From: Uloborus diversus | Lineage: Eukaryota | Assembly: GCF_026930045.1 (NCBI RefSeq) | Contig: NC_072740.1 | Span: 29,620,384 to 29,684,383 of the forward strand | Reading direction: 5' to 3' | Length of the DNA: 64,000 bases | Shown: one piece after another, positions 1 through 64,000 of the stretch | Layout of the letters: the number at the start of each line of letters is the position of its first letter | Position numbering within the stretch: position 1 is the first letter of the stretch | The notes under the pieces: generated by a model | Told to the model about the DNA's origin: nothing | The model's database searches: none | The model's input: the letters and a program-made list of their open reading frames with translations, nothing else | Made by a program: the position numbers and the translations under genes

Positions 1-423
1 CTTAATATAAAAACCTGCATAACAAGTATGAGCTAGACAGAGTAAGGATTATCCCAGTCTGCAAATTAGGAATGTAAAATTGGTCTAGCTTAAAAAAAAA
101 TCGTCCTTCATACAAAAAAAAAAGATATGTTTCTTCATGCGTTGAATTAATTCCAAGTTCTTGAACAATTTTATCAAAATAGTTCTATCTTTTTCCCCAA
201 TTGAGTTTTTTTTTTAATTCCATTTTATCAATAGAATCCTATTCATAAATAATATATTTCACAATTTATCAATATTACTTTCATCAGATTTATAGAAGGG
301 CATTATGATCTATTTCGTTAGTTATTGTCAATTGGTTTAACTTCAAAAATGTTATTTAATTCAAAAAATTTCTTGCATTATATGCTGTGCATTTATTGTA
401 CTATTTTAATGCACTGATTTAGT

Positions 424-442
424 CAAAAAAAAAAAAAAAAAA
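424..442. repeat. poly(A)19 followed by (GAAA)n
   Basis: Direct reading. Confidence 0.9.
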
Positions 443-689
443 AAGGAAAGAAAGAAAGAAAACGTCTATTTGAGCTAAAGGTGATCTTATCTCTGACTCT
501 TTAAATGTCTTTGTCACATAATGTACATTAATGATATGTGTACTGTATTAAAGTTAGCAAGCTGTCATCTAATTTTTGTTCTGATTACAAAAATTAAGTG
601 ATGAAATCAATTTTTTCCCTTTTTAAAACACTGGCTTTTTATTTTATAATGAAGCAAGATTTTTGATTTTATTTTGCTTTTCTTTTTAG

Positions 690-809
690 TCTTTTCATGG
701 AAATAATGGTTCTGTCAAGACAATTGCTTATACCCCTGATGGTCACAATATAATTACATCATTTATTCATTCTGACATTATAATTTGGTCATCTGAATTA
801 GGTCTGAAG
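690..809 (+). CDS. WD40-repeat protein gene, internal exon (…SFHGNNGSVKTIAYTPDGHNIITSFIHSDIIIWSSELGLK); gene continues upstream of window
   Basis: Acceptor ttttag|T at 689/690 and donor AAG|gtatgc at 809/810. The open frame shows a WD-repeat pattern (GH..V..IA.SPDG..I.T.S.D..I.IW). Phase 0 links to the next exon. Confidence 0.6.
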
Positions 810-890
810 GTATGCTATAAACTTTTATCTTTGAAGTTCTCTAAATAAGGTATAATTATATATATTTATAGTTTTCATACTTTTTTTTAG

Positions 891-983
891 ATTTCAAGTT
901 TAAAAGGTCATGTTCTACCTGTGAAATCCCTTAGTATTTCTGCTGAAATGTTCATCAGTGGTAGTGATGATGGTACTTTAAAA
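891..983 (+). CDS. WD40-repeat gene exon (ISSLKGHVLPVKSLSISAEMFISGSDDGTLK)
   Basis: Acceptor ttttttttag|ATT and donor AAA|gttagt. The sequence ends GTLK and joins VW of the next exon to give the canonical WD ending GTLKVW. Confidence 0.65.
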
Positions 984-1273
984 GTTAGTTCCTTTAGTTT
1001 AATTTACATATGTTTATAAAGAAAATGCAAAAGTTGTAACTGTTTGTTTTTCGAAATACAGTTGGACCTCCATATATCAAAGTAGCAAATTGCCGGAAAA
1101 AAATTCGATATATGAAAATTTTGATATATAGAAACGATCTTATTTCATCATAAAAATCTCCTAAAACGTTGAAATTAAAGCTAATTTTCGTGCATGAAAT
1201 CCAATATGTCTATTGTATAGAAACATTGTATAGAAACAATTTTTCTATGTAATGAACATAGAAATTCGCTGTG

Positions 1274-2177
1274 ATTTCGATATACGAGGTTTGTCCACGA
1301 AAATATGTATAAAAGTTGAATAATAACTTTATTTTACAATTATTCAGGTATTAAAATATGGTTTCCATCAAAGTACTCTCCCTGAGACATGATGCACTTC
1401 TACCAACGCTGTTTCCACTGTTGATAACAGTTCTGAAAGTCTTCGGTTGTGATGCTGTTCAGTTGTCATGTTGTTTCTGCTTTGATGGCTTCCATATCTC
1501 CCAAGTGCCGCCCCCAAGGCACCATCTTGCATTTCATGAACAGAAAGAAGTCACAAGGAGCTAAATCGGGATATTAAGGCGGGTGGTCTGTCACGGTGAT
1601 TGAGCTTCGGGACAAAACCTCACATACAACGAGCAGTGTGTGAGTGTGCACATTTCTTCATTTCAAGTTTTGGTGTCAGAATTTCATGAGCGATTGTTTT
1701 GGGGATTGACAGCTAATAAGCTAGCATTGTGACTGTCAGTGTACGGTCTTTAAAAACACAAGCCTGAATTCGTTCAACATTTTTATCAGAACTCGATGTC
1801 GAGGGGTAACCTGGGCTAGGGTCTCCTTTTCTGTCTTCTTGACCTTCTTAGAACCTATTTAACCACTTGTTCACGGTTGGTTCCTTCAGAGAATTGTCTC
1901 CGTAAACTTCTTTCAAACACTCAAAAATCTCATGGCCATTCTTGCCTAGCTTTGCAGGTGCTGCTCCTCAATCAGAGAGCTCCATGCCGACGACAGATGA
2001 AAAAAGGTAAATTTCAACAAGCCACACATTCCTACGCGCTCTGACTCAAACTGAGTGTTGAGGGGATTCGCTACAGCGGCAGTACCACCTGGCGAAGCCT
2101 CCATGACTTCATGACACGTTACCCCGACTTATTTATACATATTTTCCGGACAAACCTCTTATAGAAAGTTTCGATAT
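1274..2177 (-). mobile_element. internally deleted mariner-like element (Tc1/mariner superfamily) with ~30-bp TIRs; transposase pseudogene lacking the catalytic core
   Basis: TIRs: 1285-1313 cgaggtttgtccacgaaaatatgtataaa and its reverse complement at 2133-2159; they extend through the 'tttcgatat' motifs. Minus-strand translation gives the mariner N-terminus (…VYGDNSLKEPTVNKWLNRF.EGQEDRKGDPSPGYPSTSSSDKNVERI…TIAHEILTPKLEMKK…). It joins directly to the C-terminus (…DHPPYSPDLAPCDFFLF…NCYQQWKQRW.KCIMSQGEYFDGN) with frameshifts and stops. The ~190-aa DD34D core is absent. Confidence 0.8.
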
Positions 2178-2459
2178 GTTTGTACTACAAGAAAATTGCG
2201 ATATTTAAACTTTTTAACTGTTGACATCTTGTGTTTATTAACAAATAAATGTTTGTAATTATTTTAAGCAAGGCTTTTAAAATAATTATCTATTTTCATT
2301 CTTTGCTTTTCTATGAGATAAATCAAGAATTGGGATGGTCGTTAAGTTTTGGCGTGTGTAATTTTGTTTTTGCTGGAAATATTGCTACCTCGTCAAACAT
2401 GGGGAGGGATCATAATTTAATATTGTGTTTTAGTTCGTTTTTTTAGGATAAGTAGTCAT

Positions 2460-3330
2460 GTCACACGAAAAACTCTCACCTCCGTTATCTAAACACGAAA
2501 TGCCATTTTTCATTAACATGTATCAGTAATGACATCAAATTTTATTTTCTGTGATACAAGGCAGCCCCCTTGTTTATTTTCATAGTTGAAGTAGTGATAT
2601 TTTGTCGAAAACAAGAAGATAGAGAGATTTTGCTTTAAAAACTTAGTGTGGTTATTCTGACTTCTCACCTCTGTGAACTTGAATTTCAGGGATGTAAATT
2701 AATGTAGAAAAAAGAAGTGAACATGTTTTCATATGCATAACATGTGCAGATTGTAGCAACGAGGAAAAGAAAGTTTTCCTTGAAAAATGTATCTATTAGG
2801 CCTATATTAAGGGAAAGATCCTCACTTCCATGAATCTCACTTCCGTGACAGGCCTTATCAATGTCATTATTTCTGAGGTGAAAATAACTGATGGAGGAGA
2901 AGTACATCAATAATAGGCATTCTACCAAAATTATAAATGACCAATATATCCTCAAATTTACTAAATACTATTTTTTAACATACATTTAAAACTACCAATG
3001 AAGCCTTAAGTGCTTAATATTATGTTCCCACTAATCATTAAAATAGCTGATTATTTGCACAATTAACAAAAATACTACTTTGATATTAAATTAGCCTTGA
3101 TTTTTTAAATATTAGAAGTTTTTTTTGTGAACAAGGCATTTTTTATTTTGTTTATTTATGAGTAAAATAATTGGAACTTAGCTGGGCCATAGTTTATGGT
3201 TACTTCTAGTAGGTACCACTTTCTTGTAAGAATGAAAAAAAAGAAAACAAAATGTTTCAAAATAGAAAAATATTTGCATTCAAAAGTTACGTTTTCTGGA
3301 GAATGACGCACATAAAAGTTCGAAGAATAA
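2460..3330. repeat. dispersed repeat copy A (~870 bp); copy B is split at 42355-42840 + 44540-44925
   Basis: Long colinear similarity, e.g. 'ctcacctccgtta.ct.aaca..aaa…catttttcattaacatgtatcagtaatgacatca' and 'ctcacctctgtgaacttgaatttcagggatgtaaattaatgtag'. Confidence 0.8.
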
Positions 3331-3690
3331 TAATTGAAAATAGAAGAAGTCAAGTTTTATTAAACAGTTTTATTTCTAGTTTTTATAGTTTTTCTTTTGC
3401 ATATTTTCTTATGTTTAATACTATGCTTTGTATTCATTAAAATGTTTTTGCTTTCATGCAAAATGCAATAGTATTTTGCATATTCAGCATTGTATTTGAT
3501 TTTAAGTTAGATACGTTACATTTTTTTACACTTCTTCATTGCTGCAGGAAGAATAAATGAAACCTTTTACACATACTAAATCTTTATACAATTACTATGT
3601 ATATTATACATTCTTTGAGCACAAAACATAAAATATAAGAACTTTTTCTAATAATCATGTGTTTGCTAAAGTGTCTATGTTTCTGTGTAG

Positions 3691-3835
3691 GTCTGGTCAT
3701 CTGAGCCTGGTATATGTTCAACAAATTCAGAGGAATGTAAATCTTGTCCTATAAAATTTCTTGAATTTGTATCCATTAATCATCTTGCTGTTGTGTTTCA
3801 AAATTCTTCGTTATGGATTATCGACGTGAATAATG
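3691..3835 (+). CDS. WD40-repeat gene exon (VWSSEPGICSTNSEECKSCPIKFLEFVSINHLAVVFQNSSLWIIDVNN-)
   Basis: Acceptor tgtgtag|GTC and donor AATG|gtaatt. It ends in phase 1, which the next exon completes. Confidence 0.6.
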
Positions 3836-3999
3836 GTAATTTCTCGAATATTAATATTTCATTGTTTATGCTTTTACTATTTTATTATGTCTTTATCATT
3901 ACATTCATGTATAATGAAACATTTGGAATAGTTCACTGCAAGCAGCTGTTACTTACAATGAGGTGAATAATTATAAGGGGGTTCTTATACTTCAATGGG

Positions 4000-4078
4000 A
4001 TTGATAATTGAGTACAAGCTGCCTAGCTGGGCCAGGAGCCTGTTGTTGATCTTTGCTTTTGTATTTGTGTTTTTATTC
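4000..4078 (+). mobile_element. very short 3'-tail fragment of the CR1-like LINE
   Basis: …gctgcctagctgggccaggagcctgttgttgatctttgcttttgtatttgtg matches the 49600-49670 tail. Confidence 0.6.
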
Positions 4079-4852
4079 TGTTAGTCCTGATTTTAAATAT
4101 AATTTTTTAACAGTCTTAATTTAAGCATTTTCACCTTAACTTTCTTTTTAAATCAGTACTTTGATTGCTTTAAAATTTAAATAAGTTGCATACAAAATAA
4201 GTATACATAAAATTTTGCTGCTATTTTCATCTGTTATTTTGAAAAAAAGAAGAGGGAAATAGTGTGTGGGAAAATTTTCAAATGAATAACTTCATGTGTT
4301 TCTTAAACATCAAAAAGATCAGCAATATACCTCCAACTTTACAGCATATTTTTATCTGTTTTTCTTTCTTTGGAACATGTAATGAATGCATATTTTTTAA
4401 GGATGTCCAGTTTTAGAGTTACAATGAGAATCTTACTCTATTATGTTTGAATGTTTTAAGTATTTTATTATGCTATCACATTTGATAAAAGGTGCTTAAG
4501 TTACTTGCTAAGAAAGTAACAAAGTTAAAACTATTTTACATTAATACCAAGGTTTAGTTTTTTTTTTTTTTTTTTAGTGTATGGAAGGAATGATGATTTT
4601 ACTAACAATGTTAGCACATGCATTAATATTTGCTTTTAGAGGCAGAACAGAATTCCATTTGTTTGTTTCTTTGCTGACTCCGTCTTGCACTATGTCAGGT
4701 CTCTAAGTTTTAAACTTGTATTTATTCCAAAGTAATTGACTTTTTGTTTAACAAAGCCATCAAATAACATTCCAACAGTGCATTGTATCATGGTATAATT
4801 ATTTGTTGCTAATTATGCCTCAAAATTAATTCATCAAATTTTATGGAAACAG

Positions 4853-4995
4853 GTCATGTCATCTGTAAGGAGAACATTCCGTCTGAACAAATTTCTTGTG
4901 TTGCCAAAAATAGTAGCTATGCCACTGATAGAGTACTGTATTCTGATTGGTTTTACACATCTGTTATTGTTGGGATGGAATCTGGAAATATAATA
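4853..4995 (+). CDS. WD40-repeat gene exon (GHVICKENIPSEQISCVAKNSSYATDRVLYSDWFYTSVIVGMESGNII)
   Basis: Acceptor ggaaacag|GT and donor ATA|gtaagc. Phase 1 in, phase 0 out. No stop codons. Confidence 0.6.
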
Positions 4996-6239
4996 GTAAG
5001 CTGATGGTTTTTATTTTGAATTAAATTATTTGTTTTGTGTATTTTATTTTGTTTTAGGTAATTTTACTTAATCCTTTATTTTATTTCAATCCTATACTTA
5101 TTCTCCTATTCTTAAACATCTTATCTTTGTGCTTTTAAAATTGTCTGTATGAATTAAAGGGTGTTTTACGGAAGGAAGAACTAAAAGTGCAGAAATATGC
5201 TGGGGCACAGACCTATTCTTTAGTAACTGAAAACCTTGTTAGAAGCATTTTTTGAAAGACGGGAATGTGTTAATTTGCAATTACAAAACTTTCCAACCAG
5301 CAACAAATTTTTGCTACAACACATGGCTCAGACCAACTTATTCTGTAGTTCTCAAGAACAGCTCTCATAATTCACTTGCTAGTTTTGAGCAAAAATTATA
5401 AGCAGAATTCTGCTCACACATAATAGTGTTCATAACTACAGTTTTAGTAATGGAGATAGGATCAGATTTACAGGTGAAATGAAATTATATTAATATTTTG
5501 TTGCATTTTTCCAAGATAAATTTTGCATACTTTGTGTAAGAAGTGATTATAAGTTTTTGTGCCAAGACTGCACCTTCTTGAATTGATATGCTAGTCAGGA
5601 AAAATTGCCTTAGGCATTTAGGACATCATGGAATTCATCAGATTATTCATTTATTTAGCTTCAACGCATTAAATATCCCCATAACTCCTCTTTCTGCTGC
5701 TTGAAAAGGTTCAATTTTCTTCTTGCAGCATCTAACAGGAAACCTTCATCCATTCAAAAACTTATGAATGATTTGAAAACTGCATGGGAGCAGATCAGAA
5801 CCATAAAATGGGTTCACACTCCATCTTAATTGCATCTCTAATTGCCTATGTTTTGTTATATGTATTGGATGTAGCTGGTTTCCCAGATCCATTTTAAATT
5901 GAACCATGACCAGCACTGAACGTTGAGCACCATTCCACTACATGGAGTTTGGGCATACATACGTCTCTTGCATTTTTCATTTTCAGATCTAGTGGTTTTG
6001 TTCTTCAGCAGCTAGCCAAAATAAGTAAATAAATAAATAAAATAAGTATGATGATCCTTTTTGGGTACCTTTAGTAGGAAAGTTCACATAGGTAACGTTT
6101 CAGCGTTTTCAGCACACACTTTGGAAATAAGTAAATGCCATAATATTCTGATGCCTCATTTTCACTGCTTATATAGGTGCATTGAAGAATCATTGATGTG
6201 CACATTTGCTGCTACCACATTCCAAAAGGGAAAGCTTTT

Positions 6240-6432
6240 TAAAATCAAATACAAAGACCAGCAATAGGCTATGGGCCCAGCTAGACTGGTCCTAGTCAAT
6301 TTATTGGACCCCAACAAAGATCAATAGCCCTCTTAAAGCTATCCACACCCTTTCTCATTACTGCCTCTTCCAATAAGCAGTTCCAAGTGCCCACGAGCCT
6401 ACTAAAGTAGTAATTTTTCCTAATTTCCAGTT
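6240..6432 (-). mobile_element. short 3'-terminal fragment of the CR1-like LINE
   Basis: The reverse complement of the LINE tail and last codons runs from caataggctatgggcccagctagactggtcctagtcaatttattgg… through to …taatttttcctaatttccag. Confidence 0.7.
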
Positions 6433-7059
6433 ATATTCAAGTAAATATATTTTCAAAACTCATTTTTTCCGGCATGTTTATCCTGAAAAGAAACAGGCTT
6501 GTGTTATTGAAACCGGGTGACCCTATGAATTTTGCGGGGGGTATATTGTTTACAGTATATTGTTTTCAGTTTCAGTGTCCAATTGTGTTTTATAAGTTGT
6601 CAAAGGTATTTGAACATTTAATTTGTGTGAAGTGATAGATAGAAAGTTCTTTGAAAGATTTGTTGTGTCACTATCATTCAGAGCTGTTGTTGAAAAAGAA
6701 ATATTTATTGGGTTAATGCCATGGTTGGTGGATTTTTGTTAGTCAAAACAGGTCGTTTTTGATTGCATAGTCAGCTATAATTTAAAAAATGCGAATTTAC
6801 TTGTTTATTTATTTTTGAAAAAAGGATTCAAACCAATTTTCCTTTAATTTGCCTTATAAGAATAACTAACCAAATATTTTGGGCAACTGTGTTCCCCCAC
6901 ATTTCACCTTCCTCTACAACTACAGCACTGTTCTCAGTCTTAGTTTTTAAATCTGTAATAGGGTTGGGCGATATCAAAATTTAAATGCTGCGATATATCA
7001 CTTTCAAAATATCAATATTTTCAATATTTCGATATATTTAGGTCGATAAATTCAACGTT

Positions 7060-9460
7060 TTATGGGGGAGGGGGAGACTGCAAAGCCTATTATATAAGTA
7101 TCTGCAACAGAGAAAAGCTATAAGCCATCTTGGTGAATAAATATTTTAGCAATTTATTCTAATAATATAGCTACAGCAAGGATTCTCATGTGTTTGTGTC
7201 AGAGGGGGGGGGGGATTCTGAGGCAGATTATACCACAGAGAAACGTTTGGAGAAATTACTTGAAATTACTTTAGAAGAATTTCAGTCTTTTTATTAGTGG
7301 GTTGCAATTCTTGAGGGAAAAGGGGACTTGGTAAAATTGAGGGGTGCCTTCGCAGTCGGGGGAATGGGCACCCCTAGTTAAATCATCAGCATATTAAGAT
7401 ATACTACAGAAAAACACCATTGGATTTTTATCTTGAAAAGAAAATATTCCATCGGTTTATTTGAATAATAATAGCTAAAGCAGGTGTGCTCATTGGGGGG
7501 GGGGGGGCTGGATGCTTAGTATACAATTAAAATTATCAGAGAAGTTATTTTAAAAGGAGTTTAGTCTCTTCAATAAAAGGTCGCATTTTGGGGGAAGCAC
7601 GATAAATTTGAGGGGGGAGGGAGATTTATGTGAATAATAATAGCAATATATAAGAATAATAACAGCCCATGCAGGGGGAAGGGAAGTCATGACTCAGATA
7701 GTGTCATTAAATTTTTTACAGAAGGATTTTAATCCAATAAAAAGATGATGGCGTTTTTCTTTTGTTTGGGGGGGGGGGGGGGGTGATAAAATTGAGAGGA
7801 GCCACTGCACTTGGGGAGGGAAATTGGCACCCCAGCTACATTACATACATTATAAGATCTGCAATACAGAAAAGTCATCCAATATCTTGATAAGCAAATG
7901 TTCCAGCAATTTAGACAAATAATAATAATGCCTAGAGCAGGGTACCCATTCAGTGGGGGGGGGGGGGTCTTGAAGTTGACTATGCCATTGAAAATATCAG
8001 GGAGCTTATTTTAAAAGTATTTTAGTCTCCTAAGTAGGGACTCTTGTTTTTTGGGGGGGGGTCTGGGGAGCTTGGTAAAATTAAAAATAAGGGGTCCATC
8101 GCACTTAATGGGGATTGGTAGCCCTAGCATTTTGATCTATATATTAAGATCTGCAATAAAGAGATACCTACGAAAATGTTGAAATGTAAATATTTCAGCC
8201 AAGGGCGCCCATATGCAAAATTTTAAGGGGGTGGCTCAAAAATTTTCCCCATGGTTTAGCAGAATATTTTACCCATGGAAACCGATTTCAGTACAGATTA
8301 GAGATATTAAAGTTTGACATTTTCAATAACTTATTCATTAATGGCTGGAAAAGAAATTTTTATACATTTTTGCAAAGAAAAAAGCACTAAAAGCAAGGAA
8401 GTTCTCATTTCTAGGGGGGAGGGGCTTGAGACACCCTTGCTCCCCTATATGGGCACCCTTGATTCCAGCAATTTATTCTAATGATAAAGCTGGGGTGCCC
8501 ATTTGAATGGGAGGGGGGGGGGCATGAGGCTGACAATACCACTGAAACTATCAGAGGAGTTATTTTTAAAGGATTTTTGACTCTGCACTAGAATAGCCCG
8601 TTTTTTTCGGGGGAGGGGATAACGCTCAGTACAATTGAGGGGTGTCGTCGCAATTGGGGGGATGTGCTTCCCTAACCATATTATTTGTATATTGAGATCT
8701 GCAATAGAGAGAAGCCATCGGACATTTTGAAAGCTAAATACCAAAGTAGTTTTAATAATTGCTAAAGCAGAGATATGCCCATGGGGGGGGGGAGGGGGGC
8801 ATGAGGCAGACTCTGTTCCTGAAAGAATCAGAGAGGTCATTTCAAAAGAATTTAGCCTTTTTTTGAGGATCCCGTTTTTTTTGGGGGGGGGGGTTAGGTA
8901 AAAAAGGAGGGGGGGGGGTGGTACAATGCACTTGGGGAGAATTGGCACTCCTAGCTACATGATCTGCAGTAGAGCAAAGTCACCATAAATCTTGATCCGT
9001 AAATATTTCAGTAATTTATTCAAATAATAATAGCTGAAGTATATAGAAGTGCACTTCCTTGGGGAAGGGGGGGGGGGGAGGGCATGAGACAGACTTTACT
9101 ACTGAAATAATTAATGAAGGTTTTTTAAACAGATTTCAGTCTCTTTAATGAGATGTCATGTTTATTTTTTTTTGGGGGGGGGCGCTTTGTTTTAATTGAA
9201 GAGGTCATCTTTGGGAGGGGGGACTTGGACATATATCTATGCATATCAAGATCAAACAACGTCCCTCCCCCCACTCATGTGGTGAGGGGGGTCACAAGCA
9301 CAGACAAAATTGTTGAAATTTTACAAAGGGTACTTGAAAACTTTCAAGTCTTTGCGAAACAGTTCTCATTATTGGGGAATAACATTTTTGGGGGGATTAG
9401 GAAGATGCCATGTAAACTTTCAAGGGGAGGGGGGTAACATCCATACTTAAATCATCTGCC
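7060..9460. repeat. intronic satellite-like tandem array, ~8 units of ~285 bp, each with G-homopolymer tracts
   Basis: Anchors 'gcaatttattc.aataata.agc…gggggggg…gaggcagat…ttgaggggtg.c.tcgca.t.ggg' recur at ~7151, 7445, 7900, 8465, 8745 and 9005. Confidence 0.8.
8209..8465. mobile_element. ~255-bp MITE (hAT-like) inserted in one satellite unit; TIR CAAGGG(C/T)GCCCATAT; 8-bp TSD atttcagc/attccagc
   Basis: The left end 'caagggcgcccatatg' pairs with the right end 'catatgggcacccttg'. The flanks are ATTTCAGC and ATTCCAGC. A second family copy is at 62590-62890. The other satellite units lack the insert. Confidence 0.75.
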
Positions 9461-10661
9461 AATCAAAATTTTCTTCCTTTACTTAATTTGCAAAAACCAT
9501 ACAAGTTCAGAAATGCAAGTTTATTCTCGGTTTTCTACGGCAATCGATGTTTTACAGAGAACCGGAAATCCTAATATATGCTACCCCAATTCCGCAACCA
9601 ATGTTTGATAAGTCGAAAAACCCCAAGTACGTAAATGCATAGAACTTTCACAAAGAAACTTATGTACCTGCAAGCTAGAATTTGCATTCGTATAATCATT
9701 TCAACTCCAATTTTGTTTATGCATAGAACTTACACAAAAAACACTATATCTGCACATGCATAGAAACTGTCTGGCGACAACAGGGATATCGGGAGTTTCA
9801 GTTTCAATTTCGTACCGTGAGGGGTGCCGGAGATTAACGATTTAAAATTGGTATACATACTTGAATTACGTTTCAAGTGGTGCCGTGTGTTATGAATGAA
9901 GTCAATATTTTCCCCTCTTAATTTGGGACTTATAAGTTGTATTCGTTCAGCTTATGCGGTCCGAAAGGGATGAGTTGCACTCCCACTAGTGAGATAAATA
10001 TACGACAGAAGTATTCTCATTAGGTTTTTTTCATTTTCCATTTTTTTTAATACAAATATTTCTTTTCAGTATTTTTCACAAACTTTTATTCAGCGTAATA
10101 TCATTTTTCTTATGTTTAATTAAAATTATGAATCGTGTTGATACCTCAATTGGTTAATTTTTAATTGCTGCATTAAGATGCTTTTTTAATCAAATACGCA
10201 TTCACTTTTCAGGGCTCAGGAGAGGCCATATGAGCCTTGTCAGAAACTAGGGGCACAGTCCTTAGAAATGCCCCACTTTTGAAAACTTTATAGGGGGATG
10301 GGATCTGGAGACCAAACTGACAATGGGCCCACCTTGACCTTCGGCGGCCCTGTAATTTTCCCTTTTACTGTAATTAAATATTAAATTACTGATTGAAGAA
10401 TGCAGATAATTTCTTGAAATTTCAAACACTCAACCATCACACAGAACTATCAAAGATTATGTATTTTTGAGTTAGTATTTCAATTTGTCCGTAATTATGT
10501 CCCGTATTTCCGTCGATATGTCGGACGGATAGAAATCTAAATATTATTACCGCGGCAATAGATATATATTGATATATGACGATATATCGGCATATTGCAC
10601 AGTCCTAATCTGTAATATTGATGTTTATGACTGTTTCATTGATAAAATATACATGTTATAG

Positions 10662-10801
10662 GTCTGGAACTTTTTCTCATCAACAACTACACTTGTTGGA
10701 AATATTGGTTCAAGAGTAACTGCTATCATTCAAAACAGAAGTATTATTTTTTGTGGTGCTGCAAATGGTGACATTGGGATGTTTACTTACCCTGAATTAA
10801 T
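10662..10801 (+). CDS. WD40-repeat gene exon (VWNFFSSTTTLVGNIGSRVTAIIQNRSIIFCGAANGDIGMFTYPEL-)
   Basis: Acceptor ttatag|GTC and donor AAT|gtgaga. It ends in phase 2. Confidence 0.55.
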
Positions 10802-10882
10802 GTGAGAAAAATATCTTTTCTAGTTTTATTAACTTTTGTGAACATAATGTAGCATTAAATTTTTTCTTGTTTTATTCATTAG

Positions 10883-10985
10883 GCATACAAAAATAATAAA
10901 TAGAGCCCATAATGCATCCATTACAACTTTATTTTGTAAGGATAAGTCTGAAGATGTGATTCTTGTGTCAACATCTACTGACAAA
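10883..10985 (+). CDS. WD40-repeat gene exon (MHTKIINRAHNASITTLFCKDKSEDVILVSTSTDK)
   Basis: Acceptor cattag|GC and donor AAA|gtaagt. It completes the phase-2 codon (at+g=ATG) from the previous exon. The STDK motif is WD-like. Confidence 0.6.
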
Positions 10986-11057
10986 GTAAGTTACGTGAAA
11001 ATTATTTGAAAACTAAATAAGTTGTGGAAATCCGTCTTTGACATGATTATGTTTTAG

Positions 11058-11177
11058 GGAGTGAATGTATGGTTACTCAAAGAAATATTTGATAATATGG
11101 ATGTAGATTTACTTGCTCAATATTCTACCAAGCATAAAGATTATGTAACAGCTGGATGTTTTATGGAACTATTGACA
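11058..11177 (+). CDS. WD40-repeat gene exon (GVNVWLLKEIFDNMDVDLLAQYSTKHKDYVTAGCFMELLT)
   Basis: Acceptor gttttag|GGA and donor ACA|gtaagt. Phase 0 in and out. Confidence 0.6.
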
Positions 11178-11391
11178 GTAAGTATGTTTTATATTGCCTT
11201 CTCTTTTTGCTTTTAAAAAATTGTTAAATGAATTTGCTTTCTGATTTTTCTAAAGATATAACTGTCAACTGAAGTATTTCAGAGCCTTATAAACATTTTG
11301 GTAATAAATGCTGATTTTTTTTACATTTAATGTCGCTTTAAAAAATATTATGTTAAATTAATTTAATGTTTTGTTTTTGTATGCATTATAG

Positions 11392-11523
11392 GATGAAACT
11401 ACTGATGTGGAAGGTGAAAGTTTTCTTACGGGATCTTGTGATAATAACATTATCTATACCAAAGGAGATTATAATATTGTCTTTAAGGGTCTGCAAACCA
11501 GTGTGAACCATGTAGGATATGCA
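11392..11523 (+). CDS. WD40-repeat gene exon (DETTDVEGESFLTGSCDNNIIYTKGDYNIVFKGLQTSVNHVGYA)
   Basis: Acceptor cattatag|GAT and donor GCA|gtaagt. Phase 0. Confidence 0.6.
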
Positions 11524-14017
11524 GTAAGTTTATGTTGAATATGTGTACACAAAGAAATTTTTATTTTTGGTATATTTTTTTATACCTTCATTCTGATCAA
11601 AAGGCAAGTTTTTTCCCCCTAATGAAATTCTATTTCTAATTACTTTTCTTCTTAACAACCATTCATCTCAACTGTGAATACCCTAAGATAGATAAAACTA
11701 TTATTAAAAAATCATTTGATTCATTTCATGCATTAATTATGCAAAAAAATCCAGTTCGGATATAGTTTGTAACTGGACATACGATCTTTTGCTCCCATCT
11801 AGAGTGCATGAAACCTTATGCTGTTTCAGTAGCACCCATATGAATACAAAGTATATCAAATACTACACAAGCATTGAAATTTAATAACTCTTCGATTTTT
11901 GTAGTTCTTCTATGTGGAGGCGAAGCATGTTCGTAAAAATGAAAACAAACAAACAAAATCTTTTAGTTTTACTCTCAATTGCTGGTATTGAAGTGTAGAA
12001 AAGATTACATTTAAATTTCAATTAATAAACACATTAGGCTACCAACACTTAGATAATTTGTAACATATAAGCTTGTCTAAGAAAATAGACTATCAGCTAT
12101 CTCATAGTTGTTGGATTTGTTGACGCAGCCATAAATAGGGGTATTTGGGCTTATGAGAAGGTACCTGTAACTCAAAGCTGGCTCATTGGTACAAATTTAA
12201 TTATTTTTTCGTGTTTTTAAAGGTATTTTTTTTAAATTAGTTTTTAATGTTTTTATGATCACTTAGAAGTTCTAAGAAACTCTTGAAAACTATGAGATGT
12301 GATGCCAGCTTCTGAGACCCAAAATATGTTAGCAGCATTTACAATTAATGTGTGAAGAAGCTTTGATTAAAAATTTTCCTTTCAAGGGGGAAAATCACTT
12401 AGTAAATGCCCATTGCAAATAATTCTTATCTTTGTCTAGGTCTAATAACAATCTTTTATGTAAAAAAAAATCATGAAAGATCTGAAGAATAAAGCCTAAA
12501 TACAATTAGTTGGGGGGAAATAGTAACTATGAAATTTTTGCTGTTACATTAGCAAGTATTTTCAAAAATTCATTGCATGTAAATAGGAACAGAAATTTTC
12601 CTGAAAAATGTTTGTACAATGAAATGCAAGCTTTATTTTTGTATCAAAGCAAATAACCTTAAGTCATGACTGATTAATGTAGTTGAGAAAAGTGAAACCG
12701 ATTTATTCTGTAAGTGACCAATTCTGAACTTTACATTAATTGAAAGGTAGTTTATAAACTGTCAAGTAAAGTTCGAGGAGATCAAACGCCTTAAGAACTT
12801 ATATTGAGAGATATTTTTTAATGGAGTGTTTCCTCACAAAAACTTACAAAAAAAGTTTCAAAATGTGTTATTGCTAATTAATTTAGCTGTACTGATCATT
12901 AATTTTGCAAAACATCTAATACAATTGTGTGCTCTTATTGGAATATTGTTTAAAAGAATATCCTGCTTAATGAAATAAATTTTCAATGTCCGTAACCATT
13001 GTAATTAGAAATTTTGATCTTGGATAATGGAATATCCTGCGTATTAGAAAACCTATTTGTGACAAATTGACTATTTCATTAAGCGAGCTTGATTGTATTA
13101 TGTTTGTTGTACAAAAAAGTTACACAAGGCTTTAATTTTCATGCTATTCACTTTTCGCATTGTTCATTTTTCACTGAAGCGCCCCATGGATGCATTATAC
13201 TCTCCATTTAATAACTTATAACGATATTAAACGATATTAACGATATTTAATAACTTATAACGATATTAACTCTTGTGCATTTATAAATGTGTGCTGTTAA
13301 TAGATGCTTCTATGAATTTAAAAAGTATTTAAAATTAAATTTCTTTGCTTACTATGTGAAATGAATAAAAGTGAAAAAAATCACTGCCTTTTGGTAACAA
13401 AGTAACACTAGGGAACACAATATTAATAAAGCACAAATTGGTAACTGATTGCAAACACGTGTTTCAGGCTTTCAAGGAACCACTTTTTCAATGAAAAATT
13501 GAGCTTTTGCAAAAGCAGTTACCTGGAAAAAGCAACAAGGTGGAACAAACGATAGTTTAAGCAGTAAAAATTGGAGATTATCATAAAAAACCAAGGCAAG
13601 AAACCTAGAATCGAGCTTAATCACTGATTTCCACGTTTGTAATAAACTTTAACGCTGGGTTTCATTTTGTCTTGGCTGTTTTGTTAATCTCGAATATGTG
13701 ACGGTAATACTTTTAACTCTGAATATAGCATACGACAGAGTTGCTTGGGTGACAACATGATGTAAGAAAAACAGCCATTGAGTATTGTCCTATCATGATT
13801 GTCATCCCCCCCCCCTTTCGTTTCAAAATCCTTTTTTGTGCGGAGAATGTGTTTTAAATGTGCCATTCAACATTAGTTTATTGATGTTTCACTTATTCAT
13901 TCTTTTTTATTTTACTTGCCAAAAAAAAAAGTTATGATTGGAAATAAACCTCATTTTTTAATTGCACATAAAAATAAATTTATTTTGTCACTCTTAAAAC
14001 CTAGTATATTCTATTAG

Positions 14018-14144
14018 AATGACTGTATTTTTGGTTGTGGAATTGATGGCAGTATAATTGTGTGGTCTGTTGATGGAAGAGTTTTGAGTTCTGTACCTGG
14101 AATCAACCAGTCTTCAGCAGTATTAGCATACTGTATTGATAGAG
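14018..14144 (+). CDS. WD40-repeat gene exon (NDCIFGCGIDGSIIVWSVDGRVLSSVPGINQSSAVLAYCIDR-)
   Basis: Acceptor ctattag|AAT and donor AGAG|gtaagt. It ends in phase 1. The sequence has a WD-like GSIIVWS. Confidence 0.6.
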
Positions 14145-14159
14145 GTAAGTTTTTTTACA

Positions 14160-14895
14160 AAACTGTTGCTATAAAAATCATTTTCAAATAAAAAAAAGAA
14201 CCTACTTTAAAAAACAAAGAGGAACTAAAAAGTCAAAAATAATTGGTCATACTTACATATGATTTCCTACCCAAACGTATAAGTCAAATTCATTTTACAA
14301 TTCCAGTACAAAAATCAACTAAACTAAGCACCCAATTATAAAATAAACACTGATTTTAATTACTGTACAATGAATTATTTTAATACCTGACTAATTATAT
14401 ACGAGAAATGCCCTGGCTAATTGGGCGGTAATTTACTGAATATAATTATATACGATCTCTTAATTTTTAATAACCATTTGAAGTCGGGGCCTCCTATAAA
14501 CTACTACCTAACGTAACTGCCTATGATTAGTTTTAAAGACTTTTGCATTTTGTTTAATTAGTGTTTAACTCGGGATTTGGTGGGTTGTCAGTTACGTTAG
14601 GTAGTAGTTTATAGGAGACCCCAACTTCAAATGGTTATTAAAAATTGAGAGATTGTATACATTTAGTTAGGTATTAAAATAATTCATTGTATAGTAATTA
14701 AAATCAGTGTTTATTTTTTAATTGGGTGTTTAGTTTAGTTAATTTTTGTACTGGAATTGTAAAATAAATTTGATGTATACATTTGGGTAGGAAATCGTAT
14801 GTAAGTATGTCCAATTATTTTTTACTTTTTAGTTCCTCTTTGTTTTCTGAAGTCGATTCTTTTTTATTTGAAAATAATTTATTTTTTTCTTTCTA
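14160..14895. mobile_element. foldback / long inverted-repeat element (~350-bp arms, short loop) in an intron immediately after the exon donor at 14144
   Basis: 14175-14530 is the near-perfect reverse complement of 14545-14890 (e.g. aacaaagaggaactaaaaagtcaaaaataattgg… vs …ccaattattttttactttttagttcctctttgtt). Confidence 0.85.
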
Positions 14896-15852
14896 TTGGT
14901 GTAAATATAAATAAAGTATGTAGGGTAGAGTATGTGGTACACTCCTTACGTGCATCTCAAGTGAGAAAGCGTTAAACATACAATTCTAAAAACAGCTAAA
15001 GTGAGCAAAATAGAGAAAGAAATACAACACACCATCTCAGAGACTTCCAAAGACTGAAGAAATGCTTTTTCAAATGCGTAATTATTTACAAAGAAAATTT
15101 TCTTCATCATCAGTTTGACTTTATCAAAGTATGCTTTCCGAAAAAAATTCACAAGTCACTAAAAAACGACAGAAATCGCTTTTAACATAGAATTTGAAGA
15201 GTTTTCTTAATTTTTCAAGGATCCCATCTTCAGATACTGACCTGATGTCGATGGGATCTCCTGGGAAGTATATACTTTTTCAAACGAGAAAAAAAAAAGA
15301 ATTTTTCAGATTGGTCTATACATGTTTGAGTTTACAGGGGGCATACATAAAAATATTCCAAAGAATTGAGAACGTCTTTTTTGAAGTCGGTTAAAAAAAG
15401 AAAAAATCTTAATGAGCATAATATTTTATATGATTAGCACTAAAAACTGATCTTTGTTCCTCTCCAGGGTTTATTTTGGCACTAAATTTATTAGAACCAT
15501 TTAAATGTTAATGGTTTTCCTAACTATTTTATATTTCCCCTTTCCTAATAGAGTTTTTTAATAGAATGTGGAAATATTATTTTGTTTTAAGTGTACATTT
15601 ATAACTTACGGAGTTATTGAGTCACAAACTGGCTGACATGAACTCTGAAAATTTAGGTTTAGCTTAAGCATCGACTTCTAATTTCAATAACAAAGCAACA
15701 AACAGTTTTTAAGCTTCCATACTTAGCATACTCTCATATGTATGCATGATTTACAGAAGTAAAAATTTTCATTGAAATCTGTGACATGTCAGCCACAGCT
15801 GATTTGCTCCTTTTGCATGAAATGACCCTAATGAAGACTTATTTTGTTGCAG

Positions 15853-15929
15853 ATTCTACCAATAAACTTGATGTTTTGCTTGCTTTTGTTGATAAAGATG
15901 GAAGTGTTAAAATAAGAAAATCTTTGCAG
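15853..15929 (+). CDS. WD40-repeat gene exon (DSTNKLDVLLAFVDKDGSVKIRKSLQ)
   Basis: Acceptor ttgttgcag|AT and donor CAG|gtgatt. It completes the phase-1 codon (g+at=GAT). Confidence 0.55.
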
Positions 15930-16139
15930 GTGATTTTTCTATTTATTACTAACTAATCAATAGCTTAGATTTTAATGCTTACATTATTCCACTTAGTTTT
16001 TAACTTTGTTTTGTAGTAATCAATATATGTTCTCATATGCTGCTTTGAGGGTTAAAACTGAATTTTATAATTGCTTCTATTGGATGACATTCTGGAAATA
16101 AATTTTCATTCATTTCCTGTAGCAATAATATGTTATAAT

Positions 16140-16700
16140 GTTGCAATGTTTTGGTATAATTACTGTATTTTCCTGCATATTATCCATGGATTATTTGTTA
16201 AAAAGGTGTACAGTTAATGAGGTGCAGATTATACTCTGAGGTAGATTAACGGCACTTTTTTTCTCAACGTCAATGCATTGATCCTCAATTTTCAGCACTA
16301 TTCACCAAAGAGACAGTTTTCATAGCCTGTATGGTTGTTTATTTTACATTGCTTGAGTTTTCCTCTTATGTCAAGCTCCGTAAATAAACAACCATACAGT
16401 CATAGTAGAAAAGTCTCCATTTGCACTAAACTATTAGAAATTTGCAAAAGACCGTTTGCTCCTTTGTCTTGACTGTCTTTAAGTATTTAGCATATTGTAA
16501 TCACGATTTCAGGAAGAAATAATTTTTTTTAAAGATTAATTTTGAGTATACGTGAAATAACATTGCTTTTAATTTTTAATTTAGTTGCTAAAATTGCATG
16601 TTAAATCAAAACAGCTTTGTTTTTTGACATGATATTATCTGCAGATTATATGGAGGAAAATACGGCATATCACCGTACCTTTAGTTCAAAAAAAATTGTC
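16140..16700. repeat. dispersed ~560-bp repeat with internal hairpin; second copy at 54240-54800
   Basis: Colinear similarity (…gtgtacagttaatgaggtgcagattatac…cctgtatggttgtttattttacat.gcttga…taaataaacaaccatacag…gttaaatcaaa.c…). The internal inverted repeat is at 16325-16410. Confidence 0.7.
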
Positions 16701-19700
16701 ACTATCTGAACTTCAGAAAACCTAAATATGTTGTAAATTTAAAAAAAAAAAATGATGCTATTGCTTACAAGCTGACAGGTTAAGTTAGTTGACAAATCTT
16801 GACTCACTCTAAAAGAAATATAGGTAATTAGAGGACCCGACAGACGTTGTTCTGTTCAAACTTTGTAAATTGAAAAGTTATAAAATTTCAATAAACTATC
16901 AAGTGTTTGAACCGTTTTGTTAAAAAAAGTAAGTAAAAGGAAAATGTTTTAAGCTGCTTGGTGTCGGAATACATATATTTATTACTACTTGATTTATCTA
17001 ATGCCCACTGAGCAGTTGTTTTATTAACTATTTTTTCTCCCGTACTTGATGGTTTGTTCCTTCAGCCATACTCAAAGGATAAAAAGCCTTCTCAGATATT
17101 AAGTGTAAAAAACTATCTACCCATTTAGAACAAACGGGAAACCCGGCTGTAACATCTCGCATATGAAAAAGAATAAAACAATTGCAAGGATAGTGTTTGA
17201 AAAAATGATTAAGGTAAAAACAGTTCTCTGAATAGGCAAAAATCACTCATTCCCCCCCCCCCCCTCCTGATGTAAAATAAACACAATCTGCAACTAAATT
17301 GACGAAACATTCTTTAAAAACAAAAAAGAATTCTTTGCAATTTGAAATATTTTGCCAAATAAACAAAAAATACAATAAATTACATTAACAGTAGCTTTAA
17401 AGTGTAAACAAATGTTCAGGCAACTCTATTGTTTATAGCCTAACTTGGCAAGCCACCACATTGCTGTTATCCAACCGATCAGTGAGCGAAGCTAACTCCG
17501 GCCGATTAGTGGTCCGATCTTTTGAACGAAAACTTTTAAAACTTCATATATTGCCTAATTTGTTCTTTCCACCAAAGATAAAGATCTTCCACTGCATTGA
17601 TCTTTTGTGTACAGAACTACCCTGTTGTAATTTATCTAGACGAAAATAAAATTTGTTTCGTCTTTAAATTCCATCATTTTTTCCTTTAATAATGTACTGA
17701 TTAGTTTGATAATCCTTAAAGTATTCTTGACACTGGTCCAAAACTCAGATGGATTTGAGTCGAGAAACAAATGTTGCTAGGTACAATATGTACTTGCTGA
17801 TCACATGGTTGGAAAAACCTAAAGCACCGATTCAGTCACATGGTTCATCTACGATGATAGAACATACGTTTTGCGTGAACCTTCCAGTACTTACTCCAAG
17901 ACCTATAATCGTTGCTTTCAAGAAATGAAGGCTTCACTCTCTTCTCTCTACATTTTATATATTCTCAATTGACATATCACAGTATTAAATTTCATTACAA
18001 AAGCAGAGCTGACTTTCTTATTGTCCTTTGACAACGGGTTAAATACTTATTTCATTTCTCACTCAGCAATAGGTTAAAATAAATATTAATCATTCGGGAG
18101 ATATAACCATCCAATATTTTAATTAATTAATTAACAAAAACGTTTCTGATTCGATCCATCGTGCTTCTAAACCATGCTTTATGCAACTTAACTACACACA
18201 AAAATTTTGATCAAAATCGGTCCAGCTGTTTAAAAGTTTTATGGTGACAAATGTCCGCACAGAAGAAATATATATATTAAGATGTTCAGTTTAAAAAAAG
18301 AATTTTTAAACAGTTTAGAAGGGGGAAATGTGAACCCTTCCTTGTAAACTATGTTTAAAAGCTTCAAACTACAACTAAAGAGTATAAATAGATATTGCTA
18401 TTATACAAGCCTAAAGCATAATTTGCTCAGTTTATTTTACTTTACTGCTTGTTTTTTTATGTTATTTTGAGAGGCAAATTGAGTTAAACACTTTCTAAAA
18501 CCTGAAAACTATAGAGTTGAACAGCAGTCTAGCTGTAGGGTTAAATTGTTGTGATAAACACCTCTTTTTGCATAGTTAATGAGTAAGTCAGTTTGCATTT
18601 TATCAGTTTTCTTCAGCAGGAGCTATACCTATATACAGGGAAACACCGTTTATACGTTTCTCTTTTATAGGTTTTTATCAATTATACGTTTTTTAAATTG
18701 GTCCCTACAGAGTCTAATACACATTAAGCTCTATCTATTATATGTTTTTTCATTTGTACGCTTTTTGTACAGTCCCTTCAAAAAGGTATGAAGGGTGCTT
18801 CACTGTATATAAAACAGACCATGTTTCTTTGTTTGTTTGTACCTGTTGGCCAGAAGCCTAAATAGCACCTACTGCTCTGAAACTTGGCACAAAATTTGAA
18901 TGTAACCCGGGGGTATGCACCTCAAAGCCCAAATTCTAAATTTCTGATTAGTTTTTTCTTAGTTGAATGTTGTATGTGATTCTTAGCCCTTTTTTGTGTT
19001 TATTTCGTCACAGACCCCCAACCAATCGCGCCAGGAAAATATTTTTTGTACTATACTGCAGGGAATTTAATTTCAAATATCATGACTGAAAAAATTTTGA
19101 AAATGGACCTATTTTTGAATTGTTTATGAATTTTTGAAAAACCTTTATTTTGCATTTTTTCCTGGATCTAAACCCATCCCGCCAAAAGTATGAGAGATAT
19201 CTTACCGAAATTTTAGTATGTAATAGTCAAAACATTTTACCCTCTTCAGATTTTTTTTTCAAAAATTTGCAATAGCTTTTTTTTTTACAATTTTTTAAAA
19301 CACATTATATCTTCTAGCAGTGACCTGGGGGGGAAAAGCTTTCTTCCTTTCACAACCTGTGATGTCATGATAGGGTGAAAAAGTTCCTTCCCACTTATTG
19401 TGACGTCATGCCTGGATTTCAATTCGATATTGAGGAATTGAATCTAATTTGTTGCAATGCTTCTTTTTTTTTTTTTTGCTACTGCTAACAGTAGTACTTG
19501 CTTTTTTTCTTTCCTCTTTTATTTAGGAATTCTTTCTTTTTTCAATCCCCCCTTTTCCGCCGGACGTTCGGCTGCATTGATTTTACTTTACATATTTGAG
19601 TATTTAATTTAATTATTTAATTAAAATAGTGAAGTGTTTTTTTTTTTTGTAAACACTGTTTTTGCACATTATGAGAAACAAGGAGAAAGCTTTTTTTTGT

Positions 19701-20424
19701 GTGTGCTATTTAATTAAATGAATAAAGTACAGTTTTTTGAATGATCTTTGTTTATATTAGGAAATGGGCGGAGAGGTTAAAATAAATAGAGACGGATAAA
19801 AAAAAATTTAGAGGTAGATAGCCACTGAAGGTGACAATTTTTGCGTAAAAAGAGGAATGACTCAAATTGCAACTGGAAATAGGTATAGAAAATACGAAAA
19901 AGAAAGATATATATATATCAATTAATTCCGCTGTCAAATTTGTTTAAACAGCCTCTGTAGACAGCAAACTTGGAATAAAAACGGGCGGGGGGGGGGGGGG
20001 GATTTTTTTAATTCAAAGGACTTCCTTTAAATTCTTAGCACGGGCATTGCTGTGCGGGTACTGCTAGTACAATGTATCACAAAAGTGACTGCATTCTCAA
20101 ATGTAATGCTTTTTTTTTTTTATTCCTTTCTAGTAAGAGCTCTAAAGTACCTTTTTCTTTAATTTCTGAAATAGCAAAGCTGTAGTATGGTTCTCCTGCG
20201 ATATTAAAATCCATTAAATATTCATTTCACATGTTGGAAGAAATTTTTAAGTTTTAATTTTTTTTTTTTAAAGAAAGAATCTCATAAATATGGGTAGCAA
20301 TTGTTGCAAACAGTGGAGGGTCAAAAACTACACAACTTCCGAGAATTGGTTGTGCAGTTTTCAGGCCTCAAAGAAACAAACCCAAAGCTATTTTTCTTAA
20401 AACTGGAAAACTTATGAAACAAAA

Positions 20425-21570
20425 GTTTATAATACAAATATGACGACCAGCAACAGGCTCTGGGCCCAACTAGGCTGGTCCTAGTCTGTTTATTAGTCTC
20501 CAATGAAGATCAATGGCCCTCTTAAAGCTATCCACCCCCATACTCATTACCGCCTCTTCCAGTAAGCTATTCCTAGTGCCCACGATCCTACTAAAGAAGT
20601 AATTTTTCCTAATTTCCAGGTTAGCCTGAGATTTGAATAGCTTAAAATAATGACCCTTCATACTGCTTTCTGTGCAAAAATTTAACCCGTTAATATCTTT
20701 CATTTTAATAAATTTAAACACCTGAATCATGTCCCTTCTGACTTTCCTTTGCTCCAGGCCATACATATTAAGCCTATTAAGTCTGTTATAGTCTAAATTT
20801 GAAATTCCCCCTTACTGGTCTAGTAACCCTTCTTTAAACAGTTTCCAATACAGAAATATCTTTCCTGAGGTAAGGAGACCAAAACTGAACAGCAAATTTC
20901 AAGTGATGTCTTACCAAAATCCTATATAAAGGCAGAAGAACGATTTATTCGAAATAGATCTATTGATAAACCCAAGCATTCTGTTGACTTTGTTACTTGC
21001 AATGCTGCGCAATTGACTAAGCTTGAAATCTTTATTAAGATCAATAACGTTTTTTGCCTGACTAATGACCGAACCCTGTAAATAAATAATAACTCATAGG
21101 CTTATTTCCATGACCTAAGTGTAGCACTTGGCATTTCCCTACATTAGCTGCTATACCCCACTTATCCACCCACTTAGTGATATGATCAAAATCCTCTTAA
21201 AGCTGTTTTACATGTTCCTCATTTTCTACTATCCCCATAACTTAACATCATCAGCATAACAATTCATGTTTCCAGAAATATTATCATCAATGTCATTCAT
21301 AAAATTAGTAAACAAAAGAGGCCCTAAAACTGATCCCTGAGCAACCCTGCTTAAAATGTCACTCCGTTTAGAATGATTTTCCCTCACAACTACTGTTTGT
21401 TTTCTTCCAGTCAGTCAATTCCTAACCCAAAGTAAAGTTTTCCAACTTTACTTTACTGTAATGTCAATCCAAATTTACTTTATTATAGTATTTACTATAA
21501 TCAAAACATTCTTCATGCTATTACGCTTTAAAGTTTCAAATCCAAAAGTAATAAGTGTTCCAGAAGTAAC
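20425..21570 (-). mobile_element. truncated, degenerate CR1-like LINE copy (3' part), left arm of an inverted pair
   Basis: The reverse-complement 3' tail is at 20441-20520. The 98-aa ORF 20470-20766 matches the RT C-terminus. The sequence is colinear with the RT region up to ~21570. Confidence 0.75.
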
Positions 21571-22239
21571 CATTGTCATGAGGAGAAAATAACAGTAATA
21601 AACGTCATTAAAAAAATGCTTTTTCATTTATTTTTTATTTATTTCTTATTTAAGATCTTTCTTTTCAATTTAAATGGCAAAAATCATTCACATTCAGCTT
21701 TTCCATGCAGAATTCTTTGATATGTGTGCTTAATTTTTGTGTTTCTTTGAAGCCGTGAAAAAAAGAGGAAATTTCTAACTTTGATTTTTTAAGGGCAAAG
21801 GGAAAAATAAAGTATTTTTCTGATGAAGTACTCTCTATTCTATTGTAAAAAAATACTTTTGATCAAATGAATAAGTAAACTTAATGATGAATGAGCAAAT
21901 GGGAAGATAATGAAACAATAAACGAATAATTAGATTAATTAATTAATATACCATTTATTTTATGATATATTAATTAATTAATCTAATTTATTATCTCATT
22001 AATATTTCATTTATTTTTCCTCATGTATTAATTAACTAATTATTTATTTGTTAGTTTATTGTTTCTTTACCTTTTCATTTATTTTTATATACTTTTATTT
22101 GCTCATTAATTCGTTCAAAAAATTTTTTTACAATCAAATAGAAAGTATTTCATTTGAAAGATGCTTTATAAAGATATATATATATATATATCAATTTATT
22201 CCTCTGTCAAATTTGTTTAAACAGCCTCTGTAGACAGCG

Positions 22240-22880
22240 AACTTCTGGAACACTTATTATTTTTGGATTTGAAACTTTAAAGCGTAATAGCATGAAGAAT
22301 GTTTTGATTATAGTAAATACTATAATAAAGTAAATTTGGATTTACATTACAGTAAAGTAAAGTTGGAAAACTTTACTTTGGGTTAGGAATTGACTGACTG
22401 GAAGAAAACAAACAGTAGTTGTGAGGGGAAATCATTCTAAACGGAGTGACGTTTTAAGCAGGGTTGCTCAGGGATCAGTTTTAGGGCCTCTTTTGTTTAT
22501 TATTTTTATGAATGACATCAATGAAAATATTTCTGGAAGCATGAACTGTTTTGCTGCTGATGTAAAAGTCATGGGATTGTTGAAAATGAAGAACAAGTAA
22601 AACAGCTTCAAGAGGATTTAGATCATATTACTAAGTGGGTGGATAAGTGGGGTATAGCAGTTAATGTAGGGAAATGCCAAGTGCTACACTTAGGTCATGG
22701 AAATAAGCCTATGAGTTATTATTTATTTACAGGGTTCGGTCATTAGTCAGGCAAAAAACGTTATTGATCTTAATAAATCAGGATTTCAAGCTTAGTCAAC
22801 TGTGCAGCATTGCAAGTAACAAAGTCAACAGAATGCTTGGGTTTATCAATAGATCTATTTCGAATAAATCGTTCTTCTAA
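22240..22880 (+). mobile_element. truncated degenerate CR1-like LINE RT fragment, right arm of the inverted pair
   Basis: The forward sequence …caggatcagttttagggcctcttttgtttatt… is the reverse complement of 20860-21570. It encodes the RT motifs in + orientation and includes a frameshift. Confidence 0.75.
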
Positions 22881-23329
22881 GAATTTAAAGGAAGTCCTTT
22901 GAATTAAAAAAATCCCCCCCCCCCCCGCCCATTTTTTATGCCAAGTTCGCTGTCTACAGAGGCTGTTTAAACAAATTTGACAGCGGAATTAATTGATGTA
23001 TATATATATCTTTATTTTTACTTTGCCCCATAAAAAAAAGTGAACATTTTCCACTTTTTTTTTGAATTAACAATTTTCTGCCAAAATAAAAAAATAATGT
23101 TTCAATGTAAGTTTTATTATGAAATACAATGTTCTTTCTTTATGCACTGCAATTTTCAAAACAAATTTCCTATTTGTACATTTTGAAAAAGCTCTGTCAT
23201 CTTAACTATTTCACTTTGCCCCACATTCCCCTACATCAGCAGATGCATCAAGAAATAGGACTCATAATAAAAATATGAGCTGACCTCAGGCATAACATTT
23301 TGATGCCATATATGATCTAGCTGTTTATA

Positions 23330-24400
23330 CAGATACAATACAAATACAAAAGTGACGACCAGCAACAGGCTCTGGGCCCAGCTAGACTGGTCCTAGTCAA
23401 TTTACAATCCCCAGTGAAGATCAATGGCCCTCTTAAAACTATCTACTCCCTTGCTCATTACCACCTCTTCCGGTAAACTGTTCCAAGGTTCCACTACCCT
23501 GCTATAATAATAATTTTTCCTAATATCCATGTTAGCCTGAGATTTAAATAGCTTAAAACAATGACCTCTTGTCCCGTTTTCAGTGCATCAGTGCTAAACT
23601 TCAGCCCTGTAACATCTTTCATTTTAATAAATTTAAACAACTGAATCATGTCCCCTCGGTCTCTTCTTTGCTCAAGACTGTACATTTTTAACCTTCTAAG
23701 CCTGGAATCATAGTCTAAGTGAGAAAGTCCATTTATTAGCCTTGTAGCCCGCCTTTGAACCCTTTCCAATACATTAATGTCTTTCTTAAGATAAGGAGAC
23801 CAAAACTGAACAGCATACTCCAAATGAGGTCTTACCAAACTTCTATATAAGGGCAGAAGAACTTCTTTAGATTTGTTTGAAATAGATCTATTGATAAACC
23901 CAAGCATCTTATTGGCCTTGTTACTAGTAGTGCTGCACTGTTGGCTAAACTTTAAATCCTGACTTATTAAGACCCCCAGATCAGTAACTTTGTCTGCCTG
24001 ACTAATGACTGAACCTTGCAAATAATAACTTGTACACTTATTTCCATGCCCTAAATGTAGCACTTGACATTTCCCAACATTAACAGACATACCCCATTTA
24101 TCAGCCCACTCCGTAATATGATCTAGATCCTCTTGCAGCTGTTTTGCTTGTTCTTCATTATCTACAGTCCCCATAACTTTGACATCATCAGCAAAACAAT
24201 TCATGTTCCCAGAAATATTTTTGTGAATATCGTTCATAAAAACAATGAACAAAACAGGCCCTAACACTGATCCTTGAGGAACCCCGCTTAAAACCTCACT
24301 CCAATTAGAATAATATCCCCTCACTACTACCCTTTGTTTCCTACGTTTGAGGTCATTAGTTTGTTTGCCAGCATAATTTTCATATTTCCCCAATTATTTT
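23330..24400 (-). mobile_element. 5'-truncated copy of the same CR1-like LINE (RT C-terminal region plus 3' tail)
   Basis: The 299-aa minus-strand ORF 23494-24393 is near-identical to the RT segment 48463-49599 (…NCFADDVKVMG…). The reverse-complement tail sits at 23335-23420. Confidence 0.85.
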
Positions 24401-25871
24401 TATTGAATAGAGCTTGACTTTAAAAGAAAAGTATGAATGAGCAATAATTGCCAATTTAGTAATTCTTTCGTTTTTTCTGGCTGCCGAGAATGTCCTGTGG
24501 ATGAGCCTTTAAGATTTCAAAGCGATTATTTTTCCAATACTGTAAAAGCACTTATTTTCGCAAAAATGAAGATATCAGTGATTTTGCAAGTTGAAAACTT
24601 TGTGAATTTTATATGAACAGATTGAAAATTGAGAAACAAAAATATTTCGTGTGGCTTACATTCTCGTGATTACAACGGGCACACAAAAAATGCGAAAATT
24701 ACAGTACTGCAAAAATGAGTGCTTTTACAGTCACCAAATAAAATAAAGACGCTACTGTAAATGTTATAGAAGAGGATGATAACAGACATTTTTGTAAAAA
24801 AAAATAGAAATAGTAGATAATTCTTAGTAATATTCCCTGTTTAAGTGAGCTCATTTATCAATCTAAACCTTTTTTTCGTCCAATTCTCTTATGGTGTGTG
24901 TGTATTAGAGTGTCTCCTCCCAAAAAAAAAAATGAAAGTTGATTTTTCAATTTGTACACCCTCCTTTATTTTTCCTTTTACGTGAAAACAGTTGCAAAAA
25001 ACGTTTCTTATATTTTGAACAATGGCAACCAGTGCCCACTTAGCAACCAGTGTTGTCTGAGAGTGTGAACCAGCACTTGTAATGCTAGGCCAAATAAAAA
25101 AAAAAAAAAAACCTTTTTTTTGAAACTCAAAATTTCTGTTAATAAAATGTTGCCCCTATACCCCACATATACCACGAAAACATTTATTCAAATTAAAAAA
25201 CATTTAGGTATTTCACACTTGGCATAAAATTTATAATTTTCTTCAAAAAATTTGATTTTTTTTCAATATCTATTTGTTAAAAATTTAAGGTAAATTTTAC
25301 GAAATTATCAAGCTGAAAAATGTAAACAGTAAAGTGTGTAATTAGCGGTGGTATTTATGGGGTGTGGGGGGGGGCAAAGTTTTATCAACAAAAATTTCGA
25401 GTTTCTAAAAGAAAGTTTTTTTTTTCGATTTGGCCTGCATACAAGTGCTGGTTTACGCTTTCAGGCGCATGTCGGCACTGGTTGCCGTTGTACAAATTAT
25501 GTGAAACTTTTTTCACAATGGTTTGGACATAAGAGGAAAAATATAAGAGGATATGTGACTTGACAATTCGACTTTCATTTTTTATAGTACACTCTGGTTT
25601 CTATGCTTTTTATTTACTTATTTTTAGAAAATTAGTGACTACATTTCAAAAGTAATTTGTAAATGCTACATTTAAAAAAAGTATCTGTAGTTAAATGCAT
25701 TTGTAAAAGAAGAACTGCATTTGTTGAAGTAGCTGTAATTCGCTACAAAAAAAAATTTAGTTTTTCCAACCACTGCTATATTGTATTTAAATATTTTTAA
25801 ATAAAATACTTTTTTTAAAAAATTTAGTTATTGTTTATTTTTAATTGATTTGTAAAATTATTATTTTTTAG

Positions 25872-26159
25872 AAATCATTTTGGTATTCACTTCATGGGCA
25901 CAGCAAAGGTATCACATCTTGCTGCTTAGATGACTCAGGTGAAATTTTATCGTGTTCTCTTGATGGGACTGTTAATCTGTGGAAAACACCATTTTCTGCT
26001 CCTGGCAATTCTCTCATTCATGCAACAGCTATTACAAGTGTTTTATTTTCTTCTGAATGTGACGTAATTCTGAGTTCTGATACTGAAGGGAACGTAGTTT
26101 TATGGAAAGTGTCTTTATCTTCTAAGGGCTACCATCTCATATATGTTACTAAAAAAACT
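25872..26159 (+). CDS. WD40-repeat gene exon (…LHGHSKGITSCCLDDSGEILSCSLDGTVNLWK…SSDTEGNVVLWKVS…)
   Basis: Acceptor ttttttag|AAA and donor ACT|gtaagt. The 96-codon open frame holds two clear WD repeats (GH…DG.V.LW; D.EGNVVLW). Confidence 0.7.
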
Positions 26160-26469
26160 GTAAGTTATTAAAATATAACTTATGTTTGGATTTTCAAAAA
26201 TTTGAATTGGTTAAATTTACTGTTTATAGCACATTTACATGCTGTTTTTTACTTGTATGTGTGATGAAAAAAAAGAGAAAAAAAATTTCGGCCTATTAAG
26301 GAGCTTGGAACCCTCTGAAAAAAAAATATATTTTTTAATTATATGATATTTACTTGCCTCTTGTACTTACTCATTCCTACATTATTAAAGATTATTAGAG
26401 AACAAAACAATTTTCACATGAAAAACAAAAAATATTCAATGCAACATTTTGTAATAAGATTTTATTTTT

Positions 26470-26478
<9 letters not shown>

Positions 26479-26504
<26 letters not shown>

Positions 26505-26512
26505 TGCCCTTT
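26479..26512. repeat. poly(A)~33 homopolymer
   Basis: Direct reading. Confidence 0.9.
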
Positions 26513-27606
26513 TCCTTCAAAAAGGAAAAAGTAAATCACAGTCAGTTCTGGTATGGAAAAACTATTACCTCTGAACCCAGTTGGGAAAGATTTTAAGTGA
26601 TGGAAGATTTTTTTTTCTTGCTTTAAGGAAAAGTGGTTGTAATTAGAGGGAAGCTGTTTCAAGGTAGTCATTTAATAGAAGGTAGATTAGTACCGTGAAA
26701 TTCCGTTACAACCAACTTCAAGGGACCGCAAATTCTGTTGGTTGTAACGAGAATTTCATTGTAATGGAATTCAAATAATGTAATGTCAGTTAAATCAGGA
26801 CCGAAAATGTATTTCTTTGAAACGGAAATTTCGTTGTATTGGTATTCGTTGTAACAGAATTTCAAGTCATGTGGAGATCGTTTGGAGAGGTGGTTTCTTA
26901 ACCCTTTCTAAGTCATCCTTGCATTTCACAAGTTCAGCGTACTTGTACCAGAGAAGTTGGCATCACATACATGTGAGTATGAGAAAAATTTCAGTCTTTA
27001 AAATGAAATTACTGTTTCTGGCATGTTCCCTTTCAATTTTTGTAGTTGTGCTTCTCGCCTTGATTCAGAACTGAAATCATTTTGTACAATTTATTGTTTT
27101 GCCAGTTTTCAAAACATTTCTATACAGATTTTTTTTTTAAATTTAAAACTTAGGTGAATTGCAGGTAAAAATGCTGGTCAGTGGAAAGCAAGATTTTGCT
27201 TACTTGACCATTCTAAAAGCAACAAAAAACTCCTGAATATAAAAAATACTTTCAATCAAAGAATTTGAATGGAACATAAATTAATTTTCAGGGGGGGAGG
27301 GGAGAGCTTTTTTTTTGAGGTCTGAAATTTGGAGCGAAAAAAAAAACCCATCTGACAAAAAAGGGGTAATCTGGGTGGGGCTGGAGAGGGTTCACTCTAT
27401 TATAAATTAGGACTCTTTTAAAAATCAAAATTTGCAATAAATCTTAACATTAATATTCAACAATAAACATTGCTATTTTGAAGCTGTGCTAATCATGCTC
27501 AATTGCTATCTCATGCATTTGATTTTGTGAGAGATTTTTGTTTTTATGAGAGCTTTCTTTTTGCCGACGTTTAAAGTATTTAATTTTAAATTACTTTTTT
27601 GTCTAG

Positions 27607-27761
27607 TATCCCAGAAGCTACATCAAGTGCATGGCATTGCTTAAAGATAACACTTTTGCTGTTGCATATACTCAATATTGTGATTCCGAAGATAAATATT
27701 TTTTGGACATATTGCAGTATGATTCTGTTGTTTCACTGGAGAATATGTCATATAGTTTGCA
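27607..27761 (+). CDS. WD40-repeat gene exon (YPRSYIKCMALLKDNTFAVAYTQYCDSEDKYFLDILQYDSVVSLENMSYSL-)
   Basis: Acceptor tttttgtctag|TAT and donor TTGCA|gtaagt. It ends in phase 2. Confidence 0.55.
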
Positions 27762-30462
27762 GTAAGTATGCATTTCTTAATAGGCTTAATATTTTTTCTT
27801 CTAAACATTCCACATTTTTGATTCAAACAGTTTATTTTTTTCATTTTACATTTCTATGTTATTTTTTTTATTTAGTAGTTATTTATTGTATATTCATATT
27901 TTTCATCTACTTGGTCAAAGGTGCCCAAAGTAGGTGCCACTGTTCCCTTAGTGGCATAGGGAGGGGTTAGTGATGCCGCAAAGTATGACCGGTATCAATA
28001 TACTAGTATATATACAAATGAGATAGACAAGCGTGCTGTGAAAAATTGCATTTTTTCAAAAGGTGCCGCAAATTGGAAAAGTTTAGGAATCCCTGTTTAG
28101 ATTTTAAACTTCAGTGTTTTCCTATTTATTTTAGCTAGTTATCTAAAAGCTATAATCTTTTAATTGAGGGGGAAAAAAACATGCTTAAGATTATATTCAG
28201 TGAATTACCGCCCATGCCTTGCCTTCAATCTTCAAGTTGAACCGACCCATTGCTTCGGTCACTCGTCTGGTCTGCTAATTCTATATTAGTTACCAGTTTG
28301 TTTGGCACTCTTGGCTTCCTTAAGAGGTTTTCTATCTCCAGCTCAGTCACTTTCCTATGACGGGCTGATGAGTGCTAATAAGCACGAAACTGCAGTCCTC
28401 GGCTGGAAATGACTGAGCTGGTAGTGTATTTCATGCTTAAGATTGTTAAAATTAAATTTTGCCTTTTTACAATATTGTAATACAAGCCTTGTTGGATTTC
28501 CACTCAATTGGAAGATTTATGGATTTTAAAATTTTACTCAAAAATGTTTGCTGCTTTTCTTATGTTGAATTTCTCCTTCTCTAGTTATAAATGCACAAAC
28601 TGATACAATCAGACAATCTCTAGGTATCTTATTACATTCCTTCTTCTCTACAGCTTTCACTTTTCAAACATGAACTTAAATTTAGAAGAGCTAGAATGAA
28701 GAACTTTGTTCATCACCATTTGCAGTGTTTTTCAATTTGTATGGTGGAATTATATTAACAAGTTTTTCCCCAGCTGTTTACTGTTCAATATATTGGCAAC
28801 TTCACTTTGAAATTCATTTAATTTTATCACATGCTTTTTCTTGAAGTTTCCTGGCCATGCGTTTGAAGTATGAAAATTTTTCCTAAGTCTTCCCAACATT
28901 TATCAAGCTGGAGCCTTTACCATAAATTCTAAAGTGAGAAACATTTGCAACATGGCTTTGAGCGATAGTTTCATTCTCTGCTCCATTTCTACTTTTGCTA
29001 ATTTTTCTCTTCAAATCTCCATTTTATTCAAATTATTCTTTATTTTCATCTTTTATTAAATTTGCATTTTTCCAACTATCATGTTTTTGGTTTGATATCC
29101 CATATTGTAAAATGTTTATGCATGGCACATTGCTTTATCTCAACCTCTCTTTATGTATCTTTTTTAAGTAACTAAAAGAAAACTTCCCTTTCACAGAGCA
29201 GTTGATGGGTATGTGGAGGAATGGGTCATTATGCATGACTGTGGATAGAACACAATTTCATATTGTTGTTCTCGCTCATTCATTTTCTGAGTAATAGTTC
29301 CACAAAGAGAGTGTATACAGTAAGAAGTATTTTGGCTCCCTTGCTCTGCACCCTTTCGACCTTCAAATTCAAAGACAAAGAACTGAAAATAATTCACAAC
29401 ATTGTAGTTAAGAAAGCTAGTTCCCTCACAAGACAAATAAGGAAGTATTCCATCTTGACAGGATTTTTAATCTGAAAGTAGCAAATATTCTTTTGTTTCC
29501 AATTTACGCAAATTCTGTTTCAACTCTAAGTTGTAAAACATTAATATTCACTGGGACTATTTTTTTTTTCTGTTGAAGGCTTTTTCCATTTCATAGGGGG
29601 TCTGTCCTAGACTTCACTGTAGCAATAATTAAATATTATTAATATTATTATATAAATGGAAAAATTTTTAAAGTTTTAAGTAAAACAGAATAATCATTTT
29701 ATTATTTTGTAGAATCGGTGTACATGCTAGTTATTGTTGTACATTAATGTAAAAAAAGGGAACAAAAAAAAAAAAAAAAAACTTAGAATAATTTAGTGTT
29801 TTAGGCTCATTGCATTATCACTTGTACATTTTGTACTTGAATTTTATTGATATATAAAGGAACAGTCCAGTCTAAAATTTTCGAGACAAAACTGGGTGTA
29901 ACAGCAGTCAATGGGAATTAGTAAAGATTTATGGGTCAGACTTGTTAATAGTTTTCTTCTCTGTTACTGGATTCCATTCTCAAAGCTATGACTGATTAAC
30001 ATCAATCCTCATTTTTGAAAGGAAATGCTATTCTACATTTATGCTGGGCGTAGTTCATGTCATATGGCAGTGAATATATGCATATTCAGTAGCGTACATG
30101 TCTAACCCCTCTTTGCATGGAGTTAACCCTAAAATAGAGTTTAAAAATATTTCGCTGTTTATGAAAGAAATAGACTTTATTTAGGCTGTCTTTTAATAGG
30201 AATGGTCTTTTAGTTGTTATCCAACTGCAGATGCCCCATCATCCCTCTCTACGAGCCATGTCAATATAAGGACTTATGGCTAAGAAGTGAGAATGGGCAA
30301 AGAAAGGCAATTACACATTACACATTAAATAAGCTGGATTTCAACAAATAGGACTATAGGACTACTAATGATATTGTTAAAAATGAAAAGTGTTGTAGTT
30401 GATATAATGTAAATAACAAAAACTATATGTAAATAACTATATATAATTTTTTTTTTTAAAAG

Positions 30463-30597
30463 CTTGAAAACATCTTATGAACTTCCCAGTGAGACAATGT
30501 GTATGGATTCTTGTAATGAAACAAACACTCTTCTTGCTGGTTTGAAATCAGGAGAGTTAGTCAGCTTAATAAATGATGTGAAAGCTACAGTCAGTGT
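30463..30597 (+). CDS. WD40-repeat gene exon (HLKTSYELPSETMCMDSCNETNTLLAGLKSGELVSLINDVKATVS-)
   Basis: Acceptor tttttttaaaag|CTT and donor GT|gtaagt. Phase 2 in and phase 2 out. An alternative donor 2 nt upstream is possible. Confidence 0.5.
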
Positions 30598-31635
30598 GTA
30601 AGTTTCAAAACATTGTGTTTAATTATTTTCTTTTCTCTGCAAATGTTGTTGTAAGGAAAGTAAATACAGTATACTTGAACAAAATCAAGGAAAGTGAGAT
30701 GCAAATTAACAATGGAAATCACGTAAATGTGTTTCAGAGCTTAACATTTATGTCAGTGCAAAGATGGCTGGAGCTAAATGACGTAAAAACCAGCTTCAAA
30801 TGAAACAAATATATGCATAAGTCTAAAATGTTTTCACAATAAAAAGTGCTTTATTTTATTTATTTATTTTTTTAAAGCTATGAGAAATATATTTAAAATG
30901 CTCAACTGAGTATATATAACTGAAAAAAAATCATAAATAATTGTTAAAATTAAGATAAAAAGGTATAGAAGCAATATCATTATGTAGGGGAAATTCCTAC
31001 AGAGTGTGCTAGGTTTCCCAAAAAACAAGGCTGAATGGAGATGAGCTCTTCTCCTCTCAACAAGCTTATATTTTCTTACTGAAAGATTTAATACACCACT
31101 TGATTAACTGAAATTTATGAGATAAACTGTTTATTAGCCGAGTCACACAAAATAATAAAGCTCTGAAAATGCTCTGGAAAGGACATGAAAATTGAGCTAA
31201 GAGAAAATGCAGAAGGCCATTAGAAATCTTTCTATCCTATGTTATCTCAACAGAATATGTTTTCTTCTTTTTCTTTTCCTGTTTGTATCACTTTTTTTTA
31301 ATATTTATTTTCCTGCTTTAGACTTTTAAAATTTCTTCAGGTGGTTATTTGCATGTGTAACAGCTTTTACATTTTATTTTCTAAATGGTTGCAATTATGT
31401 TTTAATAAAATTGAGAATAGAGGGTTGATTTACTTTTTAGCATTTGATTCTATGAACGAGCGATTAAAATTTTCGACTTTTCATGTATAGCGTTATGATG
31501 GAACTTAGTAGAGTTTTTAGGGAACAGCAAAACAATTTAGATGATTTTATTGCTAACTTTACATCTTTGTTTGCACATTATGTAAATTCATTATTTCAAC
31601 TTGAATAAATCCTCTAATGTGGCCTCTTTTTTTAG

Positions 31636-31753
31636 TTCTACTGACTGGATTTTAGGTGTGTGTATATTTTCACGTAATGAAAGCAAGGATTCTGTATGTG
31701 TATCTCTACTGAAGGGATTGGTGAAATACTTTAGTTTTTCTGATAAGCAATAT
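31636..31753 (+). CDS. WD40-repeat gene exon (VSTDWILGVCIFSRNESKDSVCVSLLKGLVKYFSFSDKQY)
   Basis: Acceptor tttttttag|TTC and donor TAT|gtaagt. It restores phase 0. Confidence 0.55.
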
Positions 31754-34704
31754 GTAAGTAACTTGATAATTTTCTCATTTTACGTTTAAAAAAAACACAT
31801 ATTGAGTTTTTCATACTTCTACTGTAATTTGTCTTCAGTGAAATCTAATTTTTATTTATATATTTTTTAACCTTAAAGTTAATTTTTTTATTGTGTTCAT
31901 TTGTTGTAATTGTTTTGTACACAATGTTAAACAGTGCCAATTTTCAGCTTGCAGTACATGCATTTAGAAGTGTATAATGCTATGATAATCTATTTACAAC
32001 ATGATTTTACAATAATCAAAGCCTCTGCCTGCTTAAGTTATTAAGAGCACTGCTTTCTTTTATGGCAAGGTTTTTTTTCTGTCCAATTGTTAAGATTTTC
32101 ACTGATTGGAAACTATTCAAAGTATATTTTTAGTGAGTTTCTTCTGGGATGAAAAAAAAAATATATATATATACTAAGACTGTTCACATCATGATTACTC
32201 TACTTGTTTGTTTCCTTTTTTATGTTCTGTTTCTAATCATAAGTTTTGTGTTTATGTTCAGATGTCACACTTTCAAATTTGTACATTGTAATGACTTATA
32301 GTGTCTATCAAGTAACATTTACTTTTATGATTCATTTATACGCTTCATAAAACTCATCCATTTTATAACAAAAATTGATAAAATTCAGGACAAAGTTGTG
32401 AAATTTTGTATTTTACAGATTTTTGATGGATGAGCATCAAATTTTGCCTTGTGCTTAGATTGACTTGTAGCCTAGTGCTAACACATTTTGCTTGAAAGTA
32501 GAAGGTCTAAGGTTCTAATTTAAAGGCTTTGGAGTCATTGATTTAGAAAAGAAAGTGATGAGATGGTTGTTGATTAGCACGGTTGGAGTTTTCCATGTTT
32601 TCTTCTATTAATTATGGGTCAGCCACTCTAAAACGTCTTTTCAAGTTTCATTTCATAAATCACATTATATAAATGGCAAGGTAATAGTGACATGTAAGCA
32701 AACATAAATTACTTTTAGCTCTGTTTCAGTTCAGTCAGGGAAACACTGGGCTGGTATCTATCTTTTTTTTTTCAAGCCCCTTTAAGTAAAGGAAAACAAA
32801 AAGAAAAGAAATGGAGCGATGTATTGCAAAAAATAAATAAATAAAAATGTACAAAAATTTAGCCAACAGTAAGCTAACAACTAAGCAAAAGCCCATCTGT
32901 ACAAACAGAAAGTGTTTTATGAGAGCAAAGGCAAAATATCTACCTATTTGTGGCTATACACTAGATTGAAACAGAACAAACAGAACTGTGTACCAAATTG
33001 TTTAAATTGCCTTGTTTATGTAACAAATACCATTTGCTAATTATGAAAAATAATTGCTGTGATATAATTAACATAACTTAGGTAAGTCTTAGTGTGTTTA
33101 ATGATTCAAACTTGAATTCAATTCAGTTTGCGTATAATTTGATGTATGAAAATGTTTAACAATTTGCCTTACCAAAACTCTAATTTCAAAGAATCGGTGA
33201 AATTGAACGTATTAGATTGTCATTCTCTTGCTAAACTGTCAATACTCAATTCATTTTTTTGAATAAGTGTCATGTGTAGTAGGCAACTTAAAGGACAAAA
33301 ATTGATATATTTTCCAGATGCTCTGTCAAAGTTCATTTTCTTTCAATGTTCATATTTTATTAACTACTAGCTGCATTGGCTGACTTTGCACAGTCTACCT
33401 CAAAAATAAAGTGATGCATGTTAAACAATCAGGCTTAAATTAAATTATAAAAAAAGCTGAATTGCCTCTCTAAATAATGACAGTCCCTGTAAATCGCCAT
33501 CAAAATTTGAACATCAGTCCCTAAAAACTCCCATTCGAATAAGGAAGCTTTGTAAATAAAGAAAACTCTCCTCTAAAAGTCCCAATTCCTGTCAGATTGT
33601 GTCGGGTGCTGAGTGAGTTATTTTGATTGCTGCATTGGTTCCTGCTGAGAAAAAACTGAGGGTATGTGAGCCCTGAGACATGTCTTTTTCTCCTGAATAA
33701 ATAAGGAGAAATATAGCTAAAATGGTCATTATAATAAAGGCAACAATCTCAAAATAGCATCAATTGTCCTTGCAAATCCTCATCAGAAAAAGGACAACCC
33801 TCCTTAATGATCCCCGCCAGAGTAAGACCAACAGTCCTTCAATATTCCCTGTAGAATGAGGACCATAGTCTCTCAAACTCTTCATAAGAAGAAGAAAAAC
33901 ACTCCCTAAATTTCCTTATTATGATAAGGACATCACTCGTTAAAGGGCAGAGTTACGGTAGCGTGGTTGCTTGGCACATTAAGCGATGAACTAATGCAGT
34001 TGAAGGATTATTTTGAGTTTTAAAGTTAATGCTAATCTTTTTATGTGTTTTGGCGAATAGTTTTAAATTCCAAAGAGAATCTAATAGGTTTTTGAAAATG
34101 TGTGTTTGCATTTTAGTTAAAGAAAAATGATCATTTCACATCAGAAGGGAAGGAGGGGATCGTGGACTATTTTTATTCAATGGACTTCCTTTAAATTCTT
34201 AGCACGGACATTGCCGTGCGGGTACTGATAATTTTAGATAAAACTGATTGGGGTGACTCAGTCACCCTGTCCAATCTCTTTTTGTCATTGTTGGGTGCAC
34301 GATCTCTCACGGATTAAAAGTCACCAGATTACTTCTTGGTTTTTTGCGACTTTAGGATTAAAAAGAGACAATCTTCTGAAATTTTTAATGATTCCATAAC
34401 TGTGTTAGTTTTTGAATATACACTGATAAATGTGAGATGAAGCACATCATAAGCATGAGCAAGATTACAGAGAATTATTCATAAAGTATCTCCAGAAATT
34501 TAAAACATGTTTGACATCCAAAGCGCTTTGCTTTGTTTGACCATGTAGTGTGTGTTGTGTACATATGTACATACAAAGAATTGTTATTTACGTAAGTGAA
34601 GAGTTTTAAGGATTAATTTTTGAATAATGATTGATACATATTTTATTTTGCTTGTTTTATTTATCTGCTGAATTGGACTTTTTATACTTTGTACTTCATT
34701 ATAG

Positions 34705-34851
34705 AAAAAAGTAATTGATTTGACAGAAGCATCTTCCTTTACGCCTTATGCTTATTCAATTTGTTATGATGGGGCAAAAAGAATTTTAATTGGAGATGCT
34801 TTGGGTTACCTCTGGATTTGTGGAGATTCATCGCTGGAGTCGTCTGCCAAG
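34705..34851 (+). CDS. WD40-repeat gene exon (KKVIDLTEASSFTPYAYSICYDGAKRILIGDALGYLWICGDSSLESSAK)
   Basis: Acceptor cattatag|AAA and donor AAG|gtttac. Phase 0. Confidence 0.55.
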
Positions 34852-36538
34852 GTTTACTACTTTTTATAGATTCATGTTATTTTTATTTCAGATAAAATGA
34901 AAACATTATTTATTTATAAATTTTAACCAAGCATATGATTTTAAATAATTGCTTTATTTGCTTATTTTGTTATTTATTTGTTTTGACATCACCTCAGATT
35001 ACTATCAACTTTGGTTAAAAGTAGAAAGGTCCTAATAATGTCTTTTATGCAAGTAGAAAAAATAAGATAAAGCATTTTTTTTTCATTCTTTTGTGTAGTA
35101 ATATACAGGAGATTCAACACATTAATTCTCTTTTTACATAAAGCATCTAGTCAACGCCATTTTTCAAAGTATTCTTAGCACTTCTTGCATCTGAATGTGA
35201 ACTAAATATTAAGCATTATAATATTTTCTTTCAACTCTCGGGTACTTACGATACACTAATTTTCTTAAAAACACTATGTCCAAAGGAAGAAATCCACCTC
35301 CTATTTCATCAAACTGGAACTCAATGAATACAAATTAGATGTGGGCAATTTTGTTCTTTTTAATGATCGATTCTTTAGAGAATCGGTCATTCTTTTGATC
35401 TGTTCATTTAACTCGTTCGTTTGAACTACATTTTTCATTTTAAAGTTGCTGGTGATCTCTCTGCATGACATACTCATGTATATTCGAAATGTTTCACTAG
35501 ATCAGTCATATTCTTTAAAGGGAAAATAACTAAAATTATCTAAACGTAAGAAAATATGCCTATGAAAAATTAATCAAAAAAAAACTTTATTCGGGTTTAG
35601 ATATATAAAGCAATTATAGTTCATTTTTGAAAGATATTTCTCAGTTGCTGAATAGTAAGACAGGTTTTCCATTCCAAAATTCGCAGGTTCCATTTCAGCA
35701 TGTCAAAAAATTAAGTTATTAATTTCTTTCCAGCTACAGCACTGTATATATACAATATTACCCATGCATAAATAGGCATTCCAGATTTCTGAATTGTTCA
35801 ACCGGGACACCAGAATGTCTCCCCTCCTCCCATCCCCAGCGTCGTGAGTATCAAAAAGAGCTGACATCATCATCTATCAATCATCCCTAGCTGGTTTTTA
35901 GAGTGTAGTTTTCTTTTGGTCCTCACACTCATTGTAACTATTTCAGATGAGCCATAACATGAAAATTAATGTGCCCTTCTTTTATAATACTGCTTAGTTA
36001 ACTCAACAATAGATATTTTCTGGCAGCAATAATGCTTGTGGAAAAGTTTTTAAAAAGTGGGGTTTTTAAGGGTGTACCTGCACAAAATTAAGTTTATATT
36101 ACAGCTTTATCAAATTTAGGTCTGTTTTACATTACAGGGTCCTCCTTCCCTAAATGTTGTCGGGCCATATGCAACCTGCAGGGTACAAGTAGAGAACGGC
36201 CGAGTTAAATAGGGTTTCTTTTGCAAGTTTTTGTTGGTGTTTAACCAAAAATAGTTTCTTGTTTAAACTTTTTTATCCCCATCTTTTTTTTAATCAACCT
36301 ACTTGATTCTCTAGCGTTTTACGAATTGAATAATATTAATATCAGGAGAATCTTTCTAAATATTTGCAATTCTAAGTTTGATTCTTCTTCTCCAAATGTA
36401 TATCATCTTAATTCCGTTAAAATTACTTTATAGCATTATTTTTAAAGCTCTTTCCTCTTCTCTCTCAATGCATGCAAAGATCTTGTCAGTTAGTAAGTCC
36501 TTGATTTTAAATAATTCATAGTTTTGGTATTTTTCTAG

Positions 36539-36643
36539 ATACATACAGATGCAATCACAGGTGTTTGTGTAGTTGGTGATTATATATTTACCAGCTCTTT
36601 GGACAAGACTGTAAAAGGCTGGCATTCAACTTCACTAGAGCAG
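36539..36643 (+). CDS. WD40-repeat gene exon (IHTDAITGVCVVGDYIFTSSLDKTVKGWHSTSLEQ)
   Basis: Acceptor ttttctag|ATA and donor CAG|gttagt. The sequence contains the classic WD motif SLDKTVKGW. Confidence 0.65.
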
Positions 36644-39600
36644 GTTAGTTTTTGTCATTTAGCGTTTTGGATGACAATAGTTATCTCTATGTTTCTATGA
36701 TTATAGATTGTTCATCATTATTTTTTGAAAATTCAGACTTATTTACTTGCTCTTAATATTGTAGCTTTTTAGTCATACTTTTGTTGTAGTATGACTAAAA
36801 AGTTGTTCTTGACTCAATCAAACTCTAACTTTTCATTTGTTAAGTCTATAGGGTAATGTTCATGTTTTATTATAACTTTTGCTTTATTTCTTGTAATAAA
36901 AAATTAAAAATATATTTAAAATCTCTGCAGTTGAATTGATTTTACTGTGCTTTAATTCAGACATAAAGGTTTAAAAAGCACTAACATTATAATTTTTTGA
37001 GTTAATCAATAACAGTAATAAAAATATTTAAATTATCAAATTAAAAAGTAATTTTTTGCGCTTGTTTTATGTCACAGAATTTCCAATAAAGTTTCTTTGA
37101 AGCAAATCCACCTTTTTGATTAAGATTTATGTATGATTTAAAATTCTAGTTTTGCATGTACGTTATTTTTTCTAACTGTTCAAAAAAAAAAAAAAAAAGA
37201 AGCAAAAAAAATCTTAGGAATGAAAGTAACTTTTAAATATTTCATTCCATTGCTTCTTACATCAACGTAACAACCTATTCACTGGAGCAGCATTTCTTAA
37301 TTTTTATGATCAGTTAACCCTTTTAATTGCTCACTTTTTTTCAATAGTTTGCAATGCTGTAGCCAGGATTCTGTTTATGAGGTTACCCAAGTTTTTACCT
37401 CAAAGAGACTGACACATTAACTGTTTGTCATTAAATCGCTAGTTAAATACACTTCATTATAGATGCTGCTAATTATTGATACCATCGAATTATTAACTCT
37501 TATTCTAAAATACCAATAGATTCCTGTTTGTGATTTGGAATGTTTATAAATGGGATACATAACCTCAGAATTTACGCATGAGTTATATGATTATAATATA
37601 TTTTTAGACAGGAAAAGAAATACTAATGTATTTTATCTACAATAGTGTTAATAAGTCACTTAAATTTATACAGAAAGTTTTTAAACCTTAAAAATGTGTC
37701 CTAGTTTTCAACATTTTTAAAAAAAAAACAAATTGGAGACTTTGATGTGACTGTGTGTGGACTCACACAGAGCAAAATCATTTAGATGCTCTTGACCAGT
37801 ACTGCTCTTTAAATTTAACCTTACTCCTTAAATATTGGAAATGTCCCTTCAATTGCTGTCATAGATACTTGGAGAGTGGCAAGTGTCAAGAGCAGAATAT
37901 TTAAAATTGATGCTAAAAGTCATAATTTTAGGCAGTATTTGGTTGCAGGAAAGTGGGTTTGGGGTGCCCTCAAATTTTTTCTTGGTTGAAGTTATCCACT
38001 TTTTAAGTGGCAAATTTGAAAAGTGTGAAAAGAAAACATGCAAGTCTCATGGAAACCCTGAGCAAGCTCCATCGAACCCTGAAGGTCCATGGAACACAAT
38101 TTAAGAAACCCTGTACTAGAGCAGCATTTCTTAATTTTTTTGACGAGTGGAACCCTTTTTAATGTCCATCGCTTTTGTTTAACCCCTTGTGTTCTTCAGT
38201 ATTATAGTCTGAATGTTGTCATCTGAAAATGGTTTTTCAAGTATAAAAATGAAAATTATTTCATGTAATGTTTATTGTCTTCAAAAAGTAACTTCAAAAA
38301 CATGCACAAAATTTCTTAAAATAATTTTGAACAACTTTTCTCCGCACACACCCCACCACTTAGCTGCAAGCCTTAGATTTCACCGTCAGGGGAAGTCTGC
38401 GTAGCGGGCTCCCCGCATATCTGGGTGTGACGGCATATAGTCGTCAATTTTGAACACCTGGATCAAATTTTAGTGAGATAAGTGGTTCTTATTTTATTAT
38501 TGAAGATATACCTCATTATTGCAACACCTGGTTTTTACGACACTCTGGATGTCACGTCACTTTTTCGAAGTCCCGAACCTATGTCATAAAAGTTTAATGT
38601 TAAGTGACTCCGAATTTTAGGATAGTTGTTTTGGTGCAACTCCAGTTACGATGACACTTTGAGCTGCGCTGACTGGATCAGATTTTTCTTTGCAATTGAA
38701 ATATTTTCAGTAAAATAATGAAAACATCTGGAAAAGTTTATTGTAGGAATTTCTGACTCTGACAAGAGATTTGAAAACGTTTGACCCTTCAAGAATGGCG
38801 GGGGGCGAGTAGATAAGTTCTGAAAACTACAGGTTCCAGGCTTTGACAAGAGGGACAATAGAAAGGAATTCAAAGCAGATGTATTTTAATACTGGAGTAG
38901 GGAAGCAGTAAAAGAGAAAGACCATAGCTACTAAGATATAGGTGGTCACTACAAGCTTCTCCCACAACAGAAAAAGAGATAAGAACTGCTCATTAGATTG
39001 AAAAGGAACACACAACTTTAAAATAGATAAAAGAATTAGAAAGTGTTTTTCCACTTTCAAAAGGGGGGGGGGGGCTTAGCCATCAAAATCATATCGATTT
39101 GTGGACAAAAGTGAAGAGTCCTCGATTGATTTCTTTCTTGCTGATAATTACAAGAAACCCTTTCTTAATTCATTTAAATAATCAACTTTGTAGAAAGGAA
39201 AGCATTAAAAAAATGTGATTCAAAAGTTAAGAAAACTCTTATTAGAAAGTATTTTATAATTGAAAAAAAAAAGGAAAAAATAAGTGAACTATTCTTTTTC
39301 TTCTAATTTTAGTTTTATCCACCAATAATTCAAATTTACATTAGTTAAATCTAATTAAAAAGATCAAAACTATTAATTTCTGTATCAAATCTGTAATTAT
39401 ATTATAAACGAATGTGTATTTATGGACTTTTAAACTACCCCGGTTATGACATTGCTCCAGCTATGACGTCACTTTGTTGACTGTCCAAAAAGTGAAGTGA
39501 TAAAGAAGTTTGACTAGTTAATATTGTACGATGAGAGTTGAATTCCCATGTTAAGCTTAGCAGTCAAATCTCTTACGGAATTTATTTTTGTTATCTTAAA

Positions 39601-40744
39601 AGTGGAGAACCTTGTTTGTCACACTAGTTGCAAATGGTAAAAATGCCAACCTACAGGCAATTGAAAGTATGCGGCTTTCATTAAAATTCCAATCACTGCA
39701 TCAAAATATCTATAACAACATTAATTTAAATTTCTGTTGCAAAGATAAATCATATCAATGCAATATCATATTCTTGCATGGACATAGTGGAATTTGACAG
39801 GCTAAAAATAAGTTTTTTTTTCTTATCTAAAATTCATTTTAATATTTTTCTGCTGCTGGGTTTCTTATTTCTACAAATGGCTCCTTTTGCAATCATAATT
39901 GCAAGAAACATAATTTGAGTTCAAGATGTCAAAATTCAAATGATTGCCAGTGGTTGGTATGCTGTTTTTGTCTTAAGAGAATTGTGTAAGGTAGTAAGGG
40001 TCGGGTATGAATAAAGTTGATTCCGTGGGTCTTGGACCCCACTGTCCATGAGCACAGACATGCTCCTTGTCGCCCTGAGACCAAAGGAAATACCTAGATG
40101 TCACCGCGCAGGAGGAAGGGCATATTCACTGAAGCCTGTGTAGGCCCATGGAGCAGGCAAGTTTGCAGTATAAGCATAGAAAAATAAAATCAAAGGAACA
40201 TCAACTACTGTCAAGTGAAAACAATAAGCAATCGTGATTACCAAAAACTGAGAAAGTATTTCTGAAATCTTTAGTAGAGTTCATCAATTTCTAATCTAAT
40301 TTTAAAACTTTAGTTTGAGAAACTAGTTTGTTTCTTTTAATTTTTATTTTGTAGATTATAAATATTCAGCAAAACAACTTTCTTTCTTTAAAAAAATACA
40401 TTATTGGATGTCGGATATTGGACTTCAGCAAATTTTAGAATGGCGAAATTTTGGCACTGGCTGTAGTTGATACATAAAAAATTGTTTAAAGATTTTGTTA
40501 AATATGAACCGTGTAACTATGTCAACAAAGGTGTAAAAGTCATTAATAAATAGGAAAATACTAATGGTTTTTCGTGAAATTTTATATTGATGTATAACAT
40601 GAGACACAAAAATTAGAAAACTCAGAACGTAAACTGTGCATCTACTATATCCAGTTTCTCCTATATAGTTTATGGCACATGTAATGTTTATGTATGCAAG
40701 AATAAAACAAGAAATTCAACTAAATGAAAAACAACCTTTTTCAG

Positions 40745-40879
40745 GCTTGCCAGTTTCATTCTTCTGCTCCAGTGACTTCAATAACATCGTCAGGATTGTT
40801 TGACAGTGATAAAAAGTATATTTTAGTAATAGGTACCACATCTGGTGAAGTTCATCTTCTGAAATATCAACCTACATAG
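40745..40879 (+). CDS. WD40-repeat gene terminal coding exon (ACQFHSSAPVTSITSSGLFDSDKKYILVIGTTSGEVHLLKYQPT*), stop TAG 40877-40879
   Basis: Acceptor cctttttcag|GCT. The frame runs in phase to a stop codon. A downstream AATAAA lies at 41060-41065. Confidence 0.6.
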   Translation, partial: ACQFHSSAPVTSITSSGLFDSDKKYILVIGTTSGEVHLLKYQPT

Positions 40880-41059
40880 TATTTTGTTAAATTTTGATTG
40901 TACTGCTTTGTAAGACATATGCTTATGTTTTGTATGTACTGATTTACAAAAATCTAATTTAAAATATTGCTATGAGCTTCTCTGTTGAAATGATTTATAT
41001 ATTTATGAAAATAGTTTATTGTTTTGTAAAAAAAAAAAGAGTTACTTAATTAAAAAGTG

Positions 41060-41065
41060 AATAAA
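41060..41065 (+). promoter_or_regulatory. candidate polyadenylation signal AATAAA for the WD40 gene 3'UTR
   Basis: AATAAA lies ~180 nt downstream of the stop codon. The genome is AT-rich, so chance occurrence is plausible. Confidence 0.3.
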
Positions 41066-41154
41066 ATGTTATTGAAGCAGAAGAAATTCTTTAATGTGTT
41101 GTAAATGCTAAAGTACTGCAGCTTTTAAGTTTATGTTCTCAGTTATATGCAGTA

Positions 41155-41345
41155 CTAGCCATCTGCGGTGACCAGTTGGTTCGCCCTTTTACGCCATTTG
41201 CCTTTTTATGTAAGCAGCCGCCCACGGCGACTGTTTGACTTGCTTGTCATTCACCTATTCACGCAAAGATTGCTGCCTTTGGTGGCTGCTTAGATAAATT
41301 TGGCACCGGTATTAATCAATATATATCGATTTATATCAATATTAA
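41155..41345. repeat. tandem ~65-bp subrepeats each carrying a GC hairpin (…ttacgcca…gcagccgcccacggcg…); related array at 42845-43090
   Basis: 'agcagccgcccacggcgactg', 'agcagccacctacggcggctg', 'ttgccgacttcggcggctg' and 'ttgccgccttcggcggct' are short perfect hairpins spaced ~65 bp apart. Confidence 0.6.
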
Positions 41346-42354
41346 TTTGCATAAAATATTTTATATTTCTCTCTCTAGTACTGTCCTTTGGAAATTTTCC
41401 AAAATGGAGAGGAACGGGGGCAAAAGGTGTACTCTCAAAGAACTTTCTAACCGAAAGTAACAAAAAGGACATCCACTCTTATGTGAATGCATTATTTTCT
41501 TAAAGTCCGGGGGAGAGGGAGGACATTTACTCTCGTTTAAGTTCCTTAAGTGACGGAATTTCTTTCTCTTACTGACCATCTACCTATATTGATCTCTATA
41601 TTTATCTATCCAATCTATGCACATCTACCTCTGATGTTAATTAACGATCTTTTTCTTTGTACTGTAAGCTCCAGGTTATCCGTGGGTAGCTTATATGTGG
41701 CTTTTCACATTAAAAAAAATTGTTGTTGGTTAACTGCAAATAGATTTTAACTAAAGAAGTGTAAAAAATCACTTTCTCTATTTCTAGACTTTCTCTATTT
41801 ATCTCCTCCTTCTCCCTTCAATGACATCAAATCTTCAAAGGTCACCAAAATCTGACATGTTGAAACCTGATTTTTACATATACACTTCTAAAACATGTTT
41901 CTTAGAATTGAGACAAAATCGCTTATTTTTGGGAACGTCACTTCCTTCAAAACAATTTGGCTTAGAATTAAAAAGTAAGATTTCTTACTTTTGAATCAAA
42001 TATATGGGTCATTCTTCAAAAAGTGTAACTTTTCTGTCACACGACTTTTACTGTAAAACTTTTTAGGAACAATTCATTTAACAATGCTTTTTAATTTCAT
42101 CAAAAATATATCTACTAAATCCTGCCCACAATTTTTTTTAGTAATAGTTTTTATTTTAATATATTTTTGGTTCACAACATATGAAGTCTCACCTCTGTGG
42201 CATGTCACACACCTGGTGTGATTGTTTAACTTGTTTAATTAAAAGTATATTTATTTATTTATTATTCCTATGACAAATGTCTCAAATACTAATTGTTTAA
42301 GTATTATTTAATTGTTTAATATTACGTTTTATTTCATTTTAGTAAGTTATATGT

Positions 42355-44925
42355 TACACAATAAATTCTCACCTCCGTTACCTGAACAGAAAACTCCATT
42401 TCTCATTAACACGTGCAAGTAATGACATCACATTTTATTTTCCATAATGCAAGAGAACTTCCTTGTTTATTTTCAGATACAAAGAAGTTGTGAGATTTTT
42501 GTCGAAAAACAAGAAGATAGATTTTTTTGAAAAACCAAGTGTGATTATTGTGAACTCTCACCTCCGTGAACTTGAATTTCAGGGATGTGAATTAATGTAA
42601 AAAAATAAGTGAACATGTTTTCATATGTTTAACTTGTGCAGATTGTAGCAACGAAGAAAAAAAAAATATTTCCCTGAAAATGTATCCTTTAGACCTATAT
42701 TATTGGAAAATTCCTCATTTCCGTGACAGATCTAATCAATGTCATTATTTCTGAAGTAAAAATAAATGATGGAGGGGAACTACATTAATATTAGGCATTC
42801 TACCAAAATTATAAATTGCCAGTATATTCGCGAATTTATTAACTAGCCGCCTGCGGCGACCAGCCGCTCCGCTTTCTTACGCCATTCGCCTTTCTATGCA
42901 AGCAGCCACCTACGGCGGCTGTTTATCTAACTTGTCATTTAAATTTTTACGTCAAGTTTGCCGACTTCGGCGGCTGTTTAAATAAATTTGGCAGCAGTAT
43001 TAATCAATGTATCTCTATCTTTTGTTGTGCCATTCACATTTTTACGCCAAGATTGCCGCCTTCGGCGGCTATCTACCTTTACGATTTATCTCTAAATTTT
43101 CTTATCCATCTCTATTTATTTTAACCTCCCCGCCCATTTCCTGATAAAAACAAAGATCACTCTAAAAAAAAAAACACCTTTTTTTATTTAAGTAGAGCAA
43201 AAAAAAAAATTAACTCTAATTTGAATTCCGAAACTTTGAATTCAATTTATGTTTTTCGCAATCACGAGTTGCGACAAGACTCTACTGGTTAGAGTTATTG
43301 TTTCTAGAAATGGCTCCCCCGTCCAAGCATGTCCCTCCTCCTGGGTGTTTACGTGTATATAGTTGTGTGCGTGTGTGTGTAGGCTTACGTGTGTGCACGT
43401 AGGCGTGTGTATGTGTGTAAAGGCGTGCGCGCATAGGCAACTGTGTATGCGCATGCGTGTGTAGGACATGGACGCCACCGCCCAGCAGAAGTGGATTCCG
43501 GGGGACAGTGCTCAGGACCAGCCGCGCCGCCGCCGGTGGACGGTGGTGCTACAGGCCTGGTCCAAGCTGAAAAAGGAACCGGATCATCAAGGACTGTCAA
43601 GTGAGAACAATAAGCAATCGTGATTGCTCAAAAAATATCTTCAAAATTCCCCATAGTGTGCAAAAAGTAGCGTTTGACAAAGAAAAAAAAAATCTCTGTT
43701 ATTATTGAATTAAATGTGCATAACTATGAAATGTAACGTAATATAGATGCAGCAAAACGTTGCAGCTTGGGGGGGGGGGACGGAAAAAGAAATAAATGCA
43801 ATCCCTAAATTAAACAAAAAAAGGAAAGAAAAAAAGCAAGCTCTGCCGGAAAACACGCAGTCATCACGTCATAAAATGTAGAAGTAAGCTGTATAGTAAA
43901 AACAAATGATAAACATTGTTTGCAATTAAGATTCCATCGTAAATACCGAATCGAAATACAAGTAGTGACGTCAAAGGCATAAAAGATTGAAGAACGCTTT
44001 TTTCGACTGATGCGTGGAAAGACATAATGTGTTCAGCATTAAAAAATTGTTTAAAAAAAACTATTGCGTATTTTTAAGAACTTTTTTCTTCCGAAGAGGG
44101 CGAAATGGTTTTACTATTGCCAACTTAAATTTTAGAAATGGGGCTTTGATAATTCTCGCAGGATGATATTTAAAAAAAACAAAACCCAGGAAAAATGCAA
44201 ATTAAAGGTATTTTTAAAAATTCATTAAAAATACAAAAACTTCAAATTTTTTTCATTCATCATATTTAAAATTATATCTCCTACCTTATAGTGCAAAAAA
44301 TATTTGTGTGGTGCGATTGGTTCGGGGTCTGTGAGGTAAAAAGTGCAAAAAAAACACATAAAACATTAAATAACTTTTTTTCTAATTAAAATATCGAAAA
44401 TCGAAGCCCGAGGTGCACATCTTCAGCAAAAACTGCACCTGTATACCAAATTTCATCTTTCTAGGCCTTACCGTTTTGTCGGGATGCGCGCCACACACAC
44501 ACACACACAAACATCTTATTTTATTTTATGTATAGACTATTTTTTACATATTTGAACTAAAAGGATATAACTAATCATTAAGCCGTACTTTAATTAAGAG
44601 AGCTTAGTATTAGATTCCCCCTAATCATTAAAATAGCTCATTTTTTTCACAATTAAGTAAATTACTACTTTTAATGTTTAAAAATCGAGGCTAATTTAAT
44701 ATCAGAGTTTTTTTCTTTTTTTTTTAAATTTCTATGAACAAGGTATTTTTAAATTTTTTTTTTTATTTATGAGTAAAATAATTGGAACTTAGCTGGGCCA
44801 ATGTTTATGGTTGTTTCTAGTAGGTAACACTTTCATGTAAGAATTAAAAGAAAACAAAAGATTTCGAAATTGAAAAATATTTGAGTTCAAAAGTTACGCC
44901 TTCTGGGGAATGACCCATACCCTCT
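42355..44925. repeat. dispersed repeat copy B interrupted by a ~1.7-kb composite insertion (42841-44540)
   Basis: The flanks 42355-42840 and 44540-44925 are colinear with 2460-2955 and 2960-3330. The intervening sequence is absent from copy A. Confidence 0.75.
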
Positions 44926-44989
44926 TCTCAAAAACGATTCAGAATATTCAGTAAATTAACGCCCAATAGCCAGGGCTAAAGCAGATATA

Positions 44990-45072
44990 CATGAAATACA
45001 CCGCCAGCTCAGTCCTTTCCACGAAACTGCAGTCCTCGGCTGGAAATAACTGAGCTGGCGGTGTATTTCATG
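44990..45072. repeat. 83-bp perfect hairpin mini-element (catgaaatacaccgccagctcagt…actgagctggcggtgtatttcatg); related partial copy at 28330-28440
   Basis: Palindromic arms by direct reading. A 12-nt direct repeat acgattcagaat lies at 44934-44945 and 45073-45084. Confidence 0.6.
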
Positions 45073-45511
45073 ACGATTCAGAATGTTCTCACTTTTGAAA
45101 TATTGCTCTACTCGTAAATGGTACAACATGTTATTAATTTTGAGACACATTCATCACATATATACAATACTGCTATAATTTTCTTACATCGACAGTATTC
45201 TCATTTAGCATAGTGCTTTTACTTAAAATTATAATTTTCATAAAGAACTCTTGAACTTATTGAGATTTACTTGCTTTTTTAAAGTGTTTTTCTATTCTGT
45301 GTAGCTAAGCCTAAATTGTGCTGATTTCTTGTTGTTAAGCCTGAGTGCTCTGTTTAGGGTGTAACTTGTTTATTTTAATTTACTGCTTGTCTTAGGATTT
45401 AGTAATATTTGTATCTTTTACTTCCAATGCTTTCTAATTCTAATAATTAGCATTATTTCTCCAATTTTGTATTTTTGTATTGACTTTTTAAGTGTACCAT
45501 TTTGAGCTAGA

Positions 45512-45970
45512 ATGGGAGTTATACGCATAATGAAGGAGGTTAAAAGTGGTAAAGGGGACAAGTGGATTTCTTGTGACCTATGTCAGATGTTCTGCTTGTT
45601 TAAGGGAAAGGATGAGTCTGAGAAGGATTTCATTTGCACAAATTGTGTTGAACTCTCAGAAATCAGAGTTAGGATGCTTACTTTGGAGGGTGAGTTAGCA
45701 TTAGGCTGTATGCGTGTAGATGGGGTAAACACTCCAGAGGGAAAGGGGGAAGTTAGCAAAAAGGATGTTGGCATTAGCTGTGTGTTAGATAGTGGGAATA
45801 TTCCAGAATTAAAGGAGGAAGTTAGTAAAAAGGATGTGGGCATTAGCTGTGTGTTAGATAGTGGGAAAATTCCAGAGGTAAAGGGGAAAGTTATTGCTGA
45901 GGCGATTGACTGGGAAACAAAGGGTATAATTTTCGGAGATTCAATGGTGCGTGAGGTGGAAACTCAATAG
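45512..45970 (+). CDS. LINE ORF1 N-terminal part: PHD/zinc-finger-like Cys cluster plus internal 60-nt tandem duplication (EVSKKDVGISCVLDSG×2)
   Basis: The ORF track translation reads WISCDLCQMFC…FICTNCVEL. A direct repeat lies at 45745-45800 and 45805-45860. Confidence 0.6.
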   Translation: MGVIRIMKEVKSGKGDKWISCDLCQMFCLFKGKDESEKDFICTNCVELSEIRVRMLTLEGELALGCMRVDGVNTPEGKGEVSKKDVGISCVLDSGNIPELKEEVSKKDVGISCVLDSGKIPEVKGKVIAEAIDWETKGIIFGDSMVREVETQ

Positions 45971-45987
45971 GCAGAGTTAGACGTAAG

Positions 45988-46416
45988 GTGGCTAGATGTT
46001 GTTTGCCAGGGGCTCGGGTGAGAGATGTAAAAAGGGTTGCTGAAAAGAAGGGGGTATTTAATAAAGAGGATGTAGTTACTTTGTGGGTGGGAACTAACGA
46101 TGTAGGCCATAGTAACAACGATGAGTTTACAAAGGAATGGGATTCCCTGTTGGACAAAGCAACCAACTGTTCGGCAAATGTCCAAGTGGTTGGTTTGCTT
46201 CCCAGGTATGGAGTGCATAGGAGTTGGTTAAACCAACGGGCTAGGTGTATGAACCTGGTACTCAAGGAAATTTGCGTTAAGCGTAGAATCAGGTTTATTG
46301 ATGTGTGGAGTAAATGTAAACGAGATTGGATTGCTAGGGATGGCCTGCATCTGAGTTCTACAGGGGTCAAAATGGTTAGTGGTTTGGTTTTAGAGGCTTC
46401 AGAATCAAAAAACTAA
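45988..46416 (+). CDS. LINE ORF1 esterase (SGNH hydrolase-like) domain, frameshifted relative to the upstream part
   Basis: The LWVGTNDV block and an NRRARCMN…DGLHLS-type C-terminus match esterase domains described for CR1-like ORF1 proteins. Confidence 0.6.
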   Translation: MARCCLPGARVRDVKRVAEKKGVFNKEDVVTLWVGTNDVGHSNNDEFTKEWDSLLDKATNCSANVQVVGLLPRYGVHRSWLNQRARCMNLVLKEICVKRRIRFIDVWSKCKRDWIARDGLHLSSTGVKMVSGLVLEASESKN

Positions 46417-46475
46417 GTTGGAATGGGGGACATGGTTTAAGGAGCAGAATTCGAAAGGGTACTAACTATTGGGAT

Positions 46476-47756
46476 TTGAGTAGAAACAGAAATAGGGTGT
46501 CCAATAAGAGTAAAGATTTTAACAGCTGGGATTCAAACAATCGTGCAGCATTAAATAAAAGTAAGATGGGCTTACTTAAGGTTTTTTATACAAATGCTCG
46601 TAGTATTAGGAACAAGATGGAAGAATTGAAAAGCATAATTATAGACGAGAGGTTGGATATTATTGGAGTTACCGAGACATGGGCTACCGAAAGTGATGAT
46701 GATTTATTATCTATTGCTGGGTATAATTTGTTTAGACAAGATAGAGTAGGTAAAAGAGGTGGTGGGGTTTTATTTTATGTCAGAGACACTTTAATTTGCA
46801 ATGAATTGGTAATTAATGATAAACCTAATGAGATTGATATGATTTGGCTGGAGTTGATTAGTAATAAGGGCAAAAAACTACGTTTAGGGAATATTTATAG
46901 GCCACCCAACTTAAGCCAGGGTGAAGACGAACAGATGTTTAGTATTATTAGTGACATTTCTAGCAAGGGGTCAGTCTTCATAATGGGAGATTTTAATTTT
47001 CCAGGAATTGATTGGAATAATTTTGACCGTAGTAATAGCAGAGAAGAGGAATTTTTGAAAGTAATTGGTGACTGTTTCTTAGATCAAATTGTAACTCAGG
47101 GTACTCAACAGGACGCGATTTTGGATCTAGTTTTCTGTGACATGGAAGGCTCTGTTCAGGGGTTATGTGTAGGGGAACACATTGGAGATAGTGACCACAA
47201 CAGTATTAGGTTTGGGATTAAATTTGATATGCACAAAGTAGAGAATTTTAGGTTTGTGCCCAATTTCAGAAATACTGACTTTGTGGCACTTCGGCAGAGT
47301 TTGAAAGCAGTTTTTTCTTCTGGATTGGACAATAGCGATGTGAATCTTCAGTGGGCAGAGTTTAAGGAAAATCTAGCGAATACGGTTAGAGATCATGTTC
47401 CTTTTAGGAGAAAAGGTGTCAACACTAAAATTTGGCCAATGTGGTTCTCCAGGGAAACTAAAGACGCTCTAAATTACAAGCAAGCTGCTTTTCATAGGTT
47501 TAGAGAAACAGGTCACAGTGCAGATAGGCTCCAGTATTGTAAGGCAACGCGTAAATTTAAGTATTTGGTACGGATTCAGAAAAGAGAGTTGGAGCAAAGA
47601 CTGGCAGATAACATAAACAGGAATCCCATGAGGTTTTTTGCATACACTAATTCGGGGAAAGTTCGAAATAGTCATATTGGGCCACTGGTTGATGAGCACG
47701 GAATTTTGATTCAGGACGATAGTGATATTGCTAATGTTCTTAATAACTTTTTTTGA
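46476..47756 (+). CDS. LINE ORF2 apurinic-like endonuclease domain plus linker (pseudogene fragment)
   Basis: A 426-aa ORF contains the EN motifs (IIGVTETW, GDFNFP, DSDHNSI). Confidence 0.75.
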   Translation: MSRNRNRVSNKSKDFNSWDSNNRAALNKSKMGLLKVFYTNARSIRNKMEELKSIIIDERLDIIGVTETWATESDDDLLSIAGYNLFRQDRVGKRGGGVLFYVRDTLICNELVINDKPNEIDMIWLELISNKGKKLRLGNIYRPPNLSQGEDEQMFSIISDISSKGSVFIMGDFNFPGIDWNNFDRSNSREEEFLKVIGDCFLDQIVTQGTQQDAILDLVFCDMEGSVQGLCVGEHIGDSDHNSIRFGIKFDMHKVENFRFVPNFRNTDFVALRQSLKAVFSSGLDNSDVNLQWAEFKENLANTVRDHVPFRRKGVNTKIWPMWFSRETKDALNYKQAAFHRFRETGHSADRLQYCKATRKFKYLVRIQKRELEQRLADNINRNPMRFFAYTNSGKVRNSHIGPLVDEHGILIQDDSDIANVLNNFF

Positions 47757-48245
47757 GTGTTTTTAACGATAACTGTATCTCAACAGTTGACACCAACAAG
47801 GCACAAGCTATAGTACAGCTTGAGGACTTTGTATTTTCCAGGGATGACGTTTTACTTCATTTGAAAAAAATTAAAGAGACTAAGGCTCCGGGGCCAGATA
47901 ATATTTATCCGAAAATTTTAGTTGAATGTGCAGAGGAATTAGCAGATGTAATCGCAAACATTTTCAATGCTTCTTATAATTCGGGGACAGTGCCAGAGGA
48001 CTGGAAGCTGGCTAACATTACACCGCTCTTCAAGAAAGGGTCTAAAGGGAGTGTGGGAAATTATAGACCTGTGAGTCTAACTTCGGTGGTTTGCAAAATT
48101 TTTGAAACATAGATGAAAATTAAGATAGTAAATTTTCTAGAGACTAATAATCTATTGACTAGTTTTCAGTACGGTTTCAGGAAAGGTAAATCTTGTGCAA
48201 CTAATTTATTACATTTCTATGACAAAGTTACCAGTGGCGTAGCTA
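47753..48245 (+). pseudogene. LINE ORF2 reverse-transcriptase N-terminal segment, truncated by the MITE insertion
   Basis: The frame …PGPDNIYPKIL…NYRPVSLTSVVCKIFE…FQYGFRKGKSCATNLLHFYDKVT then runs into the inserted element. Confidence 0.7.
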
Positions 48246-48278
48246 GACCCGACTTTCGGGGGGGGGGGGGGGGTTACT

Positions 48279-48360
<82 letters not shown>

Positions 48361-48494
48361 AATCGCTTGGAATTTTTTCCTTTTCTTCTTTTTTTTCCCT
48401 TTCTCTTCTCTCTTCTTTTTCTCTTTTTTTTTTGAGACTAACTTTTCGGGGGGGGGGGGGGTTTGTCCCCAAAACCCCCCCCCCCCCCCCCCTT
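48246..48494. mobile_element. ~250-bp non-autonomous TIR element (MITE-like) inserted into the LINE RT; carries (AT)n(GT)n and poly-G tracts; flanked by a ~10-bp TSD aaagttacca
   Basis: The left end 'cagtggcgtagctagacccgactttcgggggg…' pairs with the right end '…cccccccttagctacgcccctg' as an imperfect TIR. A direct repeat AAAGTTACCA lies at 48231-48240 and 48495-48504. The RT motif FYDKVT|TALD is continuous once the insert is removed. Confidence 0.75.
48286..48360. repeat. compound microsatellite (AT)~28(GT)~10 inside the inserted MITE
   Basis: Direct reading of the sequence. Confidence 0.95.
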
Positions 48495-49599
48495 AGCTAC
48501 GCCCCTGAAAGTTACCACGGCTTTGGACAATAAGAAGCCTGTAGATGTTGTTTACATTGATTTTCAAAAAGCTTTCGATAAGGTACCGCATGTTGCTCTA
48601 CTTAGCAAATTAGCTGATATGGGAATAGGAGGGAAAACTTTCATTTGGGTAAAAAACTGGCTGACCGGAAGGAAACAAAGAGTAGTTGTAAGGGGAAATT
48701 ATTCTAATTGGAGTGAGGTCTTAAGCGGCGTTCCTCAAGGATCAGTGTTAGGGCCTGTTTTGTTCATTGTCTTTATGAACGATATTCACAAAAATATTTC
48801 TGGGAACATGAATTGTTTTGCTGATGATGTCAAACTTATGGGGACTGTAGAAAATGAAGAACAAGCAAATCAGCTGCAAGAGGATCTAGATCATATTACA
48901 GAGTGGGCTGATAAATGGGGTATGGCTGTTAATGTTGGGAAATGTCAAGTGCTACATTTAGGGCATGGAAATAAGTGTACAAGTTATTATTTGCAAGGTT
49001 CAGTCATTAGTCAGGCAGACAAAGTTACTGATCTGGAGGTCTTAATAAGTCAGGATTTAAAGTTTAGCCAACAGTGCAGCATTGCTAGCAACAAAGCCAA
49101 TAAGATGCTTGGGTTTATCAATAGATCTATTTCAAATAAATCTAAAGAAGTTCTGCCCTTATATAGAAGTTTGGTAAGACCCCATTTGGAGTATGCTGTT
49201 CAGTTTTGGTCTCCTTATCTTAAGAAAGACATTAATGTATTGGAAAGGGTTCAAAGGCGGGCTACAAGGCTAATAAGTGGACTTTCCCACTTAGATTATG
49301 ATTCCAGGCTTAGAAGGCTAAAAATGTACAGTCTTGAGCAAAGAAGAGACCGAGGGGACATGATTCAACTGTTTATATTTATTAAAACGAAAGATGTTAC
49401 GGGGCTAAAGTTTAGCACTGAAAACAGGACAAGGGGTCATTGTTTTAAGCTATTTAAATCTCAGGCTAACATGGATATTACGAAAAATTATTATTTTAGC
49501 AGGGTAGTGGAACCTTGGAACAGCTTACCGGAAGAGGTGGTAATGAGCAAAGGAGTAGACAGTTTTAAGAGGGCCATTGATCTTCACTGGGGATTGTAA
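48495..49599 (+). pseudogene. LINE ORF2 reverse-transcriptase core/C-terminal segment (resumes after the insertion)
   Basis: …TTALDNKKPVDVVYIDFQKAFDKVPH…NCFADDVKLMG…; the stop codon is at 49599. Confidence 0.75.
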
Positions 49600-51559
49600 A
49601 TTGACTAGGACCAGTCTAGCTGGGCCCAGAGCCTGTTGCTGGTCGTCACTTTTGTATTTGTATTATTGGTTACTAATAGTTAAAAAAAATTAAATTAAAA
49701 GTGCTATTAAATTAGCATTCTGACCGAAGGCATTTTGTAAAAATACTTTAAACTCCCGATCATCCGAGAGCAGCTTATCTGTGACCTTTCACACTTACTT
49801 TCAGAAAAAAAAAAACGACGATTAGCTGAATGTAAATAAATGCACACATTTTAACTTAGCAAGTGCAAAATTTTCTTTTTAGACATTCTTATTGCTTTCT
49901 TCGCCCTCCCTTCCAATGTCATTAAACACTTTATTTTGGATGTTTGAAGTTACCTACTGTGATTTTTTTCAGTTCATATGCTTGCACGATTTGCACGTGT
50001 ATGTGTGTAATCTATTTGCAGTAATGAGCGATCTTTTTCTACCTTTTACATGCACTGATATCGTTTTAGCAACAGTTTTAATGTGTGCGAGTGTTATTTA
50101 TCTTTTGAAGCACTATTTGCATACACTAGCATCGTTTTTACCTGATTTGCAAACTATCTGCAATTCATTAACAATCATAAGAAAACTGGCTCAAAGACAT
50201 TGGAAGAAAATTTGAAACTATTTTGTGAAAATTAGGAGAACGAAGAAAAATAAATTGTCTCTCAGAAATAAGCCATTAACTCTTTATATCAAAAAAAAAA
50301 AAAAAAAAAAAAACTGGTGCAGAAACTAGTAGAATAAAAAATAATCACCATGATCATTAATCGGCTCTGCCGATTAATCGGGTGATTACCAATTAATCGC
50401 CCGATTATCAACAGATGATTAATTGGTAATAGGTCTCTTTGCTTATCGTAGCGATAAATTTTATTTTTTATCATAACCCATTGCACTCACTTTCTCTTGT
50501 TAAAATCGCCTATACATGCCATTGCTGTTCTTCAGAGATATCCTGAAAAATAACATAAACGAAAGCTTGTCAAAACTAGTCTACAGAATACACCCAGGCA
50601 TTGGAAGTTGTCCTCCCCCCCCCCCCCTTGAACTATTTCTTCCTTTTTATTTTTTAAAAAATACTGACTCAATTAAAGGTTTTCGATGAACAAATTATAG
50701 TATTAAAGGCACATTGAAAATTAGCTTACAAATATTGAGTATAAACACATTCATAGTGTCTAATACGAAAAATATATTATGTGTAATGAAATATCACTAT
50801 AAAGAATACTATTTTATGCCAATGCTGTTTTATCTATATATGAGGAGTTTACTTTCAAAATGGAGTATATCCACTTTTGGAAAAAAAAAAAACTTTTTTT
50901 GTTTTCAGAATCTCTAGTATACGCCCTATGGACCCAAGAATTTTTTTCTTCTCGAAGTGGTTTATATCTACTGTTAAAAAATGTGTAAACATTGGTTTAC
51001 CACCTAAATGGTGTATATCCATCCTCTTATTTCTCGCCAGGTCTTTTACAGCAAAGTAGAACTTATCCCTTATTTGCCGATATCCACTTATTCACTTTCC
51101 TATCAAAAGGGTACATACTCAAATTTGAATTTGCCACTTCCAGTTCAAAAGTAGTTCACAAATAAAATAGCTCAGCAAGGCATTGGCTGAGCATTTCCAA
51201 TCAAGCATGATACCTGTCTATATTAAGAGATCGCAGCATCTTGCGCAAGTCTGTTAAGGCAAGCGAGACCTCAAATAGTTATTACTGAATTAATATTAAA
51301 TATTTGATATTACTATTAAATTGTGATTAATCAATGATTAAATTGTGATTAATTGTAAACTATTAATGCCTTCAACGTTGTTATTTGAATCAGCTTTTGT
51401 GGTTTCATTGTTCATACTTAATTGGATCAAAGATCCTTTTTTTAAATATTCAATGAAAAGAATAAAGTAAGTAGGATAGAATAAAGTATAGTTAAAAAAA
51501 TATATATTAAAAATGTTGAATATTTTTTTCAATTTTAAAGTTTATTTCTGAAGAAAATG

Positions 51560-52050
51560 CATGTTTTTTTGAAAAAGTGATGACATTTACTGTTTTATAC
51601 CAAAAAGGAGTATATCCAAAATAAAACTGGCAATTTAGGGCTCATAAAATTGTGGAAAAATTATATTTTACTTATGCCAATAGCCACTTGTTGTTCTACC
51701 AAAACATTGCAAAAAATTCTAACAGCTAGTGTTTGTGCATAAAGCTTTTTTTCATTTTGCCAAATAGATATTTAACTGGAAATAATCCATTTTGAAAGTA
51801 AACCAGAAAATGCGTGTTTTATAATTTTTTTTCCAAAAAAATATCACTGTTTTACACCAAAAGGGAATGTATCCAAAATAAAATTGAGAAAAAATTATAA
51901 GACTTATGCCAATAGTCACTTGTTATTCTACCAAAACATTGTGAAAAATTCGAAATTCTAACAATTAGTGTTTGTGCATAAAACTTCTTTTTCGTTTTGC
52001 CAAAAAAATATAAAACTGGATATAATTCATTTTAAAAGTGAACTCCTCAT
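51560..52050. repeat. tandem duplication of a ~270-bp unit (two copies, ~85% identical)
   Basis: 51585-51790 is similar to 51850-52050 (…gtatatccaaaataaaa…acttatgccaatag.cacttgtt.ttctaccaaaacattg.aaaaaattc…taacagctagtgtttgtgcataaa…). Confidence 0.7.
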
Positions 52051-55000
52051 ATGCAGTTGGCTCTATGTTTAATGACGCTCTATTTAACGACTTTCTCTAC
52101 TCAAAGATGGCTTTTCACGGTCCCAGATGGTCCACTATATTTTAAAAGCATTCTATTTAAGGACGCTTTCTTCTTAAGAACGATTGTTTGTGGTCCCTTG
52201 AAAGTCGTTAAACAGAAAGCCAACTGTATTTTATAAACTTAATGCTTGTATTTTTTATGCATTGGTGAAGTATAACCAAAAATTAGATGTCCGTCAGATT
52301 GGATACTTTCAGCTGAAAAACATTCCAAAAAATGCATAAAATGCTAAAAATGGAATTTTGCATCATTTGAAAAACAATTATTTACAAATAAATAACAACA
52401 CACGCACAATATGGTTTTGCTATAAATTGACTCGACCTTATTATAAAACTCGTTTATAACGAATAAATATTTTCTCACATTATTTAATCCCGAAAAAAAT
52501 TCCTTATACGATAATCCACACAGAACATACTGCATATTGCCACTGATAAATGCAGCTAAGTCCACCAAAACATGTATTCTAATGTGTTTAACTGCATTTT
52601 TTATGAGAGCACCGTCATCAGTTTTGCTTCACGAAACTAAGCTAATATGAAGAAGCAATGTTTATTTATTATTGTTTTAAAGCCTGTTTGGTAAACTACT
52701 GTAATTGAAATCTCATCAAAAACAACCCTGTTGTAAAAATTTCCCCGCCAAGAAAACCTTTAACTTTTCCACACAAAAAAGAAAACCTGCATCCTAAACC
52801 CAAAAACCCTCAGCCATAAAAAGTTATGATATCCAGGTTGCCCGCCAAGTATCTGCCAAACTAGCATCCTCCCTCTTCTCCTTTTTCATCACAGCTACTT
52901 CCATTAGAACCTCCTCCCAACTTCAACTCCTCAGAAATATGGATAGATCTTTTAAATTGTTTATCTTGTTTGGCGGGAAGCTTTTTGCTCACCAAGCAAC
53001 CACTTCACTTTGAAAAGTGTTACTGTGAATAACTGTTACATCTGTTCTAACCTTGCAATTGCAGTCCGAGATAAACAAACCCTATGAGCTGAGAGTAAGT
53101 ACATAAGAATTTATTGAAAATTAGTGATTTTCAAACTTCAATTACTCCGGCCCATGATGTCCCTGGGGGTTGAATTTTTGTATATGTACTCAATGGCCCC
53201 CCCCCCCCCCAAGAATATGTATACAAAAAATCATTACCGTAGCCCCCCTGGGGGCTGTGATAGAACCCCGGGAAGGTACAAATTGGGGGTAAAAACGAGG
53301 GGAGAAGGGGAGGGCGGTCAAATGGCACAAAAGGCACATCAGTAGGGCACAAGGAATGTGTGTGCGAAATTTCAGCTTGATTCCTTTTTTCGTCTGGGCT
53401 GTAGCCGTGTCACCGAAAGCGAAAACTTTTTTGAACAGCGATTTTATAACTTTAATACCTCCTCCCTCTGATGGTCCAGGGGATTGTATTTTGGTTTATG
53501 GCGTCAGGAGCCACTAGGAGATTGAGTGTACCAAAAATCAACTCCGGGGGTCTTCATAGGGCTGAGATACAGAGGGGTGAAAAACCCAAAAATCCTCAAC
53601 TTGTTCTGTCATGTAATCTTGTTCTTGGTCGCTTTTTTCTTTCGCCTTTGGCGGTGAATTTGCCTCTGTTGACTGCTGACGTTTGGTTTCCTTGGCAGGG
53701 CGGGACGCTCCCACGTCCCGTGATCGGTTTACTTACTAGCAATATGTCTTCTTGTTTTCCCGCCTGAATCAGAGTTGATTAATTCGTATCCTTACATAGC
53801 ATGGATTGAATCAATTTCGTAATGTTATGCGTGCTGTAAATAGTTCTTTAGTTTTAAAAGAAGACGCAAAGAAAAAAGTGTTAAAAAACCCTATATTAAT
53901 TTAGAACGATACGTTTCTCTGTTAAATGTTAGTTGCATTAAAAATGAGATAATATTTGTCTTTTTCGGAATATGGAATTTTTAAACGCATGACCACTTTT
54001 ATAATTGAAACTCACTTACTCATTTTTGAGAAATGATTACTTAGAAAAAATAAGTATGTGCATGTTCTCGTTTTGAAGCACTTCATTTTCAACAGTGTAC
54101 ACCATAGTTACTGCTTCAGATCTACACTAATTGCTGATTTTTAGATCTATTGTGCTTACTGAAATCTACACCACTTACGTGCGTAAACAAGTGACCGGAC
54201 TTGTCTTGAAAGAATTCTTCTCTTCTTTCTTTTTGGTGTAACCTGTATTTTCTTGTGTATAATCTGCAGATTATCTGTTAAAAAAGTAAAGTTAATGAGG
54301 TTCAGATTATACGCTGCTGCGGATTATCTGTGATTTTTTCTCGCTACAACAACCCATTGAACCTCAATATTTACAGTAGGATTAACCAAGACACCGTTAC
54401 CGCTGCCTGTATGTTGTTTATTTTACATAGCTTGAATGTCTTTCGCTGCCTATAGGTTGTTTTTTTTACATAGCTTGAATGTTCCTCTTACGCGATTCAG
54501 GCTATGTAAAATAAACAACATACAGTTACGGACGAAGCCTTCATTTGCACAAGATTAGACTGTTTGCTCCTTTTTTTTAAATCGTTTGTCTTTGAGTAAT
54601 TAAGGTACCATAATCATGATTTTAAGGAGAATTCATTATTCTTTAGATTAATTTTGATTATACCTAAAAAGTGATTACTTCATCATATTTTTAATTTAAT
54701 TTTTAAAATTGTATGTTAAATCAAAGCTTTATCTTTTTACATCGTATTGTCCGCGGATTATACGAAGATTTCGTTTTTCTAAGGTATCCGACTACGTTGA
54801 AAAGGCGATTTTCGACCAAAATTCACTTTTTCTCAAAATAGTTTTATTCAACAGCCCCATTCTTAAAGATTATGAAACATTTTAGTTTTATAATCTACGC
54901 GAATTAGAACTCACGTTATAAGCATTTGAATACTAAGCATCTGCAGTATAACGCGTGTTAAGTCGAATCTTTACTTACGTTTTTTGAAGAGTGCAATTAT

Positions 55001-57287
55001 TTCTCGATACTGGCTACGGAAAACATGATTTTGCAAATTCTCTTCAGTATTCAAGCATGAAATTTGGCATGCCTGTCTTGTAAGTACTTGTGAGTGGAAT
55101 GGACCACAGATTATGTAAATGATGAAATATTTTTTGATTTATAGCTTTTTCACCGAAAAAAGGTGACAAATTTTTGAGAAATTTCTGGATTAAGAAACGT
55201 AATTTGTCATAAACCTTAAAATTCTTGAAATATTTCTTAACCTGCGGTCTGTTTCATGTGTAATATTTATACATGTGAAAAAAGCTAAGCAAATTGTTTA
55301 TAGCTAGTTAATTTTTATTAATACAGTGTTTCTCCTAACTGGTAATTTTCAGTCATTTTTGCCAAAAAATCACCCATTTAAAAAAAAATTATTGATATTA
55401 TGGTTTATTTTTAAGCAAAATACATGTTTTAAGATCATTCTGCTTCTAAAAAAACATTAATATTATTTCATAATAGCGTTTTTAAAAAAAACTGCTCCGA
55501 ACCTAGTCGGATACCTGCGGATTACACGCTGCCGCGGATAATGAGCAGGAAAATACTAGTTTGATCTGTTCCAGTTGATTTGTTTGCACTCTTTGCTCGC
55601 ATCTGTGCGTAATAAGTTTGCAAAAATGAGCGAGCCTTTATTACTTTTTACGTAAAGTTTTTACATACACTGTTATCGTTTTAGCTAAAGTTTAAAACGC
55701 ATGCAAGTGTTATTGATATTTTAAAGCCATTGCATGCACTAGTGATAATTTTGAATACCGCCCCTATTGTCACCCCCTCCCCTGTATCACGTTTTATGTA
55801 CCATACAATAATTTTTAACAAAACACAATTTTTATCTGCTTTACCCCTCATTTTAAAATTTCTTTCGGGTAATCCGCGGTACCTGTGTCACCAAAGTCCG
55901 TGAATAATCGGGAGTGTACTGTATATCAGTATTTATTCCGAAAAAAAAAACGTTTTTTGTACACTCAATACCTGTCATCTACTTTTTCGATCTCTTTCTA
56001 AATTTTCTTATCTATCTCTATGTGTTTTAACCTAACCGCTAATTCCTAACAAAAACAAAGATCATGAAAAAACCGTGCGCTTTATTTATTTAATCAAGAT
56101 AGTACAGAGAAAAAAAGATTTGTGCTCCCCATAGTGGGAAAAAGATTTAAAAAAACTCATTGCTTTTCTTGAATTAAATGCAGACAAATATGTAACATTA
56201 AATTAACGCAGCACACAGCAAAATGTCCGGGAGGGGGGGGGGAGGAAAAAGGAATAAAATTCGTAAATGAAAAAAAATTAAGCACAATCAAGCGCTGCAA
56301 TCAGATTACGTGGCCATGATGTCATCGTAAATTGAAGATCAAAAAAGTACGGCTGTGCTCTGCATTAAAAAAAATAATAATAATAAAAACTATTGCGTAT
56401 TTTTGAAAAAAAAAAAAAAATTCTGAAGAGGGTGAAATGTTTTTACTATTCCTTAGTTGTTATTTTTTTCTCGTGTTTCGTGGATACAAGAAACTTTTCT
56501 TTAATGTAAAAAGATGTTAGTTTATGTACACAGTCATCCCATAAAAGATATTGGATGTTTTACATTCATAAGCTTTCATGATTTTGTATTGAAGAAAGAG
56601 CTCTTTGTAACGTCAAAACACATGTCCACAATATTTTGAAAAAAACTAAATTGATAGTTTTAAGAAAACATCCTCGAAACATTATGGATATTTGGTTCCG
56701 TAACGATCCAGTTGGTTTTTATTCATCCAAAAGGAACAGTAATGATATTGAGATATCTGCGAGAGAAAGTGACAAATACTTTACGAAGCTTGTCATAATT
56801 CTTTTGTCTTGCTGCTTAAATATCAGGAAACGTTTTCTTGTGTTGTTCAAAATGCATTGTGAATATGCAACCAATGGCAGTTAGATTTAAATTGCTTAAA
56901 AGAAAAGGGAGCTGAAAACTCTGGTGAGAAGCACACTCGTCACGACAAATAGATTACGATTTCGTAGAAGACTGATTTTCAATGCATTTGTTTAATTCTA
57001 CACAATTAAATTAACACGTCCTCTTGTTGATTCATTGATATTTCTATTCCATCATTAACCTTTACTTTTACTCAGCGGACCACAATTGGCCGATATGACG
57101 TCACTGAAGTTGATAAATCCTAGCTACAGGCTATTTTGATAGTGCAATCTCTTTTGATGGTTATAATTTTGGTTCGTCGCTATAGGCGTAAATTCACCGT
57201 TACTGTTAAATGGTGGCTGTTTTTAACCGTTAACTTTAGTTGGGGAGAGCAAAACGTATACAGTGAGCGCCGGATATTTGAATAAGT

Positions 57288-57880
57288 GATAAAGTGAATG
57301 AGCCGCTTTAATGAATTAAATCTCCGAAAACAAAATGGAATCCAGCTTTAACATTAAAAAACTGTCGAATGATTGAATCAAACACGCCGCTTAAATGAAT
57401 CAAGAGTATCTGAGTAACCATTTTCCAGAAACATGTTGTGCATCAGCGCAGTCTTTTTTTCTGTGCCTTCATTTAGAAAAGTGAGCCTTTTCTTTTGTGT
57501 GTGTGTGTGCATGTGTTTTCCCCCTTTTTTTGCAAGCAGTGAAAAGAAGGGGTTCAGAGCATCTGCTCCCATATGCAGTGGCGGATAAAGTGAATGAGCC
57601 GCTTTAATGAATTAAATCTCCGAAAACAAAATGGAATCCAGCTTTAACATTAAAAAACTGTCGAATGATTGAATCAAACACGCCGCTTAAATGAATCAAG
57701 AGTATCTGAGTAACCATTTTCCAGAAACATGTTGTGCATCAGCGCAGTCTTTTTTTCTGTGCCTTCATTTAGAAAAGTGAGCCTTTTCTTTTGTGTGTGT
57801 GTGTGCATGTGTTTTCCCCCTTTTTTTGCAAGCAGTGAAAAGAAGGGGTTCAGAGCATCTGCTCCCATATGCAGTGGCGG
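57288..57880. repeat. perfect tandem duplication of a ~297-bp unit containing a (GT)n microsatellite
   Basis: 57288-57584 and 57585-57880 are identical by eye. The ORF-track peptides 57378-57572 and 57674-57928 are also identical. Confidence 0.9.
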
Positions 57881-57960
57881 ATTGGTTGAAAAAATCGGCC
57901 CTGGCATTAAGAGATGTAGCGGCCCCATAGCTCTTATAGATTAGTAGGGTGGCATATTAC

Positions 57961-59413
57961 ATTCCGTAGGAAATTTCCCCCCCCCCCGTGAGGAAATTGT
58001 GAGACCAATTCTATTATGTTCCTTATGGCCTGTGTAACTATGCCTCACCGGGTGTTTTGCTTGAATTTGTGTCAGACGACCTGTATGACGTCATCAATCC
58101 AAGATGGCGGCTGTAATGAGTTTTTGCAATTCTGACTCAATTTTTGGGTATTTTGTGATAATTTTCTGGTAAATTTGCTTGATTAATATTCTATTACTTT
58201 TCTTATTATAAGTTGAAAGTAAAATACCTAATTTATTTGTTTATTAACTCATTTAAAAAAAAATTCTGAAGTCTTCATTTTTGACTTTGACATTCAGAAT
58301 AAGCTAGTTTAAAAGTACCTCGGGTGCGTTTTTGCAGTTAAAAATACTGTTAATTTTGAGGCTAAAATGATTAAACATTAGTACAGTCGAACCTCGTTAA
58401 TTCGGACACGCTTATAACGAATTACTGCTATAGCGAACTACATTTACGATCCCCGTCCTACTGTACTTACACTTACACTATTTTTTTTTTTTTTTTTTCA
58501 AATAACCCACAATTTCAAGGCCCACAATGCTTTGGAGGCCCCTCCTCTCTATTCTATCACCTTAAGTCAATGCAAAATAATGTTTAACAATATTTTAGAG
58601 GTATGTTTTCAAATAAATCATTTTTTGTGCTTCTGAGTCCATTTTAAAACTAGTTCGATGCAGCTGCGTAAAAGGAAAATGCATTGTTTCATGTAAATGC
58701 AAATCTCAATCACTGAACTTTGTGTGTGAAGATGATGAGGACTTATGTGAAAATCATAGCCAACAAAGCGATATTTGATAACGCTTCAGATGAAGATATC
58801 TTTAAGTAAGAACTGTTTGTTTACCTTTAAATCTATATTTTGAACTAAAATCAGAGTTTAGATAATGAAATCAATCATTCATTACTTGAGTACATAAATA
58901 AAATTATTATTATATCTAATATTAAGCATCGGAAGTTGAAATTTCTTTCTGCATTGAAAAAGAATGCTCCTTATAACCCCGAAACGCGTGTATGCAAATT
59001 ATTTTACAGGTTTTTTGGAATAATAAATTTGATTCTATCGTACTAGCTTTCCAAAATATTTTTTAACTGTTATTGGTTACTAAAAAGGTTCATAAAATCT
59101 GCATCGAAACAAAAAATAAATAAATGAATAACTTATTTTAAATTGGCAATTAGTTCTCAAATTTGAAACATCATTGTATTAAAATATTGAATATATAAGA
59201 TAAGTTGAAAAAATGTCATAATATGCATCAAAAATCAGTTAAAACCGAAAATTTTCATCAATATCTAGTGCAGCCGCCATCTTGGATTCATGACGTCACA
59301 CAGGCCATCTGACACAGGTTCAAGCAAAACACCCGGTGAGGCATAGTTATATAGGCCATAAGGAATGTATTAGAATTGGTCTCACAATTTCCTCACGAAA
59401 TTTCCCACGGAAT
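57961..59413. mobile_element. non-autonomous DNA transposon with ~145-bp terminal inverted repeats
   Basis: 57961-58113 (attccgtaggaaatttc…gtgaggaaattgtgagacc…tgacgtcatcaatccaagatggcggctg) is the reverse complement of 59271-59413. The ~1.15-kb AT-rich interior has no transposase ORF. The TSD is not resolvable. Confidence 0.8.
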
Positions 59414-59959
59414 TCCTTAAGTACGCAACTGGACTAAGATATTAAATTTTACCTAACGATTGGGATATCACTTAAATATGAGGAAATTATTCTTAACAAC
59501 TGAATTTGTTGTATTTAAACAAAATTTAACAGATAGGAACGCTTCTGCGCTTTATTGGTGAACAAATTGATACAGTATTAGCTAAACAATAATTTGGAGA
59601 AAATTGTGATTGTAATTGTCCATTTAAGTATTTTTATAACGCCCGGAACTTGATTGATTATTTTTGTAATGATAACACTGCTTGGCCAGTATGTCCTATT
59701 CTGCAGTTATAATAAGTAACTTAATTGCTCTGTTTTATGAAACTGATCTAGCGATGTTCATTACTGAGCCCTGTCATAAACATTCCCTTTTTTATACTGC
59801 CATACCCTGACGACCCCCAGACTCGATGCGAGGTCAAAAACATGGTGGTAGGGGTCGGGTACGAGTTTGGCAGCTCCTTATTTATTTATTTATTTTTTTC
59901 AAACGCATGTATCAATACAAAGAGATAGAGTGGACTTAGCTTTCTGGCTTGTAGGAGAC

Positions 59960-60760
59960 ATTAAAGTATTAACATTGAATCTGAAGGGGGGGGGGGGTCC
60001 TTTTCCTCGGAAATTTTTTGAAATTGCAGTCTTAAAAACTCAATTTTAGACAGTATTTGGGGATGTTAGGGGAGCGTAGGTTCAGGGTTTCTCCTGCTGC
60101 AATTTTTCGGAATTAAGAAATCCAAAAACAGAATTTTAAATTATCTTCGAGTATATGGTATAAAGAGCGATTCCGGGGAATCTCCTCTGAAATTTTTTAA
60201 AAAAATATTAGCTCTGAAAACGCAGTTTTAGAAGATCTTTGGTGATTTTAAGTCGAGATAGTTCCGAGGCCATCCACCAGAAAATTTTCAAATTTAAGTC
60301 TTAAAAGCCTTTTTTGGTAAAGACTAGGGTTAGACAGTTACTCGAAAGTTAAGTTTCAAAAACGAAATTTTTGCTTACCTTCAGTGATATTAGGAAAAGG
60401 AGTTTTCAGGAGGCTCACCCCGGAAAATTTTCGAAATTAAAGAACTAAAAACAAGACTTAAAACGTTCTTCACTGATGATGCCGGAGAGAGAGGAGGGAA
60501 CGGGGCACTTTCCCAGAAAATCTTTGATACTGTTAATTTAAAAACACAGTTTTAGACCATCTTTGGGAATGTTAAAAAAGCGGGAGAGGTTCGAGTACTT
60601 TCCTCCAGCAAATTTTCGAAGCTTTAATTCCATATTATGGCGGGAGTGGATTCGGCTGTTCTCTTATGAAGTTATTCAAAATTAAAGCCAAAAAATTTAA
60701 ATTTTACACGATCTTCGATGATATTAGGAGGAGGGGGGGGGGGGGGAGGTTCTGGGGACA
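59960..60760. repeat. degenerate minisatellite, ~7 units of ~110-120 bp (…ggaaaattttcgaaatt.aag…aaaac…atttta.a..atcttcg.tgat.ttagg…)
   Basis: The motif 'aattttc(g/a)aa…ttaa…ttta…atctt…gat…tagg…gg' recurs every ~115 bp. G-runs are at 59986 and 60728. Confidence 0.6.
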
Positions 60761-62589
60761 ACCGGAATTCTTTTGACATTGGTTTTTACTTCCTTTTAGA
60801 AAAAAGGAAGTATTGTATTCGCGAAAAAAATTTCACTCAAAAATTAACCTTAATTTCCATTTTTCTCACTCCCGAATGAATGTTGAGTTTTTTTTTTGAC
60901 CCGACCACACGTGGATATATGCCGAGGAACGTACAGACACCCGAAATATCTATTTTGACGACCCCCGAGTTAATTACAACGAATTTTCTCGTGACGTCTG
61001 TATGTACGTATGTATGTGCGTATGTGTATATGTATCTCGCAAAATTCAAAAACGGTATGTCCTAGAAAGTTGAAATTTGGTACGTAGACTCCTAGTGGGG
61101 TCTAGTTGTGCACCTTCTCTTTTGGTTGCATTCGGATGTTCCTAATTGGGTCTTTTGCCCCTTTTTGGGGGGAAATCATTGTTAATTTCGATATAAACTC
61201 AAGTTGTCTTATAATTTGTCGGACACTTGGCGATATATCGCCAGTCTTTTGGTTGCCAACTTGACGACAAATTTGGTGATTTTTTTTTTTAATTTGGTTT
61301 CACTTTGGCTACTGTTGGTGATAGTTAGAAAGTAAACAATTAAATCACATTAAAATTGCCAATAATGGGGAAATGACATTAAATTGGAGTAAAAGGAAGT
61401 CATGTGATGCACACATCAGCTCGTTATCAACTTATTTTCTTTTTAAACTGAAGGGCCCGAAACCGTGAGTTTGTACAGTGTACAGAATACTTTATGTATC
61501 GTCAAAAAATGTTTGAAACTCACATTTCGGCGGCCTTTGGCCTTTGTTTTTATAATCTTAATAATGAAGAGCTTTCATACTCCTCAATGGTATTTTAAAA
61601 TTGCATTTTTTAAAATAATTTTACGTAAAAAAATATTTTGTCACTTTTATTCCAATTGTTATAAACAGGGTTGCTGAGAGCAAAAGCAAATCCGGGAAAA
61701 AAATGACATAGGTCAATTGTTTCACAGGCCCCCCTTCTACACCTTTTACATTAGGATACTTTACCCTCTGCACGAGTTTTCCGAGCCGGGCCCCTATTCT
61801 CCAAGTAAGTTGACATGACCTCACGTCAGCCCTCGTTGTAGGTTGCATTTTTTGTCAATTGTCATTTATAAATAAAAGTATCAAAGAGACCAAAAGTATT
61901 TTATCTTTTTTCGACCGCTAAGGTTTCCATGTTTTTTTTTTTTTTTTTTTTTTTTAGATTTATTCATTTATTTTTTTTATTACACCACTAAAAATATATT
62001 GGCAGCTCCAGGGCCCGAATAACTAAAACTGAGGTCCTAGGCCCACATTAATTTGGAGGCCCCATGAAGACTCTGCAATGTTTGATTTACATTTTTAAAG
62101 CACGAATACACTTTTGGAGGCCTCTTTGTCTAATCACACAACTATGTATAGATCACTTATGTGCATTTATGAATCCCCTTTGGGCCCCTTCATAATCGTG
62201 ACCAAGTAAATTCGTTGGTAACCAAGTAAATTTATTTTTAGGGAAATACATGTATTTTTCATATCGGTGCAATGCTATGCATAATTCTTTAAAAAAATTT
62301 AGGCCCTTTAGGAATATGGGGCCCTAGGCCTAGACCGACAGCCTGTGCGGTAATCAGGCCCTCGGTAGCCCTTTTTCAGAAATCCCCCTTGGTGACGGCC
62401 CTGCCTCCCTCCACCCGCAAGCTTTAGCCCAAGCGTAAAGAGGAGCTGAGGCTGTGTTTTGCGAATTTGCGGTACTCTAAACACATGCACGCAAAATTTA
62501 CATTTTGCTGTTAGCAGACAGGCCCGAAAGACTTTGCTGTTAGTTGATCGGCCCGAAGCATGACCGGCCCACCGGGCAAATGCCCGGTT

Positions 62590-62890
62590 GCCCGCCGGCT
62601 GTATCCGCCACTGCCCATATGCAAAATTTTAAGGGGGGGGGGGGCTGAGATATTTTCCCCATGCATGGTTTAGCAAGATATTTTCCGCATAGAAACTGAT
62701 TTCAGTACAAATTTGAGTTATTAAACTTTGAAATTTTTAATAACTTATTCATTAATGGAAGAATTTTTTTTTTTTTTTTTTTTTTTGCATTTTTGCAAAG
62801 GAAAAAGTACTAAAAGCAAGGAAGTTCTAATTTCTAAGGGAGCGGTGGGCTTGAGCTCTTATTTGCCCCCTATATTGGCGCCTAAACACA
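62590..62890. mobile_element. second copy of the same MITE family (diverged TIRs, internal poly-T expansion)
   Basis: ~80% colinear with 8209-8465 (ccatatgcaaaattttaaggggg…ttccccatg…gatttcagtaca…aataacttattcattaatgg…gcatttttgcaaag…aaagcaaggaagttct…). Confidence 0.7.
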
Positions 62891-64000
62891 GATATAAAAT
62901 GGTGGACCAATTCAGGCTTGCCACGGGACATGTTGCATACCTAAACACCTACATCGTTTCAACAGTGGCGTAGCTAAGGTGGGGCGAAGGGGGCGGTCCG
63001 CCCCGGGCGGCATACTTTTGGGGGCGAGGTGAAAAAAAAATCTAAACAACGAACTCATACTTCAAATCTATTACTGGAGGAAAAAAAATTCTATGAAATA
63101 TAAGGTTTCGGTATAACTATACGACTACGCTTCTCAGTGTTCAAAGTTGAAATATTTCCGTAGTGATCCTCTGAACCTTCCTCATTCTCTTAACGTTCTC
63201 AAATATAGACTTAAATTGCATTTTTATAACGTAAATTTTGGAAAATATTTCAGAAAAGACTCCGTCTTTCTAACGTCAACAAAGGTTGAAACTGACTTCA
63301 GTTTGTTCGCCCCCCCCCCTTTCCCCAAACATCACTTTTAACTTCGATTTTTTGATGTAAATTTAAAATATTTCTCCGGGATACAGGCACGTAGCTAGAA
63401 CTTTGTTAAGGGGGGGGGTCCAAGGTTGCACGAACTTCAAAAGAGGAGGCATGCTAAAGCAGAATTAGTAGCTGATAATTACACAAGACTAAGATAAATC
63501 CAATTAAAACTGATCATTAAAATATGATAATTAATTAAAATTAATTAAATAATTGAAATTAATAGAGTCATTAGTTAAAATTAGTTAACAAAAAGTTTAT
63601 GTTAAGTGGTAAATTAATTATTGTCAGTTTGTAAATTAACATTAAACTGAAGGTTATCACATACAAAGTTTCCAAATATGGGTGAACCTTTGTCCTCCTG
63701 AAAATAAGTGATATATTTTCTATTAATAAAAAGGGCACAATAAAAGAAAAACGGAAAACGAAAACTGTTCTAGAAATTACTTGGAAAATGCATGCGATAA
63801 TTTAATAAAATATTAAAGCTTTGTAATATATTTCAACAAAATATGTACATTTGTACTTATGCCATTTTTTTTGAAAACTAGAAAGTCACCCGTCAAGGCA
63901 TGACGGGTGAAAATTGCTTCAACTCTTCTTCATTTGAACGAAGCAATTGCCTGTTTGGTGATATTTTGATAGTTGAAATTTTAACTCTAACACCAGTGCA

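Follow-up and report, generated by a model that had tools for sequence, protein, structure and literature searches.

The locus considered here raises the question of how a G-rich tandem array came to lie in the intron of a WD40-repeat gene and to be interrupted there by a small transposon: was an independent satellite struck by chance by an unrelated MITE, or do the array and its insertion have a common background? Based on self-comparison, unit profiles and motif counts over the whole 64-kb stretch of DNA that was analysed (referred to as the window), we consider that the locus is probably nested non-coding DNA-transposon debris in an intron, of an ordinary kind and with no sign of present function. 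It is not a new kind of element.

A decayed tandem array in a WD40 intron

Removal of the predicted host intron (Table 1) joins the exons in frame (...GMESGNII/VWNFFSS) and restores the end of a WD repeat. Pfam WD40 matches were obtained for the + strand exons at 690-1016 and 25872-26168, as well as for the exons concatenated, and the WD40 exons flank the intron on both sides. The in-frame join and the flanking Pfam exons agree with the original prediction, which had placed the array in a 5.6-kb intron of a WD40 gene; positions 4996-10661 are accordingly read as a predicted intron of this + strand gene, with everything described below nested inside it. A search of a 5.8-billion-protein set with the WD40 exon returned no relatives. 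The window also contains a CR1-like LINE RT, the best identity of which (59%) is to a Logan contig without DNA similarity to the window.

The periodicity on which the predicted ~285-bp tandem units depended is shown both by blastn self-matches and by a unit profile, though the array is degenerate and its limits had to be corrected to 7058-9440. The self-comparison of the array yields same-strand off-diagonal matches (E down to 1e-22) at offsets of 277, 283 and 292, then 455, 543-562 and larger, and no minus-strand matches, while a profile built from three units and then searched over the array with nhmmer recovers the remaining ones (E 1e-76 to 8e-4). TRF, which had been proposed as a check, detects no array at 7060-9460 with its default settings, nor with a minimum score of 30, because the units share less than 70% identity and have indels relative to one another. 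Compared in pairs, the units are 55-69% identical, adjacent ones being no closer to each other than remote ones, and U2a and U2b together amount to two units minus ~140 bp spanning their junction. The GC content of the array is 40% (33% for the window), with a GC skew of +0.30. As in a satellite, the monomers are arranged head to tail, but homogenisation by concerted evolution is not seen; for one short array of 7-8 units in the 64-kb window, with no further copy of the unit found elsewhere in it by sequence and profile searches, "satellite", the term used originally, says too much. The possibility that the units hold a conserved hairpin or a structured RNA was rejected: the U1 hairpin folds well (-12.1 kcal/mol, z -3.6) but is the only intact one among five units tested, and Rfam at E up to 1 gave nothing except two sub-threshold chance matches.

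Table 1. Positions of the host intron, the tandem units and the transposon features in the window
Feature	Position	Strand	Remarks
Host intron (WD40-repeat gene), predicted	4996-10661, 5,666 bp	+	GTAAGC donor at 4996 (TA/GTAAGC), TTATAG acceptor ending at 10661
D TSD, left, ATCTGTAA	6951-6958		8/8 identical to 10608-10615
D	6959-10607, 3,649 bp	+	probable non-autonomous hAT-like transposon enclosing the array
D left end	6959-7057	+	CGATAT at 6969, 6991, 7030
Decayed tandem array	7058-9440	+	7-8 head-to-tail units of 265-297 bp (~285 bp); 2,113 bp once the insert and second TSD copy are taken out
Array fragment, 42 nt	7058-7099	+	found by profile search
U1	7100-7396	+	G11 at 7204; sole unit with intact hairpin, 7340-7376
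TIR core GGGTGCCCAT, exact	7364-7373	-	U1, right arm of the unit's inverted pair
U2a	7397-7624	+	ends at profile position 200; G13 at 7495
U2b	7625-7856	+	begins at profile position 54; G16 at 7768
TIR core GGGTGCCAAT, one mismatch	7823-7832	-	U2b, right arm; in register with 7364-7373
U3	7857-8148	+	G13 at 7955, G9 at 8053
TIR core GGGTACCCAT, one mismatch	7940-7949	+	U3, left arm; in register with 8493-8502
U4, 5' part	8149-8199	+	profile positions 1-51; terminates in TSD copy ATTTCAGC
MITE-A TSD, left, ATTTCAGC	8192-8199		
MITE-A	8200-8461, 262 bp	+	hAT-like, non-autonomous; TIRs 8200-8214 and 8447-8461
MITE-A TSD, right, ATTCCAGC	8462-8469		7/8 identical to 8192-8199
U4, 3' part	8470-8696	+	G10 at 8513; nhmmer: 8463-8680 = profile positions 45-271
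TIR core GGGTGCCCAT, exact	8493-8502	+	U4, left arm
U5	8697-8961	+	G10 at 8783, G11 at 8883, G10 at 8909
U6	8962-9244	+	G12 at 9067, G9 at 9174
U7, weak degenerate last unit	9245-~9440	+	nhmmer match 9281-9433, E 8e-4
D right end	10508-10607	+	CGATAT/ATATCG at 10514, 10580, 10584
D TSD, right, ATCTGTAA	10608-10615		
Second MITE-A copy	~62613-62882	+	76.5% identical; outside any array

The MITE-A insertion and a probable enclosing element

A TIR element with an 8-bp TSD interrupts one unit, U4, as had been predicted, although its limits are 8200-8461 (262 bp) and not 8209-8465 (255 bp). This element, MITE-A, has TIRs of 15 nt (CAAGGGCGCCCATAT and ATATGGGCACCCTTG) that are 14/15 complementary and start with CAAGG, a GC content of 38.5% and no meaningful ORF. 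When the units are aligned, the uninterrupted ones carry the octamer singly at the insertion point (ATTTTAGC, GTTCCAGC, ATTTCAGT), as foreseen, the two halves of U4 overlap at profile coordinates 45-51, as expected of a TSD, and the insert is missing from all other units rather than being an ancestral part of them. This alignment demonstrates that MITE-A entered U4 by cut-and-paste with duplication of the 8-bp target ATTTCAGC, after the units had diverged to 55-69%. The second copy that had been announced near 62.6 kb was also found. In this copy a nested element splits the left TIR, so that the outermost TIR bases can no longer be made out; its probable first 16 nt lie at 57856-57871. Judging from the position of this second copy outside arrays, the MITE-A family, with two copies in the 64-kb window, is evidently mobile.

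TIRs of hAT elements are short (about 10-25 bp) and reportedly start with the consensus 5'-YARNG, the hAT target consensus nTnnnnAn is a weak preference, and autonomous hAT transposases contain a BED finger, a DDE and a hAT dimerisation domain; TSDs of 8 bp are also made by P, Merlin, Novosib and Zisupton elements. The original hAT assignment is still the best superfamily guess for MITE-A, by TSD length and TIR form alone. Of the two fixed positions of the hAT target, its TSD ATTTCAGC fits only one, with the T at position 2 present and a G at position 7. No autonomous hAT transposase ORF was found in the 64-kb window; metagenome scans queried with 25-mers and 20-mers of the MITE turned up either no match or merely chance AT-rich 20-mers, and no papers containing the TIR strings came up in the literature.

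The original picture was incomplete in that it missed a probable larger element, D, around the array. The ends of D, TAGGGTTGGGC and TAGGACTGTGC (right terminus ...GCACAGTCCTA), form a TIR matching at 8/11 positions, with TAGG/CCTA perfect, and are bounded by a perfect 8-bp TSD; candidates with an 8-bp TSD and an 8/11 TIR arise ~12.7 times per shuffled window. The TSD ATCTGTAA agrees with nTnnnnAn at both fixed positions. The degenerate 11-mer TAGGRYTGKGC occurs in the 64 kb only at D's two ends, in inverted orientation, and 6 of the 30 window copies of CGATAT/ATATCG fall in the terminal 100 nt of these ends (0.09 expected; P ~1e-9), just inside which there is also inverted similarity (p ~0.018). 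The perfect TSD, the TIRs and the CGATAT clusters together suggest that the array probably lies inside a 3,649-bp non-autonomous hAT-like element. Within D, unique sequence leads from the array to the TIRs, over 99 bp on the left and 1,167 bp on the right; D has no ORF longer than 55 aa, the array/D region has no ORFs with Pfam domains, and an exon starts 54 nt past D's last base. No second copy of D was found in the 64-kb window, and no further family member of D's ends turned up at the other CGATAT clusters in it. TSDs of 8 bp recur on other TIR elements of the window, at 48232-48507 (TSD AAAGTTAC) and 57872-62613 (TSD CCCATATG); this genome has therefore experienced hAT-type transposition. 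The terminal sequences under which an autonomous hAT partner would be sought are CAAGGGYGCCCATAT and TAGGGTTGGGC.

End motifs and poly-G runs in units and MITE-A

Exact matches to the TIR core GGGYGCCCAT number four in the 64 kb (0.08 expected), namely the two TIRs of MITE-A and one site each in U1 and U4, and copies with one mismatch occur in U2b and U3 and nowhere else in the 64 kb. The unit cores constitute an inverted pair, at two fixed unit positions and in opposite orientation. With up to three edits, 2 of the 4 non-self matches of the full 15-mer TIR are inside the array, and GGGGTGCC/GGCACCCC has five of its six window occurrences inside D. The module of a G run with a following C(A/T)TGAG likewise occurs both in the units and in MITE-A, where each of the two G runs has it, and at none of the 19 other G/C runs of the window. 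Homology of the MITE-A interior to the unit was considered and found unconvincing: nhmmer gives 6 bits, and Smith-Waterman alignment loses its significance without the G run, except for copy 1 (p ~0.0015; copy 2 not significant). The link between MITE and unit therefore rests on an end motif of ~10-15 nt and the short G-run module. Against it stands that the best left-arm match (U4, 8490-8504) lies 21 nt from the MITE-A TSD, and that U4 is without the AAAGCA of the other units. Taken together, these motifs indicate, at the level of sequence comparison, that the array and MITE-A are not independent, contrary to the original description of an array hit by a separate element.

If the intronic array were an independent satellite and the chance target of an unrelated hAT-like MITE, array and insertion would both be as real as they are here, and the MITE-A interior would have no robust homology to the unit, as is the case. 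We nevertheless consider this unlikely, in view of the confinement of the TIR core, exact or with one mismatch, to the array in a search of 64 kb, the pairing of inverted copies of this core at constant places in the unit, the common G run plus CWTGAG, the TSD, TIRs and rare-hexamer clusters that bracket the array, and the lack of homogenisation among the units.

In the account that we favor, the starting point would have been a ~190-bp MITE-like cassette in which the end motif (C)TRGGGGTGCCCATT, corresponding to a cassette TIR CTRGGGGTGCCCATT, was present as two inverted copies, with a poly-G run followed by CATGAG beside the left arm. This cassette, together with ~95 bp of adjoining sequence, would then have been amplified head to tail into at least eight units of ~285 bp; the tandem structure is observed, and unequal exchange or replication slippage would be the likeliest mechanism, transposase-driven alternative transposition being less likely. 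D would probably have inserted in the intron, making the TSD ATCTGTAA, and the array may have grown before or after this event. The last step, shown by the unit alignment, is the entry of the 262-bp MITE, which has that TIR core too, into unit 4 at a time when divergence of the units had already taken place. The locus would in this way provide a clean, dated case of three-layer nesting (intron, hAT-like carrier with an internal tandem array, younger MITE).

The TIR-like pairs in the units, and the octamer TAGCTA(A/C)A on either side of the cassette, could also be read as traces of adjacent independent insertions of one ~285-bp mobile element, without tandem duplication. Such an origin is extremely improbable: the ~95-bp "spacer" repeats in register in every unit, the units are not separated by TSDs, and a single head-to-tail orientation across eight copies would be unexpected. 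That the cognate TIR-core array is anything beyond passive debris is very unlikely as well, whether it was made by hAT transposase acting on neighbouring ends (tandem duplication through alternative transposition), or its ~16 transposase-binding-like sites lured the younger MITE of the same TIR family (a tether or "landing pad", homing-like). Either form, if true, would make poly-G MITE families the main spreader of sense-strand G4-prone tracts into introns here.

Of all G/C runs of at least nine in the window, 11 of 30 fall in the array, which covers 3.7% of the window (binomial P 5e-9), and all 11 are G on the + strand. Poly-G tracts are present as had been described, but unevenly, with one to three runs of G9-G16 per unit plus shorter interrupted tracts rather than two or three of G8-G14. 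The predicted G-quadruplex folding potential is real by G4Hunter, 16 of the 44 window segments scoring at least 1.5 being located here, all on the G strand (14 in the array proper and 2 in the insert; ~10-fold enriched), but the canonical G3+N1-7 motif occurs at two array sites only, 7768-7783 and 9061-9082. G run 1 is pure at a length of at least 10 in six of seven units, compared with ~23% per-site divergence from the consensus.

The sense-strand orientation, the G4Hunter enrichment and the purity of run 1 would suit a selected functional element, either an intronic G-quadruplex/R-loop module or a regulator of splicing or transcription of the WD40 gene. This reading is highly improbable: there are only the two canonical motifs, over 2 kb separate the runs from the 5' splice site and over 1.2 kb from the 3' one, homopolymer slippage alone could keep them pure, and the surrounding unit is decaying freely. 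Nor is poly-G a speciality of the array, for unrelated MITE copies across the window have it near their TIRs and on both strands. In the unit the tracts are ancestral, and several MITE families of this genome have the habit in common; that the intron has G-rich, G4-prone sequence on its sense strand would be a by-product of the poly-G of unit and MITE. To our knowledge, poly-G runs beside the TIR have not been described as a hAT hallmark. The same habit could account for the long G/C homopolymers of this genome, and poly-G MITEs are relevant to G4 maps, sequencing-error hotspots and repeat libraries.

Comparison with known elements

MITE-A and D resemble known hAT MITEs and non-autonomous hATs, such as Ds, BniHAT-1/2 of Brassica nigra (PMC7385995) and Mar of Drosophila, in their 8-bp TSDs, short TIRs (15 nt), YARNG starts (CAAGG, TAGGG) and small, AT-rich, non-coding sequence, and D also in the repeated short motifs near its ends. 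The 8-bp TSD has been the basis for classing MITEs as hAT (PMC7385995). Unlike in established cases, the membership of MITE-A and D is by structure alone, there being no transposase or autonomous partner in the window.

The nesting of repeats in a bounded element is also what would be seen if the array were the central repeat module of a composite mobile element, either a pearl/DTC84-like MITE or a Helentron/Helitron such as Cg_HINE, and the TIR-like motifs incidental palindromes; satellite-like arrays would then spread by transposition, possibly of the rolling-circle type. Ends of Helitrons and Helentrons have a 5' TC and a 3' hairpin followed by CTRR, and these elements make no TSD. Here, the array does lie between unique flanking modules, a weak 8-nt microrepeat in four copies is found directly upstream of it (7002-7035), and ancestral units had a palindrome near the junction followed by CTAG, as in the core repeats of DTC84 (PMC3879986) and recalling Helitron 3' ends. 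The composite reading has nevertheless a low probability. D has an 8-bp TSD and TAGG.../...CCTA TIRs, and neither AA or TT targets nor a hairpin-plus-CTRR end; the unit hairpin has a loop of 17-20 nt and is intact in U1 only, and there is no conserved TC after CTAG at the unit junctions. The Helitron variant was ruled out by the loop size, the missing 5' TC and the presence of a TSD.

Among tandem repeat-containing bivalve MITEs (DTC84 of Donax trunculus, pearl/CvA of oysters; PMC3879986), a TIR element likewise carries a central array of core repeats, the flanking modules serving as a cassette for them (PMC3879986). In DTC84 the core repeats number at most five, a microsatellite borders the array on one side, and the putative target duplication is AA (PMC3879986). 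The present locus agrees with DTC84/pearl in having central repeats between flanks with inverted repeats and an ancestral unit palindrome; it differs in its ~8 larger units, its 8-bp TSD in place of the AA target, the lack of a clear microsatellite module, and the TIR-like motifs of another MITE family that its units hold. The Cg_HINE Helentrons of Crassostrea gigas (PMC7492417) are similar in that satDNA-like central repeats, dispersed in euchromatin, reside within a non-autonomous DNA transposon; however, Helentrons are rolling-circle elements without an 8-bp TSD, whereas D has TIRs and such a TSD. The foldback transposon Tetris of Drosophila virilis (PMC4079207) is comparable through its internal or terminal tandem repeats, which seed tandem arrays, but these repeats are inside long TIRs and are the source of an abundant satellite, neither of which is true here.

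For annotators, who are the main audience of a locus that matters little beyond annotation, there are two lessons: diverged arrays escape TRF, and an apparent "satellite hit by a MITE" calls for a look at common TIR motifs and at a possible enclosing element. The closest parallel to the favored history is offered by MITE-derived arrays of Xenopus (Xmix MITE to Xstir in X. laevis and miDNA4 in X. tropicalis; PMC9659126), for which the proposed model is that a monomer arises within or from a MITE and is then amplified in tandem (PMC9659126). The Xstir and miDNA4 arrays are abundant and homogenised genome-wide, in contrast to the single, old and unhomogenised array in the 64-kb window. As in those arrays, the monomer contains MITE terminal sequence, here in the form of the TIR core, and the locus illustrates this known route from MITE ends to tandem repeats.

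An old tandem array in a predicted intron

The plus strand encodes WD40 repeats at 690-1016 and 25872-26168, with weaker signals between the two. One exon ends at 4995, followed by GTAAGC, the next starts at 10662 after TTATAG, and their predicted join is in frame (...GMESGNII/VWNFFSS); the intron of about 5.6 kb in the original prediction is thus predicted to span 4996-10661 (5,666 bp). The exon candidate 4813-4995 includes, in its open reading frame, a one-mismatch copy of the TIR CAGTGGCGTAGCTA (4914-4927, minus strand), so that its 5' part may be non-exonic or derive from a transposon. The window, eukaryotic DNA with a GC content of 32.9%, contains CR1-like LINE fragments and numerous small TIR elements.

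Tandem Repeats Finder reported no repeat in 7060-9460, either at default settings or at a minimum score of 30. The periodicity is nevertheless real: blastn self-comparison of 7040-9470 gave 17 off-diagonal same-strand alignments (E down to 1e-22, 67-84% identity) and no minus-strand alignment, and a three-unit profile, searched against the whole 64 kb, recovered all remaining units and nothing comparable outside the array. In global alignments the units are pairwise 55-69% identical, and adjacent units are no closer in sequence than distant ones. The array is old and unhomogenised, which accounts for the failure of Tandem Repeats Finder and makes the earlier label of "satellite" too strong. 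U2a and U2b are two units minus about 140 bp at their junction.

Coordinates of the array units and of three elements with 8-bp target site duplications
Feature	Position	Length	Remarks
U0	7058-7099	42 nt	fragment
U1	7100-7396		
U2a	7397-7624		stops at profile position 200
U2b	7625-7856		starts at profile position 54
U3	7857-8148		
U4	8149-8199 + 8470-8696		interrupted by MITE-A
U5	8697-8961		
U6	8962-9244		
U7	9245-~9440		degenerate
MITE-A (copy 1)	8200-8461	262 bp	interrupts U4
hAT-like MITE	48232-48507	276 bp	TIRs CAGTGGCGTAGCTA / CAGGGGCGTAGCTA; perfect 8-bp TSD AAAGTTAC (span 48224-48515)
4.7-kb element	57872-62613	4.7 kb	TIRs CAGTGGCGGAT (11/11); TSD CCCATATG at 57864-57871 and 62614-62621

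The insertion of MITE-A and its proposed kinship with the array

The insert in one unit is real, although its limits and size, originally placed at 8209-8465 and 255 bp, had to be corrected (table). The TIRs of this element, MITE-A, are complementary at 14/15 positions (CAAGGGCGCCCATAT and ATATGGGCACCCTTG), and its flanks are ATTTCAGC (8192-8199) and ATTCCAGC (8462-8469). Unit alignment places a single octamer in matching register in sister units (ATTTTAGC, GTTCCAGC, ATTTCAGT), as expected of the proposed 8-bp TSD, and the two halves of U4 share profile positions 45-51. MITE-A is missing from every other unit and is thus not ancestral to the unit. The second copy is also present, at 62614-62882 rather than 62590-62890, and is 76.5% identical to the first. 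We rejected the reading of this copy as truncated: its left TIR is split by the 4.7-kb element (table), and a 16-nt stretch, CATCTGCTCCCATATG (57856-57871), agrees with the TIR of copy 1 in 12/16 positions, consistent with the overall divergence of the copies. The splitting element has no Pfam-recognisable ORF. The junction between its flank and its CAGTGGCGGAT end is spanned by a 296-bp unit present in exactly 2.0 copies at 100% identity (57288-57882). This unit arose by very recent duplication or is an artefact of the assembly.

The array had been regarded as independent of the MITE, a view that comparison of their ends speaks against. Within 64 kb, the TIR core GGGYGCCCAT is matched exactly four times (0.08 expected), by the two TIRs of MITE-A and by U1 (7364-7373, minus) and U4 (8493-8502, plus). 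With one mismatch allowed, U2b (7823, minus), U3 (7940, plus) and a palindromic overlap inside the left TIR of MITE-A (8201-8210) also match; nothing in the 64 kb beyond the array and insert region does. In the units, the cores occupy two fixed alignment positions, oppositely oriented and spaced about 165-190 bp; the left arm reads GCAGGGGTGCCCATT in consensus, followed by the first poly-G tract (G run 1), and the right arm AAT(T/G)GGCACCCCTAG. MITE-A has the same layout of TIR, short AT spacer, G run and C(T)TGAG. The units and both G runs of MITE-A share a module in which C(A/T)TGAG follows a G run, and it is absent from all 19 remaining long G/C runs of the window. The interiors of MITE-A and of the units show no convincing homology. 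With moderate confidence, we propose that the ancestral 285-bp unit was a MITE-like cassette of ~190 bp, from the same TIR family as MITE-A, plus about 95 bp. The cassette is flanked on either side by the octamer TAGCTA(A/C)A, which is suggestive, though no more, of an old TSD.

The array, 3.7% of the window, holds 11/30 of its G/C homopolymers of at least 9 (binomial P 5e-9), all G on the plus strand, the sense strand of the WD40 gene, and confined to two or three fixed unit positions. Poly-G tracts were correctly predicted, but each unit has one to three long runs of G9-G16, plus interrupted tracts, rather than two or three of G8-G14. Their G-quadruplex potential stands in part: 16/44 window segments with G4Hunter scores of at least 1.5 fall here and lie without exception on the G strand (14 in array sequence, 2 in MITE-A), whereas the canonical motif (four G3+ tracts, N1-7 loops) occurs in the array only at 7768-7783 and 9061-9082. 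G run 1 (7204-9078) is pure and at least 10 long in 6/7 units, non-run columns being ~23% off consensus; a simple substitution model puts this outcome at ~0.1-0.17 per unit, so that the run is purer than decay predicts. This purity likely reflects homopolymer slippage dynamics, not selection.

A probable hAT-like element enclosing the array

An enclosing element, overlooked in the original prediction, probably contains the whole array. The octamer ATCTGTAA occurs identically at 6951-6958 and 10608-10615, and just inside lie TAGGGTTGGGC... and ...GCACAGTCCTA (8/11 match); the degenerate 11-mer TAGGRYTGKGC has only these two sites in the window, in inverted orientation. Candidates with TSD and TIRs of this quality number ~12.7 per shuffled window, and by our own arithmetic there is a chance of ~0.02-0.03 that one would bracket the array within these flanks. 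Decisive support comes instead from the clusters of the rare hexamer CGATAT/ATATCG at both ends: with three copies in each terminal 100 nt, 6 of the window's 30 fall here, where 0.09 would be expected (P about 1e-9). In addition, the sequence immediately inside one end aligns with that inside the other when inverted (p about 0.018). The 8-bp TSD fits the hAT target consensus nTnnnnAn, the terminus is TAGGG, repeats lie near both ends and no ORF was found within. These features point to a probable non-autonomous hAT-like transposon at 6959-10607 (3,649 bp), in which a left end of 99 bp and the 2.4-kb array are followed by 1.17 kb of unique sequence that takes in the right end; 5/6 window occurrences of GGGGTGCC/GGCACCCC fall within it. 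Only 54 nt separate its right end from the downstream 3' splice site, which places the branch-point/polypyrimidine region (10608-10661) right beside transposon sequence. Further CGATAT/ATATCG clusters at 13206-13267 (20-bp tandem repeat) and 61189-61235 (palindromic GGCGATATATCGCC) could mark the ends of its relatives; neither was found to have a TAGG terminus beside it.

History of the locus and related elements

The unit palindrome is intact in 1/5 units tested, no Rfam families or protein domains were found, and the units decay freely; nothing suggests a present function, and a historical account fits best. We infer tandem amplification of a MITE-like cassette. The resulting array probably either travelled in a non-autonomous hAT-like element that inserted into the intron or expanded inside it. 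The step that is demonstrated came much later, when a younger MITE sharing the TIR core inserted by cut-and-paste and produced the 8-bp TSD. Relative ages follow from divergence, which falls from the units (~37% of sites, Jukes-Cantor ~0.5) through the MITE-A copies (~23.5%, ~0.28) to the TIR and TSD of copy 1 itself (2/23 positions).

The original observation thus holds with corrected coordinates, and its interpretation in part, for the insertion and the intron. hAT MITEs are classified by their 8-bp TSD (PMC7385995), and hAT membership is here structural only. The closest known counterparts of the locus are these MITEs, non-autonomous elements with central tandem repeats (DTC84/pearl, PMC3879986; Cg_HINE, PMC7492417) and the MITE-derived tandem arrays Xstir and miDNA4 (reviewed in PMC9659126); it works as they do and is a further example of already known kinds. 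However, it shows neither the AA target and microsatellite module of pearl/DTC84 nor the Helentron combination of no TSD with a hairpin plus CTRR.

The other two elements with 8-bp TSDs (table) show that the class has been repeatedly active. The hAT-like MITE interrupts the RT ORF of a CR1-like LINE and contains G16, (TA)28, G14 and C18 runs, so that poly-G beside a TIR recurs in another family. This LINE is near full-length (45506-49596), with an ORF1 GDSL-esterase (45955-46413), an AP endonuclease (46380-47753) and an RT (48508-49596; best database identity 59%), and carries a 69-bp tandem repeat (2.3 copies, 45733-45893). CR1-like LINE fragments at 19897-24393 make up a complex of duplications, direct as well as inverted, including a 537-nt inverted repeat (21031-21567 / 22241-22777, 95% complementary) and inverted 112-nt arms with G15/C13 (19897-20008 / 22906-23017).

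Follow-up and report, generated by a model that had tools for sequence, protein, structure and literature searches.

Complex templated insertions at double-strand breaks, in which two fragments of one locus lie in inverted orientation with 2-11 bp of microhomology between them, were described by Yu et al. (2024, NAR) (PMC11724301). Fold-back within single-stranded DNA has been demonstrated experimentally, and in yeast the templated insertions have a median length of 50-150 bp (PMC11724301). In animals, Tan et al. (2021, Nat Commun) reported single-copy Pack-TIRs that form by transposition-independent gap filling (PMC8277862); the fillers enter TIR elements from <5 kb away, with a median of 2 bp of microhomology (PMC8277862). 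Related mechanisms are SD-MMEJ and Pol theta snap-back synthesis (PMC2943611, PMC4912351) and MMBIR (PMC2621351).

Here we describe an inverted-repeat locus from Uloborus diversus, analyzed within a 64-kb stretch of DNA (the window) that has a base composition of 33% GC and comes from an animal-type genome. Judged by its alignments, the structure is one truncated LINE together with a patchwork copy of nearby sequence, pasted in backward ~600 bp downstream. Such a locus is an ordinary by-product of DNA repair or replication, an event of a known kind. An earlier, sequence-only reading had called the nested palindrome unusual; this was overstated. At least three further palindromes lie in the window, and the literature already recognizes local insertion of templated or inverted sequence as a class (PMC11724301, PMC8277862).

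Results

Two nested inverted repeats

Matches were collected by repeat finding and by BLAST of the region against the whole 64-kb window. Comparison with the reverse complement returned long matches of high identity, as the sequence-only reading had predicted. The inner arms (segments B and B' in Table 1) are reverse complementary at 95.1% over 639 columns (E = 0). Their spacer of 673 bp agrees with the ~670 bp anticipated, but the left arm starts at 20934 and not at 20860. The outer arms, 19897-20038 and 22877-23019, are reverse complementary at 93% over 144 columns (E ~1e-55), which bears out the repeat first placed at ~19905-20060 and, inverted, at ~22880-23000. The additional copies noted at 22170-22250 and 34180-34230 are real, but both are in direct orientation: a third, partial copy of the outer repeat (repeat X) at 22167-22244 is 95% identical to 19907-19971, and 34164-34230 is a 67-bp match to 20000-20066 at 90%. 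The core 22-mer had 5 matches, against 0 expected in shuffles. None of the arm and repeat matches within the 64 kb can have arisen by chance. One inverted pair does lie inside the other, as in a nested palindrome, but the arrangement is asymmetric, its right side being a single insertion of three pieces.

A chimeric read or a mis-join could create a false inverted duplication, and inverted duplications are known from some long-read and amplification methods. Artefactual foldbacks, however, are near-identical and lack a spacer. Here, 33 alignment columns differ between the inner arms, a 4-bp indel among them, and the outer arms have diverged by 7%. The inner-arm divergence of ~5% argues against an assembly artefact, as do the three ordered segments with microhomology junctions, the precise interruption of an older palindrome and the count of 0 Ns in the window, and we consider such an artefact very improbable. 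The mismatches are strongly clustered, with 22 of the 33 mismatch columns falling in 21150-21320. An RNA-editing signature between the arms was rejected (15 transitions versus 14 transversions).

Table 1. Coordinates of the source locus, the inserted unit and the recipient palindrome
Feature	Position	Strand	Remarks
A-rich tract AAAAAGAAAG	19897..19906	+	Just left of copied source; the outer-arm BLAST alignment extends into it
Source segment C, left outer arm (repeat X)	19903..20038	+	Self-matches in window
Left-only stretch, skipped in the copy	20039..20933		895 bp; from junction alignment
CR1-clade LINE, 5'-truncated and decayed	~20426..21441	-	C-terminal part of RT plus 3' UTR
Source segment B, left inner arm	20934..21567	+	508 bp LINE plus 126 bp non-LINE flank (21442-21567)
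Unique spacer between source and old palindrome	21568..21757		No other match in window
Older AT-rich imperfect palindrome: left arm, centre (~21958-21988) and most of right arm	21758..22169		Recipient
CTTTAT, left copy	22164..22169	+	Duplicated target hexamer
Unit segment A	22170..22244	+	19903-19971 in direct orientation, (TA)n run extended
Unit segment B', right inner arm	22241..22878	+	Reverse complement of 20934-21567; CR1 RT sense on + strand
Unit segment C', right outer arm	22877..23009	-	Reverse complement of ~19907-20038
CTTTAT, right copy	23010..23015	+	Duplicated target hexamer
Distal right-arm end of old palindrome	23016..23061		Displaced by unit; pairs with 21758-21806

A CR1 LINE in the inner arms

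Reverse transcriptase (RT) sequence makes up most of the inner arms, blastx to CR1-type RTs covering 20461-21441 (-) and 22367-22874 (+). The closest proteins were bird and turtle CR1-type RTs at ~50-60% identity, and a sibling open reading frame at 23494-24393 matched Pfam RVT_1 (E = 2.4e-16). A look-up of one CR1 open reading frame by its exact sequence gave no record. Family matches beginning at 20426-20431 place the 3' end of the LINE, and blastx found no RT homology beyond 21441. The inner-arm repeat was thereby confirmed as a CR1-clade LINE, with the clade taken from protein similarity. The window is rich in copies of this family. The young copies are 95% identical to one another, a near-full-length element with long open reading frames lies at 45512-49664, and by these copies the family looks recently active.

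The sequence-only reading had seen two LINE RT fragments; the RT content stood, but the fragments are not two insertions. The abundance of the CR1 family in the window would suit a history in which two LINE copies and two or three copies of X, perhaps with twin priming, landed independently in opposite orientations. Against it, the two arms have in common the non-LINE flank that adjoins the LINE, and they are 95% identical to each other versus 79-82% to any other copy in the window; for these two reasons we regard the right arm as a segmental copy of the left. In addition, the right arm is without the LINE 3' end needed for retrotransposition, X joins two different repeats at a junction specific to this locus, and the segments meet directly at microhomologies, none of them flanked by a target duplication of its own. 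Independent insertion, contradicted by these features, was rejected as extremely improbable. Twin priming was rejected because the arms carry non-LINE sequence, the right copy lacks 20426-20933, and 673 bp of unrelated sequence lies between the arms.

The left side as source and the right side as copy

Repeat X is composite: AAAG, a (TA)n run and the last subrepeat of a repeat Y (to ~19981) are followed by a G15 run and the start of a repeat Z. Segment A derives from the first 69 bp of X. For the Y part, 42944-43022 and 41266-41326 match at 77-78%, and for the Z part 34164-34230 at 90%, while the Y/Z junction was found only in the X copies when the window was compared with itself. Neither the X core nor the Z core was matched in metagenome contigs scanned for the exact pattern (0 matches each). 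The stretch skipped in the copy contains the remaining Z, ~390 bp without assignment and the 3' part of the CR1 LINE (~20426-20933). Positions 20431-20933 are the remainder of the left-arm LINE and have no duplicate on the right side. Splicing was rejected as the cause of the skip: wherever the junction is placed, neither strand offers GT-AG ends.

At 20933/20934 the sibling LINE copies continue without a break, and in the 43-kb copy repeat Y likewise runs on across the point equivalent to 19897-19903. Because both repeats are continuous at these points, comparison with their relatives shows the left side to be the ancestral arrangement.

By the same alignments, the right side (22170-23009) is a single chimeric unit of ~840 bp, composed of three left-side pieces: 19903-19971 in direct orientation, 20934-21567 inverted (with its 126 bp of non-LINE sequence) and 19903-20038 inverted. 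The last piece reaches this full length in segment C' if the CTTT at 23010-23013 is assigned to the unit. Since the non-LINE flank and the locus-specific Y/Z junction are both included, the arm pairs are copies of the left locus and not dispersed repeats. The last 4 bp of segment A, ACTT (22241-22244), form a microhomology with segment B', and B' and C' join at a 2-bp microhomology, CT at 22877-22878 (AG on the other strand). The junctions read ...GCGAACTT/CTGGAAC, with ACTT in common, and ...CTTAG/AAGAACG, with AG in common. When 19903-20038, 20936-21567 and the reverse complement of 19903-19967 are joined, with nothing else added, the resulting model agrees with 22170-23013 at 94.3% identity, end to end. 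The whole unit maps to 19903-20038 plus 20934-21567 at 94%, and the donor keeps the continuity of both the LINE and repeat Y.

The unit is bounded by a terminal inverted repeat of 71-78 bp, 22167-22244 versus 22943-23020, that is 91% complementary. Within GCGAACTT, a G stands at both termini at a position that is A in the source and in the two other copies of Y. Copying of one terminus from the other would be expected to leave such a common G.

Interruption of an older palindrome

The unit interrupts an older, unrelated palindrome. Positions 21807-22169 match their own reverse complement at 70% over 369 bp, and 21758-21812 matches 23061-23010 at 76% (E = 6e-5), across the unit. Excising 22170-23015 in silico gave a continuous palindrome of 458 bp and raised the score from 150 to 205 bits. 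The predicted unit-free site would hold this palindrome intact as ...GATGCTTTATTTTTACTTTGCCCC.... If the AAAG/CTTT is assigned to the unit, the duplication flanking it is AT alone (22168-22169); the palindromic nature of CTTTATAAAG makes the length of the duplication, judged from this one insertion, ambiguous (CTTTAT or AT). The alignments establish the composition of the unit from three pieces, the sequences of its junctions and the interruption of the older palindrome.

The recipient palindrome had no second copy in the window and no clear target duplication at its ends. The palindromes at 14175-14880 and 24927-25583 and the restored 21758-23061 had no cross-similarity, and a common family was rejected. 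The presence of several unrelated palindromes in the window suggests that fold-back events recur in the Uloborus diversus genome.

A proposed templated insertion with fold-back

On balance, and at a little better than an even chance, we favor an origin in one old microhomology-mediated templated insertion with fold-back at a DNA break, of the SD-MMEJ or MMBIR type. The order of its steps, like any enzymes involved, is inferred; it would run as follows. The right arm of the AT-rich palindrome would have been broken at a point between 22169 and the present 23016. The 3' end on its right side (...AAAAATAAAG-3', - strand) would have annealed to AAAAAGAAAG, ~2.3 kb upstream, in the orientation that yields an inverted copy. 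Synthesis would next have copied 19907 to 20038, and a template jump at the 2-bp AG microhomology would have carried it to 20934, with copying on to 21567. The new 3' end (...AAGT) would then have folded back onto ACTT in the nascent strand (the equivalent of 19968-19971) and copied that strand to its start. Such fold-back copying would yield the direct segment A, the terminal inverted repeat and an apparent CTTTAT duplication, after which the final end would have been joined to the left side of the break.

The A-rich tract at 19897-19906 is proposed as the annealing site that fixed the start of copying. It matches the reverse complement of 23010-23019 (AAAAATAAAG) at 9 of 10 positions, and this match between source and target sits exactly at the right junction. 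Several points count against the templated-insertion model. The match falls within an A-rich tract of low complexity and may be coincidental; a single instance was examined; experimentally documented inverted templated insertions are mostly 50-150 bp, versus 840 bp here; and a clean CTTTAT duplication and terminal inverted repeats are also expected from a transposase. The model also leaves the clustering of the arm mismatches unexplained, and would need later gene conversion from another LINE copy.

A transposase could have acted if the unit were a non-autonomous TIR transposon, MITE-like or Pack-TIR-like, that hopped locally into the old palindrome. Its ends would derive from the end of repeat X, its interior would have been replaced by neighboring sequence during abortive gap repair, and transposase would have been supplied in trans. 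Complementary termini of this length fit such an element, as does a discrete insertion with a 6-bp (CTTTAT) or 2-bp (AT) duplication whose excision restores the recipient precisely. The unit lies 0.6-2.3 kb from its source sequence, the microhomology at its internal junctions is typical of deletion derivatives, and the derived G common to both termini is also compatible. The behavior of repeat Y points both ways. One copy, 41154-41330, stops at about the unit-terminus point (~10 bp from it), which counts against templated insertion and hints that this point may be a true boundary of an element and not a chance site of annealing. At the source and at 43022-43025, however, Y passes through the supposed terminus, making the "end" internal to a longer repeat. 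Moreover, the termini, AAAG plus (TA)n, carry no recognizable TIR signature, no transposase open reading frame or related coding sequence lies nearby, the 64 kb contain one copy of the unit, and transposase-mediated integration would make no use of the 9/10 match at the right junction. We judge a TIR element unlikely, but it is the main rival.

A variant of the TIR reading is that the unit is a newborn mobile element: fold-back on one repeat end would have made perfect TIRs around captured LINE sequence, and the resulting proto-MITE or Pack-TIR would have been mobilized once, to be caught one hop of 0.6-2.3 kb from its birthplace with the donor intact alongside. We hold this to be rather improbable. 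If true, the newborn-element reading would give a base-resolution snapshot of TIR-bounded, non-autonomous elements arising from scratch.

Predicted hairpin and putative host gene

We folded the inner 2 kb of the 3.1-kb structure as RNA. In the predicted fold, 616 of the 634 bases of an arm are paired to the opposite arm, and the minimum free energy is -1188 kcal/mol versus about -388 kcal/mol for three mononucleotide shuffles. The longest perfect duplex run between the arms is 116 bp. On this prediction, the arms would form a near-perfect hairpin of ~630 bp in any transcript crossing the locus. With 673 bp between the arms, a cruciform is unlikely to be extruded from duplex DNA.

The locus sits between WD40-coding open frames on the + strand, and by this position it presumably lies within an intron and is plausibly transcribed as intron RNA. 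The WD40 exon translation had no word-sharing homologue in the protein collection. Rfam gave no match in 18500-25800 at a permissive threshold, and no tRNA or SINE head was found in the whole window.

Selection might keep the inverted repeat as a hairpin-RNA locus whose double-stranded RNA would give small RNAs against CR1 or alter splicing or editing of the host transcript. Such a role concerns function, not origin, and would be compatible with either a templated-insertion or a TIR origin. The extent of predicted pairing, the apparent recent activity of the CR1 family and the position between WD40 frames are all in keeping with it. The arm, however, has in common with the young CR1 copies only one exact stretch of 29 nt, or 9 of the ~618 possible 21-mers. 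The two arms have diverged by 5%, and by ~14% in a patch, which does not suggest selection for pairing, and one fifth of the stem is non-LINE. We consider selection on a hairpin RNA quite improbable. The consequence of the rearrangement is the predicted hairpin.

Discussion

Repeat annotators would list this locus as two opposed LINE fragments and some short repeats, and would miss the single event. By our favored reading, one repair or replication accident would have turned a dead LINE fragment and its flank into an inverted repeat of ~630 bp. The same accident would have made terminal inverted repeats from nothing and placed a strong predicted hairpin in what is probably an intron. Should the host gene be expressed, its pre-mRNA would carry long double-stranded RNA, which would bear on RNA editing, small RNAs and back-splicing.

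Hairpin-RNA (hpRNA) and endo-siRNA loci resemble this one in having a long, near-perfect inverted transposon repeat in a probably transcribed region. The present locus differs in its few exact matches to the active family, and it is known here from sequence and a predicted fold. LINE twin priming likewise yields LINE sequence in both orientations, and its inversion junctions carry microhomology; unlike its products, the inverted pieces here include non-LINE sequence, the right copy is without the LINE 3' end, and the separator is 673 bp of unrelated sequence.

MITEs and foldback elements have, like the unit, long terminal inverted repeats, no coding capacity, a length of <1 kb and a short flanking duplication. 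In contrast to those of MITEs, the termini of the unit are internal to a longer repeat elsewhere (at 42944-43022 and at the source), although the copy at 41154-41330 stops there.

The gap-filled Pack-TIRs are closer. In both cases, a recipient bounded by inverted repeats was broken internally and filled from <5 kb away (here, 0.6-2.3 kb upstream), with microhomology or near-homology at the breakpoints, and the product is single copy, here within the window. The recipient here differs in being a 458-bp imperfect palindrome and at most a putative TIR transposon. A second difference is in the filler: it consists of repeats (the LINE and others) rather than a host gene, and is chimeric with a terminal inverted repeat of its own.

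Against the complex templated insertions, three differences stand out: at 840 bp and three segments the unit is unlike those of yeast, one junction has the longer 9/10 match, and the event is a fixed, aged germline one in an animal-type genome rather than the outcome of an induced break. The likenesses to that class are several. All pieces of the unit come from one nearby locus, and the 19903-19971 piece overlaps the 19903-20038 piece in inverted orientation. The microhomology between inverted pieces, ACTT, is 4 bp long and falls within the 2-11 bp range. The break junctions have short homology, and both source and target are structure-prone, with a (TA)n run, a G15 run and an AT-rich palindrome.

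An inverted repeat copied from one locus

Repeat finding on 19000-24000, together with BLAST of this region against the whole window, bore out both inverted pairs seen in the sequence-only reading. The inner pair, its arms 673 bp apart, aligned 20934-21567 with 22241-22878 at 95.1% identity over 639 columns, and the outer pair aligned 19897-20038 with 22877-23019 at 93% over 144 columns. The left inner arm was first read as starting at 20860; its start is at 20934. Two further partial copies had been taken as inverted, but both lie in direct orientation: 22167-22244 copies 19907-19971 at 95% identity, and 34164-34230 is a 67-bp match to 20000-20066 at 90%. E-values of the four matches ran from 0 to 1e-19, and the core 22-mer of the repeat was found five times against none expected in a shuffle control, which excludes chance.

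The inner arms are mainly reverse transcriptase (RT) sequence of a CR1-type LINE. Blastx with CR1-type RTs of bird and turtle covered 20461-21441 (-) and 22367-22874 (+). A sibling ORF at 23494-24393 (-) matched Pfam RVT_1 (E = 2.4e-16), and its nearest proteins were such bird and turtle RTs, at about 50% identity. The left LINE copy is the longer, running from a 3' end near 20426 to a 5' truncation near 21441, and LINE copies at 23337-24342 and 48632-49664 align to it unbroken across 20933/20934. The latter copy is part of a near-full-length element (see table). Identity of 95% between the 3' kilobase of this element and 23337-24342 indicates fairly recent activity of the family. A block of microsatellite, G runs and C runs at about 48200-48500 breaks up this element.

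Coding frames, LINE parts and segments of the chimeric unit
Feature	Position	Strand or orientation	Basis or content
WD40 open frame	690-986	+	Pfam, above cut-off, E = 3.5e-8
WD40 open frame	25872-26150	+	Pfam, above cut-off, E = 7.5e-12
Weaker WD40 candidate frames	10662-11460, 14018-14149	+	Scores under Pfam cut-off
Near-full-length CR1-type LINE	45512-49664	+	ORF1-like frame, endonuclease-region ORF, RT ORFs
ORF1-like frame of this LINE	45512-46416	+	
Endonuclease-region ORF of this LINE	46476-47756	+	
RT ORFs of this LINE	47753-49599	+	
Segment A	source 19903-19971	direct	Base-level alignment
Segment B'	source 20934-21567	reverse complement	Base-level alignment
Segment C'	source 19903-20038	reverse complement	Base-level alignment

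The arms had been read as two LINE RT fragments in opposite orientation. However, their last 126 bp (21442-21567) had no RT similarity by blastx yet were duplicated together with the LINE, and the two arms agree with each other at 95% identity, against only 79-82% with the sibling copies. The right arm is therefore a copy of this particular left-hand locus, and no second LINE was inserted. As origins of the structure, twin priming and independent insertions are exceedingly improbable: the arms share flank that is not LINE, the right arm lacks the LINE 3' end, and the outer repeat, X, is a composite.

X begins with ~80 bp (to 19981) that form the final subrepeat of Y, a longer repeat family; the Y sequence at 18990-19981 aligns in reverse with 44352-42944 (71-78%), and 41154-41330 is another Y fragment. 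The rest, a G15 run plus ~57 bp, comes from a different repeat, Z, also found at 34164-34230. The Y/Z junction was found only in the copies of X; by its sequence, X is locus specific. Y extends leftward through 19897-19903 at the source and at 43022-43025, and this continuity, with the unbroken sibling LINEs, marks the left side as the ancestral context. Each of the ~95-bp Y subrepeats (42842-43200, 41154-41330 and 19820-19981) carries a short GC-rich hairpin (GCCGCC...GGCGGC) amid AT-rich sequence, and no coding capacity was seen in the Y copies of the window.

Differences between the inner arms are clustered: 22 of the 33 mismatch columns fall within ~170 bp (21150-21320 versus 22490-22660) spanning the RT active-site region, where divergence is ~14% compared with ~1.5% elsewhere. 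Within this patch derived states occur on both arms, and transitions are not in excess. Later gene conversion from a third CR1 copy is possible and is the simplest guess.

A chimeric unit in an older palindrome

Base-level alignments resolved 22170-23009 into a single chimeric unit of three segments (see table), with 895 bp of the source (20039-20933) skipped. At the A/B' joint (...GCGAACTT/CTGGAAC) ACTT is common to both parents, as is AG at the B'/C' joint (on the complement, ...CTTAG/AAGAACG). A model built from these source coordinates alone was 94.3% identical to the observed unit over its full length. Segment A repeats the end of C' in inverted form, which gives the unit terminal inverted repeats (TIRs) of 71-78 bp. 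At each terminus the unit reads G (GCGAACTT), whereas A stands at this position in the source and in the two other Y copies.

Within the spacer lies an imperfect AT-rich palindrome (21807-22169, 70% over 369 bp by BLAST), and a 55-bp match joins 21758-21812 to 23061-23010, beyond the unit. When 22170-23015 was excised in silico, the palindrome became continuous over 458 bp and its score rose from 150 to 205 bits. The unit is an insertion into this older palindrome. CTTTAT flanks it on both sides (22164-22169 and 23010-23015). Since CTTTATAAAG is palindromic in its own right, a duplication of AT alone would fit equally well. The target sequence at the right junction, in reverse complement AAAAATAAAG, agrees at 9 of 10 positions with AAAAAGAAAG (19897-19906), which lies directly left of the copied source.

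Given ~5% arm divergence with indels, orderly microhomology junctions and a precisely interrupted older palindrome, an assembly artefact is scarcely credible; the feature is real and aged, and its history is unusually well resolved. Elsewhere, a 100% identical 299-bp tandem duplication (57288-57586 and 57584-57882) is either very recent or an artefact of assembly.

Two more spacer-less imperfect palindromes, at 14175-14880 (706 bp, 75%) and 24927-25583 (657 bp, 68% self-complementarity), share no sequence similarity with one another or with the 458-bp palindrome (21758-22169/23016-23061). Finding four such structures within 64 kb suggests recurrent fold-back duplication, or several families of foldback-type elements, in this genome.

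Host gene context and RNA folding

The WD40 frames probably belong, as exons, to a single large host gene. No gene model was found, and the translated WD40 exon had no word-sharing homologue in the protein collection. Since the two stronger frames lie on the + strand on either side of it, the repeat region is probably intronic in this gene. Most local GC peaks of the window (33% GC) are G-run/C-run repeats of a tandem or dispersed family (7329-9032, 62613-62882 and 53100-53800) that reads as poly-Gly/poly-Pro in translation.

The predicted RNA fold pairs 616 of the 634 bases in one arm with bases of its partner, and its minimum free energy is -1188 kcal/mol; three mononucleotide shuffles gave about -388. 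With a 673-bp spacer, duplex DNA is unlikely to extrude a cruciform, and hairpin formation across the spacer would be confined to single-stranded states or RNA. This very strong fold and the apparently recent activity of CR1 would suit a maintained hairpin-RNA locus, a matter of function and not of origin, but the arms have drifted apart and just one 29-nt exact stretch is common to an arm and the young CR1 copies, making such a role very unlikely.

Origin of the unit

We lean toward an origin by break repair in which nearby sequence was copied with microhomology-guided switches. On this reading the old palindrome would have broken in its right arm, and the right-hand 3' end would have annealed at the 9/10 match, which would explain both the start point of copying and its inverted orientation. 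Synthesis would then have run to 20038, jumped through AG to 20934 and continued to 21567. There the new end may have folded back on ACTT in the nascent strand and copied that strand to its own start, before being joined to the opposite side of the break. Such a fold-back would account for both unit ends stopping at the same source coordinate and for the G that they share against the A of the source and Y copies.

A TIR-bounded nonautonomous element that had hopped locally would likewise present inverted termini and a discrete insertion with target duplication near its donor, and the Y fragment at 41154-41330 ends within ~10 bp of the same point. It is nevertheless rather unlikely: Y passes through the supposed terminus elsewhere, the termini are AAAG plus (TA)n, no transposase is encoded nearby, and a single copy is visible in the 64-kb window. 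More doubtful still is the reading of the unit as a newborn TIR element that has made its first hop.

The repair reading has close precedents. Yeast break-repair products include two-fragment insertions from one locus, inverted, with 2- to 11-bp microhomology joints, and the same study showed fold-back inside single-stranded DNA directly (PMC11724301). Single-copy "Pack-TIR" structures in animals arise by transposition-independent gap filling, with the source mostly <5 kb away and short microhomology (PMC8277862). The underlying frameworks are Pol theta snap-back synthesis, SD-MMEJ and MMBIR models (PMC4912351, PMC2943611 and PMC2621351). The feature belongs to a known class, the local microhomology-mediated templated or inverted insertion of repeat sequence.

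Follow-up and report, generated by a model that had tools for sequence, protein, structure and literature searches.

A probable nest of two non-autonomous Helitron-like elements within a dispersed repeat

The 1.7-kb insertion that interrupts one copy of a dispersed repeat probably forms, together with that repeat, a three-layer transposon nest, the inserted layers being non-autonomous Helitron-like (DINE-1/HINE-type) elements. The insertion consists of two nested elements, not of one SINE-like composite, and the modules that a first-pass annotation described as shared with three other loci are full, truncated or rearranged copies of two families. Coordinates refer to the window, the whole 64-kb stretch of DNA that was analysed. 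The nest is most likely no more than the usual layering of junk DNA in an animal-like genome rich in AT. An annotation would best mask the locus as nested Helitron-like/HINE repeats and would not list it as a new class of SINE or flag its GC-rich island as suspicious.

As we envisage the layering, an old dispersed repeat of undefined class would have received a 1.27-kb non-coding Helitron-like element on the minus strand, which would have integrated without a detectable target-site duplication (TSD). A 420-bp Helentron-type element, N1, would later have entered a T-run of this outer element, its GC-rich body being presumably incidental. Both elements appear to encode nothing and, judging from their family, would have been moved in trans by a Rep/helicase transposase from elsewhere; no Rep/helicase (RepHel) ORF lies within the window. 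In such a mechanism, also taken from the family, Rep would nick the 5′ end, the helicase would peel off one strand, the 3′ hairpin and terminal motif would signal termination, and a single-stranded circle would integrate at an AT- or T-rich site with no duplication.

Insertion site and architecture of the outer element

The host repeat has an uninterrupted paralogue (copy A, 2416–3312) and an interrupted copy B, whose left half spans 42315–42845 and whose right half spans 44537–44917, with no strand assigned to either. By self-BLAST within the window, 42315–42845 is 79% identical to 2416–2967 of copy A, and 44599–44917 is 77% identical to 3009–3310. In the junction alignment, copy A is unbroken across the site (…TTTACTAAATA joined directly to CTATTTTTT…); copy B is broken between 42845 and 42846 and its homology to copy A restarts at 44537 (CTATTTTTT…). 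The insertion therefore spans 42846–44536, or 42843–44536 if CTAG belongs to the element, which gives a length of 1,691–1,694 bp with a left edge uncertain by 3 bp. The first-pass annotation had placed an insertion at 42841–44540 and had described copy A as uninterrupted there, and both statements stand, with these measured limits. At its empty site, copy A lines up with both flanks without the gain or loss of a base, leaving at most a 3-bp CTA ambiguity, and no TSD is seen there in the junction alignment. The sequences flanking the outer element, AATAG on the left and TTAATAAA on the right, are AT-rich, lack a TSD and are not of the T^T type.

The outer element (element B, 42843–44536, minus strand) is 1,694 bp long, or 1,274 bp minus the nested element. 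Its limits are set by the empty site in copy A and by the same two termini in a second copy with unrelated flanks (copy C, 18800–20067). Read along the minus strand, the order is 5′-TC, (GT)n, core, a non-coding stretch of about 1 kb, four tandem palindrome repeats, a terminal hairpin with CTAG, then T. The 5′ terminal TC (TCTATACATAAAAT…; 44535–44536, minus strand) is the point at which homology between B and C begins (TCTATACAT in B, TCACTGTATAT in C), beyond which the flanking DNA is unrelated. The (GT)n microsatellite of the 5′ block (44492–44513, minus strand), replaced by (GTTT)n in copy C, aligns to the GTMY microsatellite of H2, a canonical HINE elsewhere in the window. It is followed by a conserved core (44425–44491, minus strand) that contains CCTAGAAAGATGAAATTTGGTA at 44446–44467 and that we take to resemble Drosophila DINE-1. 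Further along, the alignment of copies (columns ~1220–1235) contains a CRE-like palindrome, TGACGTCA (43966–43973, no strand), which is kept in B and C and has the form TGATGTCA in fragment D.

On the 3′ side of element B, four tandem subrepeats (‘central repeats’, 42846–43083, minus strand) with spacings of 59, 55 and 95 bp carry one GC-rich palindrome each, at 42846, 42905, 42960 and 43055; the best of these fold with z = −3.3 and −2.3. At the 3′ terminus (42843–42861, minus strand), the palindrome GCCGCAGGCGGC is followed by (C)TAG and a flanking T, and this terminal hairpin alone folds no better than shuffles (z = −0.35). The same end, GCTAG before a T, is common to element B (42843), fragment E (41155) and copy C (20064–20067), with unrelated flanks in each, and the 3′ flanking base of the family is thus T in 3/3 copies. 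The 5′ flanking base, read from two junctions only, is G in B and T in C. Comparison of the ends of B and C gave no significant subterminal inverted repeats (subTIRs), the best match being 7/8 nt (shuffle p 0.26–0.99); since the copies are old, such repeats may have been lost by decay.

Copy C is full length (1,268 bp, plus strand) and lacks the nested element; its BLAST blocks are 70–78% identical to B, and global identity between the two is 67%. This complete second copy, a minus-strand match to B, had been overlooked in the first-pass annotation. Fragment D (55955–56450, minus strand) is internal only, with neither terminus and no nested element, and accounts for an earlier observation that a module beginning tctaaattttcttatc…, together with the DNA downstream, recurs at 55980–56460 without the GC-rich block; we find it at 55977–56450. 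Fragment E (41155–41335, minus strand) is a 3′ end of the family, with palindrome repeats and a CTAG terminus. The hairpin subrepeats seen earlier at 41155–41345 are this fragment, 41154–41330 matching 42842–43018 at 78% identity by self-BLAST. The palindrome GCCGCCKWMGGCGGC, at two or fewer mismatches, occurs 5 times in the window against an expected 0.02, always within the arrays of E and B. Subrepeats at 49980–50200 and 55590–55760 that had been called analogous turn out to form a separate repeat family (49954–50140 and 55556–55745, ~70% mutual identity), unrelated in sequence to the hairpin repeats.

Palindromes in C and E are worn by CpG-to-TpG/CpA changes, and the observed/expected CpG ratio (CpG o/e) is 0.61 in C versus 1.2–1.4 in B. 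C and E are older copies and behave as relics. The outer family is represented by two full and two partial copies and the N family by two copies, 22–33% diverged, and the termini and target preferences given here for both families are drawn from very few junctions.

The nested GC-rich element and its relative

N1 (43210–43629, minus strand) is a 420-bp element of Helentron type, HINE-like, that is absent at the same point in C and D. Its insertion point lies inside an A-run (plus strand) of the outer element, which the alignment shows to be uninterrupted in both other copies. Overall, the GC fraction of N1 is 0.51; it reaches 0.59 in the body and 0.65 at 43460–43580. A GC-rich island had been remarked on before, and 43281–43660 indeed contains the highest 150-bp GC of the window (0.66 versus 0.33 overall). 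Besides this unique GC-rich segment, N1 contains a GT-rich low-complexity stretch; it has no tandem central repeats.

The ends of N1 have the subTIR geometry of a HINE, with a stem-loop after the 3′ repeat. The 5′ subTIR, palindromic GCAATCACGATTGC (43614–43627, minus strand), belongs to what we call the shared tail and lies 2 nt from the end, beside a T6 flank. Its 3′ counterpart, GCAACTCGTGATTGC (43258–43272, minus strand), lies 47 nt from the 3′ terminus. These repeats are 14–15 nt long and palindromic, and when the two ends of N1 are locally aligned to each other, the shuffle p is ~0.001. Between the 3′ subTIR and the terminus sits a stem-loop, TTGAATTC, a 9-nt loop and GAATTCAA (43217–43249, minus strand; 8-bp stem and loop at 43221–43245). 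Folded as DNA, 43211–43275 reaches −11.6 kcal/mol (z = −4.0), a value equalled by 0/200 shuffles. On its own strand N1 is flanked by T6 and T11, where the uninterrupted copies C and D have T7–8, which fits T^T insertion with element-borne Ts, a TSD of ~8 bp or an insertion of poly(A) type. We rejected a hAT-type or other TIR MITE for N1 because its inverted repeats are subterminal and none is formed by the true termini.

N2 (39868–40243, minus strand) is another member of the N family, a rearranged or partial copy whose body is unrelated to that of N1. Its 5′ module (40190–40243, minus strand) shows a T5 flank, GG, then TAATCACGATTGC, and its 3′-type module (39889–39944) is in the opposite orientation to the 5′ module. 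At 40195–40243, the shared tail represents the 5′ end of N2; the recurrence of the tail, noted before at 40195–40235, amounts to 32/33 identical bases at 40207–40239. On the plus strand, both copies end …GATTRC(Y)C, then A5–6. The architecture of N1 is not repeated in N2, its only other copy, in which the 5′ module is common and the 3′-type module is inverted, and the family structure given here is therefore provisional. The tail pattern had no matches in viral contigs or in metagenome contigs (0 in each). A bacterial origin of the GC-rich bodies was rejected, as no plasmid similarity was found for them.

The idea of exchangeable GC bodies thus survives in part: the GC-rich family has conserved ends and unrelated bodies, but the outer element does not swap, its GC-rich block being a nested element. 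In translation, N1 and N2 both read FL(E/Q)MAP… at one end and …LSSENNKQS followed by a stop at the other. A coding reading of N1/N2 was rejected, as the frames do not join and contain no Pfam domain; long ORFs of N1, N2 and B alike gave no Pfam domains.

A canonical HINE in the window and the conserved core

H2 (60784–61445, plus strand), with T-runs at both ends, serves as a canonical HINE reference inside the window. On the plus strand it has a 5′ subTIR (60787–60797) and its inverted repeat (60802–60812), a perfect 11 nt, then a GTMY microsatellite (~61000–61036), the core (61061–61082), a 3′ subTIR (61391–61401, 10/11) and a palindrome (61405–61418). The 5′ hairpin folds with z = −5.2, and the subTIR test gives p ~0.02. 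The microsatellite-plus-core block of element B matches that of H2 (60995–61082) at 54/73 positions (74%); by self-BLAST, 44444–44477 is 91% identical to 61082–61049.

The core extends beyond this genome. At least 120 metagenome contigs contain a 21-mer from it, for the most part within tandemly arranged units of ~292 bp, and these units are identical at 47/62 positions to the CL1 monomer of C. gigas Cg_HINE (Repbase Helitron-N55_CGi). Over 21–23 nt, the core CTAGAAAGWTGAAATTTGGTA recurs unchanged in unrelated repeats of a different host and can be recognised in the Cg_HINE monomers of the oyster. The core-bearing metagenome loci have nothing else in common with the window, the oyster CL1 monomer matches the window through poly-G only, the core pattern occurs in 0 viral contigs, and the DINE-1/HINE supplementary files (mite/Drosophila) are without the motif.

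As seen from this locus, the genome has three or more coexisting HINE-type families, one of which combines the HINE core with TC…CTAG ends in the style of Helitrons. If confirmed genome-wide, this core–terminus pairing would bear on the exchange of terminal and internal modules between the two Helitron-like groups and on the keeping of a ~22-nt core across distant hosts. A bolder proposal, which we think unlikely, is that the outer family is a transposition-competent HLE1/HLE2 hybrid, with the canonical termini TC…hairpin-CTAG before T joined to a HINE microsatellite-plus-core 5′ region. Were this so, it would imply module exchange between HLE1 and HLE2 lineages or, alternatively, an unrecognised intermediate terminal type, and the 21–23-nt core would be a deeply conserved cis-acting signal.

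Rival readings and comparison with known systems

The first-pass annotation took the insertion for one of a modular, SINE-like family. The modular part holds, in that these are non-autonomous mobile DNAs whose pieces recur with reproducible boundaries; a SINE-like, LINE-dependent nature does not. In full, this reading would have a LINE-mobilised family on the plus strand with a hairpin 5′ head, exchangeable GC bodies and a LINE-recognised 3′ tail, and we consider it very improbable. On the plus strand, the outer element does have (CA)n or (ACAA)n at its 3′ end, as in some CR1/L2-dependent SINEs, the window contains a CR1-type LINE, and N1 and N2 have a common tail followed by a short A-run. 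Against this, the empty site is without a TSD, and neither a tRNA, 5S or 7SL head in the elements (ARAGORN, Rfam) nor a Pol III box A or box B in 39800–44600, for which a check had been suggested, was found. An ARAGORN scan returned 0 tRNA genes, Rfam gave 0 matches over the whole window at the gathering threshold, and a permissive Rfam scan of 39700–44700 (E-value limit 5) produced chance-level miRNA/sRNA hits only. A match between the 3′ tail and a LINE 3′ end had also been suggested as a check, and neither of the two tails is similar to the 3′ ends of the three CR1-type LINE copies. The resident LINE ends in a stem-loop and TTTGTA repeats; a search with its reverse transcriptase brought up CR1 relatives only (~50–59% identity; birds, turtles, metagenomes) and nothing nearly identical, and a search with concatenated putative WD40-like exons had no matches. 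Moreover, a SINE of 1.27 kb would be a long one, the GC-rich block was inserted as a nested element and is not a swapped body, and the microsatellite-plus-core block is homologous to a canonical HINE 5′ block. A different origin for the outer element, as a cut-and-paste MITE of the pearl/DTC84/mini-me type with a DDE transposase and a 2–3-bp TSD (AA/TT or CTA), is in our judgement improbable, if somewhat less so. The modular layout equals that of pearl/DTC84 (PMC3879986), and the junctions may carry CTA as a 3-bp direct repeat; but B and C are without terminal or subterminal inverted repeats, CTA as a TSD needs a 3-bp deletion relative to copy A where the reading without a TSD is collinear, and MITE-like families of this sort were later reclassified as HINEs derived from Helentrons (PMC4067079; PMC7492417).

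For N1 the competing origins concern its GC-rich body. It could be a retroposed RNA or short SINE-like sequence on the plus strand, with an A-tail, an A-rich TSD and a GC-rich transcript or foreign body, an origin we regard as doubtful. The A-run of 11 + 6, roughly double the 7–8 in C and D, would suit it, as would the ending …GATTRC(Y)C before the A-run in both N copies and a composition that looks young or foreign (CpG o/e ~0.9 and 59% GC, versus 0.58 and 33% GC for the genome). A retrocopy, however, has no reason to carry significant inverted-repeat ends in HLE2 geometry with a stem-loop, no known RNA family or protein domain is found in N1, and Helentron-type elements have variable terminal Ts and target T-runs (PMC4067079). 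Assembly chimerism or contaminant DNA, which a unique body and the highest 150-bp GC in the window might suggest, is extremely improbable: the ends of the block belong to a repeat family with a second member 3.4 kb away, the block sits in an A-run with the outer element resuming in register on both sides, and no plasmid similarity and no viral or metagenome matches to the tail are found. We retain the nest of Helitron-like elements as the preferred explanation of the whole insertion.

Set beside known groups, the elements resemble CR1/L2-mobilised SINEs in being short to medium in size, non-coding and dispersed, with a microsatellite at one end and a CR1-type LINE nearby. They are unlike them in having no Pol III head, TSD or LINE-shared tail, and in having hairpin-plus-CTAG and subTIR termini instead.

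DINE-1/HINE elements consist of a 5′ block with microsatellite, a core, variable central tandem repeats and a 3′ stem-loop, and have no ORF and no TSD (PMC2374699; PMC4067079; PMC7492417; PMC3879986). In HINEs the subTIRs lie 2–4 nt from the 5′ end and 38–60 nt from the 3′ end, and in Helentron-type elements the number of terminal Ts varies and T-runs are the targets (PMC4067079). Families described as pearl/DTC84/mini-me-type MITEs, now placed among Helentron-derived HINEs (PMC4067079; PMC7492417), include pearl/DTC84, which is laid out as flank, palindrome core repeats, a tetranucleotide-type microsatellite and flank (PMC3879986). The outer element is like this group (including mini-me, SGM, pearl, DTC84 and Cg_HINE) in being non-coding and without a TSD, and in its GT-type microsatellite near the 5′ end, its core, its palindromic central tandem repeats and its 3′ stem-loop. 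It differs in having no detectable subTIRs or 5′ inverted repeat, in its ends (TC…CTAG, not T-runs), in a 5′ block of only 27 nt before the microsatellite, and in a core-to-repeats spacer of ~1 kb that is conserved, whereas that of Cg_HINE is 10–500 bp and variable. Because it has no significant subTIRs, it falls outside the HINE subTIR range (11–15 nt) and the definition of HLE2, which asks for terminal inverted repeats of 11–18 nt, a stem-loop following the right-hand repeat, and T^T insertion (PMC11417382). N1 and H2 are like DINE-1/HINE in their stem-loop, in their T-run flanks and in the position of the subTIRs, 2 nt in from the 5′ end and ~45 nt in from the 3′ end, although N1, unlike that group, has no tandem central repeats.

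Canonical Helitrons (HLE1, such as Helitron-N) are defined by 5′-TC, a short 3′ hairpin and a CTRR suffix, and detection tools that rely on motifs as short as TC and CTAG give many false positives (PMC11417382). The outer element starts with TC and ends in a GC-rich hairpin and a CTRR suffix (CTAG in B, C and E), the hairpin being eroded in C and E; it is flanked by T on the 3′ side in 3/3 copies and has no TSD and no ORF, all as in canonical Helitrons. These differ from it in a 5′ flank of A, where the outer element has G or T, and in a hairpin that stands ~10 nt before CTAG, where that of the outer element adjoins it. Unlike HLE1, the outer element also carries a DINE-1/HINE-type block, normally an HLE2 feature.

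Structure of the insertion and its outer element

The window has a GC content of 33% and a CpG observed/expected ratio of 0.58, and interspersed repeats, among them a CR1-type LINE, are abundant; its appearance is that of a eukaryotic genome of invertebrate type. Self-BLAST of the window identifies an intact copy of the dispersed host repeat (copy A, 2416–3312) and a second copy split in two (42315–42845 and 44537–44917), with approximately 78% identity. Across the junction, copy A reads …TTTACTAAATA directly followed by CTATTTTTT…, and the split copy reads …TTTATTAACTA, then the insert, then CTATTTTTT…. Alignment of the two places the insert at 42846–44536, or 42843–44536 if CTAG is counted as element, essentially the interval proposed in the first-pass annotation (42841–44540). 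No target-site duplication is visible at the insert relative to the copy A junction, which leaves a 3-bp CTA ambiguity.

Aligning this copy (B) with its relatives in the window defines a non-coding outer element of 1,274 bp. Self-BLAST and alignment reveal a full second copy, C, on the minus strand at 18800–20067; the alignment also includes fragments D (~55955–56450) and E (41155–41335). The first-pass annotation missed copy C. Two other parts of it are confirmed: the hairpin repeats at 41154–41330 (self-BLAST and palindrome pattern count) and the module without the GC-rich block at 55977–56450 (self-BLAST and alignment). The termini are reproducible: B, C and E have the plus-strand end …ACTAGCC in common although their flanks are unrelated, and the opposite end (B, …TTTTATGTATAGA; C, …TTTTATATACAGTGA) is common to B and C. 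The element has a defined polarity. Read on the minus strand, it starts with 5′-TCTATACATAAAAT… and continues with a (GT)n microsatellite (44492–44513; (GTTT)n in C), a core with CCTAGAAAGATGAAATTTGGTA (44446–44467), a non-coding stretch of approximately 1 kb and four tandem repeats, each with one GCCGCCNNNGGCGGC-type palindrome, before ending in …GCCGCAGGCGGCTAG, followed by T in 3/3 copies. All of the repeated palindromic units closely match the terminal hairpin; we speculate that they may have originated by terminator read-through or slippage. A CRE-like palindrome, TGACGTCA at 43966–43973 in B and ~19400 in C and TGATGTCA at ~56315 in D, is kept in these copies despite approximately 30% divergence of the outer element, and a second, degenerate one lies nearby in B and in C.

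Copies C and E are CpG-decayed, with palindromes GCCGCC…GGCGGC turned into GTCACC…AGTGGC, as expected for relics without selection in place. The CpG observed/expected ratio is 0.61 in C, 1.2–1.4 in B and approximately 0.9–1.0 in N1, the element nested in B. With ratios above those of C and the window, B and N1 either postdate C by a wide margin or escape CpG decay.

The nested element N1 and its family

The exceptional GC content first noted in the insert is borne out at 43281–43660 by the GC profile of the window. Among B, C and D, an extra 420 bp (N1, 43210–43629) is present in B alone and sits inside an A-run, with 11 and 6 adenosines beside N1 compared with 7–8 in C and D. The GC-rich island is therefore a separate element inserted into the outer one and does not represent an interchangeable body within a 1.7-kb unit, as first suggested. 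On the minus strand, N1 opens where a T6 run abuts GA-GCAATCACGATTGC, whose palindromic repeat lies 2 nt in from the terminus, and closes with GCAACTCGTGATTGC, a stem-loop (TTGAATTC, 9 nt, GAATTCAA), 11 nt and a T11 flank. Its inverted repeat is significant (shuffle p ~0.001), and the stem-loop folds with z = −4.0.

The tail ctgtcaagtga.aacaataagcaatcgtgatt that had been noted in the insert corresponds, when read in reverse, to the family's 5′ end, and its recurrence at 40207–40239 is confirmed (32/33 bases identical). It belongs to a second member, N2 (39868–40243), which has the 5′ module of N1, a T5 flank and the 17-nt motif TTTCTASAAATGGCTCC common to both. The 3′-type module of N2 (39889–39944) lies in the opposite orientation and its body is unrelated to that of N1. 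In this family of two copies, N2 may be either a rearranged member or a pair of fragments. Neither body contains a Pfam domain, an Rfam family or plasmid similarity.

Neighbouring repeats and a possible gene

The CR1-type LINE spans 45500–49660 (+), with fragments at 20431–21443 (−), 23337–24342 (−) and 22365–22870 (+). By eye, its ORF1 has the appearance of an SGNH/GDSL-type esterase; there is also an endonuclease-like region, and the reverse transcriptase, which shares approximately 50% identity with the CR1 enzymes of birds and turtles, is broken at 48280–48470 by (TA)28 and a low-complexity insert. The 3′ end carries a stem-loop and TTTGTA repeats, and several 3′ fragments lie near, one of which (23337–24342) is 95% identical to 49664–48670. 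An inverted duplicate pairs 20934–21567 with 22878–22241 (95%).

A MITE-like pair of ~500 bp (16149–16650 and 54231–54762, ~66% identical) is bounded by inverted repeats of ~30 bp with ends CYGTATTTTCCTSCATAT…; the latter copy has a 43-bp tandem duplication at 54401–54482. The ‘analogous subrepeats’ of the first-pass annotation (49954–50140 and 55556–55745) form a separate family by self-BLAST, whose member at 55505–55890, adjoining fragment D, apparently has CCTGCGGATTAC and GTAATCCGCGG at its ends as imperfect inverted repeats. At 57288–57882, a 296-bp unit is perfectly (100%) duplicated in tandem, either very recently or as an assembly artefact. The G-skewed region 7000–9100 (~38–42% GC) holds diverged internal repeats of ~450–850 bp and long poly-G runs; 8207–8457 matches 62613–62882 at 77%, and comparable poly-G or poly-C stretches are found in many of the window's repeats. 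Stop-free WD40-like stretches at 14018–14188, 25872–26168 and 40740–40880 (+) look like exons of a plus-strand gene with repeats in its introns; a query concatenating them found no homologues.

Origin and relationship to known elements

The first-pass annotation favoured a SINE-like origin. A LINE-dependent SINE is disfavoured here, as Rfam and tRNA searches found no Pol III head, there are no Pol III A/B boxes in 39800–44600, the insert junction has no target-site duplication and neither tail resembles the 3′ end of the resident CR1-type LINE. A DDE-type tandem-repeat MITE, an older name for the same architecture, lacks support, with no terminal inverted repeats in the outer element. The doubled A-run would suit a retroposed origin for N1 alone, which we consider improbable. 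That the GC-rich block reflects contamination or chimerism is very unlikely given the alignment of B, C and D and the comparison of N1 with N2. On the favoured Helitron-like reading, and going by what is known of the family, the outer element and N1 would be mobilized in trans by a Rep/helicase transposase, with or without an endonuclease: Rep would nick the 5′ end, the helicase would unwind the strand, the 3′ hairpin and terminal motif would halt the reaction, and a single-stranded circle would integrate into AT- or T-rich DNA without duplication.

Metagenome contigs from JGI, at least 120 in number (L001–L120) and many of them host-associated, also contain the core 21-mer CTAGAAAGTTGAAATTTGGTA, mostly as part of ~292-bp units in tandem arrays (for example, L003 4158–5354); these contigs have no other sequence in common with the window. 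The unit is identical at 47/62 positions to the Cg_HINE CL1 monomer of C. gigas, itself a match to Repbase Helitron-N55_CGi. These matches suggest that a short core is conserved across distant hosts. The core is probably also similar to the sequence that follows the GTCY microsatellite in Drosophila DINE-1 and in lepidopteran MINE-type repeats.

N1 agrees with Helentron-associated interspersed elements (HINEs) in the distance of its subterminal repeats from the termini (3′, 47 nt, published 38–60; 5′, 2 nt, published 2–4) and, as in mite, mosquito and oyster HINEs, in its T-rich flanks (PMC4067079; PMC7492417; PMC11417382). Conserved ends around unrelated interiors, as in N1 and N2, are normal for non-autonomous Helitron-like elements (PMC7492417; PMC2374699).

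The ends of the outer element in B and C fit the description of canonical Helitrons, 5′-TC and a hairpin plus CTRR (PMC11417382), except that the base preceding the 5′ end is G or T where A would be expected. Internally, its features follow the order seen in DINE-1/HINE/pearl-type elements: microsatellite, conserved core, variable palindromic central tandem repeats and 3′ stem-loop (PMC2374699; PMC4067079; PMC7492417; PMC3879986). As an internal reference we used a textbook HINE at 60784–61445 (+), which has T-run flanks at its 5′ and 3′ ends. Between them lie an 11-nt 5′ subterminal inverted repeat (subTIR) that folds with its inverted repeat into a hairpin (z = −5.2), a GTMY microsatellite, then the core, a 10/11 3′ subTIR and a palindrome. 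Its microsatellite-plus-core block is identical to that of B at 54/73 positions, so the link to HINEs exceeds architecture. No significant subTIRs were found in B and C. The only mildly unusual point is a HINE-type core in an element with canonical Helitron-style ends, the meaning of which depends on genome-wide copies. Taken as a whole, the locus amounts to nested transposon debris of an ordinary sort, and its families are additional cases of known element types. Because the outer family combines the ends of the canonical Helitron group (HLE1) with a HINE interior and lacks the HINE subTIRs, we class it as Helitron-like and non-autonomous, with a DINE-1/HINE-like build, and as a strict member of neither subgroup.

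Follow-up and report, generated by a model that had tools for sequence, protein, structure and literature searches.

On the + strand of the 64-kb stretch of DNA analysed here (hereafter the window), we identified two tandem open reading frames of a non-LTR retrotransposon, ORF1 followed by ORF2. With a probability of about 0.9, we consider that they form a dead, coding-complete LINE of the CR1 group (an APE-type non-LTR element), most likely CR1 proper, with an esterase-type ('Type IV') ORF1. The copy is an ordinary one of the CR1 type, inactivated recently, and its type of ORF1 had been described previously; LINE architecture with an esterase ORF1 has been known since 2003, and the locus is relevant for the repeat annotation of the genome only. 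The earlier note on this DNA had proposed a near full-length CR1/L2-type LINE, with an esterase encoded by ORF1 and EN and RT by ORF2, and this proposal was supported: RT, APE and esterase profiles each scored above their curated Pfam cut-offs, the RT grouped with CR1-like and L2 sequences, and the motifs quoted at that time (C-x2-C...C-x2-C, LWVGTNDV, GDFNFP, SDH and FADD) were all found on the + strand. The recent activity of the family is part of this core reading, which passed the refutation tests. The element is organised as follows:

45073..45511, + strand: possible 5' UTR, the 5' end of the element being placed only within 45073-45512
45512..46416, + strand: ORF1, 301 aa once one frameshift is repaired, with a four-Cys finger, a helix, a linker and an SGNH esterase
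46566..49599, + strand: ORF2, 916 aa when repaired, with an APE endonuclease, a linker, a reverse transcriptase and a C-terminal region
49600..49667, + strand: 3' UTR, with a conserved stem-loop at about 49609-49648 (GACCAG...CTGGTC), then a microsatellite tail, (TTTGTA)n, at about 49651-49667

The two ORFs are separated by a spacer of 149 nt. Self-comparison of the window revealed that an unrelated hairpin repeat stops at 45072, directly upstream of the possible 5' UTR, and that no LTR or TIR flanks the element. The possible 5' UTR is T-rich and devoid of G>C skew, which starts at ORF1, and it does not resemble the corresponding regions of relatives. At the other extremity, the family 3' end lies at about 49667, a point common to all copies, which diverge beyond it. 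Of the boundaries first given (45100-49690), the 3' one was corrected accordingly, and the start given, 45100, is conjectural within the interval indicated above. Neither a convincing target-site duplication of the LINE nor a second full-length copy was found in the 64-kb window, and public metagenome contigs contained no copy of the element. GC content is about 31-32 %, i.e. that of a very AT-rich host genome.

Two enzymatic domains were recognised in ORF2:

46602..47210, + strand: APE-type endonuclease, with TETW, GDFN and SDH motifs
48041..49014, + strand: reverse transcriptase, with YIDF, PQGS and FADD motifs, split by a MITE

The endonuclease was detected with Exo_endo_phos (PF03372; E=2.6e-12, 47.4 bits for a cut-off of 24.5) and with a second endonuclease profile (PF14529; E=1.2e-10), GDFNFP being located at nt 46986 and SDH at nt 47190. 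RVT_1 (PF00078) matched aa 493-722 of the repaired ORF2 (E=6.1e-37, 127.8 bits for a cut-off of 29.6), and FADD, the catalytic xADD motif, lies at nt 48817. ORF2 therefore displays the organisation of an APE-type LINE, i.e. an N-terminal APE domain and an RT with the xADD motif.

The C-terminal part of ORF1 is an esterase:

45923..46413, + strand: SGNH/GDSL esterase domain (Pfam PF13472)

The match to Lipase_GDSL_2 (PF13472) reached 48.9 bits for a cut-off of 32.9 (E=1.5e-12). As in Type IV ORF1 proteins, this SGNH/GDSL hydrolase has Ser, Gly, Asn, Asp and His, and the catalytic set is intact: Ser (GDS, nt 45935), Gly (PGA, 46006), Asn (GTND, 46090) and Asp/His (DGLH, 46339). The top PDB match of ORF1 was 4c1b, the ZfL2-1 ORF1p esterase (E=1.9e-11), in an alignment that begins at GDS and spans GTND and DGLH. 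The catalytic residues of ZfL2-1 ORF1p have been described (PMC3905857); H191 and S228, considered 'transposon-specific' in that protein, are not retained in the present lineage, where the first is replaced by W and the second is not a Ser. ZfL2-1-type ORF1p combines an esterase with a coiled coil and a linker, and esterase activity and lipid binding have been demonstrated solely for ZfL2-1 ORF1p (PMC3905857). Type IV ORF1s with a zinc finger or leucine zipper are also described (PMC4120745), and canonical CR1s have esterase ORF1s (PMC13343379).

Upstream of the esterase, two further features were delineated:

45560..45706, + strand: N-terminal four-Cys finger (C21, C24, C42, C45) and long helix (aa 43-65)
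45694..45893, + strand: about 24 aa (about 73 nt) of the ORF1 linker duplicated in tandem, a feature specific to the window copy

The Cys cluster (C-x2-C ... C-x2-C) noticed earlier is present as CDLC at aa 21 and CTNC at aa 42. In an alignment with eight relatives, columns M1, K8, G13, G15, C21, C24, C42 and C45 are invariant, C28 is variable and the finger contains no conserved His. The AF2 model of residues 4-61 (mean pLDDT 52-79 per ten-residue block) shows a beta-hairpin knuckle and a helix. Comparison of this region with Pfam, PDB and known folds gave nothing significant, and in a library of 1.84 billion proteins only five cluster representatives carried the N-terminal finger. Its description as 'PHD-like' was not confirmed. 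The PHD finger (PF00628) is a C4HC3 domain with eight zinc ligands in a cross-brace, whereas only the four Cys are invariant here; the window copy has no PHD match in Pfam even at E<=10, and the best score among relatives remained below threshold (20.2 bits for a cut-off of 24, covering PHD model positions 8-47 only). PDB PHD chains matched the finger at E=0.014-0.05, amid C2H2 noise, and the top Foldseek match was the MORC3 CW finger (E=0.89). In the literature, PHD is attributed to other ORF1 types (PMC4120745, PMC3905857). The helix at aa 43-65 is a predicted helical region in the model, for which a coiled coil and a role in multimerisation are putative. It is followed by a linker that is poorly conserved in the alignment with relatives; a helix and an unconserved linker upstream of the esterase, together with the absence of any Pfam match to RRM or zf-CCHC in ORF1, correspond to the Type IV organisation. 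The linker duplication (self-match 45694-45824 / 45767-45893, 82 % identical) is absent from the relatives' ORF1 in the same alignment.

The 3' end consists of a stem-loop followed by a short microsatellite repeat, (TTTGTA)n and not poly(A), as in the CR1 group. The same module occurs in two related elements, L001 and L003 (see below), the latter with four hexamer units, and the tail has this form in the window copies as well. Across seven partly related sequences, 93.5 % of the stem-loop cells were paired, versus 26-60 % in slid controls; in the same seven partly related sequences, five pairs were altered on both sides, a covariation score reached by 2/500 shuffles. Considered alone, the 3' hairpin is equalled in folding by many shuffled sequences (z=-1.35). 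CR1 elements are known for 5' truncation and for a 3' hairpin with a microsatellite (PMC4316615), the microsatellite/stem-loop end of the CR1 group being also described elsewhere (PMC13343379), and in stringent LINEs the cognate 3' stem-loop is bound by ORF2 (PMC4176376).

Other fragments of the family were located in the window:

3990..4074, + strand: short 3'-end fragment, 78 % identity
6246..6433, - strand: short 3'-end fragment, 80 % identity
20431..21443, - strand: 5'-truncated, 79 % identity, either an older copy or a related subfamily; one of the two arms of an inverted duplication
22365..22870, + strand: duplicate of part of the 20431-21443 fragment, lying in the opposite arm of this inverted duplication
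23337..24342, - strand: 5'-truncated copy of the same family, 95 % identical

All five fragments stop at reference position 49658-49667 or thereabouts, so that the element combines the absence of terminal repeats with 5'-truncated copies sharing a common 3' end, as expected for a LINE. The arms of the inverted duplication are 95 % identical and their likeness extends about 124 bp beyond the LINE breakpoint into the flank; hence 22365-22870 is not an independent insertion. The 'four truncated copies' counted previously in the 64 kb thus hold as independent insertions, the number of 3' fragments being five, two of which stem from one inverted duplication. Of the 54 coding differences between the two youngest copies, one of which is 23337-24342, 29 concern the third base of the codon (p=0.0016); the codons that differ comprise 19 synonymous and 14 nonsynonymous ones. 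This third-position excess and the synonymous majority indicate that the lineage replicated under selection during divergence.

The 'few frameshifts and one MITE' mentioned by the earlier note proved to be no more numerous than stated, and were specified as two frameshifts, one stop codon and one insertion of 276 bp:

45955..45957, + strand: ORF1 frameshift, a 1-nt deletion at about 45956, just past GDSMVRE
47745..47756, + strand: ORF2 frameshift, a 1-nt deletion at about 47750 in a T7 run, the expected reading being NNFF-LSVF
48110..48112, + strand: premature in-frame TAG in ORF2
48232..48507, no strand assigned: hAT-like MITE of 276 bp in the RT, with a TSD (AAAGTTAC) at 48224-48231 and 48508-48515

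Both frameshifts were recognised by three-frame translation. Relatives continue GDSMVRxxGNxVGRVK across the first, which lies outside any homopolymer, and tblastn is continuous across the second. The ORFs flanking the TAG (47753-48112 and 48113-48496) share the same frame, and tblastn across it is 97.6 % identical. The MITE is of low complexity and devoid of coding capacity; its termini, CAGTGGCGTAGCTA and CAGGGGCGTAGCTA, match at 13/14 positions, its TIRs start with CAG, and the reading frame is recovered once it is excised together with one copy of the TSD. Its terminal motif occurs five times in the window for 0.07 expected. An 8-bp TSD is a hAT signature, and with short TIRs and no coding capacity the insertion has the features of hAT-type MITEs; judging from these, it is probably a non-autonomous, hAT-like DNA transposon. 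Because of the MITE and the three point lesions, i.e. four inactivating lesions, the window copy is dead and cannot move by itself.

The closest relatives of the family are CR1-like elements found on four contigs:

L001-L004, contigs from Logan SRR18067392 and SRR18067489, ENA ERZ27249030 and JGI 3300063311: CR1-like elements

L001 and L003 likewise have a GDSL ORF1 upstream of an EN-RT ORF2, as do L002 and L004 with a partial ORF1. These elements resemble that of the window by ORF2 (51-56 % over the full length, 67-72 % in the RT core) and by the type of ORF1, including its N-terminal MGVI..KE..SG.G..WI.CD.C...F.C..C motif (ORF1 identity of 34-47 %). They differ in being separate families, at 51-56 % protein identity, and in having no 24-aa linker duplication; the 3' UTRs of L002 and L004 also differ. 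ORF2 is 51-56 % identical to proteins P0001-P0004 over 100 % of its length, and in the RT tree the window sequence and P0001-P0004 form one clade (100 % bootstrap). The tree, whose references comprise no Rex1, Crack, Daphne, Kiri, Jockey, I or RTE sequence, separates the CR1-like sequences and L2 from human L1 and two R2 proteins (99 % bootstrap), so that the RT does not fall outside CR1/L2. The Rex1 and Zenon lineages were ruled out by the presence of ORF1 and by the hexamer-repeat tail; both lack ORF1, and poly(A) tails are restricted to Zenon (PMC13343379).

Within this group, the initial 'CR1/L2' label can be narrowed towards CR1 proper. ORF2 aligned with duck and goose (Anas, Anser) proteins over 97-100 % of its length (38-41 % identity, 686-720 bits), whereas the match to a ZfL2-1-type L2 ORF2 was limited to the RT core (26 % over 404 aa, 120 bits) and those to human L1 and R2 proteins gave 33-58 bits. 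In the RT core, identity was 54-55 % with the bird proteins, 34 % with L2 and 24-26 % with L1/R2. The duck and goose proteins bear merely the database name 'reverse transcriptase domain-containing protein'; we take them to be bird CR1 ORF2s, CR1 being the dominant LINE of birds. Given this near full-length bird match and the L2 match confined to the RT core, the element is best filed as CR1 proper, which sequence comparison makes the most likely assignment although the split in the tree is weak: the neighbor-joining split leaving L2 outside the CR1-like set has a bootstrap of only 51 % and relies on a single L2 reference. Membership of the L2 superfamily, like zebrafish ZfL2-1, would change the family label and leave the mechanism identical. 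It draws on this weak split, on the ZfL2-1 esterase being the best structural match of ORF1 and on the occurrence of esterase ORF1s in CR1 and L2 alike (PMC4120745, PMC13343379). However, 4c1b and its companion 4c1a are the sole LINE ORF1 structures cited in PMC3905857, so the top PDB match is uninformative on the clade, and with the ORF2 and RT-core comparisons above we regard an L2 affiliation as unlikely.

Two other explanations appear even less probable. The copy could still be functional, its small lesions being sequencing or assembly errors: all catalytic motifs are intact and, of the two frameshifts, that of ORF2 falls within a T7 run, sequencing errors being typical of such homopolymers. 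However, the frameshift of ORF1 has no homopolymer around it, ORF2 carries the in-frame TAG at 48110, and the RT is split by 276 bp with their own terminal repeats and an 8-bp duplication, which makes a functional copy very improbable. Alternatively, ORF1 and ORF2 could come from two elements joined by a nested insertion, or represent a domesticated host esterase/RT gene. ORF1 domains are modular and have been swapped between LINE lineages (PMC4120745), and a spacer does separate the two ORFs. This last possibility is the most remote, as the same order and close spacing of ORF1 and ORF2 recur in L001, L002 and L003 (three independent samples), L004 also has this order with its partial ORF1, and the two ORFs diverge in parallel (34-47 % for ORF1, 51-56 % for ORF2); inactivating lesions and multiple truncated copies further argue against a host gene.

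For the CR1-group LINE retained here, we propose the following replication scheme by analogy with described elements. An active master copy would be transcribed from the 5' UTR as a bicistronic RNA. ORF1p would multimerise via its helical region, and its SGNH esterase may bind or hydrolyse lipids, possibly siting RNP assembly on membranes. ORF2p would recognise the cognate 3' stem-loop, its endonuclease would nick the target DNA, and reverse transcription would be primed on the nick (target-primed reverse transcription), the (TTTGTA)n tail presumably participating in priming. Poor processivity would then yield 5'-truncated copies such as those of the window. The copy described here was afterwards struck by the hAT-like MITE and three point lesions.

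Comparison with known systems underlined both shared and distinctive traits. Canonical amniote or bird CR1 (chicken repeat 1) shares the APE-RT ORF2 and esterase-type ORF1 (PMC13343379) as well as the 3' hairpin, the microsatellite tail and heavy 5' truncation, but its tail motif is an octamer (PMC4316615) instead of the hexamer TTTGTA; the very AT-rich host genome of the window and the rarity of the N-terminal finger are further differences. ZfL2-1 (Repbase CR1-1_DR), since moved to L2 (PMC13343379), has a comparable ORF1p, in which a helical region for multimerisation and a linker of low conservation precede an SGNH esterase with the S-G-N-D-H catalytic set (PMC3905857), and likewise a 3' stem-loop, used there by a stringent-type ORF2 (PMC4176376); besides its low RT-core identity and its H191 and S228, it differs by an ORF1p without zinc finger, according to Schneider et al. 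Type IVB ORF1, assigned to CR1 subgroup 7 (Metcalfe & Casane 2014), combines a leucine zipper, a zinc finger and an esterase. Although this subgroup is reported as exclusively vertebrate (PMC4120745), its ORF1, compared here by description only, resembles that of the window in having a small zinc finger and a leucine-zipper-like helix, then an esterase, within the CR1 lineage (PMC4120745, Table 1).

The window carries a co-linear run of plus-strand ORFs at 45.5-49.6 kb and otherwise almost no long ORFs. After repair, this run corresponds to the two ORFs of a LINE, with the following features:

45512-46416, plus strand: ORF1, 301 aa after repair of a 1-nt deletion
46566 (ATG) to 49599 (end), plus strand: ORF2, 916 aa after repair of three lesions
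~47750, plus strand: ORF2 frameshift, a 1-nt deletion within a T7 run (expected reading NNFF-LSVF)
48110-48112, plus strand: premature stop in ORF2 (in-frame TAG)
48232-48507: 276-bp insertion in ORF2

The ORF1 deletion lies at ~45956, where relatives are uninterrupted (GDSMVRxxGNxVGRVK). The translated ORFs matched the Pfam models Lipase_GDSL_2 (E=1.5e-12), Exo_endo_phos (E=2.6e-12) and, in repaired ORF2, RVT_1 (E=6e-37), all above curated cut-offs, as well as Exo_endo_phos_2 (E=1.2e-10). Three of the four domains proposed in the earlier note (i.e. esterase, endonuclease and RT) were confirmed in this way, the PHD finger being the exception, and the motifs it had quoted were all found where it had placed them. 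Every catalytic motif of the esterase, the endonuclease and the RT is intact; with its four lesions the copy is dead, yet only lightly damaged.

The insertion at 48232-48507 is bounded by the termini CAGTGGCGTAGCTA and CAGGGGCGTAGCTA and by an 8-bp duplication, AAAGTTAC; deleting it together with one duplicate copy restored the reading frame. By chance, 0.07 occurrences of the terminal motif would be expected in the window; there are five, including at:

4914-4927, minus strand: MITE family terminus
62963-62976, plus strand: MITE family terminus
63384-63397, plus strand: MITE family terminus

Termini, duplication and repeated motif together place the insertion, on sequence grounds, in a genuine family of hAT-like MITEs. 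This family has CAGKGGCGTAGCTA termini, a hAT-like 8-bp TSD and, internally, tracts of poly-G, (TA)n(TG)n and poly-C.

With the MITE and one TSD copy left out, the element measures 3.87 kb from the ATG of ORF1 to the tail; the same span is ~3.8 kb in L003, a contig carrying an unnamed CR1-like relative. Its earlier description as near full-length holds for the coding part, but the start proposed at 45100 was a guess. An unrelated hairpin repeat upstream ends at 45072, which leaves no more than 439 nt for the 5' UTR. No second full-length copy was found in the window, no exact match to the element in public metagenome contigs (two scans) and no similarity between its 5' region and the upstream regions of relatives; the TSD search yielded a sole candidate, a 10-mer with ~0.13 expected by chance. 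The hairpin repeat itself (44990-45072, 84% self-complementary, directly upstream of the LINE) is probably another small MITE, one arm of which recurs at 28383-28435 with 94% identity. Just upstream of ORF1, at 45406-45481, three TTTGTATT-like motifs match the unit of the LINE 3' tail; they may be due to chance in AT-rich DNA or to insertion into a tail-like microsatellite. In the closest relative, contig L001, a motif recurs at ~170-bp spacing (~216, 375, 550 and 721) upstream of ORF1 (1-792), which suggests a 5' UTR with tandem repeats.

For classification, ORF2 was compared with reference proteins, L006 serving as the L2 reference (L005 is without ORF2). It was 51-56% identical to the proteins of four unnamed contigs over 100% of its length, and 38-41% identical to Anas and Anser proteins, taken as bird CR1 ORF2s, over 97-100% (686-720 bits). 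Scores fell to 120 bits (26% identity over 404 aa) with the Danio aesculapii ORF2 that lies beside a ZfL2-1-type ORF1 and to 33-58 bits with human L1 ORF2p and R2 proteins. Among the public proteins compared, none exceeded 56% identity to the element, and seven variants of its ORFs had no verbatim counterpart in the protein collection. Over the 205 aligned columns of the RT core, identity was 67-72% with the closest relatives, 54-55% with the bird proteins, 34% with L2 and 24-26% with L1 and R2. The neighbor-joining tree grouped the element with its four closest relatives (100% bootstrap) and separated CR1-like elements and L2 from L1 and R2 (99%), as expected in the earlier note, which had proposed an RT phylogeny as a check; L2 was placed outside the CR1-like set at 51%. 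By the criteria of PMC13343379, possession of an ORF1 and lack of a poly(A) tail exclude Rex1 and Zenon. On these identities, bootstrap supports and exclusions, our confidence is high that the element belongs to the CR1 group and moderate that it is CR1 proper. The esterase-ORF1 architecture dates in the literature from 2003 (Kapitonov & Jurka, as cited in PMC4120745 and PMC3905857) and is present in several animal phyla (PMC3905857).

Five other fragments of the window align to the element, and all end at ~49667. They share a 3' module, GACCAG...CTGGTC followed by TTTGTATTTGTATT, which L001 and L003, two related contigs, also carry in their 3' UTRs. Four TTTGTA units are seen in L003, which makes the tail a hexamer microsatellite rather than poly(A); a hairpin followed by a microsatellite is the CR1 3' signature (PMC4316615), and in stringent-type LINEs such a stem-loop is bound by ORF2p (PMC4176376). 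Pairing extends to 93.5% of cells in the stem-loop, and to 26-60% in controls with slid 3' partners; both sides of five pairs have changed, and the covariation score, which rests on seven partly related sequences, was matched by only 2 of 500 shuffles. With RNAalifold, the outer stem was independently recovered, along with a second, inner one (GGGC/GCCU). As the hairpin alone is not exceptional (z=-1.35) and the sequences are few, we consider the structure supported but not proven.

One 5'-truncated copy, at 23337-24342, shares 95% identity with the element. Third codon positions account for 29 of the 54 coding differences between them (p=0.0016), and 19 of the differing codons are synonymous against 14 nonsynonymous. 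This bias indicates that much of the divergence arose in replicating lineages under selection, and hence that the family was active while these two copies diverged. The remaining fragments, 78-82% identical to the element, are either older or from other subfamilies. Those at 20431-21443 (minus strand) and 22365-22870 (plus strand) have the same breakpoint and lie in the arms of one inverted duplication; with arms 95% identical and ~124 bp of shared non-LINE flank, they represent one insertion, not two. This inverted duplication (20934-21567, minus strand, and 22241-22878, plus strand) has arms of ~635 bp, each made of an old LINE 3' fragment plus the ~124-bp flank, and a spacer of 673 bp that is weakly palindromic (at 21807-22169). 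Either a palindromic segmental duplication or a long-TIR element with a captured LINE fragment could account for it. Around it, a repeat of ~65-78 bp occurs three times with 91-95% identity (22167-22244, 22943-23020 in inverted orientation, and 19907-19971).

Among solved structures, ORF1 best matched the esterase of the zebrafish ZfL2-1 ORF1p (4c1b, E=1.9e-11), in an alignment beginning at GDS and spanning GTND and DGLH. ZfL2-1 has a catalytic set of Ser, Gly, Asn, Asp and His (PMC3905857), and ORF1 retains each of these residues. Two further ZfL2-1 residues, H191 and S228, are reported as conserved in transposon esterases only; the window copy and all its close relatives have Trp in place of H191, and Val or no residue in place of S228. 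From the ORF1 alignment A1, the equivalent positions in the window copy are at:

46081-46092: LWVG, position of H191
~46180-46200: position of S228

The linker between finger and esterase is poorly conserved, with a 24-aa tandem duplication in the window copy alone.

The N-terminal finger had been called PHD-like; we reject its membership in the PHD family. The window copy gave no Pfam PHD match even at E<=10, and one relative reached 20.2 bits (cut-off 24; model positions 8-47). Eight relatives share M1, K8, G13, G15, C21, C24, C42 and C45, i.e. C-x2-C-x(17-25)-C-x2-C, with four Cys only and no conserved His. PHD fingers are typical of other ORF1 types (PMC4120745, PMC3905857), with which the failed match agrees. 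A profile of the finger against PDB returned mostly C2H2 noise and a few PHDs (E=0.01-0.05). The AF2 model from two sequences was unusable (pLDDT 28.8); that from six, of moderate confidence for residues 4-61 only, comprises a beta-hairpin knuckle, a long helix starting at the second Cys pair and a disordered remainder, and Foldseek found nothing significant for it (best, the MORC3 CW finger, E=0.89). On this evidence the finger is a single-zinc module of four Cys, whose resemblance to CW/PHD fingers is faint at most. A word-index search with repaired ORF1 gave only one match, and an exhaustive HMMER search with the N-terminal ORF returned five cluster representatives of relevance. We regard as improbable the further idea of a CW/PHD-like single-zinc reader that would tether the esterase ORF1p or its RNP to a specific partner such as chromatin. 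Such a reader would be a so far uncharacterised combination of ORF1 domains, restricted to a minor CR1 sub-lineage, probably of a non-vertebrate AT-rich genome.

Beyond domain content, intact motifs, shared 3' module, 5' truncation pattern and inactivating lesions, all directly observed, the life cycle may be sketched from the family. The element would be transcribed bicistronically; its ORF1p would multimerise and, through the esterase, associate with lipid or membrane (PMC3905857); ORF2p would recognise the cognate 3' stem-loop (PMC4176376), and insertion would proceed by target-primed reverse transcription of low processivity (PMC4316615).

The value of the element is mostly for annotation: it provides this genome with a reference copy, complete in its coding part, of a CR1 family that has an esterase ORF1, a defined 3' stem-loop and a (TTTGTA)n tail, and it offers evidence that the family replicated under selection shortly before the insertion of these copies. 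Specialists may note two lesser points: the esterase lineage is without the two residues proposed as transposon-specific in ZfL2-1, and the esterase is joined to a four-Cys finger that is conserved but seldom seen in public protein data. Neither alters known LINE biology.

The surrounding DNA looks repeat-rich and gene-poor: it is AT-rich (~30-33% GC in most 2-kb bins), and its 64 kb contain no Rfam family and no long ORF outside LINE copies. A GC-rich block at 6-10 kb, considered as another LINE, was rejected as such. The bump in GC and GC skew there is due to a diverged direct-repeat array (~7200-9200, 67-70% identity) whose 11 poly-G runs (9-16 nt) lie without exception on the plus strand. 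Part of this array (8207-8457) resembles 62613-62882, which adjoins a MITE-like terminus.

Follow-up and report, generated by a model that had tools for sequence, protein, structure and literature searches.

A probable hAT-like MITE nested in the reverse transcriptase gene of a decaying CR1-clade LINE

A 276-bp non-autonomous cut-and-paste transposon, probably of hAT/Pegasus-like type, is inserted at positions 48232-48507 (+ strand) in the reverse transcriptase (RT) gene of a decaying CR1-clade LINE. It lies within a window of 64 kb, by which we mean the whole stretch of DNA analysed. The first-pass annotation had described a small element with terminal inverted repeats (TIRs) nested in the RT of a CR1-like LINE. 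This arrangement was supported, and the element was inserted after the LINE's own insertion.

Both flanking 10-mers reported earlier exist: exact copies of AAAGTTACCA are found at 48224-48233 and 48508-48517 and nowhere else in the 64-kb window. With a per-base match probability of 0.28, the chance of an exact 10-mer at a fixed offset is about 3e-6. The two copies are separated by 274 bp, and not by 249 bp as previously given, and the insert measures 276 bp once the CA dinucleotide is counted within the TIR; the interval 48231-48504 proposed for it lay about 3 nt too far left. The ends are inverted over 14 nt and identical at 13 of 14 positions, with CAGTGGCGTAGCTA on the left (48232-48245, + strand, terminal CAGTG conforming to YARNG) and CAGGGGCGTAGCTA on the right (48494-48507, read on the - strand). 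The target-site duplication (TSD) is then AAAGTTAC, located at 48224-48231, from where the exact repeat continues through CA to 48233, and at 48508-48515, followed by host CA at 48516-48517. The same insert was recovered by an unbiased scan for an inverted 9-mer core with an exact 8-bp flanking repeat, for which Markov-simulated windows gave a mean of 0.3 matches per window.

The interior is made largely of simple sequence. From left to right, the left TIR is followed by GACCCGACTTTC, G16 (48258-48273), (TA)28(TG)10, a 61-nt CT-only tract (48373-48433), GACTAACTTTTC, G14 (48448-48461), GTCCCCAAAA, C18 (48475-48492) and the right TIR. The AT/GT microsatellite noted before is present, as (TA)28 at 48284-48339 and (TG)10 at 48340-48359; of the three supposed G-homopolymers, two are G runs on the + strand and the third is a run of C. 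About 70% of the insert consists of homopolymers, microsatellites or the CT-only tract. It is non-coding: the listed ORFs that traverse 48232-48507 are low-complexity read-through. Folded as DNA it forms a terminal-stem hairpin (-53.5 kcal/mol, z = -9.1), and this stable fold counts toward a MITE, as it is typical of such elements. The insert thus combines small size, lack of coding sequence, TIRs with a TSD and a possible stable hairpin. Zero Rfam families were matched anywhere in the window, insert included, and it is therefore not a recognisable SINE or tRNA-derived element.

As the first-pass annotation had seen, the RT frame becomes continuous when the insertion is removed: deletion of 48234-48517 gives ...HFYDKVTTALDNKKPVDVVYIDFQKAFDKVPH... 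across the site. The restored frame is ungapped there with respect to 80 of 80 metagenomic CR1 relatives, and also with respect to named bird and turtle CR1 proteins. The insert adds 284 nt to ORF2, causing a frame shift and bringing stops, and its sole consequence is to damage further an RT gene that was defective already. At the nucleotide level, the uninterrupted sequence expected at the LINE empty site is TTCTATGACAAAGTTACCACGGCTTTGGAC. No such empty site occurs within the window, where all other LINE copies begin downstream of the insertion site, and a degenerate empty-site pattern had no match in genome_contigs. The insertion had also been presented as datable and therefore recent. The order of events, MITE after LINE, holds, but a perfect TSD of 8-10 nt dates poorly.

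The host LINE is full-length (about 45.5-49.67 kb), with an ORF1 carrying a GDSL esterase domain and an ORF2 carrying AP-endonuclease and RT. It is not nearly intact, as had been thought. ORF1 (45512-46416, + strand) is broken at about 45968-45990, by either a frameshift or a stop, leaving the pieces 45512-45970 and 45988-46416. Within ORF2, a T-run at about 47745-47755 shifts the frame by 1 nt, and a TAG stop follows at 48110-48112. ORF1 also includes a tandem duplication of 69-73 nt at 45733-45893 (TRF); the GDSL/SGNH esterase Pfam match falls on its second piece and the GDS block on its first. The upstream part of ORF2 (46476-48231, + strand) comprises the AP-endonuclease domain and the N-terminal RT, and the downstream part with the 3' UTR (48508-49666, + strand) the rest of the RT and the C-terminal domain, with a stop at 49597-49599. 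Pfam matches on ORF2 were Exo_endo_phos, Exo_endo_phos_2 and RVT_1, and its best protein matches were bird and turtle CR1-type sequences (E = 1e-244 to 1e-150). The 3' UTR terminates in TTTGTATTTGTATT without poly(A), the end having been set by alignment of five copies (common end ...CACTTTTGTATTTGTATT). One 5'-truncated copy (23337-24342, - strand) is 95% identical to 48670-49664, and further copies lie at 21443-20431, 22365-22870, 6433-6246 and 3990-4074; four copies in the window other than the host are 5'-truncated.

As judged by its Pfam domains, best matches, 3' end and truncated copies, the host is a CR1-clade LINE. It shares with bird and turtle CR1 an ORF2 with AP-endonuclease and RT (about 50% amino acid identity over 80-95% of the RT), and with CR1-clade LINEs a 3' end of short direct repeats instead of poly(A) and many 5'-truncated copies. 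The GDSL esterase in ORF1 is likewise a feature of CR1-like LINEs; that an esterase is possible in ORF1 of CR1-like elements was reportedly described by Kapitonov and Jurka in 2003. The family differs from described CR1-clade LINEs in having no relative above about 60-62% identity. The closest relatives reached at most 60% identity in the protein search and at most 62% among the metagenome loci, no match was obtained in the viral_contigs search, and an exact look-up of three window ORFs returned no matching record. Since no relative closer than about 60-62% was present in any collection searched, the host family is undescribed or unsampled.

The proposal that the insert defines a MITE family was put too firmly: the window holds one complete copy plus two to three solo termini, whose internal sequences are not alike. 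The similar ends that had been placed at 62950-62965 and 63388-63400 are actually at 62963-62976 (+ strand), an exact left TIR CAGTGGCGTAGCTA followed by AGGTGGGGCGAAGGGGGCGG..., and at 63384-63397 (+ strand), a degenerate terminus CAGGCACGTAGCTA with 3 mismatches. The latter is followed 12 nt later by G9, and this succession of TIR, about 12 nt and G-run is also the layout of the insert's left end. A third terminus, CAGTGGCATAGCTA, is found at 4914-4927 (- strand) with 1 mismatch. Partner ends and TSDs for 62963-62976 and 4914-4927 were not found in the window. BLAST of the insert against the window returned only low-complexity matches and the termini, and its TIR was absent from the 80 fetched metagenomic CR1 loci.

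Two further insertions of the same TIR group were identified, each with an empty site inside the window. The larger (57576-62613, + strand) is a non-coding element of about 5.0 kb, with no ORF >85 aa and with termini CAGTGGCGGAT... and ...ATCCGCCACTG; its exact flanking repeat CCCATATG(CA), that is CCCATATGCA, lies at 57568-57577 and 62614-62623. A perfect 296-bp tandem duplication makes 57872 a possible alternative for its left end. It sits within a copy of the MITE family represented at 8200-8461, and a paralogous copy of that MITE provides the empty site. The element at 8200-8461 (+ strand) is a 262-bp MITE with TIR CAAGGGCGCCCATAT / CAAGGGTGCCCATAT and TSD ATTTCAGC / ATTCCAGC. Here the TSD is unambiguous and 8 bp only, the next bases being AA, and paralogous empty sites are found in neighbouring units of a diverged array of about 277-bp units.

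The closest published counterparts are silkworm MITEs. BmMITE-15 of Bombyx mori, classified as 'Pegasus-like', has the TIR CAGTGGCGTACCTA, an 8-bp TSD and a length of 300 bp (Han et al. 2010, PMC2997013). When the TIR strings of the published table were compared, it agreed with CAGTGGCGTAGCTA at 13 of 14 positions (PMC2997013); both elements are small and non-coding and have 8-bp TSDs whose sequence is not fixed, and the lengths are similar (300 bp vs 276 bp). The TIRs of BmMITE-14 and -16 match CAGTGGCGGAT... of this window, and that of BmMITE-13 matches CAAGGGCG.... The insert thus resembles 'Pegasus-like' elements in its arbitrary 8-bp TSD and its TIR of the CAGTGGCG / CAAGGGCG type, TIR and TSD alone being compared. 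It differs from the silkworm elements in being dominated by G/C homopolymers and microsatellites. A literature search by TIR string yielded irrelevant primer matches only with 11-12-mers, and the silkworm MITE paper with an 8-mer.

Assignment to hAT relies on the structural hallmarks of that superfamily, YARNG termini and an 8-bp TSD, as given for Anolis DNA transposons (PMC3014272). The terminal CAGTG and CAGGG of the insert both fit YARNG, the TIRs are short, and AAAGTTAC exactly flanks CAG...CTG, the repeat running on for 2 nt (CA). The 8-bp TSD therefore argues that the insert is hAT-like. Non-autonomous hATs such as maize Ds1 and hAT-N of Anolis carolinensis (PMC3014272) also have 8-bp TSDs, YARNG ends and TIRs of 11-16 nt, have lost coding capacity and are presumed to be mobilised in trans. 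In contrast to these, the insert TIR departs from Charlie-like CAGGGGTCCCCAAAC and CAGTGRTTCCCAAA after the first 5-6 nt, and the TSDs in the window show no NTCTAGAN-type preference. Target consensuses among hATs are nTnnnnAn for Ac-type and nnnTAnnn for Buster-type elements. The three sites AAAGTTAC, CCCATATG and ATTTCAGC fit neither consistently, a sample (n = 3) too small to judge. A regex for the hAT C-terminal ER.FS-type motif found none anywhere in the window, nor was a transposase or autonomous partner for the insert found there.

Which superfamily the insert belongs to depends in large part on how its flanking repeat is divided. The first-pass annotation had read a 10-bp TSD. The exact repeat does span 10 nt, but once its final CA is assigned to the element the termini become a symmetric CAG...CTG, and 8 bp (AAAGTTAC) is the better reading, though formally inseparable from 10 bp at 48232-48507. 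Mutator-like elements have TSDs of 9-11 bp and long TIRs, often >100 bp. An element GTGGCG...CCCCTG with a true 10-bp TSD AAAGTTACCA would thus fall outside hAT, for example among Mutator-like elements, and in favour of this, both CAGTGGCG-type elements (48232-48507 and 57576-62613, the latter with CCCATATGCA) are flanked by 10 exactly repeated nucleotides, of which the last two are CA. To explain these two repeats, the 8-bp model has to invoke chance (about 1/256) or a preferred target. The 10-bp division, however, makes the termini asymmetric: the core GGCGTAGCTA would lie 2 nt inside one end but 4 nt inside the other. Each of the three solo termini in the window also has CA directly before the core, the related element at 8200-8461 has an 8-bp TSD with empty sites, and the published silkworm table lists 8-bp TSDs, and TIRs beginning at CAG, for MITEs that carry this TIR (PMC2997013). 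The 14-nt TIRs are also not of the long Mutator type. We have accordingly rejected a Mutator-like or other 10-bp element as improbable. Eight-bp TSDs are not exclusive to hAT, since those of P elements and P-MITEs in Anopheles gambiae are also perfect repeats of 8 bp (PMC1562414), and the silkworm label 'Pegasus-like' by itself names no superfamily. The insert could then be a P-superfamily MITE mobilised by a P-type (THAP) transposase. The P-MITEs of Anopheles gambiae, however, owe their ends to an autonomous class II element and carry P-element TIRs (PMC1562414), whereas the termini CAGTG and CAGGG fit hAT YARNG (PMC3014272). On an unsystematic look, P-like sequence was absent from the window. 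The canonical P-element TIR starts CATGATG and is 31 bp long, which also counts against a P origin, and we regard this origin as unlikely.

It is very unlikely that 48232-48507 is no transposon at all, and readings of it as an ancestral part of the LINE, as repair or filler DNA whose flanking duplication is fortuitous, or as an assembly artefact from low-complexity reads were rejected. The simple-sequence composition of the insert would be compatible with them, and no empty site from the same LINE family was obtained. Against them, the 80 CR1 relatives are all ungapped at the site; the insert breaks the frame and brings stops; its 14-nt inverted repeat recurs twice elsewhere in the window, once exactly and once with 1 mismatch, vs 0.9-1.3 motif matches expected by chance; and two sister elements with validated empty sites are present in the same window. 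Also very unlikely is the idea that the MITE might act as an 'introner', bringing or co-opting splice signals for its removal from host transcripts. On the LINE sense strand the insert begins with GT (48234) and contains a CTAAC branch-point-like motif at about 48437 and pyrimidine-rich stretches (the 61-nt tract and the C18 run), and the first AG past its end lies in the duplicated target at 48510-48511. Were 48234-48511 (278 nt) removed, 6 extra nt would remain, in frame. The candidate donor CCA|GTGGCG, however, agrees poorly with the metazoan consensus, and the host LINE is in any case dead from other causes. A less far-reaching speculation is that three TIR types are nearly identical here and in silkworm because they belong to a single widespread hAT lineage, possibly transferred horizontally.

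For the favoured hAT-like MITE, we infer the following course of events. An autonomous relative would have provided, in trans, a hAT-type transposase that bound the TIRs and subterminal sequence and excised the element. Integration would have taken place at a staggered 8-bp cut in GAC AAAGTTAC CACGG, after which gap repair would have duplicated AAAGTTAC.

In itself the insertion is an ordinary case of one repeat nested in another, in an animal genome rich in AT, and matters little except for annotation. It places the MITE cleanly in relative time, later than the insertion of its CR1 host copy. CAGTGGCGTAGCTA with an 8-bp TSD can serve as a TIR seed for a repeat library of the host genome, and the insert as a probe for the autonomous hAT element that, on this assignment, must have mobilised it. 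Taken together, three nested insertions of one TIR group in 64 kb, with TIRs nearly those of the silkworm 'Pegasus-like' MITEs, suggest a hAT-related MITE group that would be both abundant and widely distributed.

At 48.2-48.5 kb the sequence reads ...TTCTATGAC AAAGTTACCA GTGGCGTAGCTAG ... CTTAGCTACGCCCCTG AAAGTTACCA CGGCTTTGGAC..., in which the 10-mer AAAGTTACCA, also recovered by a repeat search, has its only two exact occurrences in the 64 kb (48224-48233 and 48508-48517). The two copies are separated by 274 nt, and not by the 249 bp given in the first-pass annotation. The imperfect terminal inverted repeats (TIRs) reported there are present, CAGTGGCGTAGCTA (48232-48245, + strand) and CAGGGGCGTAGCTA (48494-48507, - strand) matching at 13/14 positions. 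The 10-nt TIR core GGCGTAGCTA was found five times in the window with at most one mismatch, compared to 0.9 expected. The interior of the insert is of low complexity, composed of G16, (TA)28, (TG)10, a 61-nt CT-only tract, G14 and C18, with a single internal direct repeat (ACTTTCG16TT / ACTTTTCG14TTT), and ORF inspection revealed no credible coding capacity. As single-stranded DNA, the insert is predicted to fold into a terminal-stem hairpin (-53.5 kcal/mol, z = -9.1).

The interrupted LINE includes ORF1 (45512-46416), with a GDSL/SGNH esterase domain and split by a frameshift, and ORF2 (46476-49599), with AP-endonuclease and RVT_1 domains (Pfam for both). The best named matches of the reconstituted RT are bird and turtle CR1 proteins (~50% identity, E down to 1e-244), and no relative above about 60% identity was observed in the protein search. 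The 3′ end, ...CACTTTTGTATTTGTATT at ~49666, is without poly(A), as shown by alignment of five copies, and 5′ truncation is seen in four further copies in the window. Since domains, matches, 3′ end and truncated copies together are those of the CR1 clade, the element could be confirmed as a CR1-like LINE. To call it nearly intact was too generous: besides the insert and the frameshifted ORF1, ORF2 shifts frame by 1 nt in a T-run near 47750 and meets a TAG stop at 48110-48112. ORF1 also includes an in-frame tandem duplication (45733-45893; 69-73 nt, 2.3 copies, 88% matches) repeating the peptide EVSKKDVGISCVLDSG(N/K)IPE. Directly upstream of the LINE lies an 83-nt near-palindrome (44990-45072, 86% self-complementary), one arm of which matches 28383-28435 at 94% identity; this is probably a further small repeat of foldback or MITE-like type.

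As annotated, the RT frame is continuous across the insert, removal of 48234-48517 giving ...HFYDKVTTALDNKKPVDVVYIDFQKAFDKVPH... in a single frame. A nucleotide-level empty site was not available, the other LINE copies in the window all beginning downstream of the insertion site, and a search of sequence collections for a close relative found none. At the clade level, we used 80 CR1 relatives taken from metagenomes (tblastn). The junction was spanned by one HSP in 80/80, and 79 of these HSPs were ungapped, the sole gap being elsewhere. Across FYDKVT|TALD the alignment is also one-to-one, residue by residue, with the named CR1 proteins of birds and turtles and with the two nearest proteins from the metagenomes. 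An ancestral RT segment is therefore not what was found here.

An unbiased scan for inverted cores with an exact 8-bp flanking repeat, with palindromic artefacts within two long inverted repeats set aside, returned only two elements, 48232-48507 and 57576-62613, compared to 0.3 hits in simulated sequence. A relaxed scan limited to YARNG termini added a 262-bp element at 8200-8461. The second element (57576-62613) spans ~5.0 kb without coding sequence; its termini, CAGTGGCGGAT.../...ATCCGCCACTG, are hAT-like, and it is flanked by the exact repeat CCCATATG(CA), of which the 8 bp lie at 57568-57575 and 62614-62621. It sits in a second copy of the 262-bp family (62614-62886): when the element and one repeat copy are deleted, the rejoined flanks align with 8200-8461 at ~77%, and this paralogous copy provides the empty site, an intact GCGCCCATATGCAAAATTTT. 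The 262-bp MITE itself carries the TIR CAAGGGCGCCCATAT / CAAGGGTGCCCATAT and 8-bp target-site duplications (TSDs) ATTTCAGC / ATTCCAGC (8192-8199 and 8462-8469). It lies inside one unit of an array of diverged ~277-bp repeats; the neighbouring units keep an uninterrupted AAATATTTYAGYAATTTATTC and so provide paralogous empty sites. The pattern TIR, ~12 nt, G-run is seen at 48258 and 63410 and the 262-bp family carries subterminal TTTTAAG5-12; subterminal G-runs thus recur across sister families, with lengths varying between copies.

Several other features of these loci were observed. Within the 5-kb element lie two 127-nt inverted repeats (57987-58113 / 59271-59397, 91%), arranged as a nested pair, and, at 60035-60727, an array whose repeats are ~150-180 bp long. 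A perfect (100%) 296-bp tandem duplication at 57288-57882, with junction microhomology GAT, copies its left flank and TSD together with 8-11 nt from the start of its TIR, so that either 57576 or 57872 could be the left end; it may be an error of assembly, or else have arisen very recently through repair or aberrant transposition. The array at ~7090-9240 (~7-8 units of ~277-290 bp, 60-78% identity), missed by TRF, has one or two G-runs of 9-16 nt in each unit and falls in a G+C-richer, G-skewed stretch at 6-10 kb.

The exact repeat flanking the insert is indeed 10 nt, as first reported, but we favour an 8-bp TSD with the final CA read as the element start. This CA and the next G form CAG, the exact complement of the last three bases of the insert, CTG; the element would then be 48232-48507 (276 bp), with symmetric CAG...CTG termini and the TSD AAAGTTAC. 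The scan hits and the empty sites of the sister elements also favour this reading. The three solo termini, lone ends at 62963 (exact 14-mer), 4927 (1 mismatch) and 63384 (3 mismatches), each have CA in front of the TIR core. At 8200-8461 the right TSD is followed by AA, so that the TSD there is 8 bp and the element begins with CA. A true 10-bp TSD, a minor alternative, takes its support from both CAGTGGCG-type elements, in which the exact repeat is 10 nt (48224-48233 / 48508-48517 and 57568-57577 / 62614-62623) and the extra bases are CA, the first two of the TIR (AAAGTTAC+CA; CCCATATG+CA). With 8 bp, this shared CA would have to be explained by either coincidence (~1/256) or a preference for targets of the form N8|CA, whereas with 10 bp the termini turn asymmetric. 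Both descriptions predict identical sequence at these two loci.

An 8-bp TSD and YARNG termini are structural hallmarks of hAT elements (PMC3014272). Four silkworm 'Pegasus-like' MITE families, all with 8-bp TSDs, exhibit the same three TIR types as the window (PMC2997013): the TIR of BmMITE-15 (CAGTGGCGTACCTA, 300 bp) matches that of the insert at 13/14 positions, that of BmMITE-13 (CAAGGGCGGATCCAG) resembles CAAGGGCGCCCATAT of the 262-bp MITE, and those of BmMITE-14 and -16 are CAGTGGCGGATTA and CAGTGGCGGATTT. As judged from sequence, the insert can be classed as a hAT-like (Pegasus-like) MITE, and its host as a full-length but degenerate CR1 LINE. Because no transposase was found in the ORFs of the 5-kb element or by motif search of the window, we keep as a minor rival the P superfamily, whose MITEs likewise make 8-bp TSDs (PMC1562414).

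The window is AT-rich (G+C ~32%), repeat-dense eukaryotic DNA in which long ORFs are nearly absent, and an Rfam search across it recognised no family. It carries 34 homopolymeric runs of G or of C (9-18 nt), compared to ~0.01 expected by chance (for example at 7768, 19987, 22914, 48258, 48475, 53197, 60733 and 62633), mostly within or adjoining repeats, in many cases 2-20 nt inward of CAG-type termini, and of variable length among copies of one family. A large inverted duplication (~19943-22971), whose arms include CR1 3′ fragments (21443-20431, -; 22365-22870, +), has matching G15/C13 runs at 19987 and 22914.

The target sequence is duplicated and the RT frame is broken by the insert; the MITE insertion is shown to be later than that of the LINE. 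By analogy with what is known of hAT elements, a transposase provided in trans would bind the TIRs and subterminal sequence, excise the element and insert it where the target is cut with an 8-bp stagger; the TSD would then arise by gap repair. The perfect 8-10-nt TSD, the 13/14 TIR and the pure (TA)28 tract are compatible with a youngish insertion. Nevertheless, of the claim that the event is datable and therefore recent, only the order of events stands: over 1 kb this LINE copy shares 95% identity with a sister copy, and at such divergence an intact TSD is expected anyway and has little dating power. The nested transposable element was correctly spotted in the first-pass annotation, and represents an ordinary event of a well-known kind.
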